This document shows positions 1-64,000 of a stretch of 64,000 nt of DNA, piece after piece. Every line of letters begins with the position of its first letter. Position 1 is the first letter of the stretch. The position numbers and the translations under genes were made by a program. Source of the DNA: an uncultured Alphaproteobacteria bacterium (GTDB taxonomy: Bacteria > Pseudomonadota > Alphaproteobacteria > Rhizobiales > Beijerinckiaceae); contig CAWJIB010000014.1 of assembly GCA_963842835.1 (NCBI GenBank), positions 22,665-86,664 of the forward strand, given 5' to 3'. The notes under the pieces were generated by a model, which saw only the letters and a program-made list of their open reading frames with translations, did no database searches and was not told the origin of the DNA.

Positions 1-51
1 ACAGCGATCGGCGCGCCGCCGCATCGGGGACTCTCTTGCATCGAAGCGGAC

Positions 52-127
52 TGGTGGGCGGTGACGGGCTCGAACCGCCGACCCTCTCGGTGTAAACGAG
101 ATGCTCTACCAACTGAGCTAACCGCCC
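52..127 (-). tRNA. tRNA-Val (anticodon TAC)
   Basis: The reverse complement folds by hand into a 76-nt cloverleaf. Acceptor GGGCGGT/ACCGCCC; D-arm GCTC-AGTTGGTA-GAGC; anticodon arm TCTCG-TTTACAC-CGAGA (TAC); T-arm GGCGG-TTCGAGC-CCGTC; encoded CCA. Confidence 0.9.
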
Positions 128-243
128 TTGATCTCGCGGCGCCGCGCGTCGCGCCGAACAGCCTACACAGTCGCGCTTCGCGGGCCAAGCCTGATCCCGC
201 CTCGTGTGATCCCGCCTCGGCCCGATCCAAAGTCGTGGCGATC

Positions 244-270
244 AACGAAAAGGGCGGCCTGGGGCCGCCC
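244..270 (-). terminator. Rho-independent terminator downstream of hupB
   Basis: Stem GGGCGGCC (252-259) / GGCCGCCC (263-270) with a 3-nt loop. On the minus strand it is followed by TTTTCGTT (244-251). Confidence 0.7.
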
Positions 271-316
271 TCGAAAAACCTGCGCCGCGCCGCTCTTCGG
301 GCGCGCCGGATTGCGC

Positions 317-607
317 TTATTTCTTGACGGCCTTCTTGTTCAGGCTCGCCTTGAGCGCGGCGCCGGCCTTGAAGCGGGCGTTCTTCGAAGCCGCAATCTT
401 GATTTCCTTGCCGGTCGCGGGGTTGCGGCCCTTGCCGGCGGCGCGTTCGCGCACCGAGAACGTGCCGAAGCCGACGAGGCGCACTTCGTCGCCCTTCTTG
501 AGCGACTTGGCGATGCCGTCGAGCGTGGCTTCCAGCGCCGCAGCGGCGCTCACTTTGGTCAATTCCGCTTCTTTCGCGATGTGCTCGACGAGCTCGAGTT
601 TGTTCAT
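317..607 (-). CDS. hupB: HU family nucleoid DNA-binding protein
   Basis: 96-aa ORF starting [19 protein letters not shown]. Contains [25 protein letters not shown], the beta-arm signature of the HU/IHF family. Its position next to lon is typical. Confidence 0.92.
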
Positions 608-804
608 TTGGCCTCTCCTTTGCTTGTTTCGACGTTACCGCGACGTCGCGCGCTTGCTCCCGTCGACCGCTGAAGCCGGCCGTCGCCCGCTTTGGCGAAT
701 CGGCGCCCGAGGTGATCCCATTGCTTGCCAATTGCCCGCGGAAAAGCAAGGCTCTGCCGAGGTTCGACTCACAAAAATATAGGTCTTCCCGGCAATTCAG
801 GGCG

Positions 805-845
805 CCAAAACGCGAAAGGCCGCGAATCCGGCTGGATTCGCGGCC
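805..845 (-). terminator. Rho-independent terminator downstream of lon
   Basis: Perfect 12-bp stem GGCCGCGAATCC (818-829) / GGATTCGCGGCC (834-845) with loop GGCT. On the minus strand it is followed by TTTCGCGTTTTGG. Confidence 0.75.
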
Positions 846-875
846 CTTCTGCGACCTGTCGGCGCGCGCGTCGCA

Positions 876-3296
876 TTAGTGCGCGAGGATGCCGGCGCCC
901 TCGTCGTCGGCGGCCAGAGGCGCCGCAGCGGCCTTGGCGCTCTCTTCCCATTCGATGGCCTTCGGCTGGCGCACGAGCGCATGGGCCAGCACTTCCTCCA
1001 TCCGCGACACCGGAACGATCTCGAGGCCGTTCTTCACGGAGCTCGGGATATCCGCGAGATCCTTGGCGTTGTCCTCGGGGATCAACACCTTCTTGATGCC
1101 CCCGCGCAGCGCCGCCAGCAGCTTCTCCTTCAAGCCGCCGATCGGCAGCACGCGGCCGCGCAAGGTGATCTCGCCCGTCATGGCGACGTCGCGCCGAACG
1201 GGAATGCCCGTGAGCATGGACACGATGACCGTCGCCATCGCCACGCCCGCCGACGGCCCGTCCTTCGGCGTCGCGCCTTCGGGAACGTGGACGTGGATGT
1301 CGCGCCGATCGAACAGCGGCGGCTCGATGCCGAAATCGACCGCGCGGGAGCGCACGTAAGACGCCGCCGCCGAAATCAACTCCTTCATCACGTCCTTCAG
1401 GTTGCCGGTCACGGTCATGCGTCCCTTGCCCGGCATCATCACGCCTTCGATCGTCAACAGCTCGCCGCCGACTTCCGTCCAGGCGAGACCCGTCACCAGG
1501 CCGACCTGATCTTCCGCCTCGATCTCGCCGTAACGATACCTCGGCGCGCCGAGATATTCCGCCACGTTGGCCGCGGAGACGACGATCTTCTTCTTCTTGT
1601 TGGTGAGGATGTCCTTCACCGCCTTGCGCGCGAGATTGGAGATCTCGCGTTCGAGGTTGCGCACGCCCGCCTCGCGCGTGTAGCGGCGCACGAGCTCCAT
1701 GAGAGCGCTGTCCTCGACCACCCATTCCTTCGCATCGAGGCCGTGCTTGACCATCGAATTGGGCAGCAGGTGCTGCTTGGCGATTTCGACCTTCTCGTCC
1801 TCCGTGTAGCCGGCGATGCGGATGATCTCCATGCGGTCCATCAGCGCCGGCGGGATGTTGAGCGTATTGGCGGTGGTCACGAACATCACGCCCGAAAGAT
1901 CGTAATCGACCTCGAGATAATGGTCGTTGAACGCCGCGTTCTGCTCGGGATCGAGCACTTCGAGCAACGCCGACGACGGATCGCCGCGGAAATCCATCCC
2001 CATCTTGTCGATCTCATCGAGCAGGAAGAGCGGGTTGGAGGTCTTCGCCTTGCGCATGGACTGGATGACCTTGCCGGGCATCGAGCCGATGTACGTGCGG
2101 CGATGGCCGCGAATCTCCGCTTCGTCGCGCACGCCGCCGAGCGACATGCGCACGAATTCGCGCCCCGTCGCCTTGGCGATCGATTTGCCGAGCGAGGTCT
2201 TGCCGACGCCGGGAGGCCCGACGAGGCAGAGGATCGGCCCCGTCAGCTTGTTGGCGCGCTGCTGCACGGCCAGGTACTCGACGATGCGGTCCTTGACCTT
2301 GTCGAGGCCGAAATGATCGGCGTCGAGGATCGCCTGCGCGGCGGGCAGGTCCTTCTTGATCTTCGATTTCTTCTGCCACGGGATCGACAGCAGCCAGTCG
2401 AGATAGTTGCGCACCACCGTCGCCTCGGCGGACATCGGCGACATCTGACGCAGCTTCTTGACTTCGCCCAGCGCCTTGTCGCGCGCTTCCTTGGTGAGCT
2501 TGGTCTTCTTGATGCGATCCTCGAGCTCGGACATTTCGTCCTTGCCGTCCTCGTCGCCGAGTTCCTTCTGGATCGCCTTCATCTGCTCGTTGAGATAGTA
2601 TTCGCGCTGCGTCTTCTCCATCTGGCGCTTGACGCGCGTGCGGATGCGCTTCTCGACCTGCAGAACCGAGATTTCGCTCTCCATCAGGCCTAGGCACTTC
2701 TCGAAGCGCTTGGCGATCGAATGGATCTCGAGGATCGCCTGCTTGTCGGCGAGCTTGACCGCCAGATGCGAGGCGATCGTGTCGGCGAGCTTGCCGTAAT
2801 CCTCGATCTGGGTGACGGCCGAGACAACCTCGGGCGAAATCTTCTTGTTGAGCTTCACGTAATTCTCGAACTCGGACACCACCGAGCGCGACAAGGCCTC
2901 CGCCTCGATCGGATCGATCGGGTCGTCCGCCACCGCCTCGGCTTCCGCCTCGTAATAGCCCTCGGTCGGCAGATAGGCTTTGATTCGAGCGCGCGATTCG
3001 CCTTCGACGAGAACCTTCACGGTTCCGTCGGGCAGCTTCAGCAGTTGCAAGACTTTGGCCAGCGTGCCGGTGGCGAAGATCGCGTCGGTCGCCGGGTCGT
3101 CGTCGGCTGCGTTCAGCTGCGTGGCGAGAAGAATCGGCTTGTCCGCCTTCATGACTTCCTCGAGGGCGCGAATCGACTTTTCGCGTCCCACGAACAAAGG
3201 CACGATCATGTGCGGGAACACGACGATGTCGCGCAGCGGCAAAACCGGATAGGTTCCGAGCGATCCGGGAGCGACAGTCTTGCGGGTGGTGGTCAT
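876..3296 (-). CDS. lon: ATP-dependent Lon protease
   Basis: 806 aa. LON N-terminal domain ([15 protein letters not shown]), Walker [10 protein letters not shown], and proteolytic Ser context PKDGPSAG. Confidence 0.97.
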
Positions 3297-3500
3297 GGAC
3301 GATCCTGTTTCTTTGTGACCCGAGCGCGGGCCAAACGCCGCCCCGAGCTTGAAACGCCAATCAGCCGACGAGTCCCGACCCAGATCAAACCGGCGCCGGA
3401 TTTCGTCGCCATACGCCGGCCGGGATCAAAATCCCGCACCCGCGCTTCGACGCTTAACAGAGTCCGCATCGTATACCGAGGCGAAAACCATCACCGAGCA

Positions 3501-3529
3501 AGATGGCGGCTCGCCGCGCGAGTTTCAAG
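3501..3529 (-). promoter_or_regulatory. Possible RpoH (sigma-32)-type heat-shock promoter for lon
   Basis: The minus strand reads CTTGAA-N14-CCGCCATCT, close to the CTTGAA-N13-17-CCCCATNT consensus. It lies about 205 nt upstream of the lon ATG. By-eye match only. Confidence 0.35.
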
Positions 3530-3565
3530 CGTCAAGGGCGCCCATTCTTCCGCGCGGACGTTCGG

Positions 3566-4825
3566 TCAGCCGACCTTCTCGGCGCGCTCGGAATAGATGT
3601 AGAGCGGCCTTGCTTTGCCCTCGACCACTTCCGGCCCGATCACCACTTGCTCGACCCCGTCGAGGCCGGGAAGATCGAACATCGTGTCGAGCAGAATGCC
3701 CTCCATGATCGAGCGCAGTCCGCGCGCGCCCGTGCGCCGTTCGATCGCCTTCTTGGCGATGACGCTCAGCGCCTCGTCCTGGAAGGTGAGGTCCGTGTTC
3801 TCCATTTCGAACAAGCGCTGATATTGCTTGACGAGCGCGTTCTTCGGCTCGGTCAGGATTTTCTTCAGCGCGTCCTCGTCGAGATCCTCGAGCGTCGCGA
3901 TGACCGGCAGGCGGCCGACGAATTCCGGGATCAGGCCGAACTTGAGCAGATCCTCGGGCTCGACCTCGCGGAACACCTCGCCGGTGCGCCGATCGTCCGG
4001 CGACTGGACCTTGGCGCCAAAGCCGATCGACGTGCCCTTGCCGCGCGCCGAGATGATGCGCTCGAGGCCCGAAAACGCGCCGCCGCAAATGAACAGGATA
4101 TTGGTCGTGTCGACCTGCAGGAATTCCTGCTGCGGATGCTTCCGCCCGCCCTGCGGAGGCACGCTGGCGATCGTGCCTTCCATGATCTTGAGCAGCGCCT
4201 GCTGCACGCCCTCGCCCGACACGTCGCGAGTGATCGACGGATTGTCCGACTTGCGGCTGATCTTGTCGATTTCGTCGATGTAGACGATGCCGCGCTGCGC
4301 GCGCTCGACGTTGTAGTCGGACGCCTGCAACAATTTGAGAATGATGTTCTCGACGTCCTCGCCGACATAGCCCGCCTCGGTCAGGGTCGTCGCGTCGGCC
4401 ATGGTGAAGGGCACGTCAAGAATGCGCGCGAGAGTCTGGGCGAGCAAGGTCTTGCCCGAGCCGGTCGGCCCGATCAGCAGGATGTTCGACTTGGCGAGTT
4501 CGACGTCGCTGTGCTTGGTGGCGTGATTGAGGCGCTTGTAATGATTGTGGACCGCGACGGACAGCACGCGCTTGGCTTGCGGCTGGCCAATCACGTAATC
4601 GTCGAGGACTTTGCAGATTTCGCGCGGGGTCGGAATGCCGTCCTTGCTCTTGACGAGCGCGGTCTTGCTCTCCTCGCGGATGATGTCCATGCACAATTCG
4701 ACGCATTCGTCGCAAATGAACACGGTCGGACCGGCGATGAGCTTGCGCACCTCATGCTGGCTCTTGCCACAGAAAGAGCAATACAGCGTGCTCTTGGCGT
4801 CGCCTTCGGCCTTGGCCATTGTCAT
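3566..4825 (-). CDS. clpX: ATP-dependent Clp protease ATP-binding subunit ClpX
   Basis: 419 aa. N-terminal zinc ribbon CSFCGK...CDEC, Walker A GPTGSGKT, and typical ClpX sequence throughout. Confidence 0.97.
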
Positions 4826-5117
4826 TCTCCGTTCCGGCCGCTCCAGTCGATGCGATTCAGCGGACGCCCGACTGCACAGCGTATTAAAAGCATCCTAACA
4901 AACCGTAGCGCCGGACTTCTCCGCTCCGTCCGCGCCCGACGCGCAACCCGTCGTAAGCCCAACGCCCCCAATCGGGACGCACGGCCTTGGCGACAAGCAA
5001 CCACCAATCGCCATGCAAAATCAAGTCCAACGCTCCGCCGGCCTCCGCCGCGAGCGGCGCGGCCCAGCGGCCGGTCGTCCGATTCGAACCTTCCGCCGAT
5101 TGGCTAAGGCGCTCTAA

Positions 5118-5792
5118 TCAGACCGGTTTCGCCTCTTCGAGCTCGCTTGCGCGCTTGACGACGACCTCGTCGATAATTCCGAAGCCCTTGGCCTCTTCGG
5201 CCGACATGAAATGGTCACGATCCAGCGTCCGCTCGATCGCCTCGTAGGTTTGCCCGGTGTGATCGACGTAGATCTCGTTGAGGCGCCGCTTCACCTTGAG
5301 GATGTCCTCGGCATGGCGCTGGATGTCGGACGCCTGCCCCTGGAAGCCGCCCGAAGGCTGGTGGACCATGACGCGCGAATTGGGCAACGCGTAGCGCATG
5401 CCCTTCTCGCCGGCGCACAGCAGCAGCGAGCCCATCGAGGCGGCCTGGCCGATGCACATCGTCGTCACCTTCGGCCGGATGAATTGCATCGTGTCGTAGA
5501 TCGACAAGCCGGCGCTCACGACGCCGCCCGGCGAGTTGATGTACATCGCGATCTCTTTCTTGGGGTTGTCGGCCTCCAGGAACAGCAATTGCGCGACCAC
5601 CAGCGACGCCGATACGTCCTCGACCGCCCCGACCATGAAAATGATGCGCTCGCGCAGCAGGCGCGAGAAAATGTCGAACGAGCGCTCGCCCCGCGCCGAC
5701 TGCTCGATGACGATCGGAACGAGTTGGTTGACGTAATAGTCGACGGGATCGCGCATGGGTCTCGCTTTCAGGGAATCGGTCGGGCGTCGCAA
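5118..5792 (-). CDS. clpP: ATP-dependent Clp protease proteolytic subunit ClpP
   Basis: Active-site Ser context GQAASMG, plus MVHQPSGG and YINSPGG. The track start is a TTG. The in-frame ATG at 5756 (MRDPVDYY...) is an alternative start. Confidence 0.95.
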
Positions 5793-5915
5793 AGCAGTAA
5801 GATAGGGGCGCTATCGGCGTTGTGAAAGGGGCTTCGAAAAGCCTCTTTCGACCGGGGATAACGCGCCGCGGCCAAATCGGCCGGAGCCACGCTCATGGCC
5901 GCCGGCCGAAGGCGC

Positions 5916-7277
5916 TTATTTCGCCGAGACTTCGTCTTCGTCGGCTTGCAACAGCTCCTTGGCCGTCACCGTGCGGTCCTCGACCTTGGCAAGGCCGAGG
6001 ATGTGGTCGACGACCTTCTCCTCGTAGAGGGGCGCCCGCAGTTCGGCCAGCGCCTGCTGATTGTTGCGGTAGAAGTCCCAGACCTGTTTTTCCTGGCCGG
6101 GAAAGGCGCGGGCGCGCGCGACGAGCGCCTGCGTCATTTCCTCGTCGCTGATCTTGACGTCCGCTTTGGCGCCGACTTCGGCGAGCAACAGGCCCAAGCG
6201 AACGCGCCGCTCGGCGATGGCGCGATATTCCGCGCGCGCCGCCTCCTCGGTCGTGTTTTCGTCGGCGAAGGTGCGGCCCGAGGCCTGCTGTTCGCGCTCG
6301 ACCTGAGCCCAGATCGAGGCGAATTCCTGATCGACGAGGCCCTGCGGCACTTCGAACGAATAGCGCGCCGCGAGCGCGTCGAGCAGCTTGCGCTTGACCT
6401 TCTCGCGCGAGGCGCGGGCATAGTCGGCGCGGAAGCGCTCGCGCAGCGTCTGCTTGACCTGATCGAGGCTCTCCGCGCCCAGGCTCTTGGCGAATTCGTC
6501 GTCGAGAGCGAAGGGCTCGGGCGCCGCGACGGCCTTTACCGTCACGTCGAAATCGGCTTTCTGGCCGGCGAGCTTGCGCGCCGCATAGGCCTCGGGAAAC
6601 GTCGCCTGAACCGCGCGCCGCTCGCCCGCGACCGCTCCGAGGAGCTGTTCCTCGAAGCCGGGAATGAAGGTGTTGGAGCCGATGACGACCTCGATGCCCT
6701 CGCTGGAGCCGCCTTCGAAAGGCTCGCCGTTGATCGTGCCGACGAAATCGACCGTGACGCGATCGAAATTTTCGGCCTTGGCCCCCTCGGGCTTGTCGGA
6801 ATAGACGCGCCGATCCTGGGCGAGGCGCTGGAGCGCGGCCTCGACTTCGCTTTCCTCGACCTCGGCGACCGGCCGCTCGAGCGTCAGATCGGAAAAGTCG
6901 CCGATCTCGAATTTCGGCAGCACTTCGAGCGCGACTTTGAAGGCGAGGTCGCCGCGCGCCTCGAGGGCCGCCTCGATCGCGTCCTTGTCGGTCGGCAGCT
7001 CGATCTTGGGCTCTTGAGCGAGGCGCAGGCCGTTCTCGTCCACGATCTGCTTGTTGGCGGAGTTGATCGCCTCCTGGACGACTTCGCCCATCACTGAGCG
7101 GCCGTAGACGCGCTTGAGATGCGCGACCGGCACCTTGCCGGGACGAAAGCCCTTGATCTTCACCTTCGTCTTGAGATCGGCGAGCTGCGCATCCAGGCGC
7201 GAAGCGAGATCGCTCGCGGAAAGAACGATGTTGTATTCGCGCTTGAGCCCCTGGCTCAGCGTCTGCGTGACCTGCAT
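5916..7277 (-). CDS. tig: Trigger factor (ribosome-associated PPIase chaperone)
   Basis: 453 aa. N-terminal ribosome-binding signature GFRPGKVP. Sits in the conserved tig-clpP-clpX-lon order. Confidence 0.95.
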
Positions 7278-7383
7278 TTCAAACCGCCCTATATCAAAAG
7301 CCTAATACGCGCCCGCGCAGCATGCGCCGATCGAACCCAAGAGAACCCCCGAAGCGGAGGGCTGCGATGCGCCCAAGCGGAGA

Positions 7384-7469
7384 TGGTGCGGGCGGAGGGG
7401 CTCGAACCCCCACGACTTTGGGTCACCGGAACCTAAATCCGGCGCGTCTACCAGTTCCGCCACGCCCGC
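7384..7469 (-). tRNA. tRNA-Leu (anticodon TAG)
   Basis: The reverse complement gives acceptor GCGGGCG/CGCCCGC and anticodon arm CCGGA-TTTAGGT-TCCGG (TAG). It has a long variable arm, T-arm GGGGG-TTCGAGC-CCCTC and an encoded CCA. Confidence 0.9.
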
Positions 7470-7579
7470 ATCCCGCGCGCTCCGCAGGAGAGGCTGGTCT
7501 GCTTCGGGCGCGGTCTATAGCAGCTTGCGCCGCGCGCGCCACAGAAAAATGCACGGGCCCCCGAGTCGGGCGCGGCCGA

Positions 7580-7744
7580 TCAGTCCCTGATGTAGGCGGC
7601 CAGCGCGATGGTGAAAAGCCCTCCCGCGAGCGTCAGGGCGGTTGCGCCGCTCGAGCCGCTGTCTATGAATCGCGACGAGGCCGCGGTAATCGCGACGAGC
7701 GCGAGACCGAGGATCAGGCCGAGGAAGGCGATGAACTTGCGCAT
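7580..7744 (-). CDS. Small hydrophobic protein (54 aa, two predicted TM helices), unknown function
   Basis: This is the ATG-initiated tail of track ORF 7580..8095. Sequence: MRKFIAFLGLILGLALVAITAASSRFIDSGSSGATALTLAGGLFTIALAAYIRD. GGAG lies about 8 nt upstream of the ATG. It is divergent from the MCO-like gene. Confidence 0.45.
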   Translation of the reverse strand: MRKFIAFLGLILGLALVAITAASSRFIDSGSSGATALTLAGGLFTIALAAYIRD

Positions 7745-7867
7745 GGAACGGCTCCGAACGCCTGTCCCGCGACGGCGCCGCAGCGCTGGGGACATCCCCT
7801 TGCGCCCGCAAAAGCGGCGCCGGAAGGGGCGTCCCGAAATGGCGCAGGCCTCGGCGGGCGCCGGCCG

Positions 7868-9310
7868 ATGGGCGCGATGGGGTTGGGCGTGATGGGCTTG
7901 GGCGTGATAGGCTTGGGCGCGATGGGCTTGGGCGCGACCCGGCGCGCGTTCCTCGGCGGCGGCGTCGCGGCGAGCTTTTGGGCTTGGGGGCGCGCCGCGC
8001 TCGCGCAAGGCTCCACGCCGCCGGACGGCTTTCGTCGCCTCGAGGCCGCGCCTGCCTCCGCGCAGCTCGCGGCCCCGCCGGCCCCCGCGACGCAACTCTT
8101 ATCCTATAATGGCGCCTCCCCCGGCCCCTTGCTGCGCCTGCGCAAGGGCGAAGAGCTGAAGCTGCGGCTCGTCAACCGGCTCGAGGAAGGCACCACGCTG
8201 AGCTTCCCCGGTCTGCGAGCGGCGAACGCCGTGGCGGGAATCGGCGGTCTGACGCAGCCGCCGATCGCGCCGGGCGCCAGTCTGGACATTCGCTTCACGC
8301 CGCCCGACTCCGGCTTCAACCTCTATTGCCCCGACGCCGGCGGCGCGACCGCGAGGCAGATCGGCAGCGGGCTCTTCGGCCCGATCGTCGTCGAGGAGAC
8401 GAGCCCGCCGGCGGCGGATCTGGAGGCGATCGTCGTCCTGGCGGACTGGCGGCTCGACGAAAACGGAGAGATCAGGGACGACTTTTCCGACGCGAGCGTC
8501 ACGTGCGGCGCCGGTCGGCTCGGCGCGCTTGCGACCGCCAACGCGGCGCCGGCGCCGCTGACCCTGACCACCGCGCCCGGCGCGCGCATCCGCCTCAGGC
8601 TCGCCAACGCGGCGACCGCGCGCGTCATGTCGATCGGCGTCGCCGGCGTCAAACCGCTGATCGTCGCGGTCGACGGCCAACCGAGCGAGCCGTTCGAACC
8701 TTTGCGCAACGTCTTTCCCATGGGGCCCGGCGCGCGCTTCGAGCTGATGTTCGACATGCCGCGCGAGGCCGGCGTCGCGGTCGGCTTCATCCTGCGCGGT
8801 GGCGAAGCGGCGGCGATTCCCGGCGAGCCCGACCGCCCGGTGGTGGTTTTCGAGGCCAAGGGCGAGGCTTTGGCCGCGCGCCCCGCCATCGCAGGTCTGG
8901 CCGCCAATCCGCTGCTGCCCGCCGAGATCGATCTGGCGCGCGCGACGCGCTTCGATCTGACGGTTTCCGGCGGCGGCGCGGCGCCCTTCGCGATCAACGG
9001 CGCGAGCTTTTCCGATTGGAGCGCCAAGCCTTTGTTCGCCGTCCCGCCCGGCGCGCCGGTCACGCTCGGCTTCGTCAACAAGACCGCCGTGACGCAGGCG
9101 ATGCGGCTCGGCGGCCATGTCGGGCGCCTGCTGCACGCGCTCGACGACGGCTGGGAGCCCTATTGGCGCGACACCGTCCTCGTCGCGCCGGGCCGGACCG
9201 TCCACGTCGCGTTCGTCGCCGACAACCCCGGCAAATGGCCGATGGGATCGGCGATCCCCGAACACCGCGCCGCAGGGGTGGGTGGCTGGTTCCAGGTGGG
9301 GGGCGCGTAA
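7868..9310 (+). CDS. Tat-exported multicopper-oxidase-fold protein lacking canonical copper ligands (FtsP/SufI-like)
   Basis: Twin-arginine motif TRRAFLGGG. Cupredoxin-like repeats (LLSYNGASPGPLLRLRKGEELKLRLVN ...). The expected HxHG, WYHxH and HCHxxxH motifs read LSFPGL, NLYCPD and WPMGSAIPEH. The track ORF start at 7322 overlaps tRNA-Leu, so it is rejected. The first plausible ATG is 7868; others are 7877, 7892 and 7922. Confidence 0.75.
   Translation: MGAMGLGVMGLGVIGLGAMGLGATRRAFLGGGVAASFWAWGRAALAQGSTPPDGFRRLEAAPASAQLAAPPAPATQLLSYNGASPGPLLRLRKGEELKLRLVNRLEEGTTLSFPGLRAANAVAGIGGLTQPPIAPGASLDIRFTPPDSGFNLYCPDAGGATARQIGSGLFGPIVVEETSPPAADLEAIVVLADWRLDENGEIRDDFSDASVTCGAGRLGALATANAAPAPLTLTTAPGARIRLRLANAATARVMSIGVAGVKPLIVAVDGQPSEPFEPLRNVFPMGPGARFELMFDMPREAGVAVGFILRGGEAAAIPGEPDRPVVVFEAKGEALAARPAIAGLAANPLLPAEIDLARATRFDLTVSGGGAAPFAINGASFSDWSAKPLFAVPPGAPVTLGFVNKTAVTQAMRLGGHVGRLLHALDDGWEPYWRDTVLVAPGRTVHVAFVADNPGKWPMGSAIPEHRAAGVGGWFQVGGA
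7877..7936 (+). repeat. 4 x 15-bp in-frame tandem repeat (ATGGGCTTGGGCGTG-like) encoding (M/I)GLG(V/A) x4
   Basis: Read directly: atggggttgggcgtg / atgggcttgggcgtg / ataggcttgggcgcg / atgggcttgggcgcg. It lies immediately before the twin-arginine motif. Confidence 0.9.
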
Positions 9311-9402
9311 CGCGGGGACTTGAGCGGCTTCTCACCCGGCCCCCGGGCTCGCGGAGCCAGCGCCCCCGGGAAACAACAGAGGCCGGGTCGAGCGCGGCTT
9401 GC

Positions 9403-10929
9403 TCATTCGCCGAACAGCGCCCGCAGCACGCCCGGCAGCGCCTCGGGCAAATCCTCGGCAATCAATCCCGGTCCGACGGCGCGCGCGCAGGCGCCGTGCA
9501 GCCAGACCGCGGCGCTGGCCGCTTCGAACGCCGGCATGCCCTGCGCGACGAGGCCGCAGGCGAAACCCCCGAGGACATCGCCGGAGCCGGCCGTGGCGAG
9601 GGTCGGCGGCAGATCGTAACCAATCGCGGCGCGCCCATCGGGCGCCGCGACGACGCTGTCGGCGCCCTTGAAGATGACGACGGCGTTCAGCATCGCGGCG
9701 GCGGCGCGGGCGCGCGCCAGCTTGCTGGGCTGCCCGAGGATTTCGGGACGGCCGCGGAACAGCCGGGCGAATTCGCCTTCGTGCGGCGTGAGGATCGTCG
9801 CGCGAGCCTGCTGGGCGATCAGGACGGCGAGGCTCGCCGCGTCGCCGGCGAAGCTCGTCAGCGCGTCGGCGTCGAGCACGATGGCGCGCGCCGCCGCGCT
9901 CGGTTCGGCCAATGCCGCGGCGACGAGCGCGCGCGTCGCGTCGCCGACGCCGGCGCCGGGGCCGAGAAGAATGGCGTTGCGCCTGGGGTCGGCGAGCAGC
10001 GCCGAAAATCCCGCCAGCCCCGAGAAGGGCGCGACCATCACCGCCGTCGAATGGGCGGCGTTGACGAGGACCGCATCCAGGGGGCTGGCGAGCGTGACGA
10101 GGCCCGCTCCGGCGCGCAACGCGGCGCGCGCCGCCATCCGGGCCGCGCCGGTGCGATGCGCGGCGCCGGAGAGGATGAGCGCGGCGCCGCGCGAATATTT
10201 GTGCGAAGCCAAGCCGGGGCGAGGCAGCGCATCGCGCCAGATCGCCGGCGCGTTGACGAAGGCGAGCGGCGCGATGCTTCGCAGCGCGCTCGGCGCGCTG
10301 CCGATCTCCGCGAGCGCGAGGCGCCCGCACAAGGCGCGGCCCGGCAGCAGGAGATGGCCCGGCTTCAGGCGGAAGAACGTGACGCTGGCGCTCGCCTCGA
10401 CCGCTGCGCCGCGCACGGCGCCGGTTTCGCCGTCGACGCCCGAGGGGATGTCGACGCTGAGCACCGGCTTGCCCCGGCGCGCGAACGCGTTGACGGCCTC
10501 GACGCAGCGAAGCGCCGCGCCGTCGAGATCGCGCGAGAGCCCGGCGCCGAAGAGAGCGTCGACGACGAGATCGGCGGCGCTAAGATCGAGCGCCTCGGCG
10601 GGCGCGACCGGCCCCTCCCAGCGCGCCGCCGCCAGCGCGGCGTCGCCGCGCAGCGCCGCGCGCTCGCCCAGGAGGCCGAGGCTGACGCGATAGCCGCGCG
10701 CCGTGAGGAGCCGCGCGGCGACGAAGCCGTCGCCGCCATTGCCCCCCGGTCCGCACAGCGCCGCGATGCGGCCGGCGCTGCGCGCCATCCGCGCCGCTTC
10801 GTCGGCGACCGCGGCGCCGGCGCGCTCCATCAGCGCGATGCCGGGAACGCCGCCGGCGATCGTCAGCCGGTCGGCCTCGCCCATTTCGGCGGGCGTCAGC
10901 AATTCGCAGTGGCGGCGAGGATCGAGCAT
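9403..10929 (-). CDS. nnr: Bifunctional NAD(P)H-hydrate repair enzyme (epimerase / ADP-dependent dehydratase)
   Basis: YjeF-N motif GPGGNGGDG and C-terminal carbohydrate-kinase motif GSGDVLGG. The start is taken at MLDPRRHCELLTPAEM. The track ORF extends to 10965. Confidence 0.88.
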   Translation of the reverse strand: MLDPRRHCELLTPAEMGEADRLTIAGGVPGIALMERAGAAVADEAARMARSAGRIAALCGPGGNGGDGFVAARLLTARGYRVSLGLLGERAALRGDAALAAARWEGPVAPAEALDLSAADLVVDALFGAGLSRDLDGAALRCVEAVNAFARRGKPVLSVDIPSGVDGETGAVRGAAVEASASVTFFRLKPGHLLLPGRALCGRLALAEIGSAPSALRSIAPLAFVNAPAIWRDALPRPGLASHKYSRGAALILSGAAHRTGAARMAARAALRAGAGLVTLASPLDAVLVNAAHSTAVMVAPFSGLAGFSALLADPRRNAILLGPGAGVGDATRALVAAALAEPSAAARAIVLDADALTSFAGDAASLAVLIAQQARATILTPHEGEFARLFRGRPEILGQPSKLARARAAAAMLNAVVIFKGADSVVAAPDGRAAIGYDLPPTLATAGSGDVLGGFACGLVAQGMPAFEAASAAVWLHGACARAVGPGLIAEDLPEALPGVLRALFGE

Positions 10930-11045
10930 GGCGCGAAGAGTGGCGCCGCGACCGCGCGCCGGCAAGGGCCGGCCGGGGGAATTGAAATTTGGCGCTTTTC
11001 ATCGCGCGAATTTCTGCTATATCGCGCCCTCGCGATCCGGCCTGA

Positions 11046-11122
11046 TCCCCGATAGCTCAGCTGGTAGAGCATTCGACTGTTAATCGAATGGTCGCAGGTT
11101 CGAAGTCCTGCTCGGGGAGCCA
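11046..11122 (+). tRNA. tRNA-Asn (anticodon GTT)
   Basis: Acceptor TCCCCGA/TCGGGGA; D-arm GCTC-AGCTGGTA-GAGC; anticodon arm TTCGA-CTGTTAA-TCGAA (GTT); T-arm GCAGG-TTCGAAGT-CCTGC; encoded CCA. By hand-folding the T-loop is 8 nt rather than 7 (see findings). Confidence 0.85.
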
Positions 11123-11246
11123 CCATTTTCAGGGCGTTAGCGCCTGGGCCGCCAACCAAACCCAGGGCCGCTGCGCGAGCGGGACAACGACACGGACAAC
11201 ATTTCCCCAAGCTCGTACTTGGCACCTTCTCGCAGCGGTGACCCGA

Positions 11247-12137
11247 ATGTCTGATGATCCCTATGCGGACCGCAAGAGCCTGACGTTTGAGCAAGCTGAG
11301 GGCATTGACCCTTTGCCCACTCAATTGCAGCCGAAACGGATTTCTCAAGAACTCACTGCGGTACTATGGGCAGCCGTGTACGCGAGCCTGACTAGAACGA
11401 TCAGGCGCGATGATTTGGGCTTTTCGGTTGCTACTATTGGTCCGGAATGGTCGAAGATTATGTTTGACTACCACGTGTTTCACGAACACATGGCTGCGGA
11501 CGACTACAATAACGATGCAGGCCGACTAATACAGACAGCAAAAGGAATAATGTATTCTGGTCAATATTTTCGCATATTTGGTTTTATACAATTTGTATTG
11601 CGACACGAGAACCGACCTCCACAGTTTACCGAGGCAATTGAGGGAGCTCTGAAATTGGCTCGCGCGGGTTACAGAATTGTTGATTGGGATACTATCATTC
11701 CTATTGCGTCGGAGGCCGAGCGATCGACGCTTGAGCGTGCTTTTGCCGATCTCGCGACGTCGGAATTTCACGGCGCGCGAGCGCATTTGCGCGAGGCTGG
11801 AATCACCCTTACCGCCGGAGATTACACGGCGAGCATTCGCGAGAGCATCCACGCCGTCGAGTCCGTCGCGCGCAGCCTTGAGGCGGCTGGCAAACTCAGC
11901 AACGCTTTAGCTATCCTGGAGAAATCCGCAGCAATTCATGGCGGTCTGAAAAGCGGATTCTTGTCGATCTACGGCTATACGAGTGACGAACAGGGTATAC
12001 GACACCCACTTATTGACGGCCCCTCGGCAAAGGTCGACGAGACGGACGCACTATTCATGATTGGAGCGTGCGCCTCCTTTGTATCCTACCTCATCGGCAA
12101 AGCTCGCTCAGCCGGCTTGCTGAAAAAGAAGAATTGA
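11247..12137 (+). CDS. AbiJ-NTD4 / HEPN-like helical protein (putative abortive-infection family), function unknown
   Basis: 296 aa from the first ATG outside the tRNA. The N-terminus (SLTFEQAEGIDPLPTQLQPKRISQELTAVLW) and C-terminal half (YTASIRESIHAVESVARSL...LKSGFLSIYGYTSDEQGIRHPL) resemble AbiJ-NTD4 + HEPN-like proteins as I recall them. GC content is markedly lower than in the flanks. Confidence 0.5.
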   Translation: MSDDPYADRKSLTFEQAEGIDPLPTQLQPKRISQELTAVLWAAVYASLTRTIRRDDLGFSVATIGPEWSKIMFDYHVFHEHMAADDYNNDAGRLIQTAKGIMYSGQYFRIFGFIQFVLRHENRPPQFTEAIEGALKLARAGYRIVDWDTIIPIASEAERSTLERAFADLATSEFHGARAHLREAGITLTAGDYTASIRESIHAVESVARSLEAAGKLSNALAILEKSAAIHGGLKSGFLSIYGYTSDEQGIRHPLIDGPSAKVDETDALFMIGACASFVSYLIGKARSAGLLKKKN

Positions 12138-12171
12138 GAGAAACGGGAACAGCCGCTCGACGCAATCGAAA

Positions 12172-12206
12172 CGGCCGCCGATTCGCCTGGCGGCCGGCCG
12201 GCTTTT
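12172..12206 (+). terminator. Hairpin between the convergent islet genes (possible terminator)
   Basis: Stem CGGCCGCC (12172-12179) / GGCGGCCG (12189-12196) with a 9-nt loop. A TTTT run sits at 12203-12206, not immediately adjacent to the stem. Confidence 0.35.
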
Positions 12207-12228
12207 CGGGGCGCGCTTCGACGCCGCG

Positions 12229-13452
12229 TCATCCGTCTCGCGCCGTGTCGTCGCTCGCAAGGAACGGTGCGATCGAGCGCATGAACGGCGGCAAGCCATC
12301 CTTCTCGAACTGAGCCATTGACGCCTTGCGATTCACCTCCATGCGCTCGAGGAGTTCCCTCGCGGCCGCTTCCTTCGCAGGTGGAAACGGTGCCGCCATT
12401 ATTTCGTCGAGCGTACCGGACAGCTGTCGCTCGACGCCGGAGAACGAGAAGTCGCTCTCCCAGCCGTGCTCGAAAACGTAGCTCAAGACGGCGAGGCAAC
12501 CGGGGGGAAGCGCGTCGCCCTTCCGGGCCTGGGAGTAGAGCCATAGGATGACATCCGCGATCTGGATCCCTGGGCACTGGGAATCCTCGAGCACGCTGAA
12601 GTTGCTGCCGGGTACCTTCTGCATGCGATAGCTCTCGCCGACCCAGCGGATCTCCTCGGGTGACGCATTGGCGAACAGCCCGTGCCAAGCCTCGAGCGTT
12701 TTCTGGAATTCACTCTGCTGGTCGTGAGAGATTCTCGCCATCGGACGGTTCCAGCGCCTGCAGAAATCGTCCAAACCGCTCAGCAGATTCGAAAACGCGA
12801 CGAGATTGGGGAAATGCCCCTGCCTCGCGGTCTTCTTGTCAGTGTGGATCTGGATCGCCCTCGGATGGGTCCGAGCCCATTCAAGGCCCTCTCCAATCAC
12901 TTGCCGCGATCTCTCGTCGGGAACCCGGCCGATGTTCCGCTGCAACGCCTCACAAACCTGCGGCAGCATATCGTATGCCTTCCTCTCGTTAGGTTCGAGG
13001 ATGCATTTCCAGAACCGCCTCGCTGTGTCCTCGTCGATCATGACCGCCAGTTTGAATGCGAAGATCAGGCGCAATGGTCGGATATTGTAATGGTGCCAGC
13101 CGACGGCCGCGTTCTCTCCAGAATCCAAGAGGGAGTCGAACATCTTGCTTGCGAGCAAATACTTCTTTTCCACGCGCGAGACGAAGAAGTGCGCCCTCGC
13201 GCTCTCGAAGAGCCGAATTAGGTCCGTCGCGACGCTTTCCAGGCGGTAGACGCCCAGATCCTTGCCGTGCAATGAGCCCGCGCCGAATGCCGCCGCGATG
13301 TCGCGCGTGCGCTTCCCGAAGGCGACATCGAAGTCTCCTTTGGTGATTAGCGCGCCCGTGAAGAAATCCGGCTGATCACGGTCGAATAGATTATGACCCG
13401 TGTTTCCGGTCTCATCCACGTACGCGTAGATAGGCAACTTCGATTCGCCCAT
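12229..13452 (-). CDS. DUF3800 domain protein with C-terminal extension, function unknown
   Basis: 407 aa from MGESKLPIYAYVDETGN. Shows the DUF3800 hallmarks: an N-terminal (Y/I)xDE(S/T)G acidic motif and a C-terminal GIQIADVILW (QxADxxxW). The track ORF start at 13500 adds 16 aa. Confidence 0.65.
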   Translation of the reverse strand: MGESKLPIYAYVDETGNTGHNLFDRDQPDFFTGALITKGDFDVAFGKRTRDIAAAFGAGSLHGKDLGVYRLESVATDLIRLFESARAHFFVSRVEKKYLLASKMFDSLLDSGENAAVGWHHYNIRPLRLIFAFKLAVMIDEDTARRFWKCILEPNERKAYDMLPQVCEALQRNIGRVPDERSRQVIGEGLEWARTHPRAIQIHTDKKTARQGHFPNLVAFSNLLSGLDDFCRRWNRPMARISHDQQSEFQKTLEAWHGLFANASPEEIRWVGESYRMQKVPGSNFSVLEDSQCPGIQIADVILWLYSQARKGDALPPGCLAVLSYVFEHGWESDFSFSGVERQLSGTLDEIMAAPFPPAKEAAARELLERMEVNRKASMAQFEKDGLPPFMRSIAPFLASDDTARDG

Positions 13453-13658
13453 TCCCAGATTCCGCTCTCGGCCGATGAGGCGGGACAGATTACCACGCAT
13501 GCGAGGGCACCGTCGCGTGGCGTTCCCGCCTTTCGCGGCAGCGCTCTGCGCGAGACAAGCAAAAGGCGAGAGACGCCTTTAAGCTGCGACAGCAGTTGCT
13601 CGCTCCCTGAGCCGAGCGCGCTGCTATCGCCGGCCATGCCCGCGACCAAGCGCCGCCG

Positions 13659-13835
13659 CCCCCCAATCGACGGCCGCTTCATAACGACAAAGCCCGCGCG
13701 CTCGAGGTGCTCCACAAGCCGCTTGGCGACGATCGCCGCCATCATCTCCCCAGCGTCGCGCTCGCGCTTGCGACCGTCGAAGCGCAGTGCGAACGCCAGG
13801 GCGTCGGCGAGGTCTTCGGGCGAGGCGGGCGTAAG
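13659..13835 (-). pseudogene. Possible relic of a small conserved alphaproteobacterial ORF (no canonical start, no nearby stop)
   Basis: In-frame peptide LTPASPEDLADALAFALRFDGRKRERDAGEMMAAIVAKRLVEHLERAGFVVMKRPSIGG. It looks like a short conserved hypothetical protein I recall from Rhizobiales. No ATG, GTG or TTG precedes it, and the frame runs on to 13347 into the DUF3800 gene. Confidence 0.25.
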
Positions 13836-13858
13836 GCAATCGCGCGCTCCGCCCCTGC

Positions 13859-15472
13859 TCAGCCCGCCGGACGCCCGCCAGCCGATTCGGCGCCCGGCGC
13901 GCCGTGCAGGTAGCGCTGGCGCAATTCGCGCTTGAGCAGCTTTCCGCTCGGGTTTCTCGGGAGATGGTCGACGAAGATGACGCGTTTGGGGACCTTGAAA
14001 TGGGCCATCGACCGGGCGCAATGTTCGACCACCGCCTCTTCGGCCAGCGTCTGGCCGGCCTTGACGACGACAACCGCGGCGACCGCCTCGATCCAGCGCG
14101 GGTCGGGAAGGCCGATCACCGCCACTTCCGACACTTGCGGCAGGCGATAGATCGTTTCCTCGACTTCGCGGCTGGCGACGTTCTCGCCGCCGCTCTTGAT
14201 CATGTCCTTCAGGCGATCGACGACGGTGATGTAGCCCTCGTCGTCGACGGTGGCGAGATCGCCGCTGTGAAACCAGCCGCCGGCGAAGGCGGCCGCCGTT
14301 TTGTCCGGCGCGTCGTAATAGCCCGACAACAGATGCGGCGAACGATGCACGATTTCTCCGATCTCGCCGGGAGACACGTCCTCCATCGCGGCGTTCACCA
14401 CGCGGGTCTCGACATTGAGCGCGGGCTTGCCCGCCGATCCGGCTTTGCGCAATTGATCTTCCGGCTTCAGCACCGTGGCGAGCGGCGCGATTTCGGTCTG
14501 GCCGTAAAAGTTCCACAGCCGCACCTGCGGCAATCGGCGCTGGAGCTCGAGCAGAACCTCGACCGGCATGATCGAGGCGCCGTAGTAGCCCTTGCGCAAG
14601 CTCGATAGGTTGGCCCGGTCGAAGGCGGGCGAGCGCAACATGCCGATCCAGACGGTCGGCGGGGCGAAGAAAGACGTCACGCCGTGGGTTTCGATCAGCG
14701 ACAGGATCAAATCGGGGACGGGCTTGCCGGTGACGACGCTCGTCGCGCCGAGATAGATCGCCGGGCCGAGGAAAACGTCGAGCTGCGCGCAGTGATAAAG
14801 CGGCAGCGCGTGCAGGACCAGATCGTCGTCCGACATGCCGCCGTCGACGATGCAGCTCACATATTGCCACATGACCGCATCATGCGTGAGCATCGCGCCC
14901 TTGGGCAGAGATTCGGTGCCGCTGGTGTAGATGATCTGCGCCAGATCCCGGCCGTCGACCGCGACCGCCGGCGCGGACGCGTCGGCGTCCAAGAGATCGT
15001 CGAACGTCGTGATGTCGGCCGGCGGCTCGGACCGCTCCTCCGCCGGCAGCCAGACGAAGCTGCGGACGGCGCAGCCCGTCGCGGCCGCCACCCGCCCGGT
15101 CTCGACGAATTCCGGGCCGACGGCGAGGATCTTGGCGCCTGAGCTGGCGAGAATGAAGCGGATCTCTTCGGGGTTGAGCATGAAATTGATCGGCACGAGG
15201 ACCGCGCCGATCCGGGCGATCGCAAAACGAATCGCCACGAAGGCGTGGGAATTGCGCGCGAGCACCGCGATCCGCTCGCCCTTGGCGGCGCCGAGCCCGA
15301 TGAGGCCGCGGCCGAGCCGATTGCACAGCGCGTCGAGTTGCGCATACGTCCAGACCGTGTCGCCGCAGCGAATCGCTGTGCGGCTAGCGAAGCGCCGCGC
15401 CGAACGGCGCAACAGGTCGCCGATGCTCTGCTCTCTCGCGCGTCGAACGGCGCCCTCGACATCCTCGCTCAT
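13859..15472 (-). CDS. AMP-dependent acyl-CoA synthetase/ligase
   Basis: 537 aa from MSEDVEGAV, with GGAGG about 8 nt upstream. AMP-binding motif YTSGTESLPKGA, plus GWFHSGD and the C-terminal PRNPSGKLLKREL. Confidence 0.9.
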   Translation of the reverse strand: MSEDVEGAVRRAREQSIGDLLRRSARRFASRTAIRCGDTVWTYAQLDALCNRLGRGLIGLGAAKGERIAVLARNSHAFVAIRFAIARIGAVLVPINFMLNPEEIRFILASSGAKILAVGPEFVETGRVAAATGCAVRSFVWLPAEERSEPPADITTFDDLLDADASAPAVAVDGRDLAQIIYTSGTESLPKGAMLTHDAVMWQYVSCIVDGGMSDDDLVLHALPLYHCAQLDVFLGPAIYLGATSVVTGKPVPDLILSLIETHGVTSFFAPPTVWIGMLRSPAFDRANLSSLRKGYYGASIMPVEVLLELQRRLPQVRLWNFYGQTEIAPLATVLKPEDQLRKAGSAGKPALNVETRVVNAAMEDVSPGEIGEIVHRSPHLLSGYYDAPDKTAAAFAGGWFHSGDLATVDDEGYITVVDRLKDMIKSGGENVASREVEETIYRLPQVSEVAVIGLPDPRWIEAVAAVVVVKAGQTLAEEAVVEHCARSMAHFKVPKRVIFVDHLPRNPSGKLLKRELRQRYLHGAPGAESAGGRPAG

Positions 15473-15723
15473 AGGCGTTCCTCCCCCTTGTCTTGTCGTT
15501 CGCAACGCCGGCGTCCGGAATAACCGAGCGTTCCAGCCGCATCCGAGCAAGGGTAGATCAAAGACGCGCTTCGCATAAAGCGCAATCCTGAAACTGCGAA
15601 TGACGCGGCGATCGCGCGGGCGGACTTACGTCGCCGCGGCCGAAGCCGCATCGGCGCGAGGCTATGCGGCGATGCTTTTGGGCGGTGAGCAAGGCGGCTC
15701 TGCGATTCCCGCCTCGCCCCGCC

Positions 15724-18306
15724 TCAATCCTCCTCCTCGCCCGCGAACGCCCCGCGGTCCACTCCGTTTCCGATCAGGATTTCGCGTTTGCCCGCGTGGT
15801 TCGCCGGTCCGACGACGCCCTCCTGCTCCATGCGCTCGACCAGCGAGGCGGCCTTGTTGTAGCCGACGGAGAGGCGTCGCTGGATGTAGCTCGTCGAGCA
15901 TTTGCGGTCGCGCAGCACGATGTTGACCGCGCGGTCGTAATAGTCGCCCGCCTCCTCGGCGTCCATCGAGCCGAGCGATCCGGCCGGCGCGGCCTCGACG
16001 TCGTCGTCCTCCGAGGAATCCTCCTCGGTGATCGCGGTCAGATATTCCGGCTGGCCCTGGGTCTTGAGATGGGCGACGATCTTTTCCACTTCGTCGTCGG
16101 CGACGAAGGGGCCGTGCACGCGCGAAATGCGCCCTCCGCCCGCCATGTACAGCATGTCGCCCTGGCCGAGCAGCTGCTCGGCGCCTTGCTCGCCCAGGAT
16201 CGTGCGGCTGTCGATCTTGCTCGTCACCTGGAAGGAGACGCGGGTGGGGAAATTCGCCTTGATGGTGCCGGTGATGACGTCGACCGAGGGGCGCTGGGTC
16301 GCCATGATGAGATGGATGCCCGCGGCGCGCGCCATTTGCGCGAGGCGCTGGATCGCGCCCTCGATGTCCTTGCCGGCGACCATCATCAGGTCGGCCATTT
16401 CGTCGACGAAGACGACGATGTAGGGCAGTTCGGAGAGATCCATCTCCTCCTGCTCGTAGATCGCCTCGCCGGTCTCCCGGTCGAAGCCGGTCTGCACCGT
16501 GCGCGTGATCGCCTCGCCCTTGGCGCTCGCCTCGGCGACGCGCGCATTGAAGCCGTCGATGTTGCGCACGCCGACCTTCGACATCTTCTTGTAGCGGTCC
16601 TCCATTTCGCGCACCGCCCATTTCAGCGCGACCACCGCCTTCTTGGGATCGGTGACGACGGGGGTCAGCAGATGCGGGATGCCGTCATAGACGGAAAGCT
16701 CCAGCATCTTCGGATCGACCATGATGAGCCGGCATTGCTCGGGCTTGAGGCGATAGAGCAGGCTCATCACCATCGTGTTGATCGCCACCGACTTGCCCGA
16801 GCCGGTGGTGCCGGCGACCAAGAGATGCGGCATGCGCGCGAGATCGACGATCACCGGTTCGCCGCCGATCGTCTTGCCGAGCGCGATGGCGAGGCGGTGC
16901 TTGGATTTCTCGAAATCCTGGCTCGCCAGCAATTCGCGTAGGTAAACCGTCTCGCGCCGCTGGTTGGGCAGTTCGATGCCGATGGCGTTGCGTCCCTGGA
17001 CGACGGCGACGCGCGCCGAGATCGCCGACATCGAGCGCGCGATGTCGTCAGCGAGGCCGATGACGCGCGACGACTTGATGCCGGGCGCCGGTTCGAGTTC
17101 GTAGAGCGTGACGACCGGGCCTGGCCGCACGTTGATGATTTCGCCCTTGACGCCGAAATCGTCGAGCACGCCCTCCAGGAGCCGCGCGTTCTGCTCCAGC
17201 GCGTCTTCGGAAATCTTCGAGGCGACGAGCTTCTTGGGCTCGGCGAGCATGGCGAGCGGGGGCAATTGATAGGCGCCGCGGTCGAGCAGCGAGAGCTGCG
17301 CTTCGCTGACGGCGCGGCGTCCGACCTTGAGCGCGCCGGCCGGCGCGGCGACGCGCGAGAGCGGCGCGCCGGCGCCCAGGCCGGCCGAGGGCGGCGTCGA
17401 GGCCGCGCTCGCGCCCTGACGGGTCATCGGCGGCTCGACGCGCGCCTCGGATCGCGGCGCGAACGCGGCGAGGTCGGCGGCGAAATCGTCGGGTTCGCGG
17501 CCGAGCCAGGGCGCGCGCGGCGCCGGGCCGGAGGACGCCGGGCGTGTCGTCTTGCGAGTGAAAAAGCGGCGCAGCGCGCTTCTGACGCTCAGCGCGGTGT
17601 GGATCACGGCGCCGATCGAGACGAGTCCGAGACCCGGCTCTCCGTCGCTGTCTTCGTCGTCGCCGTCATAGCGGTCCGGCGCGCGCCGCGTCGGCGCGGT
17701 CTTGGCCGTGGGCGCCGCGTCGTCGGCGTCGGCGTCCGCGGAGGGCATCAGGTGGTATCCCGCCGCGGCCGTCAGGGCGAGGATGGCCAGCCCCGCCAGC
17801 GTCAGTCCGACGATCGCCAAGCCGAGCGCGGACCCGGCGAGAACATGTCGCGGCGTCCACAGCACGGCGTCGCCGACGACGCCGCCGAGGCCGGTGGGCA
17901 GCGGCCAGCTCGCCGGCGCAGGCAGCAACGAGGCGCAACCGGCCGCCAGCGTCGATCCGGCGAGCCAGAGCGCGAGTTTGCTTCGGACCCGTTCGAGGCG
18001 CTTGAGCGTGACGAGCCGCCAGCCCCAGAATGCGGGCGCGATCAGCGCGACGACGCAGGCGAGTCCGAAAAATTGCATTGCGATATCGGCGACGACCGCG
18101 CCGGGGCGGCCCAGGAGATTGTGGATCGGCGTCGCCGTCGCGTGATTGAGGCTGGGGTCGGCGACCGACCATGTCAGCAGCGCGGCGCAGGAGGCCGCGA
18201 GGCTGGCCAGCACGCAGACGCCAATCAGCTCGGCCACCCGTCGTTTCGGCACTTCGCGCAGCGAGTCGGGCAGATAGTCGAAGAACGTGAATGTCGTGGT
18301 ACGCAT
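15724..18306 (-). CDS. ftsK: DNA translocase FtsK
   Basis: 860 aa. N-terminal TM helices, a Pro/Ala-rich linker, Walker A GTTGSGKS and a C-terminal gamma wHTH domain ([24 protein letters not shown]). Confidence 0.96.
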
Positions 18307-18390
18307 AGGGCAACGCTCTACCGCCGCCGCGGCAAGGGCCGCGCTCGCCGATGAACCTAGGCGCGCGGAGTTAATGTCCGCCTAACCTTA

Positions 18391-18579
18391 ATGAAGCTGG
18401 TCCATTTCGGCCCGGCCGAAATGGCGCAGGCGAGACCGCCCGTCTATGTCGTCAACGAAATCGAGGTGAAGGATCCTGCGGCGTTCAAGCGATACGCGGA
18501 CGCACAGAGCGAACTCAAGGCGGCCCGAGACCAGGCGTCGATTTTCCACGCGTTCGCGGTCGAGGGCTTGCCGAACTAA
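18391..18579 (+). pseudogene. Truncated DUF1330-like ORF
   Basis: 62-aa ORF. PPVYVVNEIEVKDPAAFKRYA resembles a DUF1330 N-terminus, and ...AFAVEGLP resembles its C-terminal end. It is roughly half the length I recall for the family. Confidence 0.3.
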
Positions 18580-18645
18580 GCGACGCACGGCCTGTCCGCC
18601 CCGTTCGGCCGATTTCGCCGGCCCCGGGCCGACGACCCGATCACA

Positions 18646-18721
18646 CGAAAAAAAGGACGCCCGAGGGGCGTCCGAGTTTGGGAGGAAACGGGGGATCCGG
18701 CGGCGCCAGGCCGCCGGATCC
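18646..18721 (-). terminator. Tandem hairpins / rho-independent terminator downstream of amtB
   Basis: Perfect 12-bp stem GGATCCGGCGGC (18693-18704) / GCCGCCGGATCC (18710-18721). Then GGACGCCC (18655-18662) / GGGCGTCC (18666-18673), followed on the minus strand by a T7 run. Confidence 0.8.
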
Positions 18722-18728
18722 GATTGCC

Positions 18729-20243
18729 TTACTGCACGACTTCGCCGTGCAGCGCGAGGTCGAGGCCGTCGCGCTCGATGTCGTCGCTGACGCGCAGGCC
18801 GATCGCCACGTCGATGACCTTGAGGATGATCAGCGAGACGATCCCGTCGTAGACGATGACGGTGCCGATGCCGATCAGCTGATTGATCACCTGGCCCGGA
18901 TTGCCCTCGATGAGGCCGGAGTGGCCGCTGTACTGGTTGATCGCGAAGACGCCGGTCAGGATCGCGCCGATGATGCCGCCGATGCCGTGGACGCCGAAGC
19001 AATCGAGCGCGTCGTCATAGCCGAAGGCGTGCTTCAGGCTGGTGGCGCCGAGGTAGCAGCCGACGCCGCAGGCGACGCCGATCACCATCGATCCGATCGG
19101 GCCGACATAACCCGAAGCCGGGGTAATGGCGACGAGGCCGGCGACGGCGCCCGAGCAGATGCCGATGACGGTCGGCTTGCCGCGATGCGCCCATTCCACG
19201 AACATCCAGGTCAGCGCCGCGACAGCGGTGGCGATCTGCGTGACGGTCATCGCCATGCCCGCCTGCACGCCCGCGCTCACCGCCGAACCCGCGTTGAAGC
19301 CGAACCAGCCGACCCACAGGAGCCCAGCGCCGATGAAGGTGTAGACCATGTTGTGGCCGGGGCCGGAGTCGCGGCGCTTGCCGAGCATCAAGGCGCACAT
19401 CAGGCCGGCGACGCCCGCGTTGATGTGCACGACGGTGCCGCCGGCGAAGTCGAGCACAACCTTCCAACCCGTGAAGTTGCCCTTGTCGTCGACATTGGCG
19501 GTGGAGAACATGCCATCCGGGCCCCAGACCCAATGCGCGATCGGCGCGTAAACGAGGATCGCCCACAGGCCGATGAACCACAGCATTGCCGAGAACTTCA
19601 TGCGCTCCGCGAAGGCGCCGGCGATGAGGGCGGGCGTGATGATCGCGAAGGTCATCTGGAAGCACATATAGACGGTCTCGGGGATCGTCGGCGCGAGGCT
19701 ATTGGGATTGCCGATGCCGCCGTTGTTCACGTCGCTCAGGATGTTCTGCAGGAACGCCCGGCTGAACCCGCCGATGAACGCTCCGCCGGAGGTGAACGAC
19801 AGGCTGTAGGTGACCACCGCGTAGAGGACGGTAACCAGCGCCGTGATCGCGAAGCTGGTCATGACGGTGTCGCCGACGTTCTTCTTGCGCACCATGCCGC
19901 CATAGAACAGGCCGAGGCCGGGGATGGTCATCATCAGAACGAGCGCGACGGAGGTCAGCATCCACGCCGTGTCGCCGCCCGAGGGCGTGCAGTTCGTCAT
20001 GACCGCGGGGACGGCCGGGACGGCCGCATATTTGTCGGTGGCGTCGATAGCCGCGACGGCGGCGGCGCAAGCGGGCGTTGGCGGCGGAGCCGGCTTGGCG
20101 GCGGGGGCGGGAGCGGGCGCCGTGGCTGCGGGCGCTGCAGCGGGCGCGTCGTCCGCCCGCGACGGGGCGGGAGCGGCGAAGCCGATCAACGCGGCGATCG
20201 CCAGCGCCGGCGCCAGGCCAGTGAAAAACCGAGACAGTTTCAT
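18729..20243 (-). CDS. amtB: Ammonium transporter AmtB with signal peptide and Ala/Pro-rich N-terminal linker
   Basis: 504 aa from MKLSRFFTGLAPALAIAAL. Amt family motifs (DFAGGTVVH, GFNAGSA). Located immediately downstream of glnK. Confidence 0.93.
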   Translation of the reverse strand: MKLSRFFTGLAPALAIAALIGFAAPAPSRADDAPAAAPAATAPAPAPAAKPAPPPTPACAAAVAAIDATDKYAAVPAVPAVMTNCTPSGGDTAWMLTSVALVLMMTIPGLGLFYGGMVRKKNVGDTVMTSFAITALVTVLYAVVTYSLSFTSGGAFIGGFSRAFLQNILSDVNNGGIGNPNSLAPTIPETVYMCFQMTFAIITPALIAGAFAERMKFSAMLWFIGLWAILVYAPIAHWVWGPDGMFSTANVDDKGNFTGWKVVLDFAGGTVVHINAGVAGLMCALMLGKRRDSGPGHNMVYTFIGAGLLWVGWFGFNAGSAVSAGVQAGMAMTVTQIATAVAALTWMFVEWAHRGKPTVIGICSGAVAGLVAITPASGYVGPIGSMVIGVACGVGCYLGATSLKHAFGYDDALDCFGVHGIGGIIGAILTGVFAINQYSGHSGLIEGNPGQVINQLIGIGTVIVYDGIVSLIILKVIDVAIGLRVSDDIERDGLDLALHGEVVQ

Positions 20244-20280
20244 TGTTTGAGACTCCGATTGAAATGGGATGGGGCCGCGC

Positions 20281-20841
<561 letters not shown>

Positions 20842-20845
20842 TTAA

Positions 20846-20859
20846 TTTAGGCGCCTAAA
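20846..20859 (-). terminator. AT-rich perfect palindrome just after the tesB stop (possible terminator)
   Basis: TTTAGGCGCCTAAA, flanked by A/T runs, 7 nt downstream of the tesB stop codon. Confidence 0.4.
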
Positions 20860-20865
20860 AATTAA

Positions 20866-21747
20866 TCAGGGCTGCCACTCGCGCTGCAGCGGGCGCATCA
20901 AGCCTTCTTGTGCGACGCTCGCCGCAAGGACGCCGGCGCGGGTATAAAGCAGGCCCCGCGTCAGGCCACGCGCTCCGTGCGCATTCGGACTGTCCTGGAC
21001 ATAGAGAAGCCAATCGTCGGCGCGGAACGGCCTATGCAGCCACAAGGCATGGTCCAGGCTGGCCATTTGTATGCGGCCGTCCGACACCGTGTGGCCGTGC
21101 GCGACCAGCGCCGTGTCGAGCAACGTCATGTCCGAGAGATAGGCGAGCGCGGCCCGGTGAATGGCGGGATCGTCGGGAAGCGCGCCGCCGATGCGGATCC
21201 ACAGCGATTGCTTGGGCTCGCGAACGACTCCGGGAGCGGGCGGAGCGTATCGCGTGAGATCGAGCGGGAGAAATTCGATCGGCTGGATTCGCTCGAGCAG
21301 GCCCTGCAGCCGCTTTTGCGCCTTTTCGCCGAGCAGCGCGGCCGCCGCTACGGGCGCGACGAGGCGATCGGGTTCGGGCGCGGGCGGCATCGGCAATTGG
21401 TGGTCGAACCCCTCCTCCTCGACGTGGAACGAGGCGGACAGCACAAAAATCGCCTCGCCGCGTTGCCGGGCGACGACGCGTCGCGTCGTAAAGCTCCGGC
21501 CGTCGCGAATGCGATCCACTTCGAACAGGATCGGTTCGAGCGGATCGCCGGCAAGAATGAAATAGGCGTGCAGAGAATGCGGCGCGCGCTCCTCGACTGT
21601 GCGCGAGGCGGCGACGAGCGCCTGGGCGATCACCTGACCGCCGAACACCCGTTGCCACCCGTTTGGCGGGGAGCGGCCGACAAACCGGTCCGGGCCGGTC
21701 GGTTCGATGTCGAAGAGGGCGACGAGGTCGGCGGCGGTGACGGGCAT
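20866..21747 (-). CDS. tesB: Acyl-CoA thioesterase II
   Basis: 293 aa from MPVTAADLVALFDIEP. RVFGGQVIAQAL and the double hot-dog TesB pattern. tesB next to glnK-amtB matches the arrangement in E. coli. Confidence 0.88.
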   Translation of the reverse strand: MPVTAADLVALFDIEPTGPDRFVGRSPPNGWQRVFGGQVIAQALVAASRTVEERAPHSLHAYFILAGDPLEPILFEVDRIRDGRSFTTRRVVARQRGEAIFVLSASFHVEEEGFDHQLPMPPAPEPDRLVAPVAAAALLGEKAQKRLQGLLERIQPIEFLPLDLTRYAPPAPGVVREPKQSLWIRIGGALPDDPAIHRAALAYLSDMTLLDTALVAHGHTVSDGRIQMASLDHALWLHRPFRADDWLLYVQDSPNAHGARGLTRGLLYTRAGVLAASVAQEGLMRPLQREWQP

Positions 21748-22163
21748 GAGGGTCTCGATCGGAGCGGCCGTTGTGCGGCGCGGCGCCCGCCTCGTCAACC
21801 CCCGAGACGCCGGCCCGACGCCCATCGACAAGGCGCGTTGGCGCTTCAGGATTGCCCGACAGGCCAAAACAGCGCGGTCTGGCCCCGAAGTCGGCGGCCT
21901 TTGCGGGATGTCGGGTGAATCCGGCCGACAGTTCTCCTTAGGGCTCTTTGATAGAGCAGGATTCTTATCGGAAGACCAGATTCCGCTTTTGAGGACTCTC
22001 GCTAAACGACGTTGACCGCGCCTTAACCATTCGCCGCGCCAATGCGAATGCCGGCGGATTTCCGCGTTTGGTTTAACCTCGTGGAAGCTGCGCGCCCTTT
22101 AGGTTGGCGCTACTCCGTGCGTCATCGCGAACGTAGCGGAAATTCAACGGTCGGGAGAAAGTC

Positions 22164-22328
22164 ATGATCGGGACGCTCAAAACATTCGTCGCCGACGAAT
22201 CCGGCGCCACCGCGATCGAATACGCGTTGATCGCCGCGTTGATCGCCGTCTTTATCATTGGTTCCTTGTCGGTTCTCGGCACCAGCATCAGCAGCGAGTT
22301 CACCGAAGTCTCCAGCGCCCTTAAGTAA
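22164..22328 (+). CDS. flp: Flp family type IVb pilin
   Basis: 54-aa ORF, below the track length cutoff: MIGTLKTFVADESGATAIEYALIAALIAVFIIGSLSVLGTSISSEFTEVSSALK. Flp prepilin motif G/ATAIEY. RBS GGGAGA lies 6 nt upstream. Confidence 0.85.
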   Translation: MIGTLKTFVADESGATAIEYALIAALIAVFIIGSLSVLGTSISSEFTEVSSALK

Positions 22329-22364
22329 GCGCAAAAAGGCTCAAAGGGCCCTTCGAAACCTCCG

Positions 22365-22393
22365 GCGCCGCCCCCTCTTCGTCGGCGCTTTTT
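22365..22393 (+). terminator. Possible terminator after flp
   Basis: GCGCCG (22365-22370) / CGGCGC (22383-22388) with a 12-nt loop, followed by TTTTT. Confidence 0.4.
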
Positions 22394-22807
22394 CTTCTTT
22401 TCGCGCCGGCGCCGCGCGGCGGACGTAACCGCGGCTGGACCACGACGCAATCATGAAGGATCGCGTATCCCGCCGCGCGATCCGTGTGATATTTCACCGA
22501 TAAGCGATTGGCGGGACTTACGCTATTTTCTCGCGCTCGCGCGCCGGCGCGCTGTCGACGGCGGGTCAATTGCGCGTCGATCACGCCATCGTCGGCCGGC
22601 GCGGCGCCGGCGGCGTCAACCCCCGATGCGCGGCCTTGAGGCCGGCGCAGACGCCCGGCGGGGAAAGGCGACCGATCGCGCCGAAGGGCGCGCCCCGATG
22701 GGAATTTTCGCTCAAAAGCGGAAGACTTTAGATGCTCGCCGTAACCCTCCCGTAATCCCTGCCTGTCACAATCGGCTCTTCAGGAACGGTTTTCGCTCGC
22801 GGATCGC

Positions 22808-23347
22808 ATGAGCTCTTTACGCAAGATCATCGACGCCGGGCTTCGCGCCGCCAGAGCGTTCGCGCGTCGGCAGGACGGCGGCCCGGCCTCCGAATTCGCC
22901 CTCGTCGCGCCGTTCTTCATCGTGATGATGTTGGCGACGCTGCAGGTGGCGGTCATCTATCTCGCCAACGCCTTTCTCGAGACCGCGGCGGAAGACGCCG
23001 CCCGTCTGGTGCTGACTAATCAGACGGGGTCGATGACCGCGGCGCAGTTCCGGACGGCGCTGTGCAACAACGTCACCGCGCTGTTCAATTGCAGCAACAT
23101 CATGATCGGTCTGGCGCCGGCGACGTCGACCACTTCGATCAGCACTGCGGCTCCTACGTTCACGACGAGCGGAACCTTGTCCGCCACCCTCCCCTACACG
23201 CAACCGACGCCCGGGCAGATCGCGGTGCTCCAGGTTCTTTATCAATGGCCGGTCATCGGCCTGCCGCTCGGGTTCAATTTCGCCAACCTCGGCAACGGCA
23301 CCTATCTCATGATGTCCACCCAGGTCTTCATCGTCGAGGCGAATTGA
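22808..23347 (+). CDS. TadE/TadF-like pseudopilin protein
   Basis: 179 aa. N-terminal TadE motif GGPASEFALVAPFFIVMMLATLQ. Confidence 0.75.
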   Translation: MSSLRKIIDAGLRAARAFARRQDGGPASEFALVAPFFIVMMLATLQVAVIYLANAFLETAAEDAARLVLTNQTGSMTAAQFRTALCNNVTALFNCSNIMIGLAPATSTTSISTAAPTFTTSGTLSATLPYTQPTPGQIAVLQVLYQWPVIGLPLGFNFANLGNGTYLMMSTQVFIVEAN

Positions 23348-23985
23348 TGGACAACGCGCGTAGGACTTCTCCATGGCGCCGGCAGGCGATCTGGTTGGCG
23401 CGCGCGCTCCGCCACGACGCGCGCGCCATGGCGGCCGTCGAGGGCGCCCTGCTCGCGCCGGTGGCGCTGCTGATATTCGCCCTGCTCATCTACGCAGCGG
23501 AAGGCTTCGCGATCGACCGCAAGGTCTCCATGACCGCCCGCACGGTCACCGACCTCATCACGCAGGCTACGCCGACGCAGTACAGCAACGGATCCTCGGT
23601 GATGACCGAGGCGGCGGTCGACAATCTTCTCCAGGTCGCCTCCTCGGTCCTCACGCCCTACTCGGCCTCGAACATGACGATGGTGGTTTCCCAGGTGCTC
23701 GTCGGCTCCACGGGAACCACCGCCACGGTCACCTGGAGCGAGCCCTACAACGGCGGGACGGCGAGGCCCGCCGGGCAAGTTCTCACGCTGCCGGGCACGA
23801 TCGGAACCGGCCAGGCCGGCAATTACTTCATTTTCGGCGAGGTTCATTACAATTACACCCCGCTGAATTTCTACGAGTTGCTGAGCCCGATCACGCTGTA
23901 CGGCTCGATCTATCTGACCCCGCGTCAGTCGAGGAGCATCACCTGCTCGAATTGCGTGACGCCCTGGACCGCCCCCTCGAGCTGA
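23347..23985 (+). CDS. TadE/TadF-like pseudopilin protein (second copy)
   Basis: 212 aa from MDNARRTSPW. Its start overlaps the upstream stop (TGATG). TadE-like segment AMAAVEGALLAPVALLIFALLIY. Confidence 0.7.
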   Translation: MDNARRTSPWRRQAIWLARALRHDARAMAAVEGALLAPVALLIFALLIYAAEGFAIDRKVSMTARTVTDLITQATPTQYSNGSSVMTEAAVDNLLQVASSVLTPYSASNMTMVVSQVLVGSTGTTATVTWSEPYNGGTARPAGQVLTLPGTIGTGQAGNYFIFGEVHYNYTPLNFYELLSPITLYGSIYLTPRQSRSITCSNCVTPWTAPSS

Positions 23986-24210
23986 AGGGCCGGGAAACGA
24001 ACCGGCGCCTTCCGTCCGTCTCATTGCGCGCTATGCGCGACGATGCCGACGTGGGGCTTCTGACGACGGCTCCTCGATGCGTCGAATTTTCGACGAGCTC
24101 CGACACGACTGGGCGAGTGGCTCCGCCGCCGTTGGCGACCCGTCCGTGGCGGGCTCCGGCAATCACGCAATCGTTCTCCTATTGTTGAGATCGGACAGAT
24201 ACGCCTCGTT

Positions 24211-24657
24211 AAGGCGCGCCCCTTCCCCCCTTGCCTATCGGATTCACACATCGAAATTCGATATCTTCTGGGTCCGCGCTGCCTGATCCGTGCTCGGCGT
24301 CAATGTCGCGCCCGCTGCGCGGGTTGCTCCCCCCGGATAAAGTCCGGGGGTCGCAAACATTGACCCCTCCGCGCGGCTCAGGCTCTTGGTTTCCATGAAC
24401 TTTGCTGCGAGAAGTCGGCCCTGCGGGCCGGCTTCGCTCAGCAAAGATCATGGAAGCAAAACGCCGCATCGGAGCGGCGCAGCCACCCCAAGGCGAATGC
24501 GAAGCATTCGTCCGGGCGAAGCGAAGCGTCGCAGCCGCGCGGCGGCGGACGAATGCTTTGCATTCGCCTGGACTTGACGGCGACGGGCCGATGTGGCCGC
24601 CGGCCATCCCGAGATGTGTGAACGCCGTAGCCCCCTTGCGGGGAAGGGGCGCGCCTT
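24211..24657. repeat. 447-bp element bounded by perfect 18-bp terminal inverted repeats and packed with internal long hairpins
   Basis: AAGGCGCGCCCCTTCCCC (24211-24228) versus GGGGAAGGGGCGCGCCTT (24640-24657). Internal stems are 24391-24407/24439-24455 (17 bp, 1 mismatch) and 24492-24513/24547-24568 (22 bp, 1 mismatch). No credible ORF. Confidence 0.8.
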
Positions 24658-24719
24658 GGAGACGTGACCATATCGTAGCGCGAGGGCGAAGGAGGTCGCC
24701 CTCCGGCCTGCCGTTCGCC

Positions 24720-26192
24720 TCACTGCGTCAAGTGCGCGGTTTGCACGACCGTGTTGAAGAGCGCCTGCAGCGCTCCGCCGAGGTTCGAGCTGTCGAGCCC
24801 TGCGTCGTAGAACAGGCCGGGCGAGGCGCACGCCTGAAGTTGCGGGCCGATCTGCGATTGGAACGGCTCGATCCAATCGACGTACCAGGTGTTCGCGGTC
24901 ACCTGATAATAGTCGGTATAGAGTATCGCGATGCGGATGCCGCGGTTCTTGATCGCCGTGCACAGAGCCGGGTTGATCGGCGCCTGGCAACGACCGCTGG
25001 TCTCCGGCTGGCTGCACGAAGACGTGGATTCGTCCTCGACGCCGTCGGTGACGAAGAACAGCACTTCCTGCGGCGTGTCGCCCGCCACGTTGGTGCCTAG
25101 GCCGGGATTCGGCATGATCGTGTTCATCGCGCCCAGGGCGTTGTCGAAGTTCGTCGCGTAGTCGCCGCCGCCGCCGTTGCTGGTGCACGCGGCGTTGCCG
25201 CATTCCTCGTTGTTGGCGTAATATTCCATGAGGCCGAAATTCGGCGCGGCGGTCGACCAGCCGGAGACGTAATTGGTCGTCATAGGCATCAGATCATTGT
25301 AATTGTTGGAGCTCGACATGCCGATCTGCCAGGACGAATCCATCGTATAGGCGGCGAACTGGTACACCGGAGGAATCGAGGCCGCGTTCTGCTGGGTGGT
25401 GTAGGCGTCCGCCATCAAATTGCTGACCCCCGTGCTGAGGGCGTCGAGGCGCAACTGGATTCCGTTTTTGCGCGCGAGCGCGAAGTCGTCGATTTGCGTT
25501 CCTTGCGTCGAAGAGCAGTACGTATTGCCGCCGCTTTTCATGCTGCTGGTGAGCGTCGGGGTCGAGTAGGTGGCGCCCTTCAAGCACGGATTTCCCGCCG
25601 AATCGCCGTTGTTGGTGCTTCCCTGATGGCAGGCGAACGCGCAATTGCCCTGCTGCGGCGTGAGGTTCTGCATCTGGGTGATGCCGGCCTGGGTCGCCGG
25701 CAAGGCCATCGACGGGGAATTGTCGAGCAGCAGATAGAAATTGATGTTGGCCGCCATCGACGCGCTCGCCGTCGACGAGCCGGCGAGCGCAAGAGTGGGA
25801 ACGCCGAGGATGCTCGCGAAAATGTTCTCGTTCTGCGCGGTGTAGGCGACCGTGACATTACGGACGAGGGGGTTGTTGTTCGGATTGGTGATGGTGATGG
25901 TGACGGTCGTGTCTCCGGGCGCCAGCGAAGTGATGGTGGCGATCTGACCGTTGAACATGTTTTGCGCGGCGGTCTGCGCCGTCGCGTTGGGTTGCTGCAT
26001 CATGCTCGGCGTCAGGGCGGCCAGCACCGCGGCGTCCGCGGCCGCATTGAGCTCCGTGCGCACTTGCGCGGCGTGAGTGAAATCGACCGCCACGCCGACG
26101 CCGAACATCAACACCGGCATGGCCAGGGCATACATCATCGCGACGTTGCCGCGGCGGTCGCCAAGGAATTTGCGCGGAACAGGAAAAGGCAT
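24720..26192 (-). CDS. TadG-like Flp pilus assembly protein with vWA-like C-terminal domain
   Basis: 490 aa from MPFPVPRKFLGDRRGNVAMMYALAMPVLMFGVGVAVDF (TadG N-terminal motif). C-terminal VLFFVTDGVEDE is vWA/MIDAS-like. The track ORF extends to 26399. Confidence 0.7.
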   Translation of the reverse strand: MPFPVPRKFLGDRRGNVAMMYALAMPVLMFGVGVAVDFTHAAQVRTELNAAADAAVLAALTPSMMQQPNATAQTAAQNMFNGQIATITSLAPGDTTVTITITNPNNNPLVRNVTVAYTAQNENIFASILGVPTLALAGSSTASASMAANINFYLLLDNSPSMALPATQAGITQMQNLTPQQGNCAFACHQGSTNNGDSAGNPCLKGATYSTPTLTSSMKSGGNTYCSSTQGTQIDDFALARKNGIQLRLDALSTGVSNLMADAYTTQQNAASIPPVYQFAAYTMDSSWQIGMSSSNNYNDLMPMTTNYVSGWSTAAPNFGLMEYYANNEECGNAACTSNGGGGDYATNFDNALGAMNTIMPNPGLGTNVAGDTPQEVLFFVTDGVEDESTSSCSQPETSGRCQAPINPALCTAIKNRGIRIAILYTDYYQVTANTWYVDWIEPFQSQIGPQLQACASPGLFYDAGLDSSNLGGALQALFNTVVQTAHLTQ

Positions 26193-26698
26193 GACCAAAC
26201 TCACGATGTTGTGGCGCCAGCGCGCCGCCGCGCCATCCAGGCCTCGATCGCGCGCCTTCGCGATAGGTGAGGCCTGAGCCTCCGATCTCAGTCTGAACTC
26301 GGCGGATCGTCGGAACGCGCCAAGTCCGGCTCGCTGCGATGACGTCGCCTCGAATTCCGCGACGGGTCGAGCGAATAATTTGTATCGATATGCGCGCATT
26401 CGAACGAATTTTTGTAAAACGGAACCGTTAAAATTCTCTCGATCGGTCGCCGGACCCGAAGATTCCGCCGAGAAGGTTACGAAAGGGTAGGCGCAATCAG
26501 CAAATCACGGCCCGATCGCGCCGGCTCGGGCGCGATTGCGATCATGGCGTCGATATCGGCGTCGGGCCGGTCCCGGCCGCCACAAAATGGGCGCAAGGGG
26601 CTGGCACTGACCGCTTCGCCGCCGGCGCGAATTCGCCCATGATCGCCGCCGTCGCGGCGGCGATTCACGCCCTTCGAGCGGGCGAAAGCGGAGAGTTC

Positions 26699-27412
26699 AT
26701 GACGATCCTTCGGCCCTTCGCCGGGTCAGCCCTGGCGCTTCTCGCCTTCGCGCGGCTCGCCTGCGCCGGGGACGCGCCGATCAATCTCAACCCGCCGCCG
26801 ACGCCGCCCGTCAGGCCCGCCACGCTCGCCGCCCCGGCCAAGGACGCGCCCAAGCCGGAACTGACCGCCGCCGACGCCGTCGCCAAGGCCAACGCCTATC
26901 TCGACGGCGCGCGCGTCATGAGCGCGGATTTCGTGCAGATCGGGCCCGACGGGACACGTTCCGAAGGCCAGCTCTATGTCGCGCGCCCGGGCCGGATGCT
27001 GTTCCGCTTCGCCCCGCCCGCCCGGCTGGAAATCGTCGCCGACGGCCGCACGGTCGCGGTGCGCGACCAGAACCTCGACACCCAGGACCTTTATTTCATC
27101 GCCCAGACGCCGCTGAAATTCCTGCTCGCCGACCACATCGACATCGCCAAGGACACCACGGTCAAGCGGGTCGCGATCGACGAGAACGCCGCCACGATCG
27201 AGATCGAGGATAAGGCGACTTTCGGCGGCACGGCCGAAATCGCGCTGGTGTTCGATCCCGCGACCTTCGCGTTGAAGCAATGGACCGTCCTCGACGCGCA
27301 GGGCTTTCAGACCGTCGTCACCCTGTTCAACGTCGATCTGACGAGCAAGCCCGATCCCGATCTCTTCTACATCAACAACTCGCCGGCCTCGGATATGAAC
27401 AAGCGCAAATAG
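26699..27412 (+). CDS. lolA: LolA-family outer-membrane lipoprotein carrier protein
   Basis: 237 aa with signal peptide MTILRPFAGSALALLAFARLACA. LolA-like core (FVQIGPDGTRSEGQLYVARPGRMLFRF). Confidence 0.7.
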   Translation: MTILRPFAGSALALLAFARLACAGDAPINLNPPPTPPVRPATLAAPAKDAPKPELTAADAVAKANAYLDGARVMSADFVQIGPDGTRSEGQLYVARPGRMLFRFAPPARLEIVADGRTVAVRDQNLDTQDLYFIAQTPLKFLLADHIDIAKDTTVKRVAIDENAATIEIEDKATFGGTAEIALVFDPATFALKQWTVLDAQGFQTVVTLFNVDLTSKPDPDLFYINNSPASDMNKRK

Positions 27413-27528
27413 CGCGGCCGGCGCGCAGCCCCGGCGTCCCGCCTCGCCTGTGGGCAAGTCGGCGGCGTCTCTTGCGTCCGCGCCCGAAGCGCCCATGTTC
27501 GCCCGGCCCCTTTGGAAAAGGTTTCCCC

Positions 27529-28335
27529 GTGCGCTTTTCGATCTCGACCTGGAACATCAATTCCGTGCGCCTTCGCATCGGGCTCGTCGCGCGCTATCTC
27601 GAGGAACAGCGTCCGGACGTCCTGTGCCTGCAGGAGACCAAGTGCCCCGACGCGCAATTTCCGCACGCCGAGTTTCGTGAACTCGGCTACCAGCATATCG
27701 CGATCAACGGCCAGAAGGGCTATCACGGCGTCGCGATCGTCTCGAAGCTGCCGATCGTCGAGGCGACCCCGCGCGAGTTTTGCGCCAAGGGCAATTCGCG
27801 GCACCTGCAGGTGACGTTGGGGGGCAAGGCGGACGGTCTGGAAATCCATAATTTCTACGTGCCCGCGGGCGGGGACGAACCCGATCCCGCGATCAACGAC
27901 AAATTCGCGCACAAGCTCGCCTTCGTCGACGAAATGGCGGCCTGGTTCAGCGACGAAAAGAAGGCCGCCGGTCGCTCCATCCTCGTCGGCGACCTCAACA
28001 TCGCGCCGCTGGAGCACGACGTCTGGAGCCACAAGGCGCTCATCGACGTCGTCAGCCATACGCCGATCGAGGTGGAGAAGCTCGGCCGCGCGCAGGCCGC
28101 CGGTCCCTGGGTCGACGCCCTGCGCAAGTTCGTTCCCGACCACGAAAAGCTCTACACATGGTGGAGCTACCGCGCGCCCGACTGGTCGAAGGCCGACAAA
28201 GGGCGCCGCCTCGACCATGTCTGGGTCAGCCCCGCGCTCGCCGACGCCGTGAAATCGATGCACGTGCTGCGCGACGCGCGCGGCTGGGAGCGCCCTTCCG
28301 ACCACGCGCCGGTGAAGGTGGAGCTGACGCTTTAG
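27529..28335 (+). CDS. xthA: Exodeoxyribonuclease III
   Basis: 268 aa from a GTG start. VRFSISTWNINSVRLR...VLCLQETK and the C-terminal SDHAPV motif of the EEP nuclease family. Confidence 0.92.
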   Translation: MRFSISTWNINSVRLRIGLVARYLEEQRPDVLCLQETKCPDAQFPHAEFRELGYQHIAINGQKGYHGVAIVSKLPIVEATPREFCAKGNSRHLQVTLGGKADGLEIHNFYVPAGGDEPDPAINDKFAHKLAFVDEMAAWFSDEKKAAGRSILVGDLNIAPLEHDVWSHKALIDVVSHTPIEVEKLGRAQAAGPWVDALRKFVPDHEKLYTWWSYRAPDWSKADKGRRLDHVWVSPALADAVKSMHVLRDARGWERPSDHAPVKVELTL

Positions 28336-28452
28336 GCGAGCCGACCGCGGCGCTCCGTCGCAGCGGCGTCGCCTCGGCCGGCTAGGCATGGACAAGCCAA
28401 GGCAAACCGGCTTGACTTGCGCCGCCGCGGCGAGCGCCGAGGGGGAGCGTTC

Positions 28453-30828
28453 ATGAAGTTCCGTCTGTTGAAGGCGCTGGCGAAGTTCCTCGTCGTGCTG
28501 CTCGTCGTCGGCGCCGCGGCTGGGTTCTATCTCTTCTATCGCGCGATGCCCGCCTATTCCGGCGCCGCCGCCCTGCCCGGCCTCACGGCGGAGACGCGAG
28601 TCTGGCGCGACGCCTACGGCGTTCCGCATATCTTCGCGCAGTCGTTGGACGACGCGGCGCGCGCGCTCGGCTATGTCCACGCCAGCGAGCGGCTCTATCA
28701 AATGGAGATTCAGCGCCGCGTGGGTCAGGGCCGCATCGCCGAAATCGCCGGTCCCGATCTCGTCGGCGTCGATCGCTTCATCCGCACGCTTGACTTTTAC
28801 CGCCTCGCGCAAAGCAGTTTCTCAGCGCTCTCGCCCTGGGCGCAGGCGCGCCTGCAGGCTTACGCGGACGGCGTCAACGCTTTTATCGAAACGCACAAAA
28901 ACGCGCTGCCGCCGGAGTTCTTGATCCTCGGCGATGCGCCGGAGCCCTGGAAGCCCGCCAACTCGCTGGTCTGGGGCAAGCTGCTGTCCCTGAATCTGAG
29001 CGTCAATTACAAGCTCGAGGCGTTGCGCGCCCACCTCCAGCAGAAGCTGTCGCCGGAGCAGGCGCGTTGGTTGTTCCCCATGCCGTACGCCGATTGGCCG
29101 GTCACGACTTCCCCCGTCGCCAAGCCGAGCCACGCCGAAAGCGACAGCCCGGCCGATCAGCTCGGCGCGCTTCTGCCGGAGCGGCACGGCGCCTCGAACG
29201 AATGGGTCGTCTCGGGCGCGCGGACCGTGAGCGGCAAACCCGTTCTCGCCAACGACCCCCATCTTGAAATCGGCGCGCCGATCCTTTGGTACCTCGCCCG
29301 CATCGTTACGCCCGAAGGCGCGGTGAAAGGCGCGACCGTCCCCGGACTTCCGGCCGTGCTGCTCGGTGAGAACGATCGCATCGCGTGGGGCTTCACCAAC
29401 GCCTACACGAGCGTTGAGCAGTTGTTCGTCGAGACGATCGACCCGGCCAATCCCAATCAATATCTGACGCCCGACGGACCGAAGCCGTTCGCGACGCGCG
29501 ACGAGACGATCCACGTCAAGGGCGGGCCTGACGTCGCGCTACACGTGAGAGCGACGCGGCACGGACCGGTTCTCTCCGATGTCGCCGCGGATCTCGCCGC
29601 GCTCGCGGGCCCCGGCAAGGCGATGGCTCTGGCCTATACCGGCCTCAGCGCTCAGGACACGACCGCCGAGGGCCTCCTGCGCGTCAACACGGCGCGCGAC
29701 TGGAACGAGTTCCTCGCGGCGCTGCGCCTCTATCAGACGCCGACGCAGAACCTGGTCTACGCCGATGTCTCCGGCGACATCGGGTTCATCAGCGCCGGCC
29801 TCGTGCCGCTGCGCAAGTCGGGCGATGGGCTGACCCCCGCCGACGGCGCGTCGGCCGAGAACGACTGGATCGGGACGATTCCCTTCGAGCAATGGCCGCA
29901 GTTGCGCAATCCAGCGGCCGGCTTCGTGTTCAACGCCAACAACGCGCTCGTCGCCGACGATCATCAGCCGCCTCTCAGTCAGGATTGGGAGGAAGCGTTC
30001 CGCGCGCGGCGCATCCAGCAATTTTTCGACACGTTCGACAAGCACAGCCTCGACACTTCGGCCGCGATGCAAGCCGACCACGTCTCGCTCGCCGCCAGGG
30101 AATTGCTGCCGTTTCTCAAGGGCGTGACGCCCAGCGACGAGCGCGCGCGGCAAGCGCTGGCGCTGCTCGCCGGCTGGAACGGCGTGATGGACAAGGATCG
30201 CCCGGAGCCGCTGATCTTCACCGCCTTCACGGACGCGTTGCACCAAATCATGCTCGTCGAGAAAGTCGGCCTTTCCATGAGCGAGAAAGGCCCCTACGCC
30301 GTGACCACGCTGATTTCGCTGCTGCGCGACCATCCGTCCTGGTGCGACGCGCCGGGCAAGCCCGACCCCGACTGCCGCGCGACACTCGCGCGCGCCCTCG
30401 ACGAAGGGCTCGCGCTCGTCGTCAAGCGCGACGGCGCCGACATGAGCCAATGGAAATGGGGGCATGAACACATCGCGCTGCTGCAGCACAAGGTCTACAG
30501 CCACATTCCGTTGCTGGATCGGCTCAGCGACCTCAGCATGCCCTCGAGCGGCGACTTCTACACGCTCGATCGGGGCGGCGGCTTCGAGGTTCCGCCCGAC
30601 CAGCCCTTCGCGCGCACGCAGGGCGCCGGCTTTCGCGGCGTCTACGATCTGGCCGACCCCGACAAGTCGCGCTTCATGATCACGACCGGCGAATCCGGCC
30701 ATATTTTCTCGCCCCATTATCGCGACCTCGCGCCGCTGTGGATCGACGGCAAGTCGATCACGCTCGCGGGGAGCGAGGACGACCTGAAGCGCGCGGGGGC
30801 GCAGGAACTCGTGTTCACGGCGCCGTAG
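28453..30828 (+). CDS. Penicillin acylase family Ntn-hydrolase (possibly an acyl-homoserine-lactone acylase)
   Basis: 791 aa. N-terminal TM/signal segment and the beta-subunit nucleophile context GASNEWVVSG. Length is typical for the family. Confidence 0.88.
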   Translation: MKFRLLKALAKFLVVLLVVGAAAGFYLFYRAMPAYSGAAALPGLTAETRVWRDAYGVPHIFAQSLDDAARALGYVHASERLYQMEIQRRVGQGRIAEIAGPDLVGVDRFIRTLDFYRLAQSSFSALSPWAQARLQAYADGVNAFIETHKNALPPEFLILGDAPEPWKPANSLVWGKLLSLNLSVNYKLEALRAHLQQKLSPEQARWLFPMPYADWPVTTSPVAKPSHAESDSPADQLGALLPERHGASNEWVVSGARTVSGKPVLANDPHLEIGAPILWYLARIVTPEGAVKGATVPGLPAVLLGENDRIAWGFTNAYTSVEQLFVETIDPANPNQYLTPDGPKPFATRDETIHVKGGPDVALHVRATRHGPVLSDVAADLAALAGPGKAMALAYTGLSAQDTTAEGLLRVNTARDWNEFLAALRLYQTPTQNLVYADVSGDIGFISAGLVPLRKSGDGLTPADGASAENDWIGTIPFEQWPQLRNPAAGFVFNANNALVADDHQPPLSQDWEEAFRARRIQQFFDTFDKHSLDTSAAMQADHVSLAARELLPFLKGVTPSDERARQALALLAGWNGVMDKDRPEPLIFTAFTDALHQIMLVEKVGLSMSEKGPYAVTTLISLLRDHPSWCDAPGKPDPDCRATLARALDEGLALVVKRDGADMSQWKWGHEHIALLQHKVYSHIPLLDRLSDLSMPSSGDFYTLDRGGGFEVPPDQPFARTQGAGFRGVYDLADPDKSRFMITTGESGHIFSPHYRDLAPLWIDGKSITLAGSEDDLKRAGAQELVFTAP

Positions 30829-30878
30829 AGCGCCATCGCGCACGAGTGCGCGCCGGCTTCCGGGGAAGGTCCGTAGGC

Positions 30879-30923
30879 GAAAAAAGAGCGTGACGACGAT
30901 CCAACAAATCGTCGTCACGCTCT
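30879..30923 (-). terminator. Rho-independent terminator (minus strand; hairpin shared by convergent genes)
   Basis: Perfect 16-bp stem AGAGCGTGACGACGAT (30885-30900) / ATCGTCGTCACGCTCT (30908-30923). A T6 run follows on the minus strand. Confidence 0.8.
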
Positions 30924-30978
30924 GCAGGCGGCGGCGCCGGAGACTTGGCGCCGCATGGGAGTCCGTTGCGCCGAGGCG

Positions 30979-31638
30979 TCAGGCGCCCGCAAGCCGATCG
31001 GGAAAAGCGAGTTCGTGGCGGCTGCGCCACTCCGGCTTGACGTAGTTGATGATCAGCGACCGCCGCACCCCGTCGATCGGGCGGCGGCGGAAGCCGTGCC
31101 AGGTGTCGCTGCCGGGGACGAAGATGAGGCCGGCGTTGCGTTCGTAGGGCGCGGTGGCGACGACGTTCAGGCTGGTGTCGAGAATGTCGGTGCCCCAGGC
31201 CTCGCTGCCCGGCTCGCTGGAGAGATAGACCAGCATCGTGAACAGCTTGGCGCCGATGTCGGTGTGCGGCTCGAGCCAGAAGCCGTCGGTGTCAAGGCAA
31301 TATTCGATGCGCAGGTGGCTTTCGCGCAGCTTCGTCTCGCAAAGCAGTTCGATGCGCTCGACGACGTCCAAGCTCTGGAATGCCGCGGCGAGCGCGTCGC
31401 ACACGGGATAGCGCGCGCGATTCTCCGCGCCGAAGAACAGCCGCGTACTGTTGTGCGTTTCGCGCTTGCCGAGCGTGTCGTCGATCTTGGGCGGCGCGAC
31501 GGGAATCGCGTCGATGCCTAGGCAGATGCCCGCGGGCAGGATGCCCTCGAGCAGCCAATGGCGAAAGGGCTCGGCGCGGAAACGGCTGACGTCGAGACAG
31601 CCGATCACGCTCGAGGCGACCGAGGCGGCGTCAATCAC
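30979..31638 (-). CDS. 2OG-Fe(II) oxygenase family protein
   Basis: 219 aa from a GTG start. HxD facial-triad motif LEPHTDIG and distal His in DTWHGF. Paralogous in layout to the upstream gene. Confidence 0.7.
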   Translation of the reverse strand: MIDAASVASSVIGCLDVSRFRAEPFRHWLLEGILPAGICLGIDAIPVAPPKIDDTLGKRETHNSTRLFFGAENRARYPVCDALAAAFQSLDVVERIELLCETKLRESHLRIEYCLDTDGFWLEPHTDIGAKLFTMLVYLSSEPGSEAWGTDILDTSLNVVATAPYERNAGLIFVPGSDTWHGFRRRPIDGVRRSLIINYVKPEWRSRHELAFPDRLAGA

Positions 31639-32293
31639 GGACGCCTCCCGCCTTGGCGGCGCGCCGCGGCTTCAGGAACGAAATCGCCTGCTTGGCGCGC
31701 GCCGAGACCCGATGCCGGAATAATTCGCGGCGCGCGGCGAAGTCGGTGGTCATCCAGTTGATCATCACGTAGCGCCGCACGCCCTCATAAGGCTCATGCC
31801 CGTGGTAAGATCTGTCCGAGCGGCGAAACGCGATCATTGTGCCGGAGTCCGGCGGCGCCTCTCCGATCATGTCGTTGAGATCGGTCGGCGAGCGCAACAG
31901 CCGCAGTCGCCCGCCCGCAGCCTCCCATTGATCGTTGAAATAGATCAGGACGGTGATGAGCTTGGTCTTGCTGTCGGTGTGGATGCGCCCGTCCTTGGCC
32001 GCGCAGCGCCCGCGCACGGTGATCATCTGCGGGCGGCGGACGAGATCGACGCCGAACTTCTCCGAGAAGGCGCGCGCCACCTCCTCGCTCTGCAACTCCC
32101 GGATCAGTCGGCGGAATACCGGCCCGTAGCGCGTCGCCTCGACGGGCAACAGCCCGGAATCCTCGATATCGGGGAAATCGTCGCGAATCGCCGCGGCGTC
32201 CGCGGGCCGGATCGCTTGCTTGACGACCGTGAAGTTGAAGGGATCGCGCACCAGCGGCGCCTGACGCAGCGCCTCGAGATCAAGCAACGGCAT
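31631..32293 (-). CDS. 2OG-Fe(II) oxygenase family protein
   Basis: 220 aa. GRIHTDSK (HxD), GGRLRLL and SYHGHEP (distal His). Overlaps the downstream paralogue by 8 nt (GTGATTGA). Confidence 0.75.
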   Translation of the reverse strand: MPLLDLEALRQAPLVRDPFNFTVVKQAIRPADAAAIRDDFPDIEDSGLLPVEATRYGPVFRRLIRELQSEEVARAFSEKFGVDLVRRPQMITVRGRCAAKDGRIHTDSKTKLITVLIYFNDQWEAAGGRLRLLRSPTDLNDMIGEAPPDSGTMIAFRRSDRSYHGHEPYEGVRRYVMINWMTTDFAARRELFRHRVSARAKQAISFLKPRRAAKAGGVRD

Positions 32294-32402
32294 GAACCTC
32301 CCCGCAATGGAAACGACGCCGGCTGACCCGGCGTCGAGACAGCATATAACATTCGGGTCAATCGCCGCCCGCGACCATCGGACGCAGCCTGGAGCGCCGT
32401 CG

Positions 32403-33353
32403 CTACGGCGCGCTGGCCTGATCGAGCGCCGCGACGTCCTCGCCGCTCAGCGTGAGCCTCGCCGCGCGGATCAGACTGTTCAGCTGGGCGAGCGAGGTCG
32501 CGCTGGCGATCGGCGCGGTGACGCCGGGGCGCTGAATCAGCCACGCGAGCGCAACCTCGGCGGGCTTGGCCTCGAGCCGGGCCGCGACGGCGTCGAGCGC
32601 GGCGAGAATGCGAAATCCGCGCGCATTGAGATAGGCCTTGACGCCGCCGCCGCGCGGGCTTTGGCCGAGGTCGGCTTCGCCGCGGTATTTGCCGGAGAGG
32701 AAGCCCTTGGCGAGGCTGTAATAGGTGATGACGCCGATCCCTTCGGCGATGCAGAGATCGCGCAAGGGTCCGTCGAACGAGGCGCGATCATAGAGATTGT
32801 ATTCGGGCTGCAGGACCTCGTAGCGCGGCAGGCTCCGCGCTCGCGAGGCGGCGAGCGCGGCGGCGAGTTGCGTCGCGTTGAAATTCGAGGCGCCGCACCA
32901 GCGGATCTTGCCCTTGGCGATCAGCCGCTGATAGGCGCCGAGCGTCTCCTCGTGCGGCGTCGCTTCGTCCGGCCAATGCGAGAGATAAAGGTCGATCGTG
33001 TCGATCTTCAGCCGTTTCAACGACGCTTCGACCGCCTCCTCGATATAGCGGGCGCTTAAGCCCTTCTTGCCCGGCCCCATCGGCGAGCCGACCTTGGTGA
33101 TGACAGTCATCGCATGGCGATTGCCGCGCGCCTTCATCCAATCGCCGATGATCGTCTCCGACTCGCCGCCTTTATTGCCCGACGCCCAGGCCGAATAGAC
33201 GTCGGCGGTGTCGATCGCATTGAGGCCCGCCTCCGCGAAGCGGTCGAGCAGCGCGAACGAGGCCCTGGCGTCCGCCGTCCAGCCGAACACATTGCCGCCG
33301 AACACCATCGGGGCGATGCTGAGGTCGGTATGGCCTAGTTTTCGCTTTTGCAT
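32403..33353 (-). CDS. Aldo/keto reductase
   Basis: 316 aa. AKR pattern: GLNAIDTADVYS, YLSHWPD and catalytic residue contexts. Confidence 0.9.
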   Translation of the reverse strand: MQKRKLGHTDLSIAPMVFGGNVFGWTADARASFALLDRFAEAGLNAIDTADVYSAWASGNKGGESETIIGDWMKARGNRHAMTVITKVGSPMGPGKKGLSARYIEEAVEASLKRLKIDTIDLYLSHWPDEATPHEETLGAYQRLIAKGKIRWCGASNFNATQLAAALAASRARSLPRYEVLQPEYNLYDRASFDGPLRDLCIAEGIGVITYYSLAKGFLSGKYRGEADLGQSPRGGGVKAYLNARGFRILAALDAVAARLEAKPAEVALAWLIQRPGVTAPIASATSLAQLNSLIRAARLTLSGEDVAALDQASAP

Positions 33354-33390
33354 CGCAGCCTCCTCGCGCCGATCTTGCCTGCGCCGGCGT

Positions 33391-35232
33391 TCACGGCACT
33401 TCCCTCACCGCCCCGCGCGCCGCGCTGGTGGCGAAGGCGGCGTAGGCGCGCAGCGCGGTCGAGACGTGGCGCTTGCGCGGCGCGGCGGGCTTCCAGGCGT
33501 CCTTGCCCTTGGCCGCGATCACGGCGCGGCGTTCGCCGAGCGTCGCGTCGGAAACGAGCAGCCGGATCGAGCGGCCGGGAATGTCGATGGCGATGCGGTC
33601 GCCCGCTTCGACGAGCCCGATCGCGCCGCCCTCGGCCGCTTCGGGCGAGACATGGCCGATCGAGAGGCCCGACGTGCCGCCGGAAAAGCGGCCGTCGGTG
33701 ATCAGCGCGCAGGCTTTGCCCAGGCCCTTCGATTTGAGATAGCTCGTGGGATAGAGCATTTCCTGCATGCCCGGCCCGCCGCGCGGCCCCTCGTAGCGGA
33801 TGACGACGACGTCGCCGGCGACGACTTCGCCGGAGAGAATGCCCTGCACGGCGTCGTCCTGGCTCTCGAAGATTTTCGCCGGTCCCTCGAATTTGAGATT
33901 GCTCGCGTCGACCCCCGCGGTCTTCACGATGCAGCCGTCCTCGGCGAGATTGCCCTTGAGCACGGCGAGGCCGCCGTCGCGGGAAAAGGCGTGCTCGGCG
34001 TCGCGAATGGCGCCGCGCGCGCGATCCTCGTCAAGCAATTCGTAACGCAAATCCTGGCTGAAGGCTTCCTGCGTCGGCACGCCGCCCGGCGCGGCGGCGA
34101 AGAACCTGCGCGTCGTCTCGCCGGCGTCGCGCTTGAGGTCGTAGCGCGACAACGCGTGCTCCAGCGATTCGGAATGAACCATCGCGACGTCGCGGTTGAG
34201 CAGCCCAGCGCGGTCGAGTTCGCCGAGGATTCCCATGATTCCGCCCGCGCGGTGAACGTCCTCGACGTGCACGTCGGCGACCGACGGCGCCACCTTGCAC
34301 AGCACCGGCACGCGGCGCGACAGCCGGTCGATGTCGGCCATGGTGAAATCGAGGCCGGCCTCGTAAGCGGCGGCGAGCAGGTGCAGCACGGTGTTGGTCG
34401 AGCCGCCCATCGCGATGTCCAGCGTCATCGCGTTCTCGAACGCCTTGAAGCTGGCGATCGAGCGCGGCAGCGCGCCGGCGTCGCCCTCGTCGTACCAACG
34501 GCGCGCGAGATCGACGATGAGATGACCCGCCTCGACGAACAATTGCCGGCGATCGGCGTGGGTGGCGACGATCGTGCCGTTGCCGGGCAACGACAGCCCG
34601 AGCGCCTCGGTCAGGCAGTTCATGGAATTGGCGGTGAACATGCCCGAACACGAGCCGCAGGTCGGGCAGGCCGAGCGCTCGATGACCTTGACCTCTTCGT
34701 CGCTGACGGCGCTGTCGGCGGCGGCGACCATCGCGTCGATGAGGTCGATCTTCTTGATCTTGCCCTTCGCCGTGATTTTGCCCGCCTCCATCGGCCCGCC
34801 CGAGACGAACACGGCGGGAATATTGAGCCGCAGCGCCGCCATCAGCATGCCCGGCGTGATCTTGTCGCAATTACTGATGCACACCAGCGCGTCGGCGCAA
34901 TGGGCGTTGGCCATATATTCGACGCTGTCGGCGATGATCTCGCGGCTGGGCAGCGAATAGAGCATGCCGTCGTGGCCCATCGCGATGCCGTCGTCGATCG
35001 CGATGGTGTCGAATTCCTTGGCGACGCCGCCCGCCGCCTCGATCTCGCGCGCGACGAGCTGGCCGAGGTCCTTCAAATGAACGTGACCGGGCACGAACTG
35101 GGTGAAGGAATTGACGACCGCGACGATCGGCTTGCCGAAATCGCCGTCCTTCATGCCGGTGGCGCGCCAAAGCCCGCGCGCGCCCGCCATGTTGCGGCCG
35201 TGGGTCGAGGTGCGGGAGCGGTAAGCGGGCAT
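33391..35232 (-). CDS. ilvD: Dihydroxy-acid dehydratase
   Basis: 613 aa from [37 protein letters not shown] and TDGRFSGG motifs. Confidence 0.96.
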
Positions 35233-35550
35233 GGGCGTGGCCTTTGGGTGCGGCGAGGGAGCCTTATGTGGCAAATTGGGGACGGAGGGGCAAGGGAGGG
35301 GTGGCGCTCATTTCTCAAGCCGAAGGGCGCCGATAGCCTGCGCCGGCCTCGCATGTGCCTGAACCCCGACGCGGCGCGCCTGGCCGGGCGGCTTTTGGTC
35401 GCTGAGATCGAGGCTTTCGCGCGCCATGGGAACGAAAAGCCCGATGCTCTCGATATTCACGTCTTCCGTTCGGAGCGCGGCCCAATTTCGATAGCGTAAA
35501 CTGCGCAATTTATGTTATGTCTCTCGCCGTTTCCTTCAGGAGTCGCCGCC

Positions 35551-35802
35551 ATGAACGTTTCGATCGGGGATCGTTGGCAAGGATTCGTCGATCGCGTGGT
35601 CAGGGAAGGCCGCTACGGCTCCGCCAGCGAGGTCGTGAGGGAAGGGTTGCGCTTGGTGGAGGAACGCGAAGCCAAGCTGGCCGCGTTGCGCGCGACGCTG
35701 GACGCCTCTATCGCTCAGGGGGGCGAAATCTCGGATGCGGAACTCGATGCCGCGATTTCGGCTAAAGGCGCGGAGTTGCGGGCGAAGGGATATGGCGCTT
35801 GA
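35551..35802 (+). CDS. parD: Type II antitoxin, ParD family (RHH)
   Basis: 83 aa. MNVSIGDRWQGFVDRVVREGRYGSASEVVREGLRLVEERE is the typical ParD N-terminus. RBS CAGGAG upstream. Confidence 0.85.
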   Translation: MNVSIGDRWQGFVDRVVREGRYGSASEVVREGLRLVEEREAKLAALRATLDASIAQGGEISDAELDAAISAKGAELRAKGYGA

Positions 35803-36113
35803 GGCGGGCGACGTTTCTCGCCTCCGTCCGCGCCGACCTTCTCGATATTCTCACCTATATCGCCGACGCCAGCGGAAGCATGGCTTTGGGCGAAGACTTC
35901 GTGCGGCGGCTTCGCGCAAAATGCCATGAACTCGCGGCGTTGGAGAGCACGATCGGCCGGCCGCGCCCCGAGCTTCGCTCGGATATTCGAAGCTTCCCTT
36001 ACAAGGGCTACGTCATCTTCTTTCGTTATGTCGCGGATCGATTTGAGGTCGTGAATATTCTCGAAAGACATCGGGACGTCGAGGCTCATTTCGGCGAGCC
36101 GACGGAGCTTTGA
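35799..36113 (+). CDS. parE: Type II toxin, ParE/RelE family
   Basis: 104 aa. The TTG start overlaps the parD stop by 4 nt. C-terminal YKGYVIFFRYVADRFEVVNILERHRDV is the ParE pattern. Confidence 0.82.
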   Translation: MRRATFLASVRADLLDILTYIADASGSMALGEDFVRRLRAKCHELAALESTIGRPRPELRSDIRSFPYKGYVIFFRYVADRFEVVNILERHRDVEAHFGEPTEL

Positions 36114-36129
36114 ACGGCCGCGCGCCACC

Positions 36130-36294
36130 CTACCCCTTTCGCTCGTCCTCCGGCAGATCGTCGTCCGAAATCGCCCGCCAGGCCGCGCCCTCCAAATCGT
36201 CGAACTGGCCGGTCTTCATCGCCCACAGGAAGCCGGCGAGGCCGAGGCCGCCGAGCGCCAGCGCGAGGGGCACGAGATAGACGAGGACGTTCAT
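36130..36294 (-). CDS. ccoS: cbb3 oxidase maturation protein CcoS/FixS
   Basis: 54-aa ORF not in the track: MNVLVYLVPLALALGGLGLAGFLWAMKTGQFDDLEGAAWRAISDDDLPEDERKG. ATGA overlap with the ccoI stop. Confidence 0.85.
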   Translation of the reverse strand: MNVLVYLVPLALALGGLGLAGFLWAMKTGQFDDLEGAAWRAISDDDLPEDERKG

Positions 36295-38477
36295 CGTCTC
36301 GCCCCTGCGCTACGCGCGCGCAACGCGTTGAGCGTCACCAGGATCGACGAGCCGGACATCGCCAGCGCCGCGATGAGCGGCGTCGCGTAGCCGGCGATCG
36401 CGATCGGCACGGCGATGAAATTATAGATCGCCGACAACCAGAGGTTCTCCACCATCAGGCTCTTGGCCTTGCGCGCGAGATGCAGCGCCTCGGCGACGGG
36501 GGCGAGCCGATCGCCGAGGAACACCGCGTCGGCCTGCGCCTGGGTGAGATGCGCGGCCGAGATCGGCGAAATCGAGACGTTCGCGGCGGCGAGCGCCGGC
36601 GCGTCGTTGAGGCCGTCGCCGACCATCAGCACGCGGCGGCCCTGCTCCCTCAGCGCCTTCAGCCGCGCGATCTTGTCGGCCGGCTTGATCCCCGCGGAAA
36701 AATGCGGGATCGCCAATTCGCGCGCGACTTCTTCCACCGCCTCGGGCCGATCGCCGGACAGGATCTCGATCGCGTAGCCCTCGCGCGCGAGGCCCGCGAC
36801 GACTTCGCGCGCGTCGGGGCGCGGCGCCTGCCGGACCGCGAAGACGAAGGCGCGCTCGGGGCCGCGAAAGGCGATCAGCGAGGCGTCTGGCCATCGCGCC
36901 GCGACCTCGGCCGCCTCGGCCTCGGCCTTGCAATAGACGGCCGAGCCGAGCTTGAGGCGCTTGCCTTCATGGAACACGGTGACGCCCTGGCCGGGGAATT
37001 CATGCGCGGCGAGCGGGTTCCTCGCCCCCGCCGCGACGGCCACCGCCTTGGCGAGCGGATGCTTGCTCGCCAGCGCCAGCGATCCGGCGAGCGCCAGATC
37101 GTGCGGGGCGATGTCGGCGAGATTGGCCAGGCTCGGCTGCGGCAGGGTCAGGGTCCCCGTCTTGTCGAACACGATCGTGTCGACCTCGGCGAGGCGCTCC
37201 AGCGCGTCGCCGGAATTGAGCATGACGCCGCGGCGGAACATCGCGCTCGCCGCGACCACCTGCACCGCCGGCACCGCCAGGCCGAGCGCGCACGGACAGG
37301 TGATGATCAGCACGGTGATCGCGACGACCAGCGCCGGCTGCCAGGAGAGGCCCGCCGCGATCCAGCCGAGAAACGTCGCCAGCGCCGTCAGATGCACGAC
37401 GGGCGCATAGAGCCGCGCGGCGCGGTCGGCGAGCCGCACATAGGACGAGCGCTGCTCGATGGCCTTCTCGAGCAGCGCGTTGACTTCGTCGAGCAGCGTG
37501 CCGGTCGCGGCGTTGCTGACGCGCACGCGCAGCGCGCCGGACATGTTGAGCGTGCCGGCGTAGACCATCGCGCCCGAAGCGACCGCGACGGCCGCGGTCT
37601 CGCCGGTCACCAGACTCTGGTCGACCTCGGACCGTCCGTCCTCCACGACGCCGTCGACCGCGACCCGTTCGCCGGCGCGCACCAGCACGAGATCGCCGGG
37701 CGCCACCGCCTCGATCGGCGTTTCCCGCGCCTCGCCGCCGTCGAAAAGCTTGATCGCCTTTTCCGCCTTGATCGCCGCCAGATTGGTCGCGACGTCGCGC
37801 GTCTTGCGCCGCATGCGTTGGTCGAGATACCGCCCGGCGAGCAGAAACAGCAGCAGCATCACTGCGCTGTCGAAATAGGTCTCGCGCGCGTGCTGCAACG
37901 TCTGCACGACCGATAGGAGGAGCGCGAGCATGACGCCGAGGGTGATCGGCACGTCCATGTTGAAGGAGGCTTGCCGCAACGCCCGCATCGCGCTGTCGAA
38001 GAACGGCCGCCCGGCGTAGGCGACGGCCGGCAACACGACGAGCGCGGAGAGCCAGTGGAAGAAATCGCGCGTCGCCCAACCCACCGCGTCCGCCGCGCCC
38101 GACCACAGCGCGACCGAGATGAGCATGACGTTCATCGCGCCGAAGGCGGCGACGCCCAGGCATCTGAGCAGGCGCTTCTCCTCGACGGCCTCGACGCTGT
38201 CGGCGGTCACGCTGCTGAAGGGATAGGCGGGGTAGCCGAGGCCGCTCAGGCGGTCGAGAATCGCCGCGGGCTCTACCGCGCCGTCGTCCCATTCGACAGT
38301 GACGCGTTTGCTCGCCAGATTGACGCGCGCGCCGCGCACGCCGGCCTCGCGGCTGAGGCCCTTTTCGATCGTGCTGATGCAGGCGCCGCAATGGACGCCC
38401 TCGACGACCAGGTCCATCGCCGCCACCCCTTCGGCGGGGTGGCGAACGAAGACCGACAAATCCTGCGTCTCGGCCAC
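36291..38477 (-). CDS. ccoI: Copper-translocating P1B-type ATPase CcoI/FixI
   Basis: 728 aa. N-terminal HMA CxxC (GVHCGAC), TM CPC motif (ITCPCALG), DKTGTLT and GDGLNDAPAL. Confidence 0.95.
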   Translation of the reverse strand: MAETQDLSVFVRHPAEGVAAMDLVVEGVHCGACISTIEKGLSREAGVRGARVNLASKRVTVEWDDGAVEPAAILDRLSGLGYPAYPFSSVTADSVEAVEEKRLLRCLGVAAFGAMNVMLISVALWSGAADAVGWATRDFFHWLSALVVLPAVAYAGRPFFDSAMRALRQASFNMDVPITLGVMLALLLSVVQTLQHARETYFDSAVMLLLFLLAGRYLDQRMRRKTRDVATNLAAIKAEKAIKLFDGGEARETPIEAVAPGDLVLVRAGERVAVDGVVEDGRSEVDQSLVTGETAAVAVASGAMVYAGTLNMSGALRVRVSNAATGTLLDEVNALLEKAIEQRSSYVRLADRAARLYAPVVHLTALATFLGWIAAGLSWQPALVVAITVLIITCPCALGLAVPAVQVVAASAMFRRGVMLNSGDALERLAEVDTIVFDKTGTLTLPQPSLANLADIAPHDLALAGSLALASKHPLAKAVAVAAGARNPLAAHEFPGQGVTVFHEGKRLKLGSAVYCKAEAEAAEVAARWPDASLIAFRGPERAFVFAVRQAPRPDAREVVAGLAREGYAIEILSGDRPEAVEEVARELAIPHFSAGIKPADKIARLKALREQGRRVLMVGDGLNDAPALAAANVSISPISAAHLTQAQADAVFLGDRLAPVAEALHLARKAKSLMVENLWLSAIYNFIAVPIAIAGYATPLIAALAMSGSSILVTLNALRARSAGARR

Positions 38478-38480
38478 CGG

Positions 38481-39056
38481 CTAATCCCCGACAGCGGTCT
38501 CCGCGAGCGTGACCCTGTTCTGGCTCGTGAACTTGCGCTGTCCGTCTTGCTTCGCCTCGATGACGAGGGTCCACCGGCCCGCATGGAGGGGCGCGGCGAC
38601 GCCTTCGTAAGCGCCCCCGTCGGAAGTCAGGATCGCTTCGCGATCGGCGCCCTTGTCGAACGGATGCACGAAGCGCGCGCGCACGTCCAGGCCCGGGATC
38701 GGCGCGCCGTCGCGATCGCGGAAATCAGCGACGATGCGCTCGCCGCCGCCCTCCTGGCGCGTCGTCACGTCGGCGACCCAGCCCAGCAAGTTCTGCGCGC
38801 GCGCCTCGGCAATGCGCTGGTTGTAAACCTGGCTCGCGTCATAGGGATTTTCGAGTTCCTCGCCATGCAGCGTGCTGAGCGCGGTGTAGATCAACGCGCC
38901 GTTGGCGGCGAACATGACGCCGAAGAACAGCCCTAGCAGGACCACCACCGAGCGGCCGGTCAGCGGCTTTCTCAGGTTGGGGCGTTCGGGAAAGCCGCGC
39001 TGCGCCATCGCTCGATCCGAGTTGAGAAGCATCATGTCTAGTCCCTCGCAACACAT
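38481..39056 (-). CDS. fixH: FixH family protein
   Basis: 191 aa, start uncertain. An internal ATG lies at 39008 (MAQRGF...). PLTGRSVVVLLGLFFGVMFAANG is a TM anchor. Position between ccoG and ccoI. Confidence 0.85.
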   Translation of the reverse strand: MCCEGLDMMLLNSDRAMAQRGFPERPNLRKPLTGRSVVVLLGLFFGVMFAANGALIYTALSTLHGEELENPYDASQVYNQRIAEARAQNLLGWVADVTTRQEGGGERIVADFRDRDGAPIPGLDVRARFVHPFDKGADREAILTSDGGAYEGVAAPLHAGRWTLVIEAKQDGQRKFTSQNRVTLAETAVGD

Positions 39057-39066
39057 CGGCGCAACC

Positions 39067-40524
39067 TCACGGCCCGAAGAAGTGGTCGCTCACGCTGACG
39101 GTCTCGCCGTCCTGCAGGTCGGTCGCCTTCATGACGATCGGAGCGCCTGCGTTGCTCGCCGACGAGAGCGGCGCCGTCACGTAGAGCTGGATCTCCTGTG
39201 TCGAGTCGGGATCGACGCTGACCATCAGGCGCCCGTCCGACAGCGTGTCGGTCTCCTCGCTCTTGGCGACCGCGTCCTTGATCCCGCCGATCTCGATGGC
39301 GAACTTGTGCGTCTCGTTCGACTTGTTGGAGAAACGCAGCGTGTAGCCGTTGCGGACGGCGCCGTCCCTGGCGGTCGTGAACATCGGCGCGCGCACGTGC
39401 AGCACGCTCAGGCCCATGTGACGACGCGTCGCCAACTGATAGACCATGAGAGCGCCGACGATCGCTATCACTACGGCATAGAGAATCGTGCGGGAGCGCA
39501 CGAGTCGGTAAACCGGCGCCTCGCCGCGCTGGCGGCGCTTGATGTTCTCGTCAGTGTCGTAGCTAATCAGACGGGTCGGCCGGTTGATCTTCTTCATCAC
39601 CGTGTCGCAGGCGTCGATGCAGAGGCCGCACTGGATGCAGCCGAGTTGCGAACCCTTGCGGATGTCGACTCCCGTCGGGCACACCGCGACGCATTGATAG
39701 CAATCGATGCAGTCGCCGGCGGGCCGACCCGCCGCCCGCGTCTTGATCGCGTCTTTGACCGACATGCGCGGCTCACCGCGGTCGCGTCGGTAAGTAACGT
39801 TGAGCGCGTCGACGTCGGTCAACGCGGCCTGGATACGCGGCCACGGGCACATATAGAGGCACACCTGCTCGCGCATGTGCCCGGCCAGGTAATAGGTGGT
39901 GAAGGTGAGGATGCCGATCCAGACATAAGCCACCAAAGAGGCATGGAGCGTCGCGAGATCGCGCACCAGCGTCGGCGCGTCGGCGAAATAGAGCACCCAG
40001 ACGCCGCCCGTCCACCAGGCGATCAGAACCCAAATTCCGTGCTTGGCGGCGCGCTTGGCGATCTTGTTGGCGTCCCACGGCGCCGCGTCGAGCTTGATGC
40101 GGTCGCGCCGGTCGCCCTCGACGAGACGTTCGACCCACATGAACAAATCGGTCCAGACCGTCTGAAAGCAGAAATAGCCGCACCAGACGCGACCGAACAA
40201 CGCGTTCGACAGGAACAGCGCGAGCGAGGCGAGAATGAGCAGGCCGGTGAAGTAATAGACTTCCTGCGGCCATAGCTCGACGAAGAAGAAGTAGAAACGC
40301 GAGTGCGCGAGATCGAGCAGCACCGCCTGGTGCGGCTCGTTCGGTCCGCGGTCCCAGCGAACGAAGGGGAGAAAGTAGTAGATTCCCAGGCAGAGCAGCA
40401 GCAAGGCCCATTTCAGGCGGCGAAAGGTCCCTTTGACCTTTTGCGGATAGATCTTTGTCGCCGCCGCGTAGAGGGGACCATCCTGGTAAACCTCGTGGTC
40501 CCCTACAATCTCCGATTGAATCAC
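39067..40524 (-). CDS. ccoG: cbb3 oxidase accessory 4Fe-4S protein CcoG/FixG
   Basis: 485 aa with two ferredoxin-type clusters (CIDCYQCVAVCP, CIQCGLCIDAC). Confidence 0.95.
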   Translation of the reverse strand: MIQSEIVGDHEVYQDGPLYAAATKIYPQKVKGTFRRLKWALLLLCLGIYYFLPFVRWDRGPNEPHQAVLLDLAHSRFYFFFVELWPQEVYYFTGLLILASLALFLSNALFGRVWCGYFCFQTVWTDLFMWVERLVEGDRRDRIKLDAAPWDANKIAKRAAKHGIWVLIAWWTGGVWVLYFADAPTLVRDLATLHASLVAYVWIGILTFTTYYLAGHMREQVCLYMCPWPRIQAALTDVDALNVTYRRDRGEPRMSVKDAIKTRAAGRPAGDCIDCYQCVAVCPTGVDIRKGSQLGCIQCGLCIDACDTVMKKINRPTRLISYDTDENIKRRQRGEAPVYRLVRSRTILYAVVIAIVGALMVYQLATRRHMGLSVLHVRAPMFTTARDGAVRNGYTLRFSNKSNETHKFAIEIGGIKDAVAKSEETDTLSDGRLMVSVDPDSTQEIQLYVTAPLSSASNAGAPIVMKATDLQDGETVSVSDHFFGP

Positions 40525-41402
40525 TGTCCAGCGCCCAAGCTATGCACATATACCGCCAGTGACTTGATCGTCACGGGATCGAGGCGCGCGCCCCAGGCCG
40601 GCATCGTGCTGTTGCGCGCGTAGGTAATCGTCTGGATCAGGTCTTTAAAGTCCCCGCCGTAGAGCTGCAGGCCGTCGGTGAGGTTGGCCGAGCCCATCGC
40701 CAGGTTGCCCTTGCCGTCCTCGCCATGGCACATCGCACAATTATCGGCGAAGATCTTCTTGCCGGCTGCGACGTCCACGCCCGCTTCCGGCTCGAGCTTG
40801 CTCAGCGTGCGCACGTAGCTGGCGACCTGGCGGATCTGCTCCGGCTTCAATATGCCGTCGCGACCAAAGGCCGGCATCGCGCTGGAGCGCGTGTCCTTGT
40901 CGTAGTCGGCGCGAATGCCGTGGGTGATCGTCGTCTGGATGTCGTCGAGCGTGCCGCCCCACAGCCAGTCTTCGTTGGTGAGGTTACGGTAGCCCTTCGA
41001 GCCCTGGCCGCCCGAACCGTGGCAAGGCGCGCAGTCTTCGGCGAACGCCGCCTTGCCGTGAGCCAACGCCAGACCCAGCAGCTTCTTGTCGGCGACGATC
41101 TCCGTCACGCTAGCCTTGTCCAAGCCCGCTTCGGTCTGAGCGCGCTGCGCCTGGATCGCCTTGATATCGTCCGCGACCTGACCGCGCGAGGAAAACGCCA
41201 ACACGCCGTGCGAGAACCCACTGACCAGCGGCCAGGCGGGATAGAGAACCCAATAGACGATCGCGAAGAGGATGCATGCGTAGAAGGTCCATAGCCACCA
41301 GCGCGGCAACGGCGTGTTGAGCTCGCGGATGCCGTCCCACTCGTGCCCCGTCGTGGTCTGGCCCGTGATCTTGTCGACTTGGGTTGGTTCTGTCGTGGCC
41401 AT
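40521..41402 (-). CDS. ccoP: cbb3-type cytochrome c oxidase subunit CcoP/FixP (dihaem)
   Basis: 293 aa. Two CxxCH sites (CAPCHG, CAMCHG) and an N-terminal TM helix. Confidence 0.95.
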   Translation of the reverse strand: MATTEPTQVDKITGQTTTGHEWDGIRELNTPLPRWWLWTFYACILFAIVYWVLYPAWPLVSGFSHGVLAFSSRGQVADDIKAIQAQRAQTEAGLDKASVTEIVADKKLLGLALAHGKAAFAEDCAPCHGSGGQGSKGYRNLTNEDWLWGGTLDDIQTTITHGIRADYDKDTRSSAMPAFGRDGILKPEQIRQVASYVRTLSKLEPEAGVDVAAGKKIFADNCAMCHGEDGKGNLAMGSANLTDGLQLYGGDFKDLIQTITYARNSTMPAWGARLDPVTIKSLAVYVHSLGAGQ

Positions 41403-41405
41403 AGC

Positions 41406-41561
41406 TCAATCCTCGCGCAGCGGCATATGGGCCGCGTCGTTGAACTTCTCTCGATTTGCCGGCCAGAGCGCATAGACCAGCACCCCCAGGAACAACGCGA
41501 AGCAGTAAACCGTTCCGCCGGACCGCGCGAATTGCGCGAGCATTTCATACGTCGAGCCCAT
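41406..41561 (-). CDS. ccoQ: cbb3-type cytochrome c oxidase subunit CcoQ/FixQ
   Basis: 51-aa ATG-initiated tail of track ORF 41406..42002: MGSTYEMLAQFARSGGTVYCFALFLGVLVYALWPANREKFNDAAHMPLRED. Located between ccoO and ccoP. Confidence 0.85.
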   Translation of the reverse strand: MGSTYEMLAQFARSGGTVYCFALFLGVLVYALWPANREKFNDAAHMPLRED

Positions 41562-41572
41562 GACGCTCCCCC

Positions 41573-42337
41573 TCAGCGCAGGTTGGCCTTGTCGTCGTAG
41601 AGATTGTAGTCGACCAGCGTGCCGAGCATCTGCAGATAGGCCACCACCGCGTCCGCCTCGGTCAGCGTGGCGCTCTCCGCGTTGAACTTGCGCAGTTGCG
41701 CCTTCGGGTAACGCTTCTGGAACGCCGCCGCGTCCGCGCTGTCCGGGTTGATCTGCGTCTTCACGTCGGCGTCGGCGTCGGCGATCATCTCGTCGGTATA
41801 GGGAACGCCGACGAGCCGGCTGGCGCGCATGTAGTCGGCGACCTCGCGGGTGTCCAATTCGGTATTGGCGAGGAAGGCGTAGGTCGGCATGATCGATTGC
41901 GGCACAACCGAGCGCGGATCCTTGAGATGCGCGATCTGCCAGGCGTCGGTGTATTTCAGGCCGACGCGCGCCAGGTCGGGACCGTTGCGCTTCGAGCCCC
42001 ACTGGAACGGATGGTCGTACATGCTTTCCGCCGCCAGGGAATAGTGGCCGTAGCGCTCGACCTCGTCGCGCAGCGAGCGGATCATCTGGCTGTGGCAGAG
42101 GTAGCAGCCCTCGCGCACGTAGATGTTGCGCCCGGCGATTTCGAGCGGCGTATACGGCCGCATGCCCTCGACCTTCTCGACCGTGCTTTGCAGGTAGAAC
42201 AGAGGCACGATTTGAACGACGCCGCCGATTGCGACGACGATCAGGATGGCGATCACCAACAGGATCGGATTCTTCTCCAGGATGTAATGCTTGGCGAAGA
42301 AACCCGCGGTATTGGGCGTTTGCGTCCCGCTGCTCAT
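41573..42337 (-). CDS. ccoO: cbb3-type cytochrome c oxidase subunit CcoO/FixO (monohaem)
   Basis: 254 aa with CxxCH (CYLCHSQ). Confidence 0.96.
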
Positions 42338-42348
42338 GGCTCAGTTCC

Positions 42349-43998
42349 TCATTCGGCGGGCTGGAGGGTGGGTTGGGCGGAAGCGGCCGCTTCCTCGCCG
42401 GAGCGGATCGTCATCCAAACGTTGTAGACCATCAGCAGATAGCCGGCGATGAACAGGACGCCGCCGAGCGCGCGGATGACATAGAAGGGGTGCATCGCCG
42501 CTACGGTTTCGATGAAGGAATACTCGAGATAACCTTGCGCCGTATACGACCGCCACATCAGCCCCTGAAGAATTCCCGATACCCACATCGAGGTGATGTA
42601 AAGCACGATGCCGAGGGTCGAGATCCAGAAGTGCCAGTTCACCAAGCGGATCGAATAGACTTCACGCTTGTTCCACAGCCAGGGAACCAGACAGTAGAGC
42701 GCGCCGAACGACACATAGGCGACCCACCCGAGCGCGCCGGAATGAACGTGTCCGACGGTCCAATCGGTGTAGTGCGACAATGAATTGACCGTCTTGATCG
42801 ACATCACCGGACCTTCGAAGGTCGACATGCCGTAGAAGGCGACCGACACGACCAGCATGCGCAGGACGGGATCGGTGCGCAGCTTGTCCCATGCGCCCGA
42901 CAAGGTCAGCAGGCCGTTGATCATGCCGCCCCACGAGGGCATCCACAGCATGACCGAGAAGGTCATGCCCAGCGTCTGCGCCCAATCCGGCAAGGCCGTG
43001 TAGTGCAGATGGTGCGGACCCGCCCAGATATAAAGGAAAATCAGCGACCAGAAGTGGATGATCGACAGCCGATAGGAATAGACCGGCCGCTCCGCCCGCT
43101 TCGGCACGAAGTAGTACATGATCGCCAGGAACCCGGCGGTGAGGAAGAAGCCGACGGCGTTATGGCCGTACCACCATTGGAACATCGCGTCCTGCACGCC
43201 GCCCCACAGGATGACCGACTTCGACGAGAACAGCGAAATCGGGATCGTCGCGTTGTTGCCGAGATGCAGCATCGCGATCGTGAGGATGAAAGCCAGGTAG
43301 AACCAGTTGGCGACGTAGATGTGCGGCTCCTTGCGGCGCATCAGCGTGCCGAGGAACACCAGGAGATAGGTGACCCAGACGATGGTCAGCCAAAGATCGG
43401 AGTACCACTCCGGCTCGGCGTATTCCTTGCCCTGGGTGATGCCGAGCAAGTAACCGGTCCCGGCGATCACGATGAAGAAATTGTAGCCGAGCACGACGAA
43501 CCACGGCGCGAGATCGCCGGCCAGCCGCGCGCGGCAGGTGCGCTGCACGACATAAAACGAGGTGGCCAGCAGCACGTTGCCGCCGAACGCGAAGATCACC
43601 GCCGAGGTGTGCAGCGGGCGCAAGCGGCCGAAATTGAACCAGGGCGCGATATTGAGCCAGGGATAGGCGAGTTCGAAGGCGATGTAGATGCCGACCGCCA
43701 TGCCCGCCACGCCCCAGAGCAAGGCCGCCAGCGTCGCGAATTTGACGGGCCCGAAATTATAATTGGGCTTGCCGTCGATCTCGAGCGGCGGGCTCTCGGC
43801 CGGCCGGCTGGAGTAGCGCTGGAAGATGGCGAAAATGCCCGCTGCGCTCGCGATGACGCCCAGCGCCATGTGAAAAGCGAAGCCGGGCTCGATCGTCTTG
43901 GCCGCGATATAGAGGCACGCCAAAGCTATGATGGCCAAGACGGCGATAAGACTGACTTCGCCGCCGCGCATCGACTTTCTCGTCGTGACCGCCTGCAT
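42349..43998 (-). CDS. ccoN: cbb3-type cytochrome c oxidase catalytic subunit CcoN/FixN
   Basis: 549 aa polytopic haem-copper oxidase subunit I. Conserved His-rich helices ([29 protein letters not shown]). Confidence 0.96.
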
Positions 43999-44062
43999 AT
44001 GGAACCCCCTGCACCTCTAGCGAAACCTTCGTGGCAACCTGGACGAAGGAGTTTCGCATATC

Positions 44063-44076
44063 TTGACTCAAATCAA
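44063..44076. promoter_or_regulatory. FNR/FixK box upstream of ccoN
   Basis: TTGACTCAAATCAA, a TTGA-N6-TCAA match. Its centre lies about 71 nt upstream of the ccoN ATG. Confidence 0.65.
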
Positions 44077-44424
44077 TGCCGCGCTCCGTCCGTCATCGGA
44101 TTCTTTCGGGCTTGGCCGGCCGAGCCTGGACATAGGCGCTTTAGCCGGTGGCCCGCGCGTGCGTCTAGTCCCCCTGATGCGCGCGGCGAAGGAGGACGAA
44201 GGGGGCGGCCATCGCCGGGCGCCGACTGAAGACGCGCCCATGCCCGGTTTTCCGGCGTTTTGGCGCGCCGGCGCGTCACGCCGGCGAAACGCGGCGCCAA
44301 GTTGATGTGACCCTCTGTCGCAGCCTGGGCCGTCCTCGCCAACGGCCTGGCGCCTTGCGGTCGGCGCGATTGCGTGCGGCGGGCTGCGATCGGGCGACGG
44401 CGACGCGCGCGGGAACGGGCCAGC

Positions 44425-44438
44425 TTGACTTATGTCAA
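44425..44438. promoter_or_regulatory. FNR/FixK box upstream of the usp gene
   Basis: TTGACTTATGTCAA, with perfectly palindromic half-sites TTGAC/GTCAA. Its centre lies about 102 nt upstream of the usp ATG. Confidence 0.6.
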
Positions 44439-44533
44439 GGGCCCTCGCCCGCATGCGATTAGCGTTACTGCACGCGACGGTGCAGCGGTGATTTGGGCGG
44501 CGTCGCGGTGAGGTTCCCTGGAGAGTTCAGGCC

Positions 44534-45415
44534 ATGGCGGCCGTCGATTTCGCGATTGCGAGGGAGTCCGCGGCGAGCGGAATTCGGGACGTGCTCGTGC
44601 CGCAGGAGGAAACGGACGCCGCCATACACGCGCTCGTCTACGCCGACATGCTTTGCTCGGCCTTCGGCGCGCATTTGACGGGGCTGATGTTTGGGCTGGT
44701 ACCGTTTTATCCCATGTCGCTCGCCGCCGCGAAGGTTCCCGAGGCCTGGATTCACGCCCAGCGCCAAGCGAGCGAAGAGGCGGAGCAGTCGGAAAGGCGG
44801 CTCAGGGCGGTTTACGGCAAGCTGACGGCGCATAACGAGTTGCGCCGCGTCGACGCCTTCGAGCAGGAGGTCGGCCACATCTGCGCGCGTCACGCCCGCA
44901 GCGCCGACATCACTGTGCTGGGATGGTCGCCGGGCGGCGGCGCCGACATCGAGCGCGCCTTTTTTGAAAGCTGCCTATTCGAATCCGGCCGGCCCGTCCT
45001 GGTCGTTCCCGCCGGCTATTCGTTCCGCGCCATTCCGCAACGCGCGGTCGTCGCCTGGAACAGCAGCCGCGAGGCGACGCGCGCGCTCCGCGAGGCCATG
45101 CCGTTGTTGCGGCAAACGCGGCTGACCCGTTTCGTCACGGTCGACGCCGAAGACTCCGCCTTCAGCGACGCCGAGGATCCCAGCACGAGCATCGCGCGGT
45201 ATATGGGCCGCCACGACATCCCGATCGAAACCAGACGCGCCCATAGCCGCGGGCGCGACGTTGCGACGGTGTTGGCGGAGGAAGCCGACCAGTTCGGCGC
45301 CTCGGTCCTCGTGCTCGGCGGCTACGGCCACGTGCGCGCCACCGAATGGATCTACGGCGGTACGACGCGCGCTTCGCTCGCCCTGGCGCGCATGCCGATG
45401 TTCTTCGCAAATTGA
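44534..45415 (+). CDS. Universal stress protein (tandem UspA domains)
   Basis: 293 aa. Two Usp-like halves. The C-terminal half has the GASVLVLGGYGH...G nucleotide-binding-like motif. Confidence 0.8.
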   Translation: MAAVDFAIARESAASGIRDVLVPQEETDAAIHALVYADMLCSAFGAHLTGLMFGLVPFYPMSLAAAKVPEAWIHAQRQASEEAEQSERRLRAVYGKLTAHNELRRVDAFEQEVGHICARHARSADITVLGWSPGGGADIERAFFESCLFESGRPVLVVPAGYSFRAIPQRAVVAWNSSREATRALREAMPLLRQTRLTRFVTVDAEDSAFSDAEDPSTSIARYMGRHDIPIETRRAHSRGRDVATVLAEEADQFGASVLVLGGYGHVRATEWIYGGTTRASLALARMPMFFAN

Positions 45416-45544
45416 GACTGGGCGCGCCGGCGCTGCAAGCGCGCTCAGAGTTCTTTGATAAGGCGGCATTTTTGTCGGAGGACCACCGTCGGCTTTTCCG
45501 CGATCGCGCTCATCGAAGGCGCGAAGCGGATGAAGCGCGGCGCC

Positions 45545-46279
45545 TCAGCAGGCGGCTCGATAATCGCGGATCGGCGCGTCGCGGTCGGCCGAGGCCAAGA
45601 GCGTCAGGAGATCGGGCCTGAGGATGTCGATGCGGCGCGTCGTCGGCAGTGCGATGAGGCCCCGCGCCTTCAGATGCGTGAACGTTCTACTGACGGTTTC
45701 GATGGTGAGGCCGAGATAGTCGGCGATGTCCTGGCGCTGCATCGCGAGTTCGATCGAATCGGAGTGGCGGCCGGCGCCGCGCGCGCTCAGCATCGACAAG
45801 AACCAGGCGAGGCGTTCCTCGGCCGAACTGCGTCCGACCATCATCATATGTTCGACGGCGTGCGTCAGCGCGCGCGTCACGTTCTCAAAGATCGCGACGT
45901 TGAACTGGGGGTCGCGGTTCATCCTTGCGCGGCACACGGGGCGCGAAAGCGTCGCCATGGCTCCGGCGTTGACGGCCTCGACCGTCAACCCGTGAAATTC
46001 CTCTGGTTCGAGCCCGCACATGTCGCCGGGCATGTAAAAGGCGAAAATCTGCCGCCGCCCGTCGCGGGTCACCTTCACCGCGCGAAAAACGCCTCTTACG
46101 ACCAGAAAATAGCTTTCCGTCGGATCGCCCTCGCCGACCACTTCTTGACCTGGCGCATAGGAAACGACGACGGCGTCGGTATATGGAAGCTTCAGCGCCG
46201 CCAGATCGCCGAGCGCGAAATGATCAGGAGTCAATCGCAATGCCGGATCGCAGGGGTGAATTGCAATGGTCATGGCCAA
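45545..46279 (-). CDS. fixK: Crp/FNR family transcriptional regulator, FixK-like
   Basis: 244 aa. cNMP-binding-like beta-roll and a C-terminal HTH (RQDIADYLGLTIETVSRTFTHLKARGLI). There is no N-terminal Cys cluster, so it is FixK-type rather than FNR-type. The track start is a TTG, and an ATG lies 2 codons in. Confidence 0.85.
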   Translation of the reverse strand: MAMTIAIHPCDPALRLTPDHFALGDLAALKLPYTDAVVVSYAPGQEVVGEGDPTESYFLVVRGVFRAVKVTRDGRRQIFAFYMPGDMCGLEPEEFHGLTVEAVNAGAMATLSRPVCRARMNRDPQFNVAIFENVTRALTHAVEHMMMVGRSSAEERLAWFLSMLSARGAGRHSDSIELAMQRQDIADYLGLTIETVSRTFTHLKARGLIALPTTRRIDILRPDLLTLLASADRDAPIRDYRAAC

Positions 46280-46304
46280 ACTCCGCGTTTTCCGCCCGCA
46301 ACAA

Positions 46305-46318
46305 TTGACCCAAATCAG
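46305..46318. promoter_or_regulatory. Imperfect FixK-like box in the fixK / histidine-kinase divergent region
   Basis: TTGACCCAAATCAG, one mismatch to TTGA-N6-TCAA. It lies only about 30 nt from the fixK start codon. Confidence 0.35.
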
Positions 46319-46453
46319 GGCGGGGCGCTATTCGCCTTACGCGCTATGCTCAAACCTATGCCGAAGGGCATAGGCCGTTCGGGCGCTTGCCATTGGCGAG
46401 CCGGGCGGGCAGGTGTAAACTTTGGTATCGATGACGTTGAGGAAACGTGCGGG

Positions 46454-47995
46454 ATGAACAAGCCGCAACCGCCATTTCATTGCCTCGGCAGGGAGCGCAG
46501 CACGCACTTCGTGTGCGATGCGCAGATGCTCAACGTCATGGCCGACGGACTTCCCGGAGTCGTCGCCTATTATGACGTTGATTTTGTTTGTCATTTCGTC
46601 AATGCGACAGTCGAGGCGTGGACCGGGGCGAACCCCTCCGTCTATCTCAACCGACGCCTTGGCGAAGTCGGGCGGGAGTTCGCCGCCGGAGCGCGCCCCC
46701 ACATCGAGCGCGCCCTCGCCGGGGCGCACGCCGAATTCGAAGCGCAGGTCGATTTCGCCGGCGGCATGGTCAACGTCGTGCGCGGCTTCGCTTATCCCGA
46801 CCACGACGTCAACGGGCGCGTTCTCGGCTGCTTCCTGCTTCTGCTCGACATCACGCGGGAGCGCGCGTTCGAAGCCCAATTGCAAGCCGCGCGCGACGAA
46901 GCGGTCGAAGCCATCCGCTCCAAATCGCGGTTCCTGGCGGCCGCGAGCCATGACTTGCGCCAGCCGCTGCACGCGATGACGCTGTTCGTCAGCGCGCTGT
47001 CGCGGCGCCTGGCGGAGGGCGAGGCGGCCGAACTGGTGGGCAACATCGACAGTTCGCTGCGCTCCTTGCGCGCGATGATCGACACGCTGCTCGACATCTC
47101 GAAGATCGACGCCGGCCTCATCAAGCCGAATTTGGTCCCGATGTCGCTCGCCGAGCTGTTCGACGCGTTGCGTCCCGGCTTCAGCGCGACGGCGCGCGAC
47201 CGGCGGCTCGAATTCCGCGTCGCGCCGACCGGCGCGAAGATCGTGGCCGACCGCACGCTCATCGAGCTGGCGCTGCGCAATCTGCTCGCCAACGCGTTCA
47301 AATTCACGCGAAGCGGCGGCGTGCTGCTCGGCGCCCGGCGCCGGCGCGGCGAAATCGGCGTCGTCGTCGCCGACACCGGCGTCGGCGTAGCGCCCGACCG
47401 AGCCGAGCGCGTATTCGAGGAATTTCATCGCGACAAGATCACCGCGACCGGCCCCAACGAGGGCATCGGCCTCGGGCTCGCCATCGCCAGGCGTGTGGCG
47501 GCGCTGATGGGCGGCAGGGTCTCGCTGCGCTCGCGACCTGGCAAGGGCAGCGTCTTCACGCTTTGGCTGCGGGAAGCCGCGTCGGCGCCTCGCCCCGAGG
47601 GGCGCCCGGAGGTCCAGGGCGAATCGCTCGCGGGCCGCCGCATTCTCATCCTCGACGACGATCCGCTTTGCGCCGCCGCGATGAAACAGGAATTTCTCGA
47701 TCACGGCGCCGTCGTCGCCTCCGCGGCCTCCATTTCGGCCGCGCGAGCTTCGATCGACGCCGCGGGAATGCCGGAGGCGCTGGTGGTCGATTACGACCTC
47801 CGCGAGGGGCCGACCGGGCTGCAATTCGTCGAAACCTTGCGCGCCAGGGGCGCCGAGGCTTCCGTCGTCATGATCAGCGGCTCGACCGACGCCGAGGCGG
47901 TCGCCGCGTTGCGCGGCTCGGGCCTGCCATGGCTCACCAAGCCGGTCGATCCGCGGGCGTTGCGCTCGACCTTGATCCATGCGCTCCTGCGCTAG
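46454..47995 (+). CDS. Hybrid sensor histidine kinase / response regulator (PAS-HisKA-HATPase-REC)
   Basis: 513 aa from MNKPQPPFHC. H-box SRFLAAASHDLRQPLH, G-boxes (DTGVGV, GIGLGLAI), and a C-terminal receiver (ILILDDD...). The upstream 333 codons of the track ORF are antisense to fixK and are rejected. Confidence 0.85.
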   Translation: MNKPQPPFHCLGRERSTHFVCDAQMLNVMADGLPGVVAYYDVDFVCHFVNATVEAWTGANPSVYLNRRLGEVGREFAAGARPHIERALAGAHAEFEAQVDFAGGMVNVVRGFAYPDHDVNGRVLGCFLLLLDITRERAFEAQLQAARDEAVEAIRSKSRFLAAASHDLRQPLHAMTLFVSALSRRLAEGEAAELVGNIDSSLRSLRAMIDTLLDISKIDAGLIKPNLVPMSLAELFDALRPGFSATARDRRLEFRVAPTGAKIVADRTLIELALRNLLANAFKFTRSGGVLLGARRRRGEIGVVVADTGVGVAPDRAERVFEEFHRDKITATGPNEGIGLGLAIARRVAALMGGRVSLRSRPGKGSVFTLWLREAASAPRPEGRPEVQGESLAGRRILILDDDPLCAAAMKQEFLDHGAVVASAASISAARASIDAAGMPEALVVDYDLREGPTGLQFVETLRARGAEASVVMISGSTDAEAVAALRGSGLPWLTKPVDPRALRSTLIHALLR

Positions 47996-48031
47996 CGGGC
48001 GACGCGGTTTTTCTTCGTCGGAGCGCCCTCG

Positions 48032-48670
48032 TCAGATGTCCAACGCGCTCGCCTTCAGCACCGCCTCGGTGCGGTTGCGCACGTCGAGCAGCCGGAAGAT
48101 CGCGGCGAGGTGGATCTTGACGGTGCCTTCGGAAATGTCGAGCGCGCGCGCGATTTCCTTGTTCGCCTGGCCCTTGCCGAGCAGCCGCAGCACGTCGCAT
48201 TGGCGCGGCGTCAGCATGGCGATGATGCCGGCGTCGATGGACGGCGAAGGCTCGAAGGTCTTCGCGGGCTCGGTCAGGAGCAGCGTCGGGGCGTAGATGC
48301 CGCCGCCGAGGACTTGCTGGAACGCCGCGACCATCGCCTCGGGGTCGAGCGATTTGGGGATATAGCCGAACGCGCCGGCGGCGAGCGCGTCGAGCACGTC
48401 CTGGCGCTGCTCCGAGCCGGACATGACGACGAACCGCAGCTGGGCGAACGCCTGGCGCAGCTCGCGAATCGAGCCGCCGCCGTTCATGCCGGGCATGGCG
48501 AGGTCGACGACGGCGAGATCGACGTGCAAGTCGAAGTCGAGCAGAGCGCGCAATTCGGGCAGGCTCGCGGCCTCGCGCACCTCGGCCGGCCCGCAGCCGT
48601 CGCACAGCAGCAAACGCAGGCCGGTGCGGAAGAGGGCATGATCGTCGGCGATGACGAACTGACGAGGCAT
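48032..48670 (-). CDS. LuxR/NarL-family response regulator
   Basis: 212 aa from MPRQFVIADDHALFRTGL. Receiver Asp context AVVDLAMPGMNG. C-terminal LuxR HTH (LTPRQCDVLRLLGKGQANKEIARALDISEGTVKIHL). Confidence 0.88.
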   Translation of the reverse strand: MPRQFVIADDHALFRTGLRLLLCDGCGPAEVREAASLPELRALLDFDLHVDLAVVDLAMPGMNGGGSIRELRQAFAQLRFVVMSGSEQRQDVLDALAAGAFGYIPKSLDPEAMVAAFQQVLGGGIYAPTLLLTEPAKTFEPSPSIDAGIIAMLTPRQCDVLRLLGKGQANKEIARALDISEGTVKIHLAAIFRLLDVRNRTEAVLKASALDI

Positions 48671-48930
48671 CCGCAATCCATCGCAATTCACACGCGGCTT
48701 TGCAAGCGGGCCTTTCCTCACGAAAAGGTCGAACACGCGCGCCGACGCGGTCGCCGGCCCGCCGCCTGGCCCCACCGCGGTCGCACAGGCGGCTCGAAGA
48801 CGCCGCGCGGCCTCCACTTGCGTGGTCTGGCGAGCCGGCAGGCCCGCATCCATATTGGACGCAGGTAGGGCCCGAGGAGCGCCGCGACGTCAGTCGCCCT
48901 TCCCAGGCCCGCCATAGTCGCGAGGAGATC

Positions 48931-49548
48931 ATGACAGAGCGCGGCGCGGCTTGCGAAATCGGCGACGAGGCGCAATTCGTGCGCCTCGCCGCCGCCGCTC
49001 GGCCGTTCACACGCAGCGAGGCGGCCGCCTTCCTCGCCGAGTTGCGCGAGGCCGTCCGGCGCGAGGCGGCGCTCCAGGACGAGCCGCGCGCCGACGAAAT
49101 CGAAGCGTATCGCGCAAGTCTCGAAAAATGGCGGTTGCTGCATCGCTGGACGCGCCATCACGCCTTTCGCGATCGAACGCGCGCGAAGCGCTCCGACGTC
49201 TGGCGCGAGACGCTGGAGCGATTTCGTCCATTGCGCGATTGTGAATTGATCGACTGGCTCGCGCTGCAGGTCGAAGTGGCCGCCAATATCGAAAGAGGCG
49301 CGCCCGACATGCGCCCGCGCGATCCCGGCCCGACCTGGCTGGCGACCCTGGAATATGTGTCGAACCGCAAGCGCAAGGCGCTCGCGGTGCTGCGCTGGGC
49401 GCGCGCCGCGCAAGAGGAAGACGCTCATATTGCCGACTCCGACCCGCGCGCCGGCGCCCCGACCCCCGTCGGGGCCGACCCGGCCCGCTTCGGCCGGGGG
49501 GCCGGCGGCCACGAGGGCCCGCCGTGGCCGCTCGACGACTTGGAATAG
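48931..49548 (+). CDS. Hypothetical protein (205 aa), no family recognised
   Basis: RBS GAGGAG lies 4 nt upstream of the ATG. Third codon positions are G/C-rich and the residue mix is balanced (E/R/W/L), unlike the overlapping antisense ORF 48718..49512. No motif I can name. Confidence 0.5.
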   Translation: MTERGAACEIGDEAQFVRLAAAARPFTRSEAAAFLAELREAVRREAALQDEPRADEIEAYRASLEKWRLLHRWTRHHAFRDRTRAKRSDVWRETLERFRPLRDCELIDWLALQVEVAANIERGAPDMRPRDPGPTWLATLEYVSNRKRKALAVLRWARAAQEEDAHIADSDPRAGAPTPVGADPARFGRGAGGHEGPPWPLDDLE

Positions 49549-49572
49549 CGATCGGCGCCGAGCCTGGAGGGG

Positions 49573-50379
49573 TCAGGCGCCGGCGTTCCCCGGGCGCGCG
49601 GCTGGCGAACCCTCGCTCGCCGCCCACGGCACGATGAAGGGTTCGCCGCGATATTCGCCGCGCAGGGCGTCGACGCCATAGGCGGCCGCGATGACGGCGT
49701 CGGTGAGGACGGAGGGAGGGCCGTCGGCGACGACGCGTCCGTCGGCGAGCAGGATCAACCGATCGCAAAAGCGGACGGCCAGGGTCAGATCGTGAAGGAC
49801 CGCGACGACCCCGGCGCCGCGCCTGGCGACCGAACGCAGAAGCTCCATCGTGCGCAGCTGGTGCAGCGGGTCCAGCGCCGCGACCGGCTCGTCGGCCAGA
49901 AGAATTTCGGCCTCGACGGCGAGTGCGCGCGCCAGCAGCACGCGCGCCCGCTCGCCTCCGGAAAGCGCGCCGAGCGTCCTCGCGCGCAGATGCGCGACGT
50001 CCGCCGCGGCGAGCGCGGCCTCGATCGCGGCATGGTCGGCGGCGCTCGGCGCCGCGAACGCGCGTCGATGCGGCAGGCGCCCCAATCCCACGAGATGGTC
50101 GACCCGCAGGGGCCAATAAGCCGTCCCGCCCTGCGCGAGGAAGGCGACGCGCTTGGCCAGTTCGCCGCGCCCGAGTTCGCTCGCCCGCCTGCCGTCATAG
50201 CGCGCCTCGCCCGCCTGCAACGGCTGAAGATCGGCGAGGACCCGCATCAGCGTCGTCTTGCCGGCCCCGTTCGGGCCGATGAGAGCGACCATCTCGCCGG
50301 AGCCGACGGCGCAATCGACCCCTTCGAGCGCGCTCTGCTCGCCGAAACGGACGGTCGCCTTCGTCGCGACGATGCGCAT
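49573..50379 (-). CDS. btuD: ABC transporter ATP-binding protein (BtuD/FecE-type)
   Basis: 268 aa from MRIVATKATVRF. Walker A GPNGAGKTT, signature LSGGERARV and Walker B ILLADEP. The track ORF (594 aa) is an in-frame upstream run-on. Confidence 0.88.
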   Translation of the reverse strand: MRIVATKATVRFGEQSALEGVDCAVGSGEMVALIGPNGAGKTTLMRVLADLQPLQAGEARYDGRRASELGRGELAKRVAFLAQGGTAYWPLRVDHLVGLGRLPHRRAFAAPSAADHAAIEAALAAADVAHLRARTLGALSGGERARVLLARALAVEAEILLADEPVAALDPLHQLRTMELLRSVARRGAGVVAVLHDLTLAVRFCDRLILLADGRVVADGPPSVLTDAVIAAAYGVDALRGEYRGEPFIVPWAASEGSPAARPGNAGA

Positions 50380-51407
50380 CACGCCTCCCGCCGCAGACGA
50401 TCGATCAGGCCGAACAGGAACGGCGCGCCGACGAGGGCGGTCACGACGCCCAGTTTGAGTTCGGGATGGATCGGCAAGAGGCGCACCCCGATGTCGGCGC
50501 AGAGCAGAGCGATCGCGCCGCCGAATCCGCTGACGAGGAGCAGCCGGCCCGGCCGATGGCCGACGAGCGGACGCAGGACATGCGGAACGACGAGGCCGAC
50601 GAAGCCGATGGCGCCGGTGACGGCGACGGCGCTTCCCACCGCCAAGGCCGATCCCGCGACGAGCGTCAGCCGCAGGCGGGCGAGATCGAAGCCGAGGCTG
50701 CTCGCGGTGTCCTCGCCCAAGCTCAGGGCGTCCAGCGCCGGCGCCGAGGACAGCAGCAAAGCCCATCCCGCGAGCATCAGCGGCAGCGCCAGCCACACTT
50801 GCGGCAGGCTGCGATCGGTGAGCGAACCCATCAGCCAGAACATGATTTCGAAGGCGGCGTAAGGGTTGGGCGAAAGATTGAGCGCGAGCGCGGTCAGCGC
50901 GCCGGCGAAGCTGTTGATCGTCACCCCGGCGAGGATCAGCGTCGTCGTCCCGGCGCCCCGCCCGGCAAGGCCATAAAGAGCCAGCGCGGCGACGACCGCG
51001 CCGGCGATGCCCCCGAGAGGCAGGGCCAGGGAGAGGGCGCCGGCGAGTCCGGAATAGAAGACGACGACCGCGCCGAGCGCCGCGCCGCCGGAGACGCCGA
51101 CGACGCCGGGATCGGCGAGCGGATTGCGCAGCAGCCCCTGCATCGCGGCGCCGGTCAGCCCGAGGCTGAATCCAACGGCGCAGCCGAGCACGGCGCGCGG
51201 CAATCGCAGCTGCGCCAACACCAGGGCGGGAAGGCTCGGGCGGCCGTGCGCGATATCGCTCAGCGCCGCGAGAACATCGAGATGGACGGCGCCGACGAGG
51301 AGCGACGCCCATGTCGCGACGAGCGCCAAGCCGCCGAGCGCGGCGGCGAGCGGCCAATAGGCGGTCCGGGCGCGCAGAAGTTGGGATCGCCGCCGCGCGC
51401 CGCTCAA
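50379..51407 (-). CDS. btuC: FecCD-family ABC permease (BtuC-type)
   Basis: About 342 aa from a TTG that overlaps the btuF stop (TTGA). Polytopic FecCD pattern (GAIGFVGLVVPH). The start is uncertain, as the track ORF begins at 51494. Confidence 0.82.
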   Translation of the reverse strand: MSGARRRSQLLRARTAYWPLAAALGGLALVATWASLLVGAVHLDVLAALSDIAHGRPSLPALVLAQLRLPRAVLGCAVGFSLGLTGAAMQGLLRNPLADPGVVGVSGGAALGAVVVFYSGLAGALSLALPLGGIAGAVVAALALYGLAGRGAGTTTLILAGVTINSFAGALTALALNLSPNPYAAFEIMFWLMGSLTDRSLPQVWLALPLMLAGWALLLSSAPALDALSLGEDTASSLGFDLARLRLTLVAGSALAVGSAVAVTGAIGFVGLVVPHVLRPLVGHRPGRLLLVSGFGGAIALLCADIGVRLLPIHPELKLGVVTALVGAPFLFGLIDRLRREA

Positions 51408-52303
51408 TTGCGCATCTCCCGCGCCCGGAGGCCCGCGGTCCCGTCCACGAGCCGCTGGACGGCCTCGACCAATGCGGGGCCCGCGCAAGTCCACAGACGC
51501 GAAGGCAGCGAAACGACTCTCAGGCGATGGGAAAGCTCGGCGACGATCGGGTGACCAAGCGCCTCGGTCGCGAGCGAGGGCGCCCCGAAGCTTTCGCCGT
51601 CGACGATCAGCACATCCGCGTCGAGCAGGGCCAGCCTCTCCAACGAAATCTGCTGATAGGCGCCGATATCGAGCGCAGCGGCCAGATTCATCATGCCCGC
51701 GCGCCGCAGAATCTCGTCGACGAGCGATCCCGGACCGACCGTAAAGCCGTTCGGCCGCAGGATGATCGCGCGCAACGGCGGCCGGCTCGGATCGACGGAA
51801 ATCCGCGCCAGACGGCCATCGATTTCGGCCGCCAGCGCTTCGCCTCGCTCCGGCTCGCCGAGGACGGCCGCGACTTCGCGAATCTGGCGCCGGACGCCCT
51901 CGAGCGTCTCGGGAACGGAGAATTCGACCACCGGCGCGCCGACCTGGGCGAGCAGCGCGAGGGTCGAGCGCTCCGTGAACGGGCCGGCGAGCACCAGGTC
52001 GGGACGGTAGGAGAGCGCTTCCTCCGCCAGCCCGTTATTGACCGGCAGGCCCATCGCCGCGTCGGCCATATTGGCGTTGCGCGGATCTTGCGAAAGCCAG
52101 GTGACGGAAGCGATGGCGTCGCGATCGGCCAGTCTCAGAACCAGTTCGTCCGTGCACATATTGATGGAAACGACGCGCCTCGGCTTGCCCGCCGAATCGG
52201 CCGCCTGCGCTCCGGCGGCGCAGATCAGCGCCGCCACGAGCGCAAGGCGACGCGCTAGCCCAGGCGCTCGGCGCCCGTCGCGCCGCTTCGGCGCACTGGT
52301 CAA
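51404..52303 (-). CDS. btuF: Periplasmic substrate-binding protein of a cobalamin/siderophore-type ABC importer (BtuF-like)
   Basis: 299 aa from a TTG start. Signal peptide RRLALVAALICAAGAQA. Class III SBP layout (RVVSINMCTDELVLRL). Confidence 0.8.
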   Translation of the reverse strand: MTSAPKRRDGRRAPGLARRLALVAALICAAGAQAADSAGKPRRVVSINMCTDELVLRLADRDAIASVTWLSQDPRNANMADAAMGLPVNNGLAEEALSYRPDLVLAGPFTERSTLALLAQVGAPVVEFSVPETLEGVRRQIREVAAVLGEPERGEALAAEIDGRLARISVDPSRPPLRAIILRPNGFTVGPGSLVDEILRRAGMMNLAAALDIGAYQQISLERLALLDADVLIVDGESFGAPSLATEALGHPIVAELSHRLRVVSLPSRLWTCAGPALVEAVQRLVDGTAGLRAREMRN

Positions 52304-52351
52304 GTCGTCACCAACTGCAAGTCGTCACCAACTGCAAGTCGTCACCAACTG
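52301..52351. repeat. Perfect 3 x 17-bp tandem repeat (CAAGTCGTCACCAACTG) spanning the btuB stop / btuF start junction
   Basis: Read directly. Units are 52301-52317, 52318-52334 and 52335-52351, all identical. Confidence 0.95.
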
Positions 52352-54342
52352 TATGTCACCCCTGCGTAATAGGAGCGCCCGGCCGTGCCGTAATTGTACA
52401 CTTCCTCGTAGCGCGCGTCGGTGACGTTCTCCACGCGGCCGAACAATGCGAAACTGTCGTTGAACTTGTAGTTGGCGAGGACATCGAGCTTGGCGTAGGG
52501 CGCCAGGGTCACGTTCGAGATCGTGCCGTAGTCCAAGCGCGACCCGACGAGGGTCAGCCGCGCCTCCAGTTCGAGCTTGGCGATTCCGTCATAGATCAGC
52601 GACAGCGCGCCCTTGTTGTGCGGCCGCTGCAACAACTGCGTATCCGTCTCGAGATCGCGCGCGTCCAGATAGGTATAGCTCGCGCGCGCGCGCCAAGCGT
52701 CGGGAACGAGGATCGCGTCGGCCGAGAGTTCGACGCCTTTGGTCTCGGCGCGGCCGACGTTGTAATAGCAGCCGTAGAGACTGTTTTGCGCGGCCGTGCA
52801 CGAATTGTCGTAACCGAAATTGATGAGATTGCGATAGGTCGTGTCGAAGGCCGTCGCCGACGCGGTGAAGCGCCCGCCGAATTTCTGGTCGATCCCGACG
52901 TCGAAACCGAAGCTCTGCTCCGGCGCCAGGGTCGCATCGCCGTATTGGCTGAAGCGCTGGTAGAGCGTCGCGGCCTTGTCGCCGGTCCCCACGCTCGCGC
53001 GCAGCTTGGTTCCCGTCTCGTCGATGCGATAGGCCGCCGTCGCGCGCCACGTCTCGAAGGTTTGCCCGCCTTCGATCGCGTCGATCCGCCCGCCGAGCGT
53101 GAGGTCGAGGCGATCGGCAAGCGTCAGGCGATGCTCGGCGAAGACCGAATTCGTCGTCTGCTGCGCGCGGATCGGCGTGAACGACCCGTCGTCCGGATTG
53201 GGGCTCTGCGACGTGCTCGCGGTCTCGGTCTCGTTACGCGCGCCCAGGGTCAGCGCGCCGAAGGCGCCGAGTTTCAGATCGCCCTGATATTCCGCGCCGT
53301 AGCGCACGCCCTGGTAGCCCGTGCGGCAATTGAACGCGTTGCCGGCGATGTCGTAGCAGCTCTCGGTCTCCCAAATGTTGCGGTTCGTGACATTGCTGAA
53401 GACGGTGAGCTGGCTGCGCAGCAGCCCGCCGAACGAATCGGCAGTCGCGCGCAGGAAACCATCGGCGATCGTCGCCTGCGAGACATTGTAATGGCTGAAC
53501 ACGTCCGCCGGAAACAGCGCATAGGGATTGTCGAAACGCAGCGCATTGCCGAACAGCGAGAACCCGGCGTCGATCACGACGTCTTGGGAGAGGCGATAGG
53601 AAAATCGCCCGCTCATGCCTGCCTTGTTGGTCGGATCGTCAGCCGGCAAGGGCGGCAGGGGCGGGTTGGTGTAGGGGAACAAGAGCGCCGGCGGCCGGTC
53701 GATGCGGTAGCCGTAGCGGGGAGAGCCGTCGGCGTGCAGCGCGTTGACGCCCAGCGAATAGGTCCAGACGTCGTCGCCGCCCGACATCGTCGCTCGCGTC
53801 GAGATCGTGCCGTAGCTGCCCGCCTCGACCGTCACCGAGCGATGGGGCGTCTTGCCTCCCTTGCGGGTGATGATGTTGATGACGCCGCCCATCGCGTCCG
53901 ATCCATAGAGCGCGGATTGCGGCCCGCGCAGCACCTCGATGCGCTCGATGTCGACGGCGGAAAGATTGCCGAAGTCGACCGAGCCGTCGGTCTGGGCGGG
54001 ATCTCCGATGCGCACGCCGTCGATGAGCACCAGGGTCTCGCCGGCGTTGGAGCCGCGCAGGCGGACCGCGGTCGTGGAGCCGACGCCGCCGGATTGGTCG
54101 ACGTCGAGGCCGGCGACTCCGCGCAGGACGTCGGCCAGGCCCTTTGTTCCCAGTTTCTCGACCTCGGCGGCGGGGATGATCGTCACCGAGGCGCCGGTCT
54201 GTCCGATCGGCTCTTCGACCCGATCGGCCGTCACTGAAATTTCCGGCAATTCGTCGGCGCGGGCGCAAGGCGCGAGCGCGCACGGCAGCGCGATAGCAAT
54301 CAGGGCGGCCCGACTCGCGGGCCGGAATGCGGCTTTGAACAT
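52342..54342 (-). CDS. btuB: TonB-dependent outer-membrane receptor (BtuB-like, cobalamin)
   Basis: 666 aa from MFKAAFRPASRAALIAIALPCALAPCARA. TonB box region DELPEISVTADR, plug domain, and C-terminal ...YAGVTYSW ending in an aromatic residue. The track start at 54444 would overlap the riboswitch B12 box. Confidence 0.9.
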   Translation of the reverse strand: MFKAAFRPASRAALIAIALPCALAPCARADELPEISVTADRVEEPIGQTGASVTIIPAAEVEKLGTKGLADVLRGVAGLDVDQSGGVGSTTAVRLRGSNAGETLVLIDGVRIGDPAQTDGSVDFGNLSAVDIERIEVLRGPQSALYGSDAMGGVINIITRKGGKTPHRSVTVEAGSYGTISTRATMSGGDDVWTYSLGVNALHADGSPRYGYRIDRPPALLFPYTNPPLPPLPADDPTNKAGMSGRFSYRLSQDVVIDAGFSLFGNALRFDNPYALFPADVFSHYNVSQATIADGFLRATADSFGGLLRSQLTVFSNVTNRNIWETESCYDIAGNAFNCRTGYQGVRYGAEYQGDLKLGAFGALTLGARNETETASTSQSPNPDDGSFTPIRAQQTTNSVFAEHRLTLADRLDLTLGGRIDAIEGGQTFETWRATAAYRIDETGTKLRASVGTGDKAATLYQRFSQYGDATLAPEQSFGFDVGIDQKFGGRFTASATAFDTTYRNLINFGYDNSCTAAQNSLYGCYYNVGRAETKGVELSADAILVPDAWRARASYTYLDARDLETDTQLLQRPHNKGALSLIYDGIAKLELEARLTLVGSRLDYGTISNVTLAPYAKLDVLANYKFNDSFALFGRVENVTDARYEEVYNYGTAGRSYYAGVTYSW

Positions 54343-54384
54343 GATTCCCCCGGCCGTCCCACCGACGGCGGCTAGAGTTGCACG

Positions 54385-54575
54385 ATCAAAGGCCGGTCTC
54401 CTGGCTCGCGGGTTCTCGCCCCTCCCCTCCTTCCCAGGACCCATGGTCCCAGTGGATCAAATGGAGAGCGGCTCGCCGCTTACAGTTGCGGGGGCAGCCG
54501 CGGCATTGGCTCGAACCCGTAAGGCTCGAACCGCACCGCGTTCCCGTTTGACCCGGCTCACGCCGGATCGCCAAT
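54385..54575 (-). promoter_or_regulatory. Cobalamin (B12) riboswitch
   Basis: The minus strand carries several riboswitch hallmarks. These are GGGAACGCGGTGCGGTTCGAGCC, GCTGCCCCCGCAACTGTAAGCGG, CCACTGGGACCATGGGTCCTGGGAAGG and the B12 box GCCAGGAGACCGGCC (54391-54405). All lie directly upstream of btuB. Confidence 0.85.
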
Positions 54576-54887
54576 GACGAGTTACGAGTATGACGTTTTG
54601 TTAGCCCGCGCAAGCGCCGCAGCGGATGGGAATCTCAAGCGACGGGGCCACCGGGGGGCGCCCGGCGGCCTTTCTTCGAGCCTCGAAGCCATAGTGATTG
54701 GGCCAGCACTTACGTCCGTAAGGGCCGACGCGCCATCCCGGCGGGCAAGCGAAGACGGCGCCGCGCAGACTGCCGTAACCGGTGTGGAACCAATGACAAT
54801 GGCCACTCGGGTCGCGTTATCGCCATGCGTGAAGGCAAGCATGGAAAAGCGCAGCGAGCTTGCCGCCGCGCGTGCGATTCAACGATC

Positions 54888-56528
54888 TTATCCGCCCACC
54901 GCCAGATGACCGTGGTATCGCGCGCGCAGATCAGTCTTGAGCAGCTTGCCAGTCGCCGTATGGGGCAGGCTGTCGACGAACACGACGTCGTCGGGCATCC
55001 ACCATTTGGCGATCTTGTCCGAGAGGAAATCGAGGATCGACTGCTTGCTCGGGCTGCGGCCCGGCCTCGGCTGGACGATCAGCAGCGGACGCTCCTGCCA
55101 GACGGGGTGATCAATCGCGATGACGGCGGCCTCGAACACATCCGGATGAGAAACGACGAGGTTCTCGATCTCGATCGAGGAAATCCACTCGCCCCCCGAT
55201 TTGATCACGTCTTTCAGCCGGTCGGTGAGCTGCACGTATCCGTCCGGATCGATCGTCGCTACATCGCCGGTGCCGAACCATCCGTCCTTATCGACGACCT
55301 GGCCGCCCTCGCCCTTGAAGTAGCCGGAAATCACCCAATTGCCCCGCACCTTCAACTCGCCCACCGACTTGCCGTCGTGTGGAAGGTCTTGCCCCTCCCG
55401 GCCGACGAGCTTCAATTCCACGCCATAGACTTGGCGCCCCTGCTTGAGCTGCATGTCGACGAGTTGCTTGCGGGTCGCCCCGTCGTGCTTGTGCAACGGC
55501 GAGCCAACGGTCACCAACGGGCTGGTTTCCGTCATTCCCCAGGCATGCAGCAAGAACACGCCGAGCAGATCATGGAACTTTTCGATCGTCGCGCGCGGCG
55601 CCGCCGTGCCGCCGGAAAAGACCTGGCGGAGCTTCAGACGCGATAAATCCAACTGCGCCTGATTTTTCTCGAGCCAAGCGAGGAAATTGAGCCAGATCGT
55701 GGGAATGCCGCCCGCCTTTGAGCAACCCTCCTGCTCGAGCAACATATAGAGGCTCTCCGGATCGAGCTTGGGTCCGGGAAGCACCAGCTTCGCACCGCAC
55801 ATCGCCGCCGAGAACGGCAGGCTCCATGCGTTGGCGTGAAACAGCGGCACCACGACGAGGATCGAATCGCGCGCGGAGAGCGCAAGGGCGTCAGCCGAAC
55901 AGGCGGCGAAGGCGTGCAAGACCGTCGACCGGTGGCTATACAGCACGCCCTTCGGGTTGCCCGTGGTGCCGGATGTGTAGCAGAGCGTGCATGCCGTATT
56001 CTCGTCGAACAGCGGCCAGTCATAGTCCGCGGACGCCGCCGCCAGGAGCTCCTCATAGCAGAGCAAGTTTTCGACGTTCACCGCCGGCATCGCCTCGCGG
56101 TCGCACAGCGCCACCCAGCCGCGCGCCAGCGGAAGGCGTGGAGCCAATTGTTCGATCAGCGGCGTGAAGATCGGATCGAAGAAAATGTAGCCGTCCTCGG
56201 CATGGTGCATGATGTATTGGATTTGCTCCGGGAACAGGCGCGGATTCACGGTGTGCAAGACGCGACCGGAGCTGGTGACGCCGTAATAGAGCTCAAGATG
56301 CCGATAGCCGTTCCACGCTAGCGTGGCGACGCGCTCGCCATGACCGACGCCGAGGGCTTCAAGCGCGTTGGCGACCTGCTTCGCCCGCGCCGCGACATCG
56401 CAATAGTTGCAGCGGTGAAGCGCCCCTTCGGCGTCGCGCGAAACGATCTCCCGATCGCCATGATAGGTTGCGGCATAGTCGACAAGACTTGAAATCAGCA
56501 GCGGACGCTGCTGCATGAGCCCAAGCAT
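54888..56528 (-). CDS. Long-chain/medium-chain fatty-acid--CoA ligase
   Basis: 546 aa from [18 protein letters not shown]-binding motif [12 protein letters not shown], plus GWFGTGD and the C-terminal TATGKLLK. Confidence 0.9.
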
Positions 56529-56724
56529 AGTGCGCCCCCCTCGTCTGCGCGGCCTTGTCCGACATCCCAGACGACCGCTGATTTTGGCGCTAGCCTGCAC
56601 CATCTTGGTTTGTCGAGCAAACCGGAAGCGCCGATGCGGCTTGTCGATGGGCGCCGCTCCGCCGGTTTTTGGGGGCGCGACAGGCGCGGCGGCGCTCCGC
56701 AATTCGGCGTGATTTTGCGTTTCG

Positions 56725-57927
56725 CTAATGAACGCCCAGAGCGCAACCGCCGGCGCCGGGCGGGCGGAACGCCTCTTCGGCGGGAATCTTGGCGAGGACG
56801 GTCAGATAGTCCCACGGATATTTCGACTCCGCCTCGGTCTTCACCTTCATGAGATAGCGGTCGTAGACGACGCGTCCGTCCGCGCGAATCGCGCCGTTGT
56901 CGGTGAAGACGTCGTGGATCGGCGCGTCCCGCATCACCTTGGCGACGATAAGCGCGTCGTCGCTCCCGACGCGCGCGACCGCTTCGAGATAATGGCGCAC
57001 GGAGGAATAGAGAACCGCCTGGTTGTCGTTGGGCATCCGCTTGGTGCGGGCGTAGAAGCGCTTGGCCCAGGCGCGCGTCGCGTCGTTGAGATCCCAGTAC
57101 CAGGACTGCATGAACACGAGATCATGCGCGATGGCGAGGCCCATCGCGTTGACGTCGCTCAGGTAGGTGATCGGCGTCGCGATATATTGCGCCGGCGCGA
57201 CGCCGAATTCATTAGCCTGCTTGAGCGAGGTGGAAAGGTCCGCGCCAGTGTTGGCGAGCACGACGACTTTCGCGTGAGACGCCTGCGCCGACAGCAGATA
57301 GGAGCTGAAATCGGCGGTGTTGAGCGGCGCCCTGACGCCGCCGACCGTCGTTCCGCCCGCCTTGGCGATGGCGTCGCGCGCGTCCGTCTCCAGCGAGGCG
57401 CCGAACGCGTAATCGGCGGTGATGAAGAAGAAGCTGTCGAGCTTCTGCTTGATCAAGAGGCGCATCAGCGAAACGCCGTTCGACCAATTGTCGGCGTTCC
57501 ACTGCATGCCGTTGGGCGAGCAGGCCTTGCCGGTCAAATCGGACGAGGACGCCGTATCGAAGATCACCAGCCTGCGGCGCGATTTCGCGAGCTCCTGAAT
57601 CGCCAGCGCGACGCCGGAATTGGTGATGTCGAAAATCGCCTCGACGCCGCGCTCGTCGTACCACTGGCGCGCGATCGCCATGCCGATATCGACCTTGTTC
57701 TGATGGTCGGCGACGAGAAGCTCGATCTTCTTGCCCAACACCGTCGCCCCGAAATCCTCGATCGCCAGGCGAACCGCCTCGACCGAACTCGGCCCCGCCA
57801 GATCGGCGTAGGGCCCGGACTGATCGTTCATGATGCCGATGACGAAGGAGCCGTCATCGGCTCGCGCGGGTTGGGCGAGGCTGACCAGCCACACCAGGCT
57901 CACGAGACAAAACGCGCGAAGGGCCAT
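56725..57927 (-). CDS. ABC transporter substrate-binding protein (branched-chain amino acid / amide type, LivK-like)
   Basis: 400 aa from MALRAFCLVSLVWLVSLAQPARA (signal peptide). Type I periplasmic binding fold pattern (IGIMNDQSGPYADLAG). Confidence 0.8.
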   Translation of the reverse strand: MALRAFCLVSLVWLVSLAQPARADDGSFVIGIMNDQSGPYADLAGPSSVEAVRLAIEDFGATVLGKKIELLVADHQNKVDIGMAIARQWYDERGVEAIFDITNSGVALAIQELAKSRRRLVIFDTASSSDLTGKACSPNGMQWNADNWSNGVSLMRLLIKQKLDSFFFITADYAFGASLETDARDAIAKAGGTTVGGVRAPLNTADFSSYLLSAQASHAKVVVLANTGADLSTSLKQANEFGVAPAQYIATPITYLSDVNAMGLAIAHDLVFMQSWYWDLNDATRAWAKRFYARTKRMPNDNQAVLYSSVRHYLEAVARVGSDDALIVAKVMRDAPIHDVFTDNGAIRADGRVVYDRYLMKVKTEAESKYPWDYLTVLAKIPAEEAFRPPGAGGCALGVH

Positions 57928-58085
57928 GCTCGGCTCCCGAAGGCATGAGGACTCGGCCGACAGGTTCGCCCAACTCGGCCACCTTGGCAACCGGCGCGCG
58001 GCCTCGCTCGGCCGCGGCGCGTTTGCGGATCGAACCCACAGGTTCCCTCGTTGCCTTGCGCAGTCAAACCTGCTTTAGCCCCGCA

Positions 58086-59300
58086 ATGTCCTTACCCCCG
58101 CCCCCCGCCAGCCGGCGCGAGATTCCCATTGCGACCGCCGCGATCATTCCCATGGCCGCGGCGCTTTTCGCGGTGCTGCCTTATTCGACCGACGTCTATC
58201 TAACCGTCATGGTCGATCTCGGGCGCGAATTCGGCGTCGCGGTCGCCGGGGCGCAACGCACGATGCTCGCGTTCACGCTCGGCTTCGGGCTTGCGCATCT
58301 CGTCATCGGCGAATTCGCCGACCGCTTCGGGCGGCGGCCGACCGCGATCGTCGGAATAGGCCTCTACTGCGCGGCCTCCATCGTGGCGGCGGCGGCGCCG
58401 AGCCTCGATGTCCTCGTCGCCGCGCGCTTCTTGCAGGGAATGGCCGCCGCGAGCGGGCCGATCCTGTCGCGCACGCTGATCCGGGACGCCGTCGCGCCCG
58501 ATCACGCCGGGCGGGCGCTCGCCAAGATCGGGGCCTACGGCGCCATCGCGCCGTTGACGGCGCCGCTGATCGGCACGCTCGCCGCTTCGCTCGGCGGTTG
58601 GCGCGCCGCGGTCGCCTTTCTCGCGCTCTACGGCGCCCTGCTCGCGCTGGCGCTGTGGCGGCTCCTGCCCGAGACGCGTCCTCGCGAGATCCGCCATGGC
58701 GCCAGGATCCCGATCCGCCGCGCGCTGGCGAGGCTGCTGCGCCATCGCGCCTTCCTCGCCGGCGCCGCGGCGCTCGCCTGCGGCTACGGCATGCTGCTCA
58801 CCTGGCTCAGCACCTCGGCGTTCCTGTTGATCGGCGCGCTCGGCATGAGCAAACTGGAGGCGTCGGCGATCTATGTCCTCGGCTCGGCCGGCTATCTCGT
58901 GGGCTCGCTGATCGGCATGCGGCTGGCGCGCGGCTTTTCGCCGATCGGGATTCTGCGCGCGGCGAGCCTGCTGTTGCTGCTGGGCGCCGCGGCGCCGACC
59001 TTCGCGCTGGCGGAAGGCTATCGCCATTGGGCGGTCATCCTTGCCTGCGTGCTGCCGTTCTATGTCGGTTGGGGCCTCGCCCAGCCGATGGCGATCGCCA
59101 TCGCGATGCGGCCGTTTGCCGACATGGCGGGGCAAGCTTCGGCTTGGCTCGGCCTTGCGCAACAGCTCGGCGGGATCGCGCTTTCGCTGCTGGCCGCCGC
59201 ATACGGCGGCGGCATGGCGACGCCGCTCGTCATGGGCGTCGGCGCGCTCGGCTTCGCGGCCTGCGCATTCGCGCCGCAAAGGGCGGCGGCGCGCGCTTGA
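58086..59300 (+). CDS. MFS transporter (Bcr/CflA-type drug resistance family)
   Basis: 404 aa with about 12 hydrophobic segments. MFS motif A-like GEFADRFGRRP. Confidence 0.75.
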   Translation: MSLPPPPASRREIPIATAAIIPMAAALFAVLPYSTDVYLTVMVDLGREFGVAVAGAQRTMLAFTLGFGLAHLVIGEFADRFGRRPTAIVGIGLYCAASIVAAAAPSLDVLVAARFLQGMAAASGPILSRTLIRDAVAPDHAGRALAKIGAYGAIAPLTAPLIGTLAASLGGWRAAVAFLALYGALLALALWRLLPETRPREIRHGARIPIRRALARLLRHRAFLAGAAALACGYGMLLTWLSTSAFLLIGALGMSKLEASAIYVLGSAGYLVGSLIGMRLARGFSPIGILRAASLLLLLGAAAPTFALAEGYRHWAVILACVLPFYVGWGLAQPMAIAIAMRPFADMAGQASAWLGLAQQLGGIALSLLAAAYGGGMATPLVMGVGALGFAACAFAPQRAAARA

Positions 59301-59420
59301 ATCGGAGCGCCCGTCGCAATTGCGTAAACTTGCCGCCACAATCGCGTGCTATTCTTCACAATAAATATATTTTAATCACTTTTGACCTAACGAACTTGGT
59401 ATTTCTTTCGAGCGACAGGG

Positions 59421-59434
59421 TTGACGCGCATCAA
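59421..59434. promoter_or_regulatory. FNR/FixK box upstream of the BON-domain gene
   Basis: TTGACGCGCATCAA, a TTGA-N6-TCAA match. It sits in an AT-rich spacer about 260 nt upstream of the ATG at 59689. Confidence 0.45.
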
Positions 59435-59688
59435 CACGCAAGAGCGGGCTAGCATTAAGATTTTTTAATTTGGTTCCGGTCGCGGAACGGCGGAGCGACG
59501 ACTATAGGAGGAACGAAGACATTCGCGGCTCATCCGAGAGCCAGAGGGACGGGGACGGGTTCAGCAGCGTCATAGCGAGTCGGGCGGCCCGATTCGAGAG
59601 TCAGGCTTCTCTAGCGATCGGCGTTGGCCCCGCGGCCGTGCCCTGCGGCAAGGGATGGCGCGTATGCTGAACAAAGGAGGAGGCCATA

Positions 59689-60264
59689 ATGGACCGAACC
59701 TTAGAGCAAGCTGTGCTCAGCGCGCTCTACATGGAGCCTTTGATCAACGCTGACCGCATCCTCGTGACGGCGCGCGATGGCGTTGTGACCTTGACCGGCG
59801 AAGTCAATAGCCACGCGCAGAAGTCGGCGGCCCGAAACAAAGCCCGATGCGTGCACGGCGTAGAGCAAGTCGTCGATGAACTCGAAGTTCGCGCTCGCGC
59901 GCAACCTGGGCAAGCGTTCGACGACGTCGCCACGAGCGTTCTCAACGCCCTCTATTGGGATCTGGCCGTGCCGCCCGATCGGGTGTGCGCCAAATGCGAG
60001 AAGGGCTGGGTCACGCTGACCGGCGAAGTCGACCGAGCCTACCAAAGGAGCTCCGCGGAGGCGGACGTGCGCAAGATCCGCGGCGTCGTCGGCGTGACCA
60101 ACGAGATCAAGGTCGCTACGAGCGGCGCCGCGAAGATCGACGCGACGCGTCGCGGCGACGACCAGGCCCATCGCGGCGAAGCGATCATTCTGGCCGAGAC
60201 GATGGGGGCGATCGTCGACGATCGCAAGAAAGCAAACGGCCGACGGGAGGCGCCGCTCTCGTGA
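59689..60264 (+). CDS. BON domain protein (OsmY-like, two BON domains)
   Basis: 191 aa with a strong RBS (AAAGGAGGAGG). Two repeats of the V(T/E)xxDGVVTLTGEV...A pattern. Confidence 0.8.
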   Translation: MDRTLEQAVLSALYMEPLINADRILVTARDGVVTLTGEVNSHAQKSAARNKARCVHGVEQVVDELEVRARAQPGQAFDDVATSVLNALYWDLAVPPDRVCAKCEKGWVTLTGEVDRAYQRSSAEADVRKIRGVVGVTNEIKVATSGAAKIDATRRGDDQAHRGEAIILAETMGAIVDDRKKANGRREAPLS

Positions 60265-60362
60265 GCGCGGGAAGCGCGCTGCGGGCCCTTTTCCCTCGTC
60301 CCCGGCGGAAATGTTCGCCGGGAGCGTTCGTTGGTCTCGATCCGGAAGAGAAGGCATAGCCG

Positions 60363-61856
60363 ATGGACGGGGCGGCGCTCGTCAACGCCTGCGGGAGGCG
60401 TCTCGAAAGGGAGCGGCCGCCCGCGCAAGCGGATTTGCTCGCGGCGTCAAGCCGACGGATTCTCTTCGCGACGCCCGAGATGTCCGACTTCGTCAAGGTC
60501 GGCGGATTGGGCCTGGTGTCGGCGGCCCTGCCGCGAGCGTTGAAGGGCTTCGCCGATGCGCGGGTCCTCATCCCCGGCTATCGCGAAGTCATCGAGGGAC
60601 GATCCTCGCTCGAATGGGTCGGGCAATTGCCGGGGCTGGCGGACATTCCGCCCTGCGGATTGGCGCGATGCGTCGCAAGCGACGGGCTGGTCGTCTACGT
60701 TCTGATGTGCCCGGAGCTTTTTCTGCGCGCGGGAACTCCGTATGCGGACTGCCAGGGAACGCAGTGGGCCGACGGCGATTTGCGGTTCGCGCGTCTCTCG
60801 CTCGCCGCCGCCCAAATGGCAGGGGGGCTCGGCGACCCCACATGGACGCCCGACGTGCTGCATCTCAACGATTGGCCGACCGCGCTGGCGGCGGGCTATC
60901 TCCAATGGCTCGGCATTCGAGCGTCCTCAGTCATGACGATTCACAATCTGGCCTTTCATGGGCTGTTCCCGCCCGAGAGGCTCGGCCGGCTCGGCATCCC
61001 CGAGGGCGCGTTCGCCCAGAACGGGGTCGAGTTCCACGGCAAGCTTTCCTATCTGAAGGCGGGAATCTACTACGCCTCTCACGTCACCACGGTCAGCGAG
61101 ACCTACGCGCAGGAGATCACCCGATCTGAAACCGGCTGCGGGCTTCACGGCCTGCTGGCGGGTCGCGCGCGAGAGGGAAAACTCACGGGCATCCTCAACG
61201 GAATCGAAGATGATTGGGGTATTGCGGGGGGCGGCGCCGGCGAGGATCCGATCGACCCCGACGCGTGGAAGGAAGCGAACGCCGACGCCGTGCGCAATTC
61301 CTTTGGACTGGCCGTCAGCAAGGGCCCGCTTTTTGCGATCATCTCTCGGCTCGTCCATCAGAAGGGCGTCGACCTTTCGATCGAGGCGGCCGACGAAATT
61401 ATTTCTGCCGGCGGGCAGATCGTCGCGACCGGGAGGGGCGAAAAACGTTTCGAAGACGCGATCATGGACCTGCGGCGGCGACATCCCGGCGCGGTCGGCG
61501 CGCATATCGGCTTCGACGACCATGAGGCGCGGCGGTTATTCGCCGGCAGCGATTTTCTTCTCATGCCGTCGCGGTTCGAGCCCTGCGGCCTCAGCCAAAT
61601 GTATGCGCAAAAGAGCGGCTCGTTGCCGATCGCCCATCGGACCGGGGGATTGGCCGACACGATCGAGGACGGCGTGACCGGATTTCTCTTCAACGCGAGC
61701 AGCCGGGACGCGCTGTGCAGCGCCGTGCGACGCGCCACGGCGGCGTTCGCCACGCGAGGCCGCATCAACGCGATGCGGCGGCTGGCGATGTCGCGGGACT
61801 TCGCTTGGGCGGGCCCGGCCGGCCGGTATGGCGCGCTTTATCAATCGCTGGCGTGA
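60363..61856 (+). CDS. glgA: Glycogen synthase (ADP-glucose type)
   Basis: 497 aa. N-terminal ILFATPEMSDFVKVGGLG motif and C-terminal SRFEPCGLSQMYA motif. Confidence 0.92.
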   Translation: MDGAALVNACGRRLERERPPAQADLLAASSRRILFATPEMSDFVKVGGLGLVSAALPRALKGFADARVLIPGYREVIEGRSSLEWVGQLPGLADIPPCGLARCVASDGLVVYVLMCPELFLRAGTPYADCQGTQWADGDLRFARLSLAAAQMAGGLGDPTWTPDVLHLNDWPTALAAGYLQWLGIRASSVMTIHNLAFHGLFPPERLGRLGIPEGAFAQNGVEFHGKLSYLKAGIYYASHVTTVSETYAQEITRSETGCGLHGLLAGRAREGKLTGILNGIEDDWGIAGGGAGEDPIDPDAWKEANADAVRNSFGLAVSKGPLFAIISRLVHQKGVDLSIEAADEIISAGGQIVATGRGEKRFEDAIMDLRRRHPGAVGAHIGFDDHEARRLFAGSDFLLMPSRFEPCGLSQMYAQKSGSLPIAHRTGGLADTIEDGVTGFLFNASSRDALCSAVRRATAAFATRGRINAMRRLAMSRDFAWAGPAGRYGALYQSLA

Positions 61857-61936
61857 GCGGGCCGGCGGCGCTTTTCTCGCCATTGTCCAACGCGCGCCTC
61901 GACAGCGGGCCCCGAATCCTGCCACTTGTCGGCGTC

Positions 61937-63334
61937 ATGGCTAAGCCGCGCTCCTCTTATGTCTGCCAAAATTGCGGCGCTATCACGCAGCGCTGGCAGG
62001 GCAAGTGCAAGTCCTGCGGCGAATGGAACACCATCATCGAGGAGGCGGCGGCGCTGGGCATCGGGGCGGCGGCGGCGCGGCGCGGCGGCGCCGGGCGGCC
62101 CTTCCCGCTGGAGGACCTTTCCGGCGCCTCCAAGCCGCAGCCGCGCATCGTCACCGGCGTCGGCGAGCTCGACCGCGTCGCCGGCGGCGGCTTCGTGGCG
62201 GGTTCGGCGACCTTGATCGGCGGCGAGCCGGGCATCGGCAAGTCGACGCTGCTGATTCAGGCCTGCGCCGCGCTGGCGCGGCGTGGCGGGCGCGTGGTCT
62301 ATGTCTCGGGCGAGGAATCGACCGAGCAGGTGCGCCTTCGCGCCTCGCGGCTCGGCCTCGCCGACGCCCCGGTGCAATTGGCGGCGCAGACCCTCGTCGA
62401 GGACATCGTCGCCACCCTCGGCTCCGGCGACGCGCCCAAATTCGTGATTATCGATTCGATCCAGACGATGTGGAGCGATTCGATCGAGTCCGCGCCGGGC
62501 ACGGTGAGCCAGGTGCGCGGCTCGGCGCAGGCGCTCATCCGCTTCGCCAAGACCCGCGGCGCCGCGCTGATCCTCGTCGGCCATGTCACCAAGGACGGGC
62601 AGATCGCCGGCCCGCGCGTGGTCGAGCACATGGTCGACGCGGTGCTGTCCTTCGAGGGGGAAGGCGCCCACGCGTTCCGCCTGCTGCGCGCCTCCAAGAA
62701 CCGCTTCGGCGCCACCGACGAGGTCGGCGTGTTCGAAATGACGGGGGGCGGCCTCGCCGAGGTCGCCAACCCTTCGGCGCTGTTCCTGGCCGGGCGCGAC
62801 GGCGCGGCGCCGGGCGCGGCGGTGTTCGCCGGCGTCGAGGGCGCGCGGCCGGTGCTGGTGGAAATTCAGGCGCTCGTGGCGCCCTCGACGCTCGGCACTC
62901 CGCGTCGGGCGGTGGTCGGCTGGGAGCCGAGCCGCCTGGCGATGATCCTGGCGGTGCTGGAGGCCCATGGCGGCCTGAAGCTCGGCCAACACGACGTTTA
63001 TCTCAACGTCGCGGGCGGCCTCAGGATCGCCGAGCCGGCCGCCGATCTGGCGGCGGCGGCGGCGCTGATCTCCTCGCTCGTCGGCGTCAGCCTGCCGCAC
63101 GACGCCGTCTATTTCGGCGAGATCGCCCTTTCCGGCGCAGTGCGCGCGGTCGGCCACAGCGCGCTGCGCCTTAAAGAAGCCGCCAAGCTCGGCTTCACCC
63201 GAGCGGTCGCGCCCGCGTCCCGCAAGGACGGCGAAGGCGCGCGCCTGGCGACGACGCCGATCGCCTCGGTCGCCAGTCTGGTGGCGGAGATCGCGGCGGC
63301 GGGCGTAGCGACAAAGACCGCGAAGGCGAGGTGA
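61937..63334 (+). CDS. radA: DNA repair protein RadA
   Basis: 465 aa from MAKPRSSYVCQNCG (zinc finger CxxC...CxxC). Walker A GEPGIGKST, KNRFG motif and a Lon-like C-terminal domain. Confidence 0.95.
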   Translation: MAKPRSSYVCQNCGAITQRWQGKCKSCGEWNTIIEEAAALGIGAAAARRGGAGRPFPLEDLSGASKPQPRIVTGVGELDRVAGGGFVAGSATLIGGEPGIGKSTLLIQACAALARRGGRVVYVSGEESTEQVRLRASRLGLADAPVQLAAQTLVEDIVATLGSGDAPKFVIIDSIQTMWSDSIESAPGTVSQVRGSAQALIRFAKTRGAALILVGHVTKDGQIAGPRVVEHMVDAVLSFEGEGAHAFRLLRASKNRFGATDEVGVFEMTGGGLAEVANPSALFLAGRDGAAPGAAVFAGVEGARPVLVEIQALVAPSTLGTPRRAVVGWEPSRLAMILAVLEAHGGLKLGQHDVYLNVAGGLRIAEPAADLAAAAALISSLVGVSLPHDAVYFGEIALSGAVRAVGHSALRLKEAAKLGFTRAVAPASRKDGEGARLATTPIASVASLVAEIAAAGVATKTAKAR

Positions 63335-63432
63335 CGAAGCCGAGCGGCTTGGCTATAAGGCCGGGCGACGATGCGATGGGCGGCCGTCGGGCAAGGCCCA
63401 ATTTTTCCCGCGCGGGTGCGAGGCTCGGTGCA

Positions 63433-64000
63433 ATGCCTTCTTATTTGGATCTTGGAATTCTCGGCATCATTCTCATCTCGGCGTTGCTGTCGATGATGCG
63501 AGGCTTCACCCGCGAGGTTCTCGCCATCGGCTCGTGGGCCGCGGCGGCGGCGGCGGCCTATTATTTCTATCCCGTCGTCATGCCCTACGCCACGCCCTAT
63601 ATTCACAAGGAAATCGTCGCGCAGGCCGTTTCGGCGGCGGCGGTGTTTTTCGTGACGCTGATCGTCGTGTCCCTGTTCACGGTTCGCCTGTCCGACGCCA
63701 TTCTCGACAGCAAGATCGGCGCGCTCGACCGCTCGCTCGGATTCCTGTTCGGCGCGGCGCGCGGCTTCCTGCTCGGGGTCGTCGCCTTCTCCATCTTCAA
63801 TTGGCTGGTGGCGGAAAAACAGCAGCCGGAATGGGTGAAGACCGCGAAGACGCGGCCGGCGCTGATCGACACGGCCAACCGCGTGATCGCGATGTTGCCC
63901 GACGACGCCGCCGCCACCATCGAGGGCTGGATCAAATCGAAGAACGCGGGCGTCGCCGCCGAGGAGCCGCCGGACGAAGGGAGCGCTGCAGCCGCCAACC
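63433..64000 (+). CDS. cvpA: CvpA family membrane protein (colicin V production protein), 3' end outside window
   Basis: The open frame starts MPSYLDLGILGIILISALLSMMRGFTREVLAIGSWAAAAAAAYYFYP and has 4 TM-like segments. No stop occurs before the window end. radA-cvpA adjacency is common. Confidence 0.8.
   Translation, partial: MPSYLDLGILGIILISALLSMMRGFTREVLAIGSWAAAAAAAYYFYPVVMPYATPYIHKEIVAQAVSAAAVFFVTLIVVSLFTVRLSDAILDSKIGALDRSLGFLFGAARGFLLGVVAFSIFNWLVAEKQQPEWVKTAKTRPALIDTANRVIAMLPDDAAATIEGWIKSKNAGVAAEEPPDEGSAAAAN

Follow-up and report, generated by a model that had tools for sequence, protein, structure and literature searches.

Does a short stretch of low G+C content, holding two genes directly 3' of a tRNA gene, represent a new two-gene defence module, as an earlier note on this DNA had proposed, or a simpler arrangement? 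The window, by which we mean the whole stretch of 64,000 nucleotides that was analysed, contains such a segment from 11123 to about 13858, directly 3' of tRNA-Asn(GTT), where it forms a small variable islet. Its parts and immediate surroundings are given here, with the starts of genes A and B set by homolog alignment.

9403-10965, minus strand: nnr, divergent from tRNA-Asn, the two together being the conserved anchor of the locus
11046-11122, plus strand: tRNA-Asn(GTT), found by ARAGORN and by Rfam (tRNA, 69.4 bits)
11123-11246, no strand: left junction and upstream region of gene A, where synteny with relatives stops, without an att-like repeat
11247-12137, plus strand: gene A, 296 aa, AbiJ_NTD4 plus HEPN-like (PADLOC PDC-S32; Pfam PF18863)
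11286-11747, plus strand: AbiJ_NTD4 domain of gene A, residues 14-167, profile positions 3-151 of 152
11760-12116, plus strand: HEPN-like helical domain of gene A, residues ~172-290, from Foldseek and conserved columns
12138-12228, no strand: convergent spacer of 91 bp, with a G+C-rich hairpin followed by GCTTTTCG
12229-13452, minus strand: gene B, 407 aa, long-form DUF3800 (Pfam PF12686), the longest ORF extending to 13500
13560-13850, minus strand: probable small-gene remnant between gene B and the acyl-CoA synthetase gene

The abrupt fall in G+C beyond the tRNA is real, and the hand counts on which the note had based it (21/60 at 11521-11580 and 32/60 at 12961-13020) are exact. Within nnr the profile stands at 0.75-0.79; it drops to 0.46 at 11300-11750, runs at 0.55-0.63 up to about 13400 and is again at 0.65-0.69 from about 13550, so that 11123-13858 has 59.2% G+C against 66.1% in the entire window. 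The foreign composition ascribed to the islet is, however, strong for one gene and weak for the other: relative to a GC3 of 0.848 +/- 0.037 in 35 host genes, gene A (0.549, z = -8.0) is clearly foreign, whereas gene B (0.770, z = -2.1) is only mildly atypical and near host-like. Because GC3 differs to this extent, the two genes are better explained by separate acquisitions than by the common origin that had been supposed.

Comparison with relatives places the islet in the variable part of the genome, as had been predicted. The pair of nnr and tRNA-Asn is kept in 16/16 of the closest relatives examined, and gene A, gene B and the small ORF are missing at all 80 related nnr/tRNA-Asn loci (0/80). 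In blastn searches of five relatives' loci against the window, homology stops at 11122-11145, and three relatives differ from the window by a chromosomal inversion of ~11-15 kb, one breakpoint of which is the tRNA flank. The region at 11123-11246 is not conserved at other gene A loci, and no sigma-70-like site was found in it. The reported lack of an integrase, a transposase and a repeat of the tRNA 3' end also stands: the last 17 or 26 nt of the tRNA have no repeat in the 64 kb with up to three mismatches allowed, a general repeat search of the window returned chance-level matches only, and a tblastn probe of limited sensitivity detected no recombinase or transposase homolog. On the other side, the ORF at 13560-13850 has homologs in imuB/dnaE2 cassettes on Acetobacteraceae plasmids, annotated as hypothetical proteins of ~80 aa and 57-61% identical to it over 56 aa. 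There is no ATG, GTG or TTG start between the acs stop and its homologous part, its frame continues to 13347, and it likely marks the right edge of the variable segment.

These borders bear on the idea that the islet is decaying cargo, with at least one gene non-functional, stranded when an integrative element was lost or when the site was rearranged. The lack of an integrase and an att repeat, the resemblance of the adjacent small ORF to a start-less remnant and the position at an inversion breakpoint are all in line with such a history, as is the observation that the two closest homologs of gene B are apparently split by frameshifts (342 + 22 aa and 365 + 60 aa). Against this, the ORFs of genes A and B are intact and full-length for their families, the copies in the window retain all invariant residues and the AlphaFold2 (AF2) models of both proteins are confident, and we regard decay as improbable.

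As described earlier, the two genes are convergent and lie 91 bp apart. The hairpin noted between them is indeed present (GGCCGCC...GGCGGCC, 12172-12194), but the spacer has no folding advantage over shuffled controls (z = -0.03 on the plus strand, -1.5 on the minus strand) and a terminator scan made no call on it. The hairpin may nevertheless be a terminator common to both genes.

What, then, do the two genes encode? Both family assignments of the earlier note proved sound, with scores above the Pfam gathering cut-offs of 43.3 bits (cut-off 34) for PF18863 AbiJ_NTD4 in gene A and 24.3 bits (cut-off 21) for PF12686 in gene B. Gene A, however, does not lack a name, since it is already catalogued as the PADLOC candidate PDC-S32: it is recovered by the models PDLC04997 (E 4e-57, 192 bits, residues 10-287 over model positions 5-282 of 285) and PDLC04996 (E 2.9e-47). 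It has 1511 homologs of ~295 aa, and AbiJ_NTD4 is found in 72 of the 73 members of its family. This domain, with pLDDT mostly above 90 in the AF2 model, is presumed to be a sensor or regulatory domain.

The C-terminal half of gene A was also said to be HEPN-like, and at the level of fold alone the AF2 model leans this way, its C-terminal third resembling a HEPN bundle. In a Foldseek search against the PDB the top match of this domain is 1ufb (probability 1.00, TM-target 0.64, rmsd 3.8 A over 132 columns), with further HEPN structures (1wol, 3o10, 2q00, 4nqf, 1o3u, 2hsb and AbiV 9bj7) among the top matches, all at E of at least 0.36. Profile methods point to no relative: a Pfam scan of residues 171-296 is empty at E <= 10, a homolog of gene A reaches Abi_C at E 0.049, below its cut-off, and a profile search of PDB sequences returned nothing. 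Conservation centers on two motifs, SIRESIHAVES (R198, E199, S200, H202, E205) and YGYTSDExGIRHP (Y242, G243, D247, G250, R252, H253), in which E199, S200, Y242, G243, G250, R252 and H253 are invariant in the family and the other motif residues are conserved in at least 90%. A canonical HEPN motif is not present, as no conserved R and H lie 4-6 residues apart in the family to give Rx4-6H; the conserved R/H pairs are instead R198-x3-H202 (at least 90%) and the adjacent, invariant R252-H253.

The surroundings of gene A relatives are of a defence or mobile-element kind. Besides prophages, such relatives are seen on 18 IMG/VR contigs, several of them at the contig ends, and in Rhizobium phage RHEph01, where the location is the end of the genome; terminases, integrases, repressors and Fic are encoded nearby. 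PDC families were nominated through their embedding in BREX, DISARM or type I RM systems, and PDC systems are predicted candidates only (Payne et al., bioRxiv 10.1101/2024.01.29.577857).

Gene B falls within a coherent group of long DUF3800 proteins, ~380-400 aa in size, that carry a helical insert and have a tail at the C-terminus. Its residues 9-308 are spread over positions 1-148 of the 149 of the PF12686 profile, with a helical insert of ~115 aa (residues ~119-234) inside the domain and a conserved helical tail of ~90 aa behind it. The family comprises 294 clusters (50% identity, E <= 1e-30), mostly of 370-400 aa. In 77 sequences D13, E14, Q297 and D300, the latter two forming Q297-x-x-D300, are invariant, as are D110-S-G-E-N and Q246, and D244 is near-invariant. 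An RNase H(2)-like fold has been predicted for the DUF3800 family (PMC7736814, PMC10910872), and the AF2 model of gene B (pLDDT 89.5, pTM 0.85) has an order of strands and helices compatible with it. Foldseek against BFVD matches a phage DUF3800 protein (probability 1.0, TM-target 0.62). Since the model finds no significant fold match in the PDB, the RNase H fold of gene B rests on these two publications and on motif logic. No PADLOC model matches gene B, and it has no match in cultured phage genomes.

The neighbours of gene B relatives, like those of gene A, include defence and mobile-element genes, as anticipated by the earlier note. PADLOC models identify HamB (E = 0), PDC-S06, PDC-S11, type III RM, a CBASS cyclase, DrmMII and LmuB beside them, Hachiman being a defence system in their vicinity, and AbiJ_NTD3, DUF3644 and an ABC-3C component are also found. 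The defence enrichment is to be read qualitatively only, because PADLOC models cross-hit housekeeping ATPases; in a control run on the 46 genes of the window they gave generic ATPase/protease cross-hits only. On plasmids the relatives adjoin VapBC, Phd, AbiEii, IS elements and integrases, and many other loci are flanked by ordinary housekeeping genes. The immediate neighbours are mutually unrelated in the five loci compared, and gene B flanks are not conserved across loci.

This distribution could also be understood if gene B were not an immune gene at all and served mobile elements or nucleic-acid housekeeping, for instance in plasmid or ICE maintenance, in element-encoded RNA processing or in the removal of primers or R-loops, with its closeness to defence genes resulting merely from shared residence in variable regions; gene A would remain a defence candidate. 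Long-form relatives are present on 1832 plasmid records, 1057 of them conjugative, and in 337 of 5426 complete E. coli genomes, where they are almost always plasmid-borne and followed by a conserved ORF of ~95 aa. T4SS coupling proteins and IS elements also lie near them, and the near host-like composition of gene B and its lack of PADLOC and cultured-phage matches fit the same picture. Several observations make a non-immune role rather unlikely, though it deserves to be kept in mind: strong bona fide defence neighbours are seen at several independent loci, toxin-antitoxin and Abi genes recur among the neighbours, other DUF3800 proteins are retron effectors or CRISPR accessories in the literature, and chromosomal copies stand alone amid housekeeping genes with no surrounding element.

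It remains to ask whether A and B belong together, since it was their pairing that had suggested an uncharacterised defence module. A functional two-gene system would join a HEPN-type RNase with an RNase H-like nuclease, one protein regulating or licensing its partner in the manner of toxin-antitoxin or sensor-effector pairs, and the DUF3800 partner might be exchangeable between subfamilies. In the window they lie side by side as the two genes of one islet, an AbiJ_NTD3 protein lies within 3.3 kb at one gene B locus, and DUF3800 proteins act as accessory partners in retron type VII and Cas12a2/VI-F loci (PMC7736814, PMC10910872, PMC12669027). Moreover, Nitratireductor sp. XY-223 has an independent two-gene low-GC islet in which a DUF3800 gene of 275 aa is paired with a homolog of gene A (53% identity), and this is a second case of A with DUF3800, above the expectation of a random-gene null.

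The wider survey argues strongly in the other direction. A gene A relative is present at 0/71 loci with a long-form gene B relative and at 0/70 metagenome loci of gene B relatives, 24 of which have at least 6 kb of flank; the overlap of 24 gene A loci with the 71 gene B loci is 0, and an HMM re-check of 28 gene A loci against 90 DUF3800 loci gave a single overlap (L199). Conversely, a DUF3800 neighbour accompanies gene A in only two of 29 family loci, namely the window, which is included in the count, and the Nitratireductor islet, the partner being missing at the other 27. Homologs of both genes are solitary in genomes. The Nitratireductor protein is a remote short form that has only the DE[TS]G strand in common with gene B, and its own homologs lack a gene A neighbour, one adjoining a TIR protein and one ParDE. 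The genes are convergent in the window and divergent in Nitratireductor, neither arrangement being an operon, and the GC3 gap between A and B amounts to 0.22. A dedicated two-gene system is thus quite unlikely. Less likely still is a loose, partner-swapping immune system of AbiJ_NTD4/HEPN and DUF3800 proteins of which the window and the Nitratireductor islet would be independent instances; were it true, the HEPN RNase would be turned on or off by a nucleic-acid signal that the RNase H-like protein makes or removes. In these sequence comparisons the A/B pairing is not conserved, the genes do not look like a new two-gene system, and the islet is an ordinary small defence islet with two known candidate families.

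The reading that we favour, at a probability of about 0.6, is accordingly close to the fallback of the earlier note, two single-gene modules: an islet at a rearranged tRNA-Asn flank that holds two independently acquired and mutually dispensable single-gene modules, both candidates for anti-phage defence. On this reading the N-terminal domain of gene A would sense a phage cue, or hold the C-terminal domain inactive until such a cue arrives, whereupon the HEPN-like domain, with a putative active site of R198/E199/S200/H202 and R252/H253, would abort the infection through RNase activity directed at both cellular and phage RNA. Gene B would be a metal-dependent nuclease of the RNase H fold, with D13-E14 on the first strand, D110, D244/Q246 and Q297xxD300 as predicted catalytic or metal-binding residues. 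Its helical insert and C-terminal tail may recognize the substrate or trigger, and what it would most likely cut is nucleic acid from an invader, for example RNA:DNA hybrids or structured RNA. The convergent layout and common hairpin would then be the mere outcome of two cassettes abutting.

Seen against known systems, the islet resembles tRNA-anchored genomic and defence islands in its position directly 3' of a tRNA, its foreign composition, its absence in relatives and its defence-type cargo. Unlike tRNA-integrated islands it has neither an integrase nor a direct repeat of the tRNA 3' end, and its tRNA flank is an inversion breakpoint instead. Gene A differs from lactococcal AbiJ and AbiJ-like HEPN proteins (Anantharaman et al. 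2013) in that only the two PDC-S32 models match it in PADLOC, in having no Pfam Abi_C match and in bearing Rx3H and RH in place of Rx4-6H; for AbiJ itself no mechanism is established (PMC13064643). With PDC-S32 it agrees throughout, matching both HMMs end to end at equal length and with the same single-gene organisation and no structural difference, although membership provides a label rather than a mechanism.

For gene B, the view that DUF3800 comes without context does not survive the literature, in which the family is linked to retron type VII and Cas12a2/VI-F loci and predicted to be an RNase H-fold nuclease (PMC7736814, PMC10910872, PMC12669027). Structured RNAs, Rfam DUF3800-I to XI, are likewise associated with DUF3800 genes, a nearby non-coding RNA being presumed to take part in the function of such genes (Weinberg et al. 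2017, PMC5737381); none was detected at E <= 10 in 10500-14500, where the tRNA and an antisense chance match were the only hits, or at nine loci of gene B relatives. Gene B was rejected as a retron type VII component, there being no PADLOC retron model among the 46 window ORFs and no Rfam retron RNA in 10500-14500, and as a CRISPR-associated TPR-DUF3800 protein, there being no Cas effector match among the same ORFs and no TPR above threshold in the protein, which has one PPR-like hairpin only. Unlike these systems gene B is solitary, with no reverse transcriptase, msr/msd RNA or cas gene nearby and only gene A and the small ORF remnant as neighbours, and it has the ~115-aa insert and ~90-aa tail. 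What it has in common with the retron type VII effector and with the TPR-DUF3800 accessory of Cas12a2/a3 and VI-F is a domain with an N-terminal DE and a C-terminal QxxD, together with a family context that is defence-related, and it retains the Q of QxxD, which is missing from the retron type VII proteins (PMC7736814).

Directly 3' of tRNA-Asn(GTT) lies the islet described in the earlier note, and the elements of that description (the tRNA, the fall in G+C, two convergent genes and the spacer between them) are all present:

9403-10965, minus strand, nnr, divergent, with NCBIfam YjeF N- and C-terminal domains
11046-11122, plus strand, tRNA-Asn(GTT), called by ARAGORN and Rfam
11247-12137, plus strand, gene A, 296 aa, start set by homolog alignment
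12229-13452, minus strand, gene B, 407 aa, start set by homolog alignment
13560-13850, minus strand, small ORF between gene B and the acyl-CoA synthetase gene

The G+C profile of the window falls from 0.75-0.79 in nnr to 0.46 at 11300-11750, runs at 0.55-0.63 up to ~13400 and stands at 0.65-0.69 from ~13550; a recount of the two 60-nt samples counted by hand earlier gave the identical 21/60 and 32/60. Measured by per-gene counts against 35 host genes, whose GC3 is 0.848 +/- 0.037, gene A is unmistakably foreign by composition (GC3 = 0.549, z = -8.0), whereas gene B only reaches the low end of the host values (GC3 = 0.770, z = -2.1). The 91-bp spacer contains a G+C-rich hairpin at 12172-12194, which was rejected as a terminator because its folding energy does not better that of shuffled sequence.

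The closest genomes are those of uncultured Alphaproteobacteria near Roseiarcus, with which synteny was established by blastn. Each of the 16 closest loci examined keeps the nnr/tRNA-Asn pair, and homology to the relatives ends at the 3' end of the tRNA. Comparison of this locus across relatives had been proposed as a check on the islet, and in it genes A and B, like the small ORF and the acyl-CoA synthetase gene, prove absent from 80/80 related loci. The possibility of different islands beside this tRNA in relatives was considered and set aside, the G+C profiles there being mostly host-like. The history of the junction involves three further genes:

15724-18306, ftsK
24720-26399, TadG-like gene
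26639-27412, lolA

The block that runs from ftsK to the TadG-like gene (window 15724-26494) has the opposite orientation in three relatives (L001, L009 and L010), where the end matching window position 26494 abuts the 3' end of tRNA-Asn; hence an inversion separates the window from these loci. Its breakpoints lie at ~11122 and ~26494, the former exactly at the left border of the islet, and lolA follows the latter, so that ftsK is separated in the window from lolA, its usual downstream neighbor. As the earlier note had stated, neither an integrase nor a repeat of the tRNA end was found in the window, which makes delivery of the islet by a still-recognizable tRNA-targeting integrative element improbable. 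The small ORF lacks a canonical start codon, its frame continues to 13347, and over 56 aa it is 57-61% identical to hypothetical proteins of ~80 aa, which Acetobacteraceae plasmids carry within imuB/dnaE2 error-prone polymerase cassettes; judged from these features it is probably a remnant.

The assignment of gene A to the AbiJ-NTD4 proteins is upheld by Pfam AbiJ_NTD4, which matches residues 14-167 with 43.3 bits against a threshold of 34, and both PADLOC HMMs for PDC-S32 match the protein end to end (E 4e-57). The PDC systems are 145 candidates nominated because they lie within loci of the BREX, DISARM or type I RM systems (bioRxiv 10.1101/2024.01.29.577857). The family has 1511 matches, nearly all of ~295 aa. 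In an alignment of 73 members the C-terminal third contains two stretches of conservation, SIRESIHAVES (R198, E199, S200, H202, E205) and YGYTSDExGIRHP (Y242, G243, D247, G250, R252, H253); E199, S200, Y242, G243, G250, R252 and H253 are invariant, and R198, H202, E205 and D247 are kept in at least 90% of the sequences. The C-terminal domain is recognized by no sequence model in Pfam or in a profile search of PDB sequences, and sequence and profile searches recovered no PDB homolog of the protein. The AlphaFold model (pLDDT 87.3) comprises two domains with a linker of low confidence between them. Its top PDB match in Foldseek is 1ufb (prob 1.00, TM-target 0.64, rmsd 3.8 A), and the other top matches are 1wol, the sacsin HEPN domain 3o10, 2q00, 4nqf, 1o3u, 2hsb and AbiV 9bj7, all of them HEPN proteins and every one at E >= 0.36. 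The earlier reading of this region as HEPN-like thus has support at the level of the fold, though without the canonical motif: the conserved arginine and histidine spaced 4-6 residues apart (HEPN Rx4-6H) are absent from the family alignment, and the conserved pairs are instead Rx3H and an adjacent RH. Accordingly, 'HEPN-like' appears a reasonable term for the predicted fold, whereas 'HEPN RNase' would describe a putative activity. This departure of PDC-S32 relatives from the Rx4-6H rule is useful to know ahead of mutagenesis design.

Relatives of gene A occur on 18 IMG/VR contigs, several of them within ~100 bp of a contig end, and one lies at the genome end of the Rhizobium phage RHEph01. Their neighbors include Fic, terminase, integrase and repressor genes, and PDC-S32 relatives are common prophage cargo.

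The DUF3800 assignment of gene B likewise stands, with 24.3 bits in Pfam against a threshold of 21 and both hallmark motifs invariant among 77 aligned sequences (D13-E14 within YVDETGNTG, and Q297-x-x-D300). As the 149-position profile is spread across residues 9-308, the DUF3800 domain of this protein must hold large insertions. The same alignment shows further invariant residues, namely R93-V-x-K96, D110-S-G-E-N114, P215-N216, Q246 and W331/D334-F-S, together with H213 and D244, kept in at least 90% of the sequences, and a conserved C-terminal tail, SMAQYExDGLPPFMR. The structural model (pLDDT 89.5, pTM 0.85) has a beta-alpha core, a helical block at ~119-234 and then long C-terminal helices; Foldseek found no significant PDB match to it, and a predicted phage DUF3800 protein matches the fold with prob 1.0 and TM-target 0.62. 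Sequence and profile searches of the PDB returned only designer pentatricopeptide-repeat (PPR) proteins, with a score inflated by their repeats: the family profile reaches E 1.6e-12 owing to the identical repeats, and the match falls on a single helical hairpin near HFPNLVAFSNLLSGL (residues ~175-230), that is, one PPR-like motif within the helical insert. The two closest homologs (78-80% identity; loci L091, L092, L093 and L094) are called as split genes of 342 + 22 aa and 365 + 60 aa (L091 8001-9029; L094 147-1423), the 60-aa piece matching the C-terminal tail of gene B; these splits reflect either frameshift or decay in metagenome contigs or sequencing error.

The neighbors of B relatives were surveyed through 141 ORFs within 3.3 kb, from 26 distinct loci. 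PADLOC models matched HamB (E = 0), PDC-S06 (3.5e-177), PDC-S11 (1.7e-154), a type III methyltransferase and restriction enzyme, a CBASS cyclase (4e-140), DrmMII and LmuB, and Pfam added AbiJ_NTD3, DUF3644, an ABC-3C component and T4SS coupling proteins as well as ordinary metabolic genes. A control scan of 46 window ORFs gave generic Lon/FtsK/ClpX-type cross-matches only. Since the neighbor scan gave specific matches and the control generic ones, the defence association of gene B is real in kind, though qualitative. By the same HMM comparison, no gene of the 64-kb window other than gene A specifically matches a catalogued defence (candidate) model. The cross-matches in the control fall on BrxL, mad8/IetA and SspH/HerA models with E down to 1.6e-57, and likely originate from Lon-, ClpX- and FtsK-type housekeeping genes at 876-3296, 3566-4825 and 15724-18306, the Lon and ClpX assignments being putative ones from ORF size; they caution against taking raw PADLOC HMM matches for defence genes. 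A Bradyrhizobium homolog of gene B (60% identity; L085 9227-9470) also ends ~170 bp from a tRNA gene; the window is therefore not the only case of such a position beside a tRNA. Downstream of a B homolog in L094 (1472-4103) come two genes, of 259 aa and 615 aa; the longer has a faint QueC-like match, and the arrangement may be another defence-type cassette.

An exhaustive search with the B profile recovered 1019 clusters (50% identity) with E <= 1e-3, of which 294 have E <= 1e-30. Because most of the long-form clusters are 370-400 aa and match over their full length, long-form DUF3800 proteins (~380-400 aa) form a coherent, sizeable subfamily. No PADLOC model matches them, nor has any queried defence catalogue one. 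B-like proteins, 28% identical to gene B over residues 8-351, are encoded by 1832 PLSDB plasmids, mostly of E. coli, Klebsiella and Salmonella, and occur in 337/5426 complete E. coli genomes (~6%), on plasmids. The plasmid gene encodes 377 aa, is followed by a conserved ORF of ~95 aa (94-97 aa) and is often near vapBC; the two genes occupy 7001-8443 of L088 and 6001-7438 of L205, loci from Klebsiella and E. coli plasmids. It is annotated as 'DUF3800 domain-containing protein' and nothing more; WP_000545983.1 and WP_004213075.1 are enterobacterial homologs. Carriage on E. coli plasmids offers a tractable native test system for the long form.

The earlier note had taken the islet for a candidate uncharacterised defence module, its convergent genes being either two single-gene modules or a non-operonic partnership. 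Loci for both families were gathered from genomes, metagenomes, plasmids and IMG/VR. An A relative accompanies a B relative in 0/70 metagenome loci, a set with 47 full-length B genes and with flanks of 6 kb or more at 24 loci, and the fetched A loci (24) and B loci (71) do not overlap. An HMM re-check after further look-ups yielded a single overlap, in Nitratireductor sp. XY-223 (L199 6002-7891, SPNT01000005.1), where an A homolog (53% identity) adjoins a 275-aa DUF3800 gene divergently in a two-gene islet of low G+C (0.46-0.56 against 0.62-0.68 around it) between housekeeping genes. Besides the window, no further locus was found with an A gene adjacent to a DUF3800 gene; the case is striking, yet three observations weaken it. 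Its short DUF3800 protein is remote from gene B (blastp E 0.16, with hhalign aligning the DE[TS]G strand only); two homologs of that protein have no A neighbor, one lying beside a CAP12-PCTIR TIR protein and one beside ParDE; and DUF3800 is absent from the families listed for 123 A-relative neighbors, among which phage genes are present. Plasmid-borne AbiJ-NTD4 genes in Leptospira and Aquicella have no DUF3800 neighbor either. A conserved partner of gene B was also sought among the immediate neighbors in five loci, compared all-against-all and with the window, and none were related. As the pair is not conserved across the collected loci, B has no conserved neighbor and the GC3 values differ by 0.22, the simplest reading is that A and B were acquired separately, each as a single-gene cassette. 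That they are adjacent would then reflect the general clustering of defence genes, and the earlier interpretation survives as a defence-type islet and not as a new paired module. Another DUF3800 partnership could exist in L203 (3866-5801), where a CAP12-PCTIR TIR-domain gene is followed directly, on the same strand, by a short DUF3800 gene.

The activities, triggers and immune phenotype that we infer for the two proteins, as distinct from their architectures, conservation and folds, would be as follows. In A, the AbiJ_NTD4 domain may sense a phage cue, or keep the HEPN-like domain inactive until the cue, whereupon the HEPN-like domain would cleave RNA and arrest growth. HEPN Abi proteins such as AbiV act in this way, by RNA cleavage with growth arrest, whereas the mechanism of AbiJ is not known (PMC13064643). 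Gene B may encode a metal-dependent RNase H-fold nuclease using D13/E14, D110 and Q297/D300, with recognition provided by the helical insert and the tail.

In the literature DUF3800 is a predicted RNase H(2)-like nuclease and the effector of type VII retrons (PMC7736814), an accessory of Cas12a2/a3 and VI-F loci (PMC10910872, PMC12669027, bioRxiv 10.64898/2026.01.16.699850), and a neighbor of eleven unexplained RNA motifs (PMC5737381). A hidden ncRNA at the islet was rejected after Rfam searches at E <= 10 and blastn/nhmmer comparison of three intergenic stretches with all A and B loci returned nothing. Type VII retrons have a reverse transcriptase and Cas12a2/a3 and VI-F loci have cas genes, whereas neither was found near gene B; no Rfam motif lies near it even at E <= 10, and DUF3800-associated motifs are missing from nine B-relative loci. 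For want of a reverse transcriptase, cas gene or Rfam motif, these contexts do not apply to gene B. The locus itself, a typical small defence islet with two families already catalogued, is of little weight; the long form, a by-product of the analysis, recurs beside bona fide defence systems, and this candidate family with its ready E. coli plasmid representative is the most useful lead from the locus. Set against these known systems, the islet is a defence-type one that holds PDC-S32 and a solitary long-form DUF3800 protein, both of families already known.
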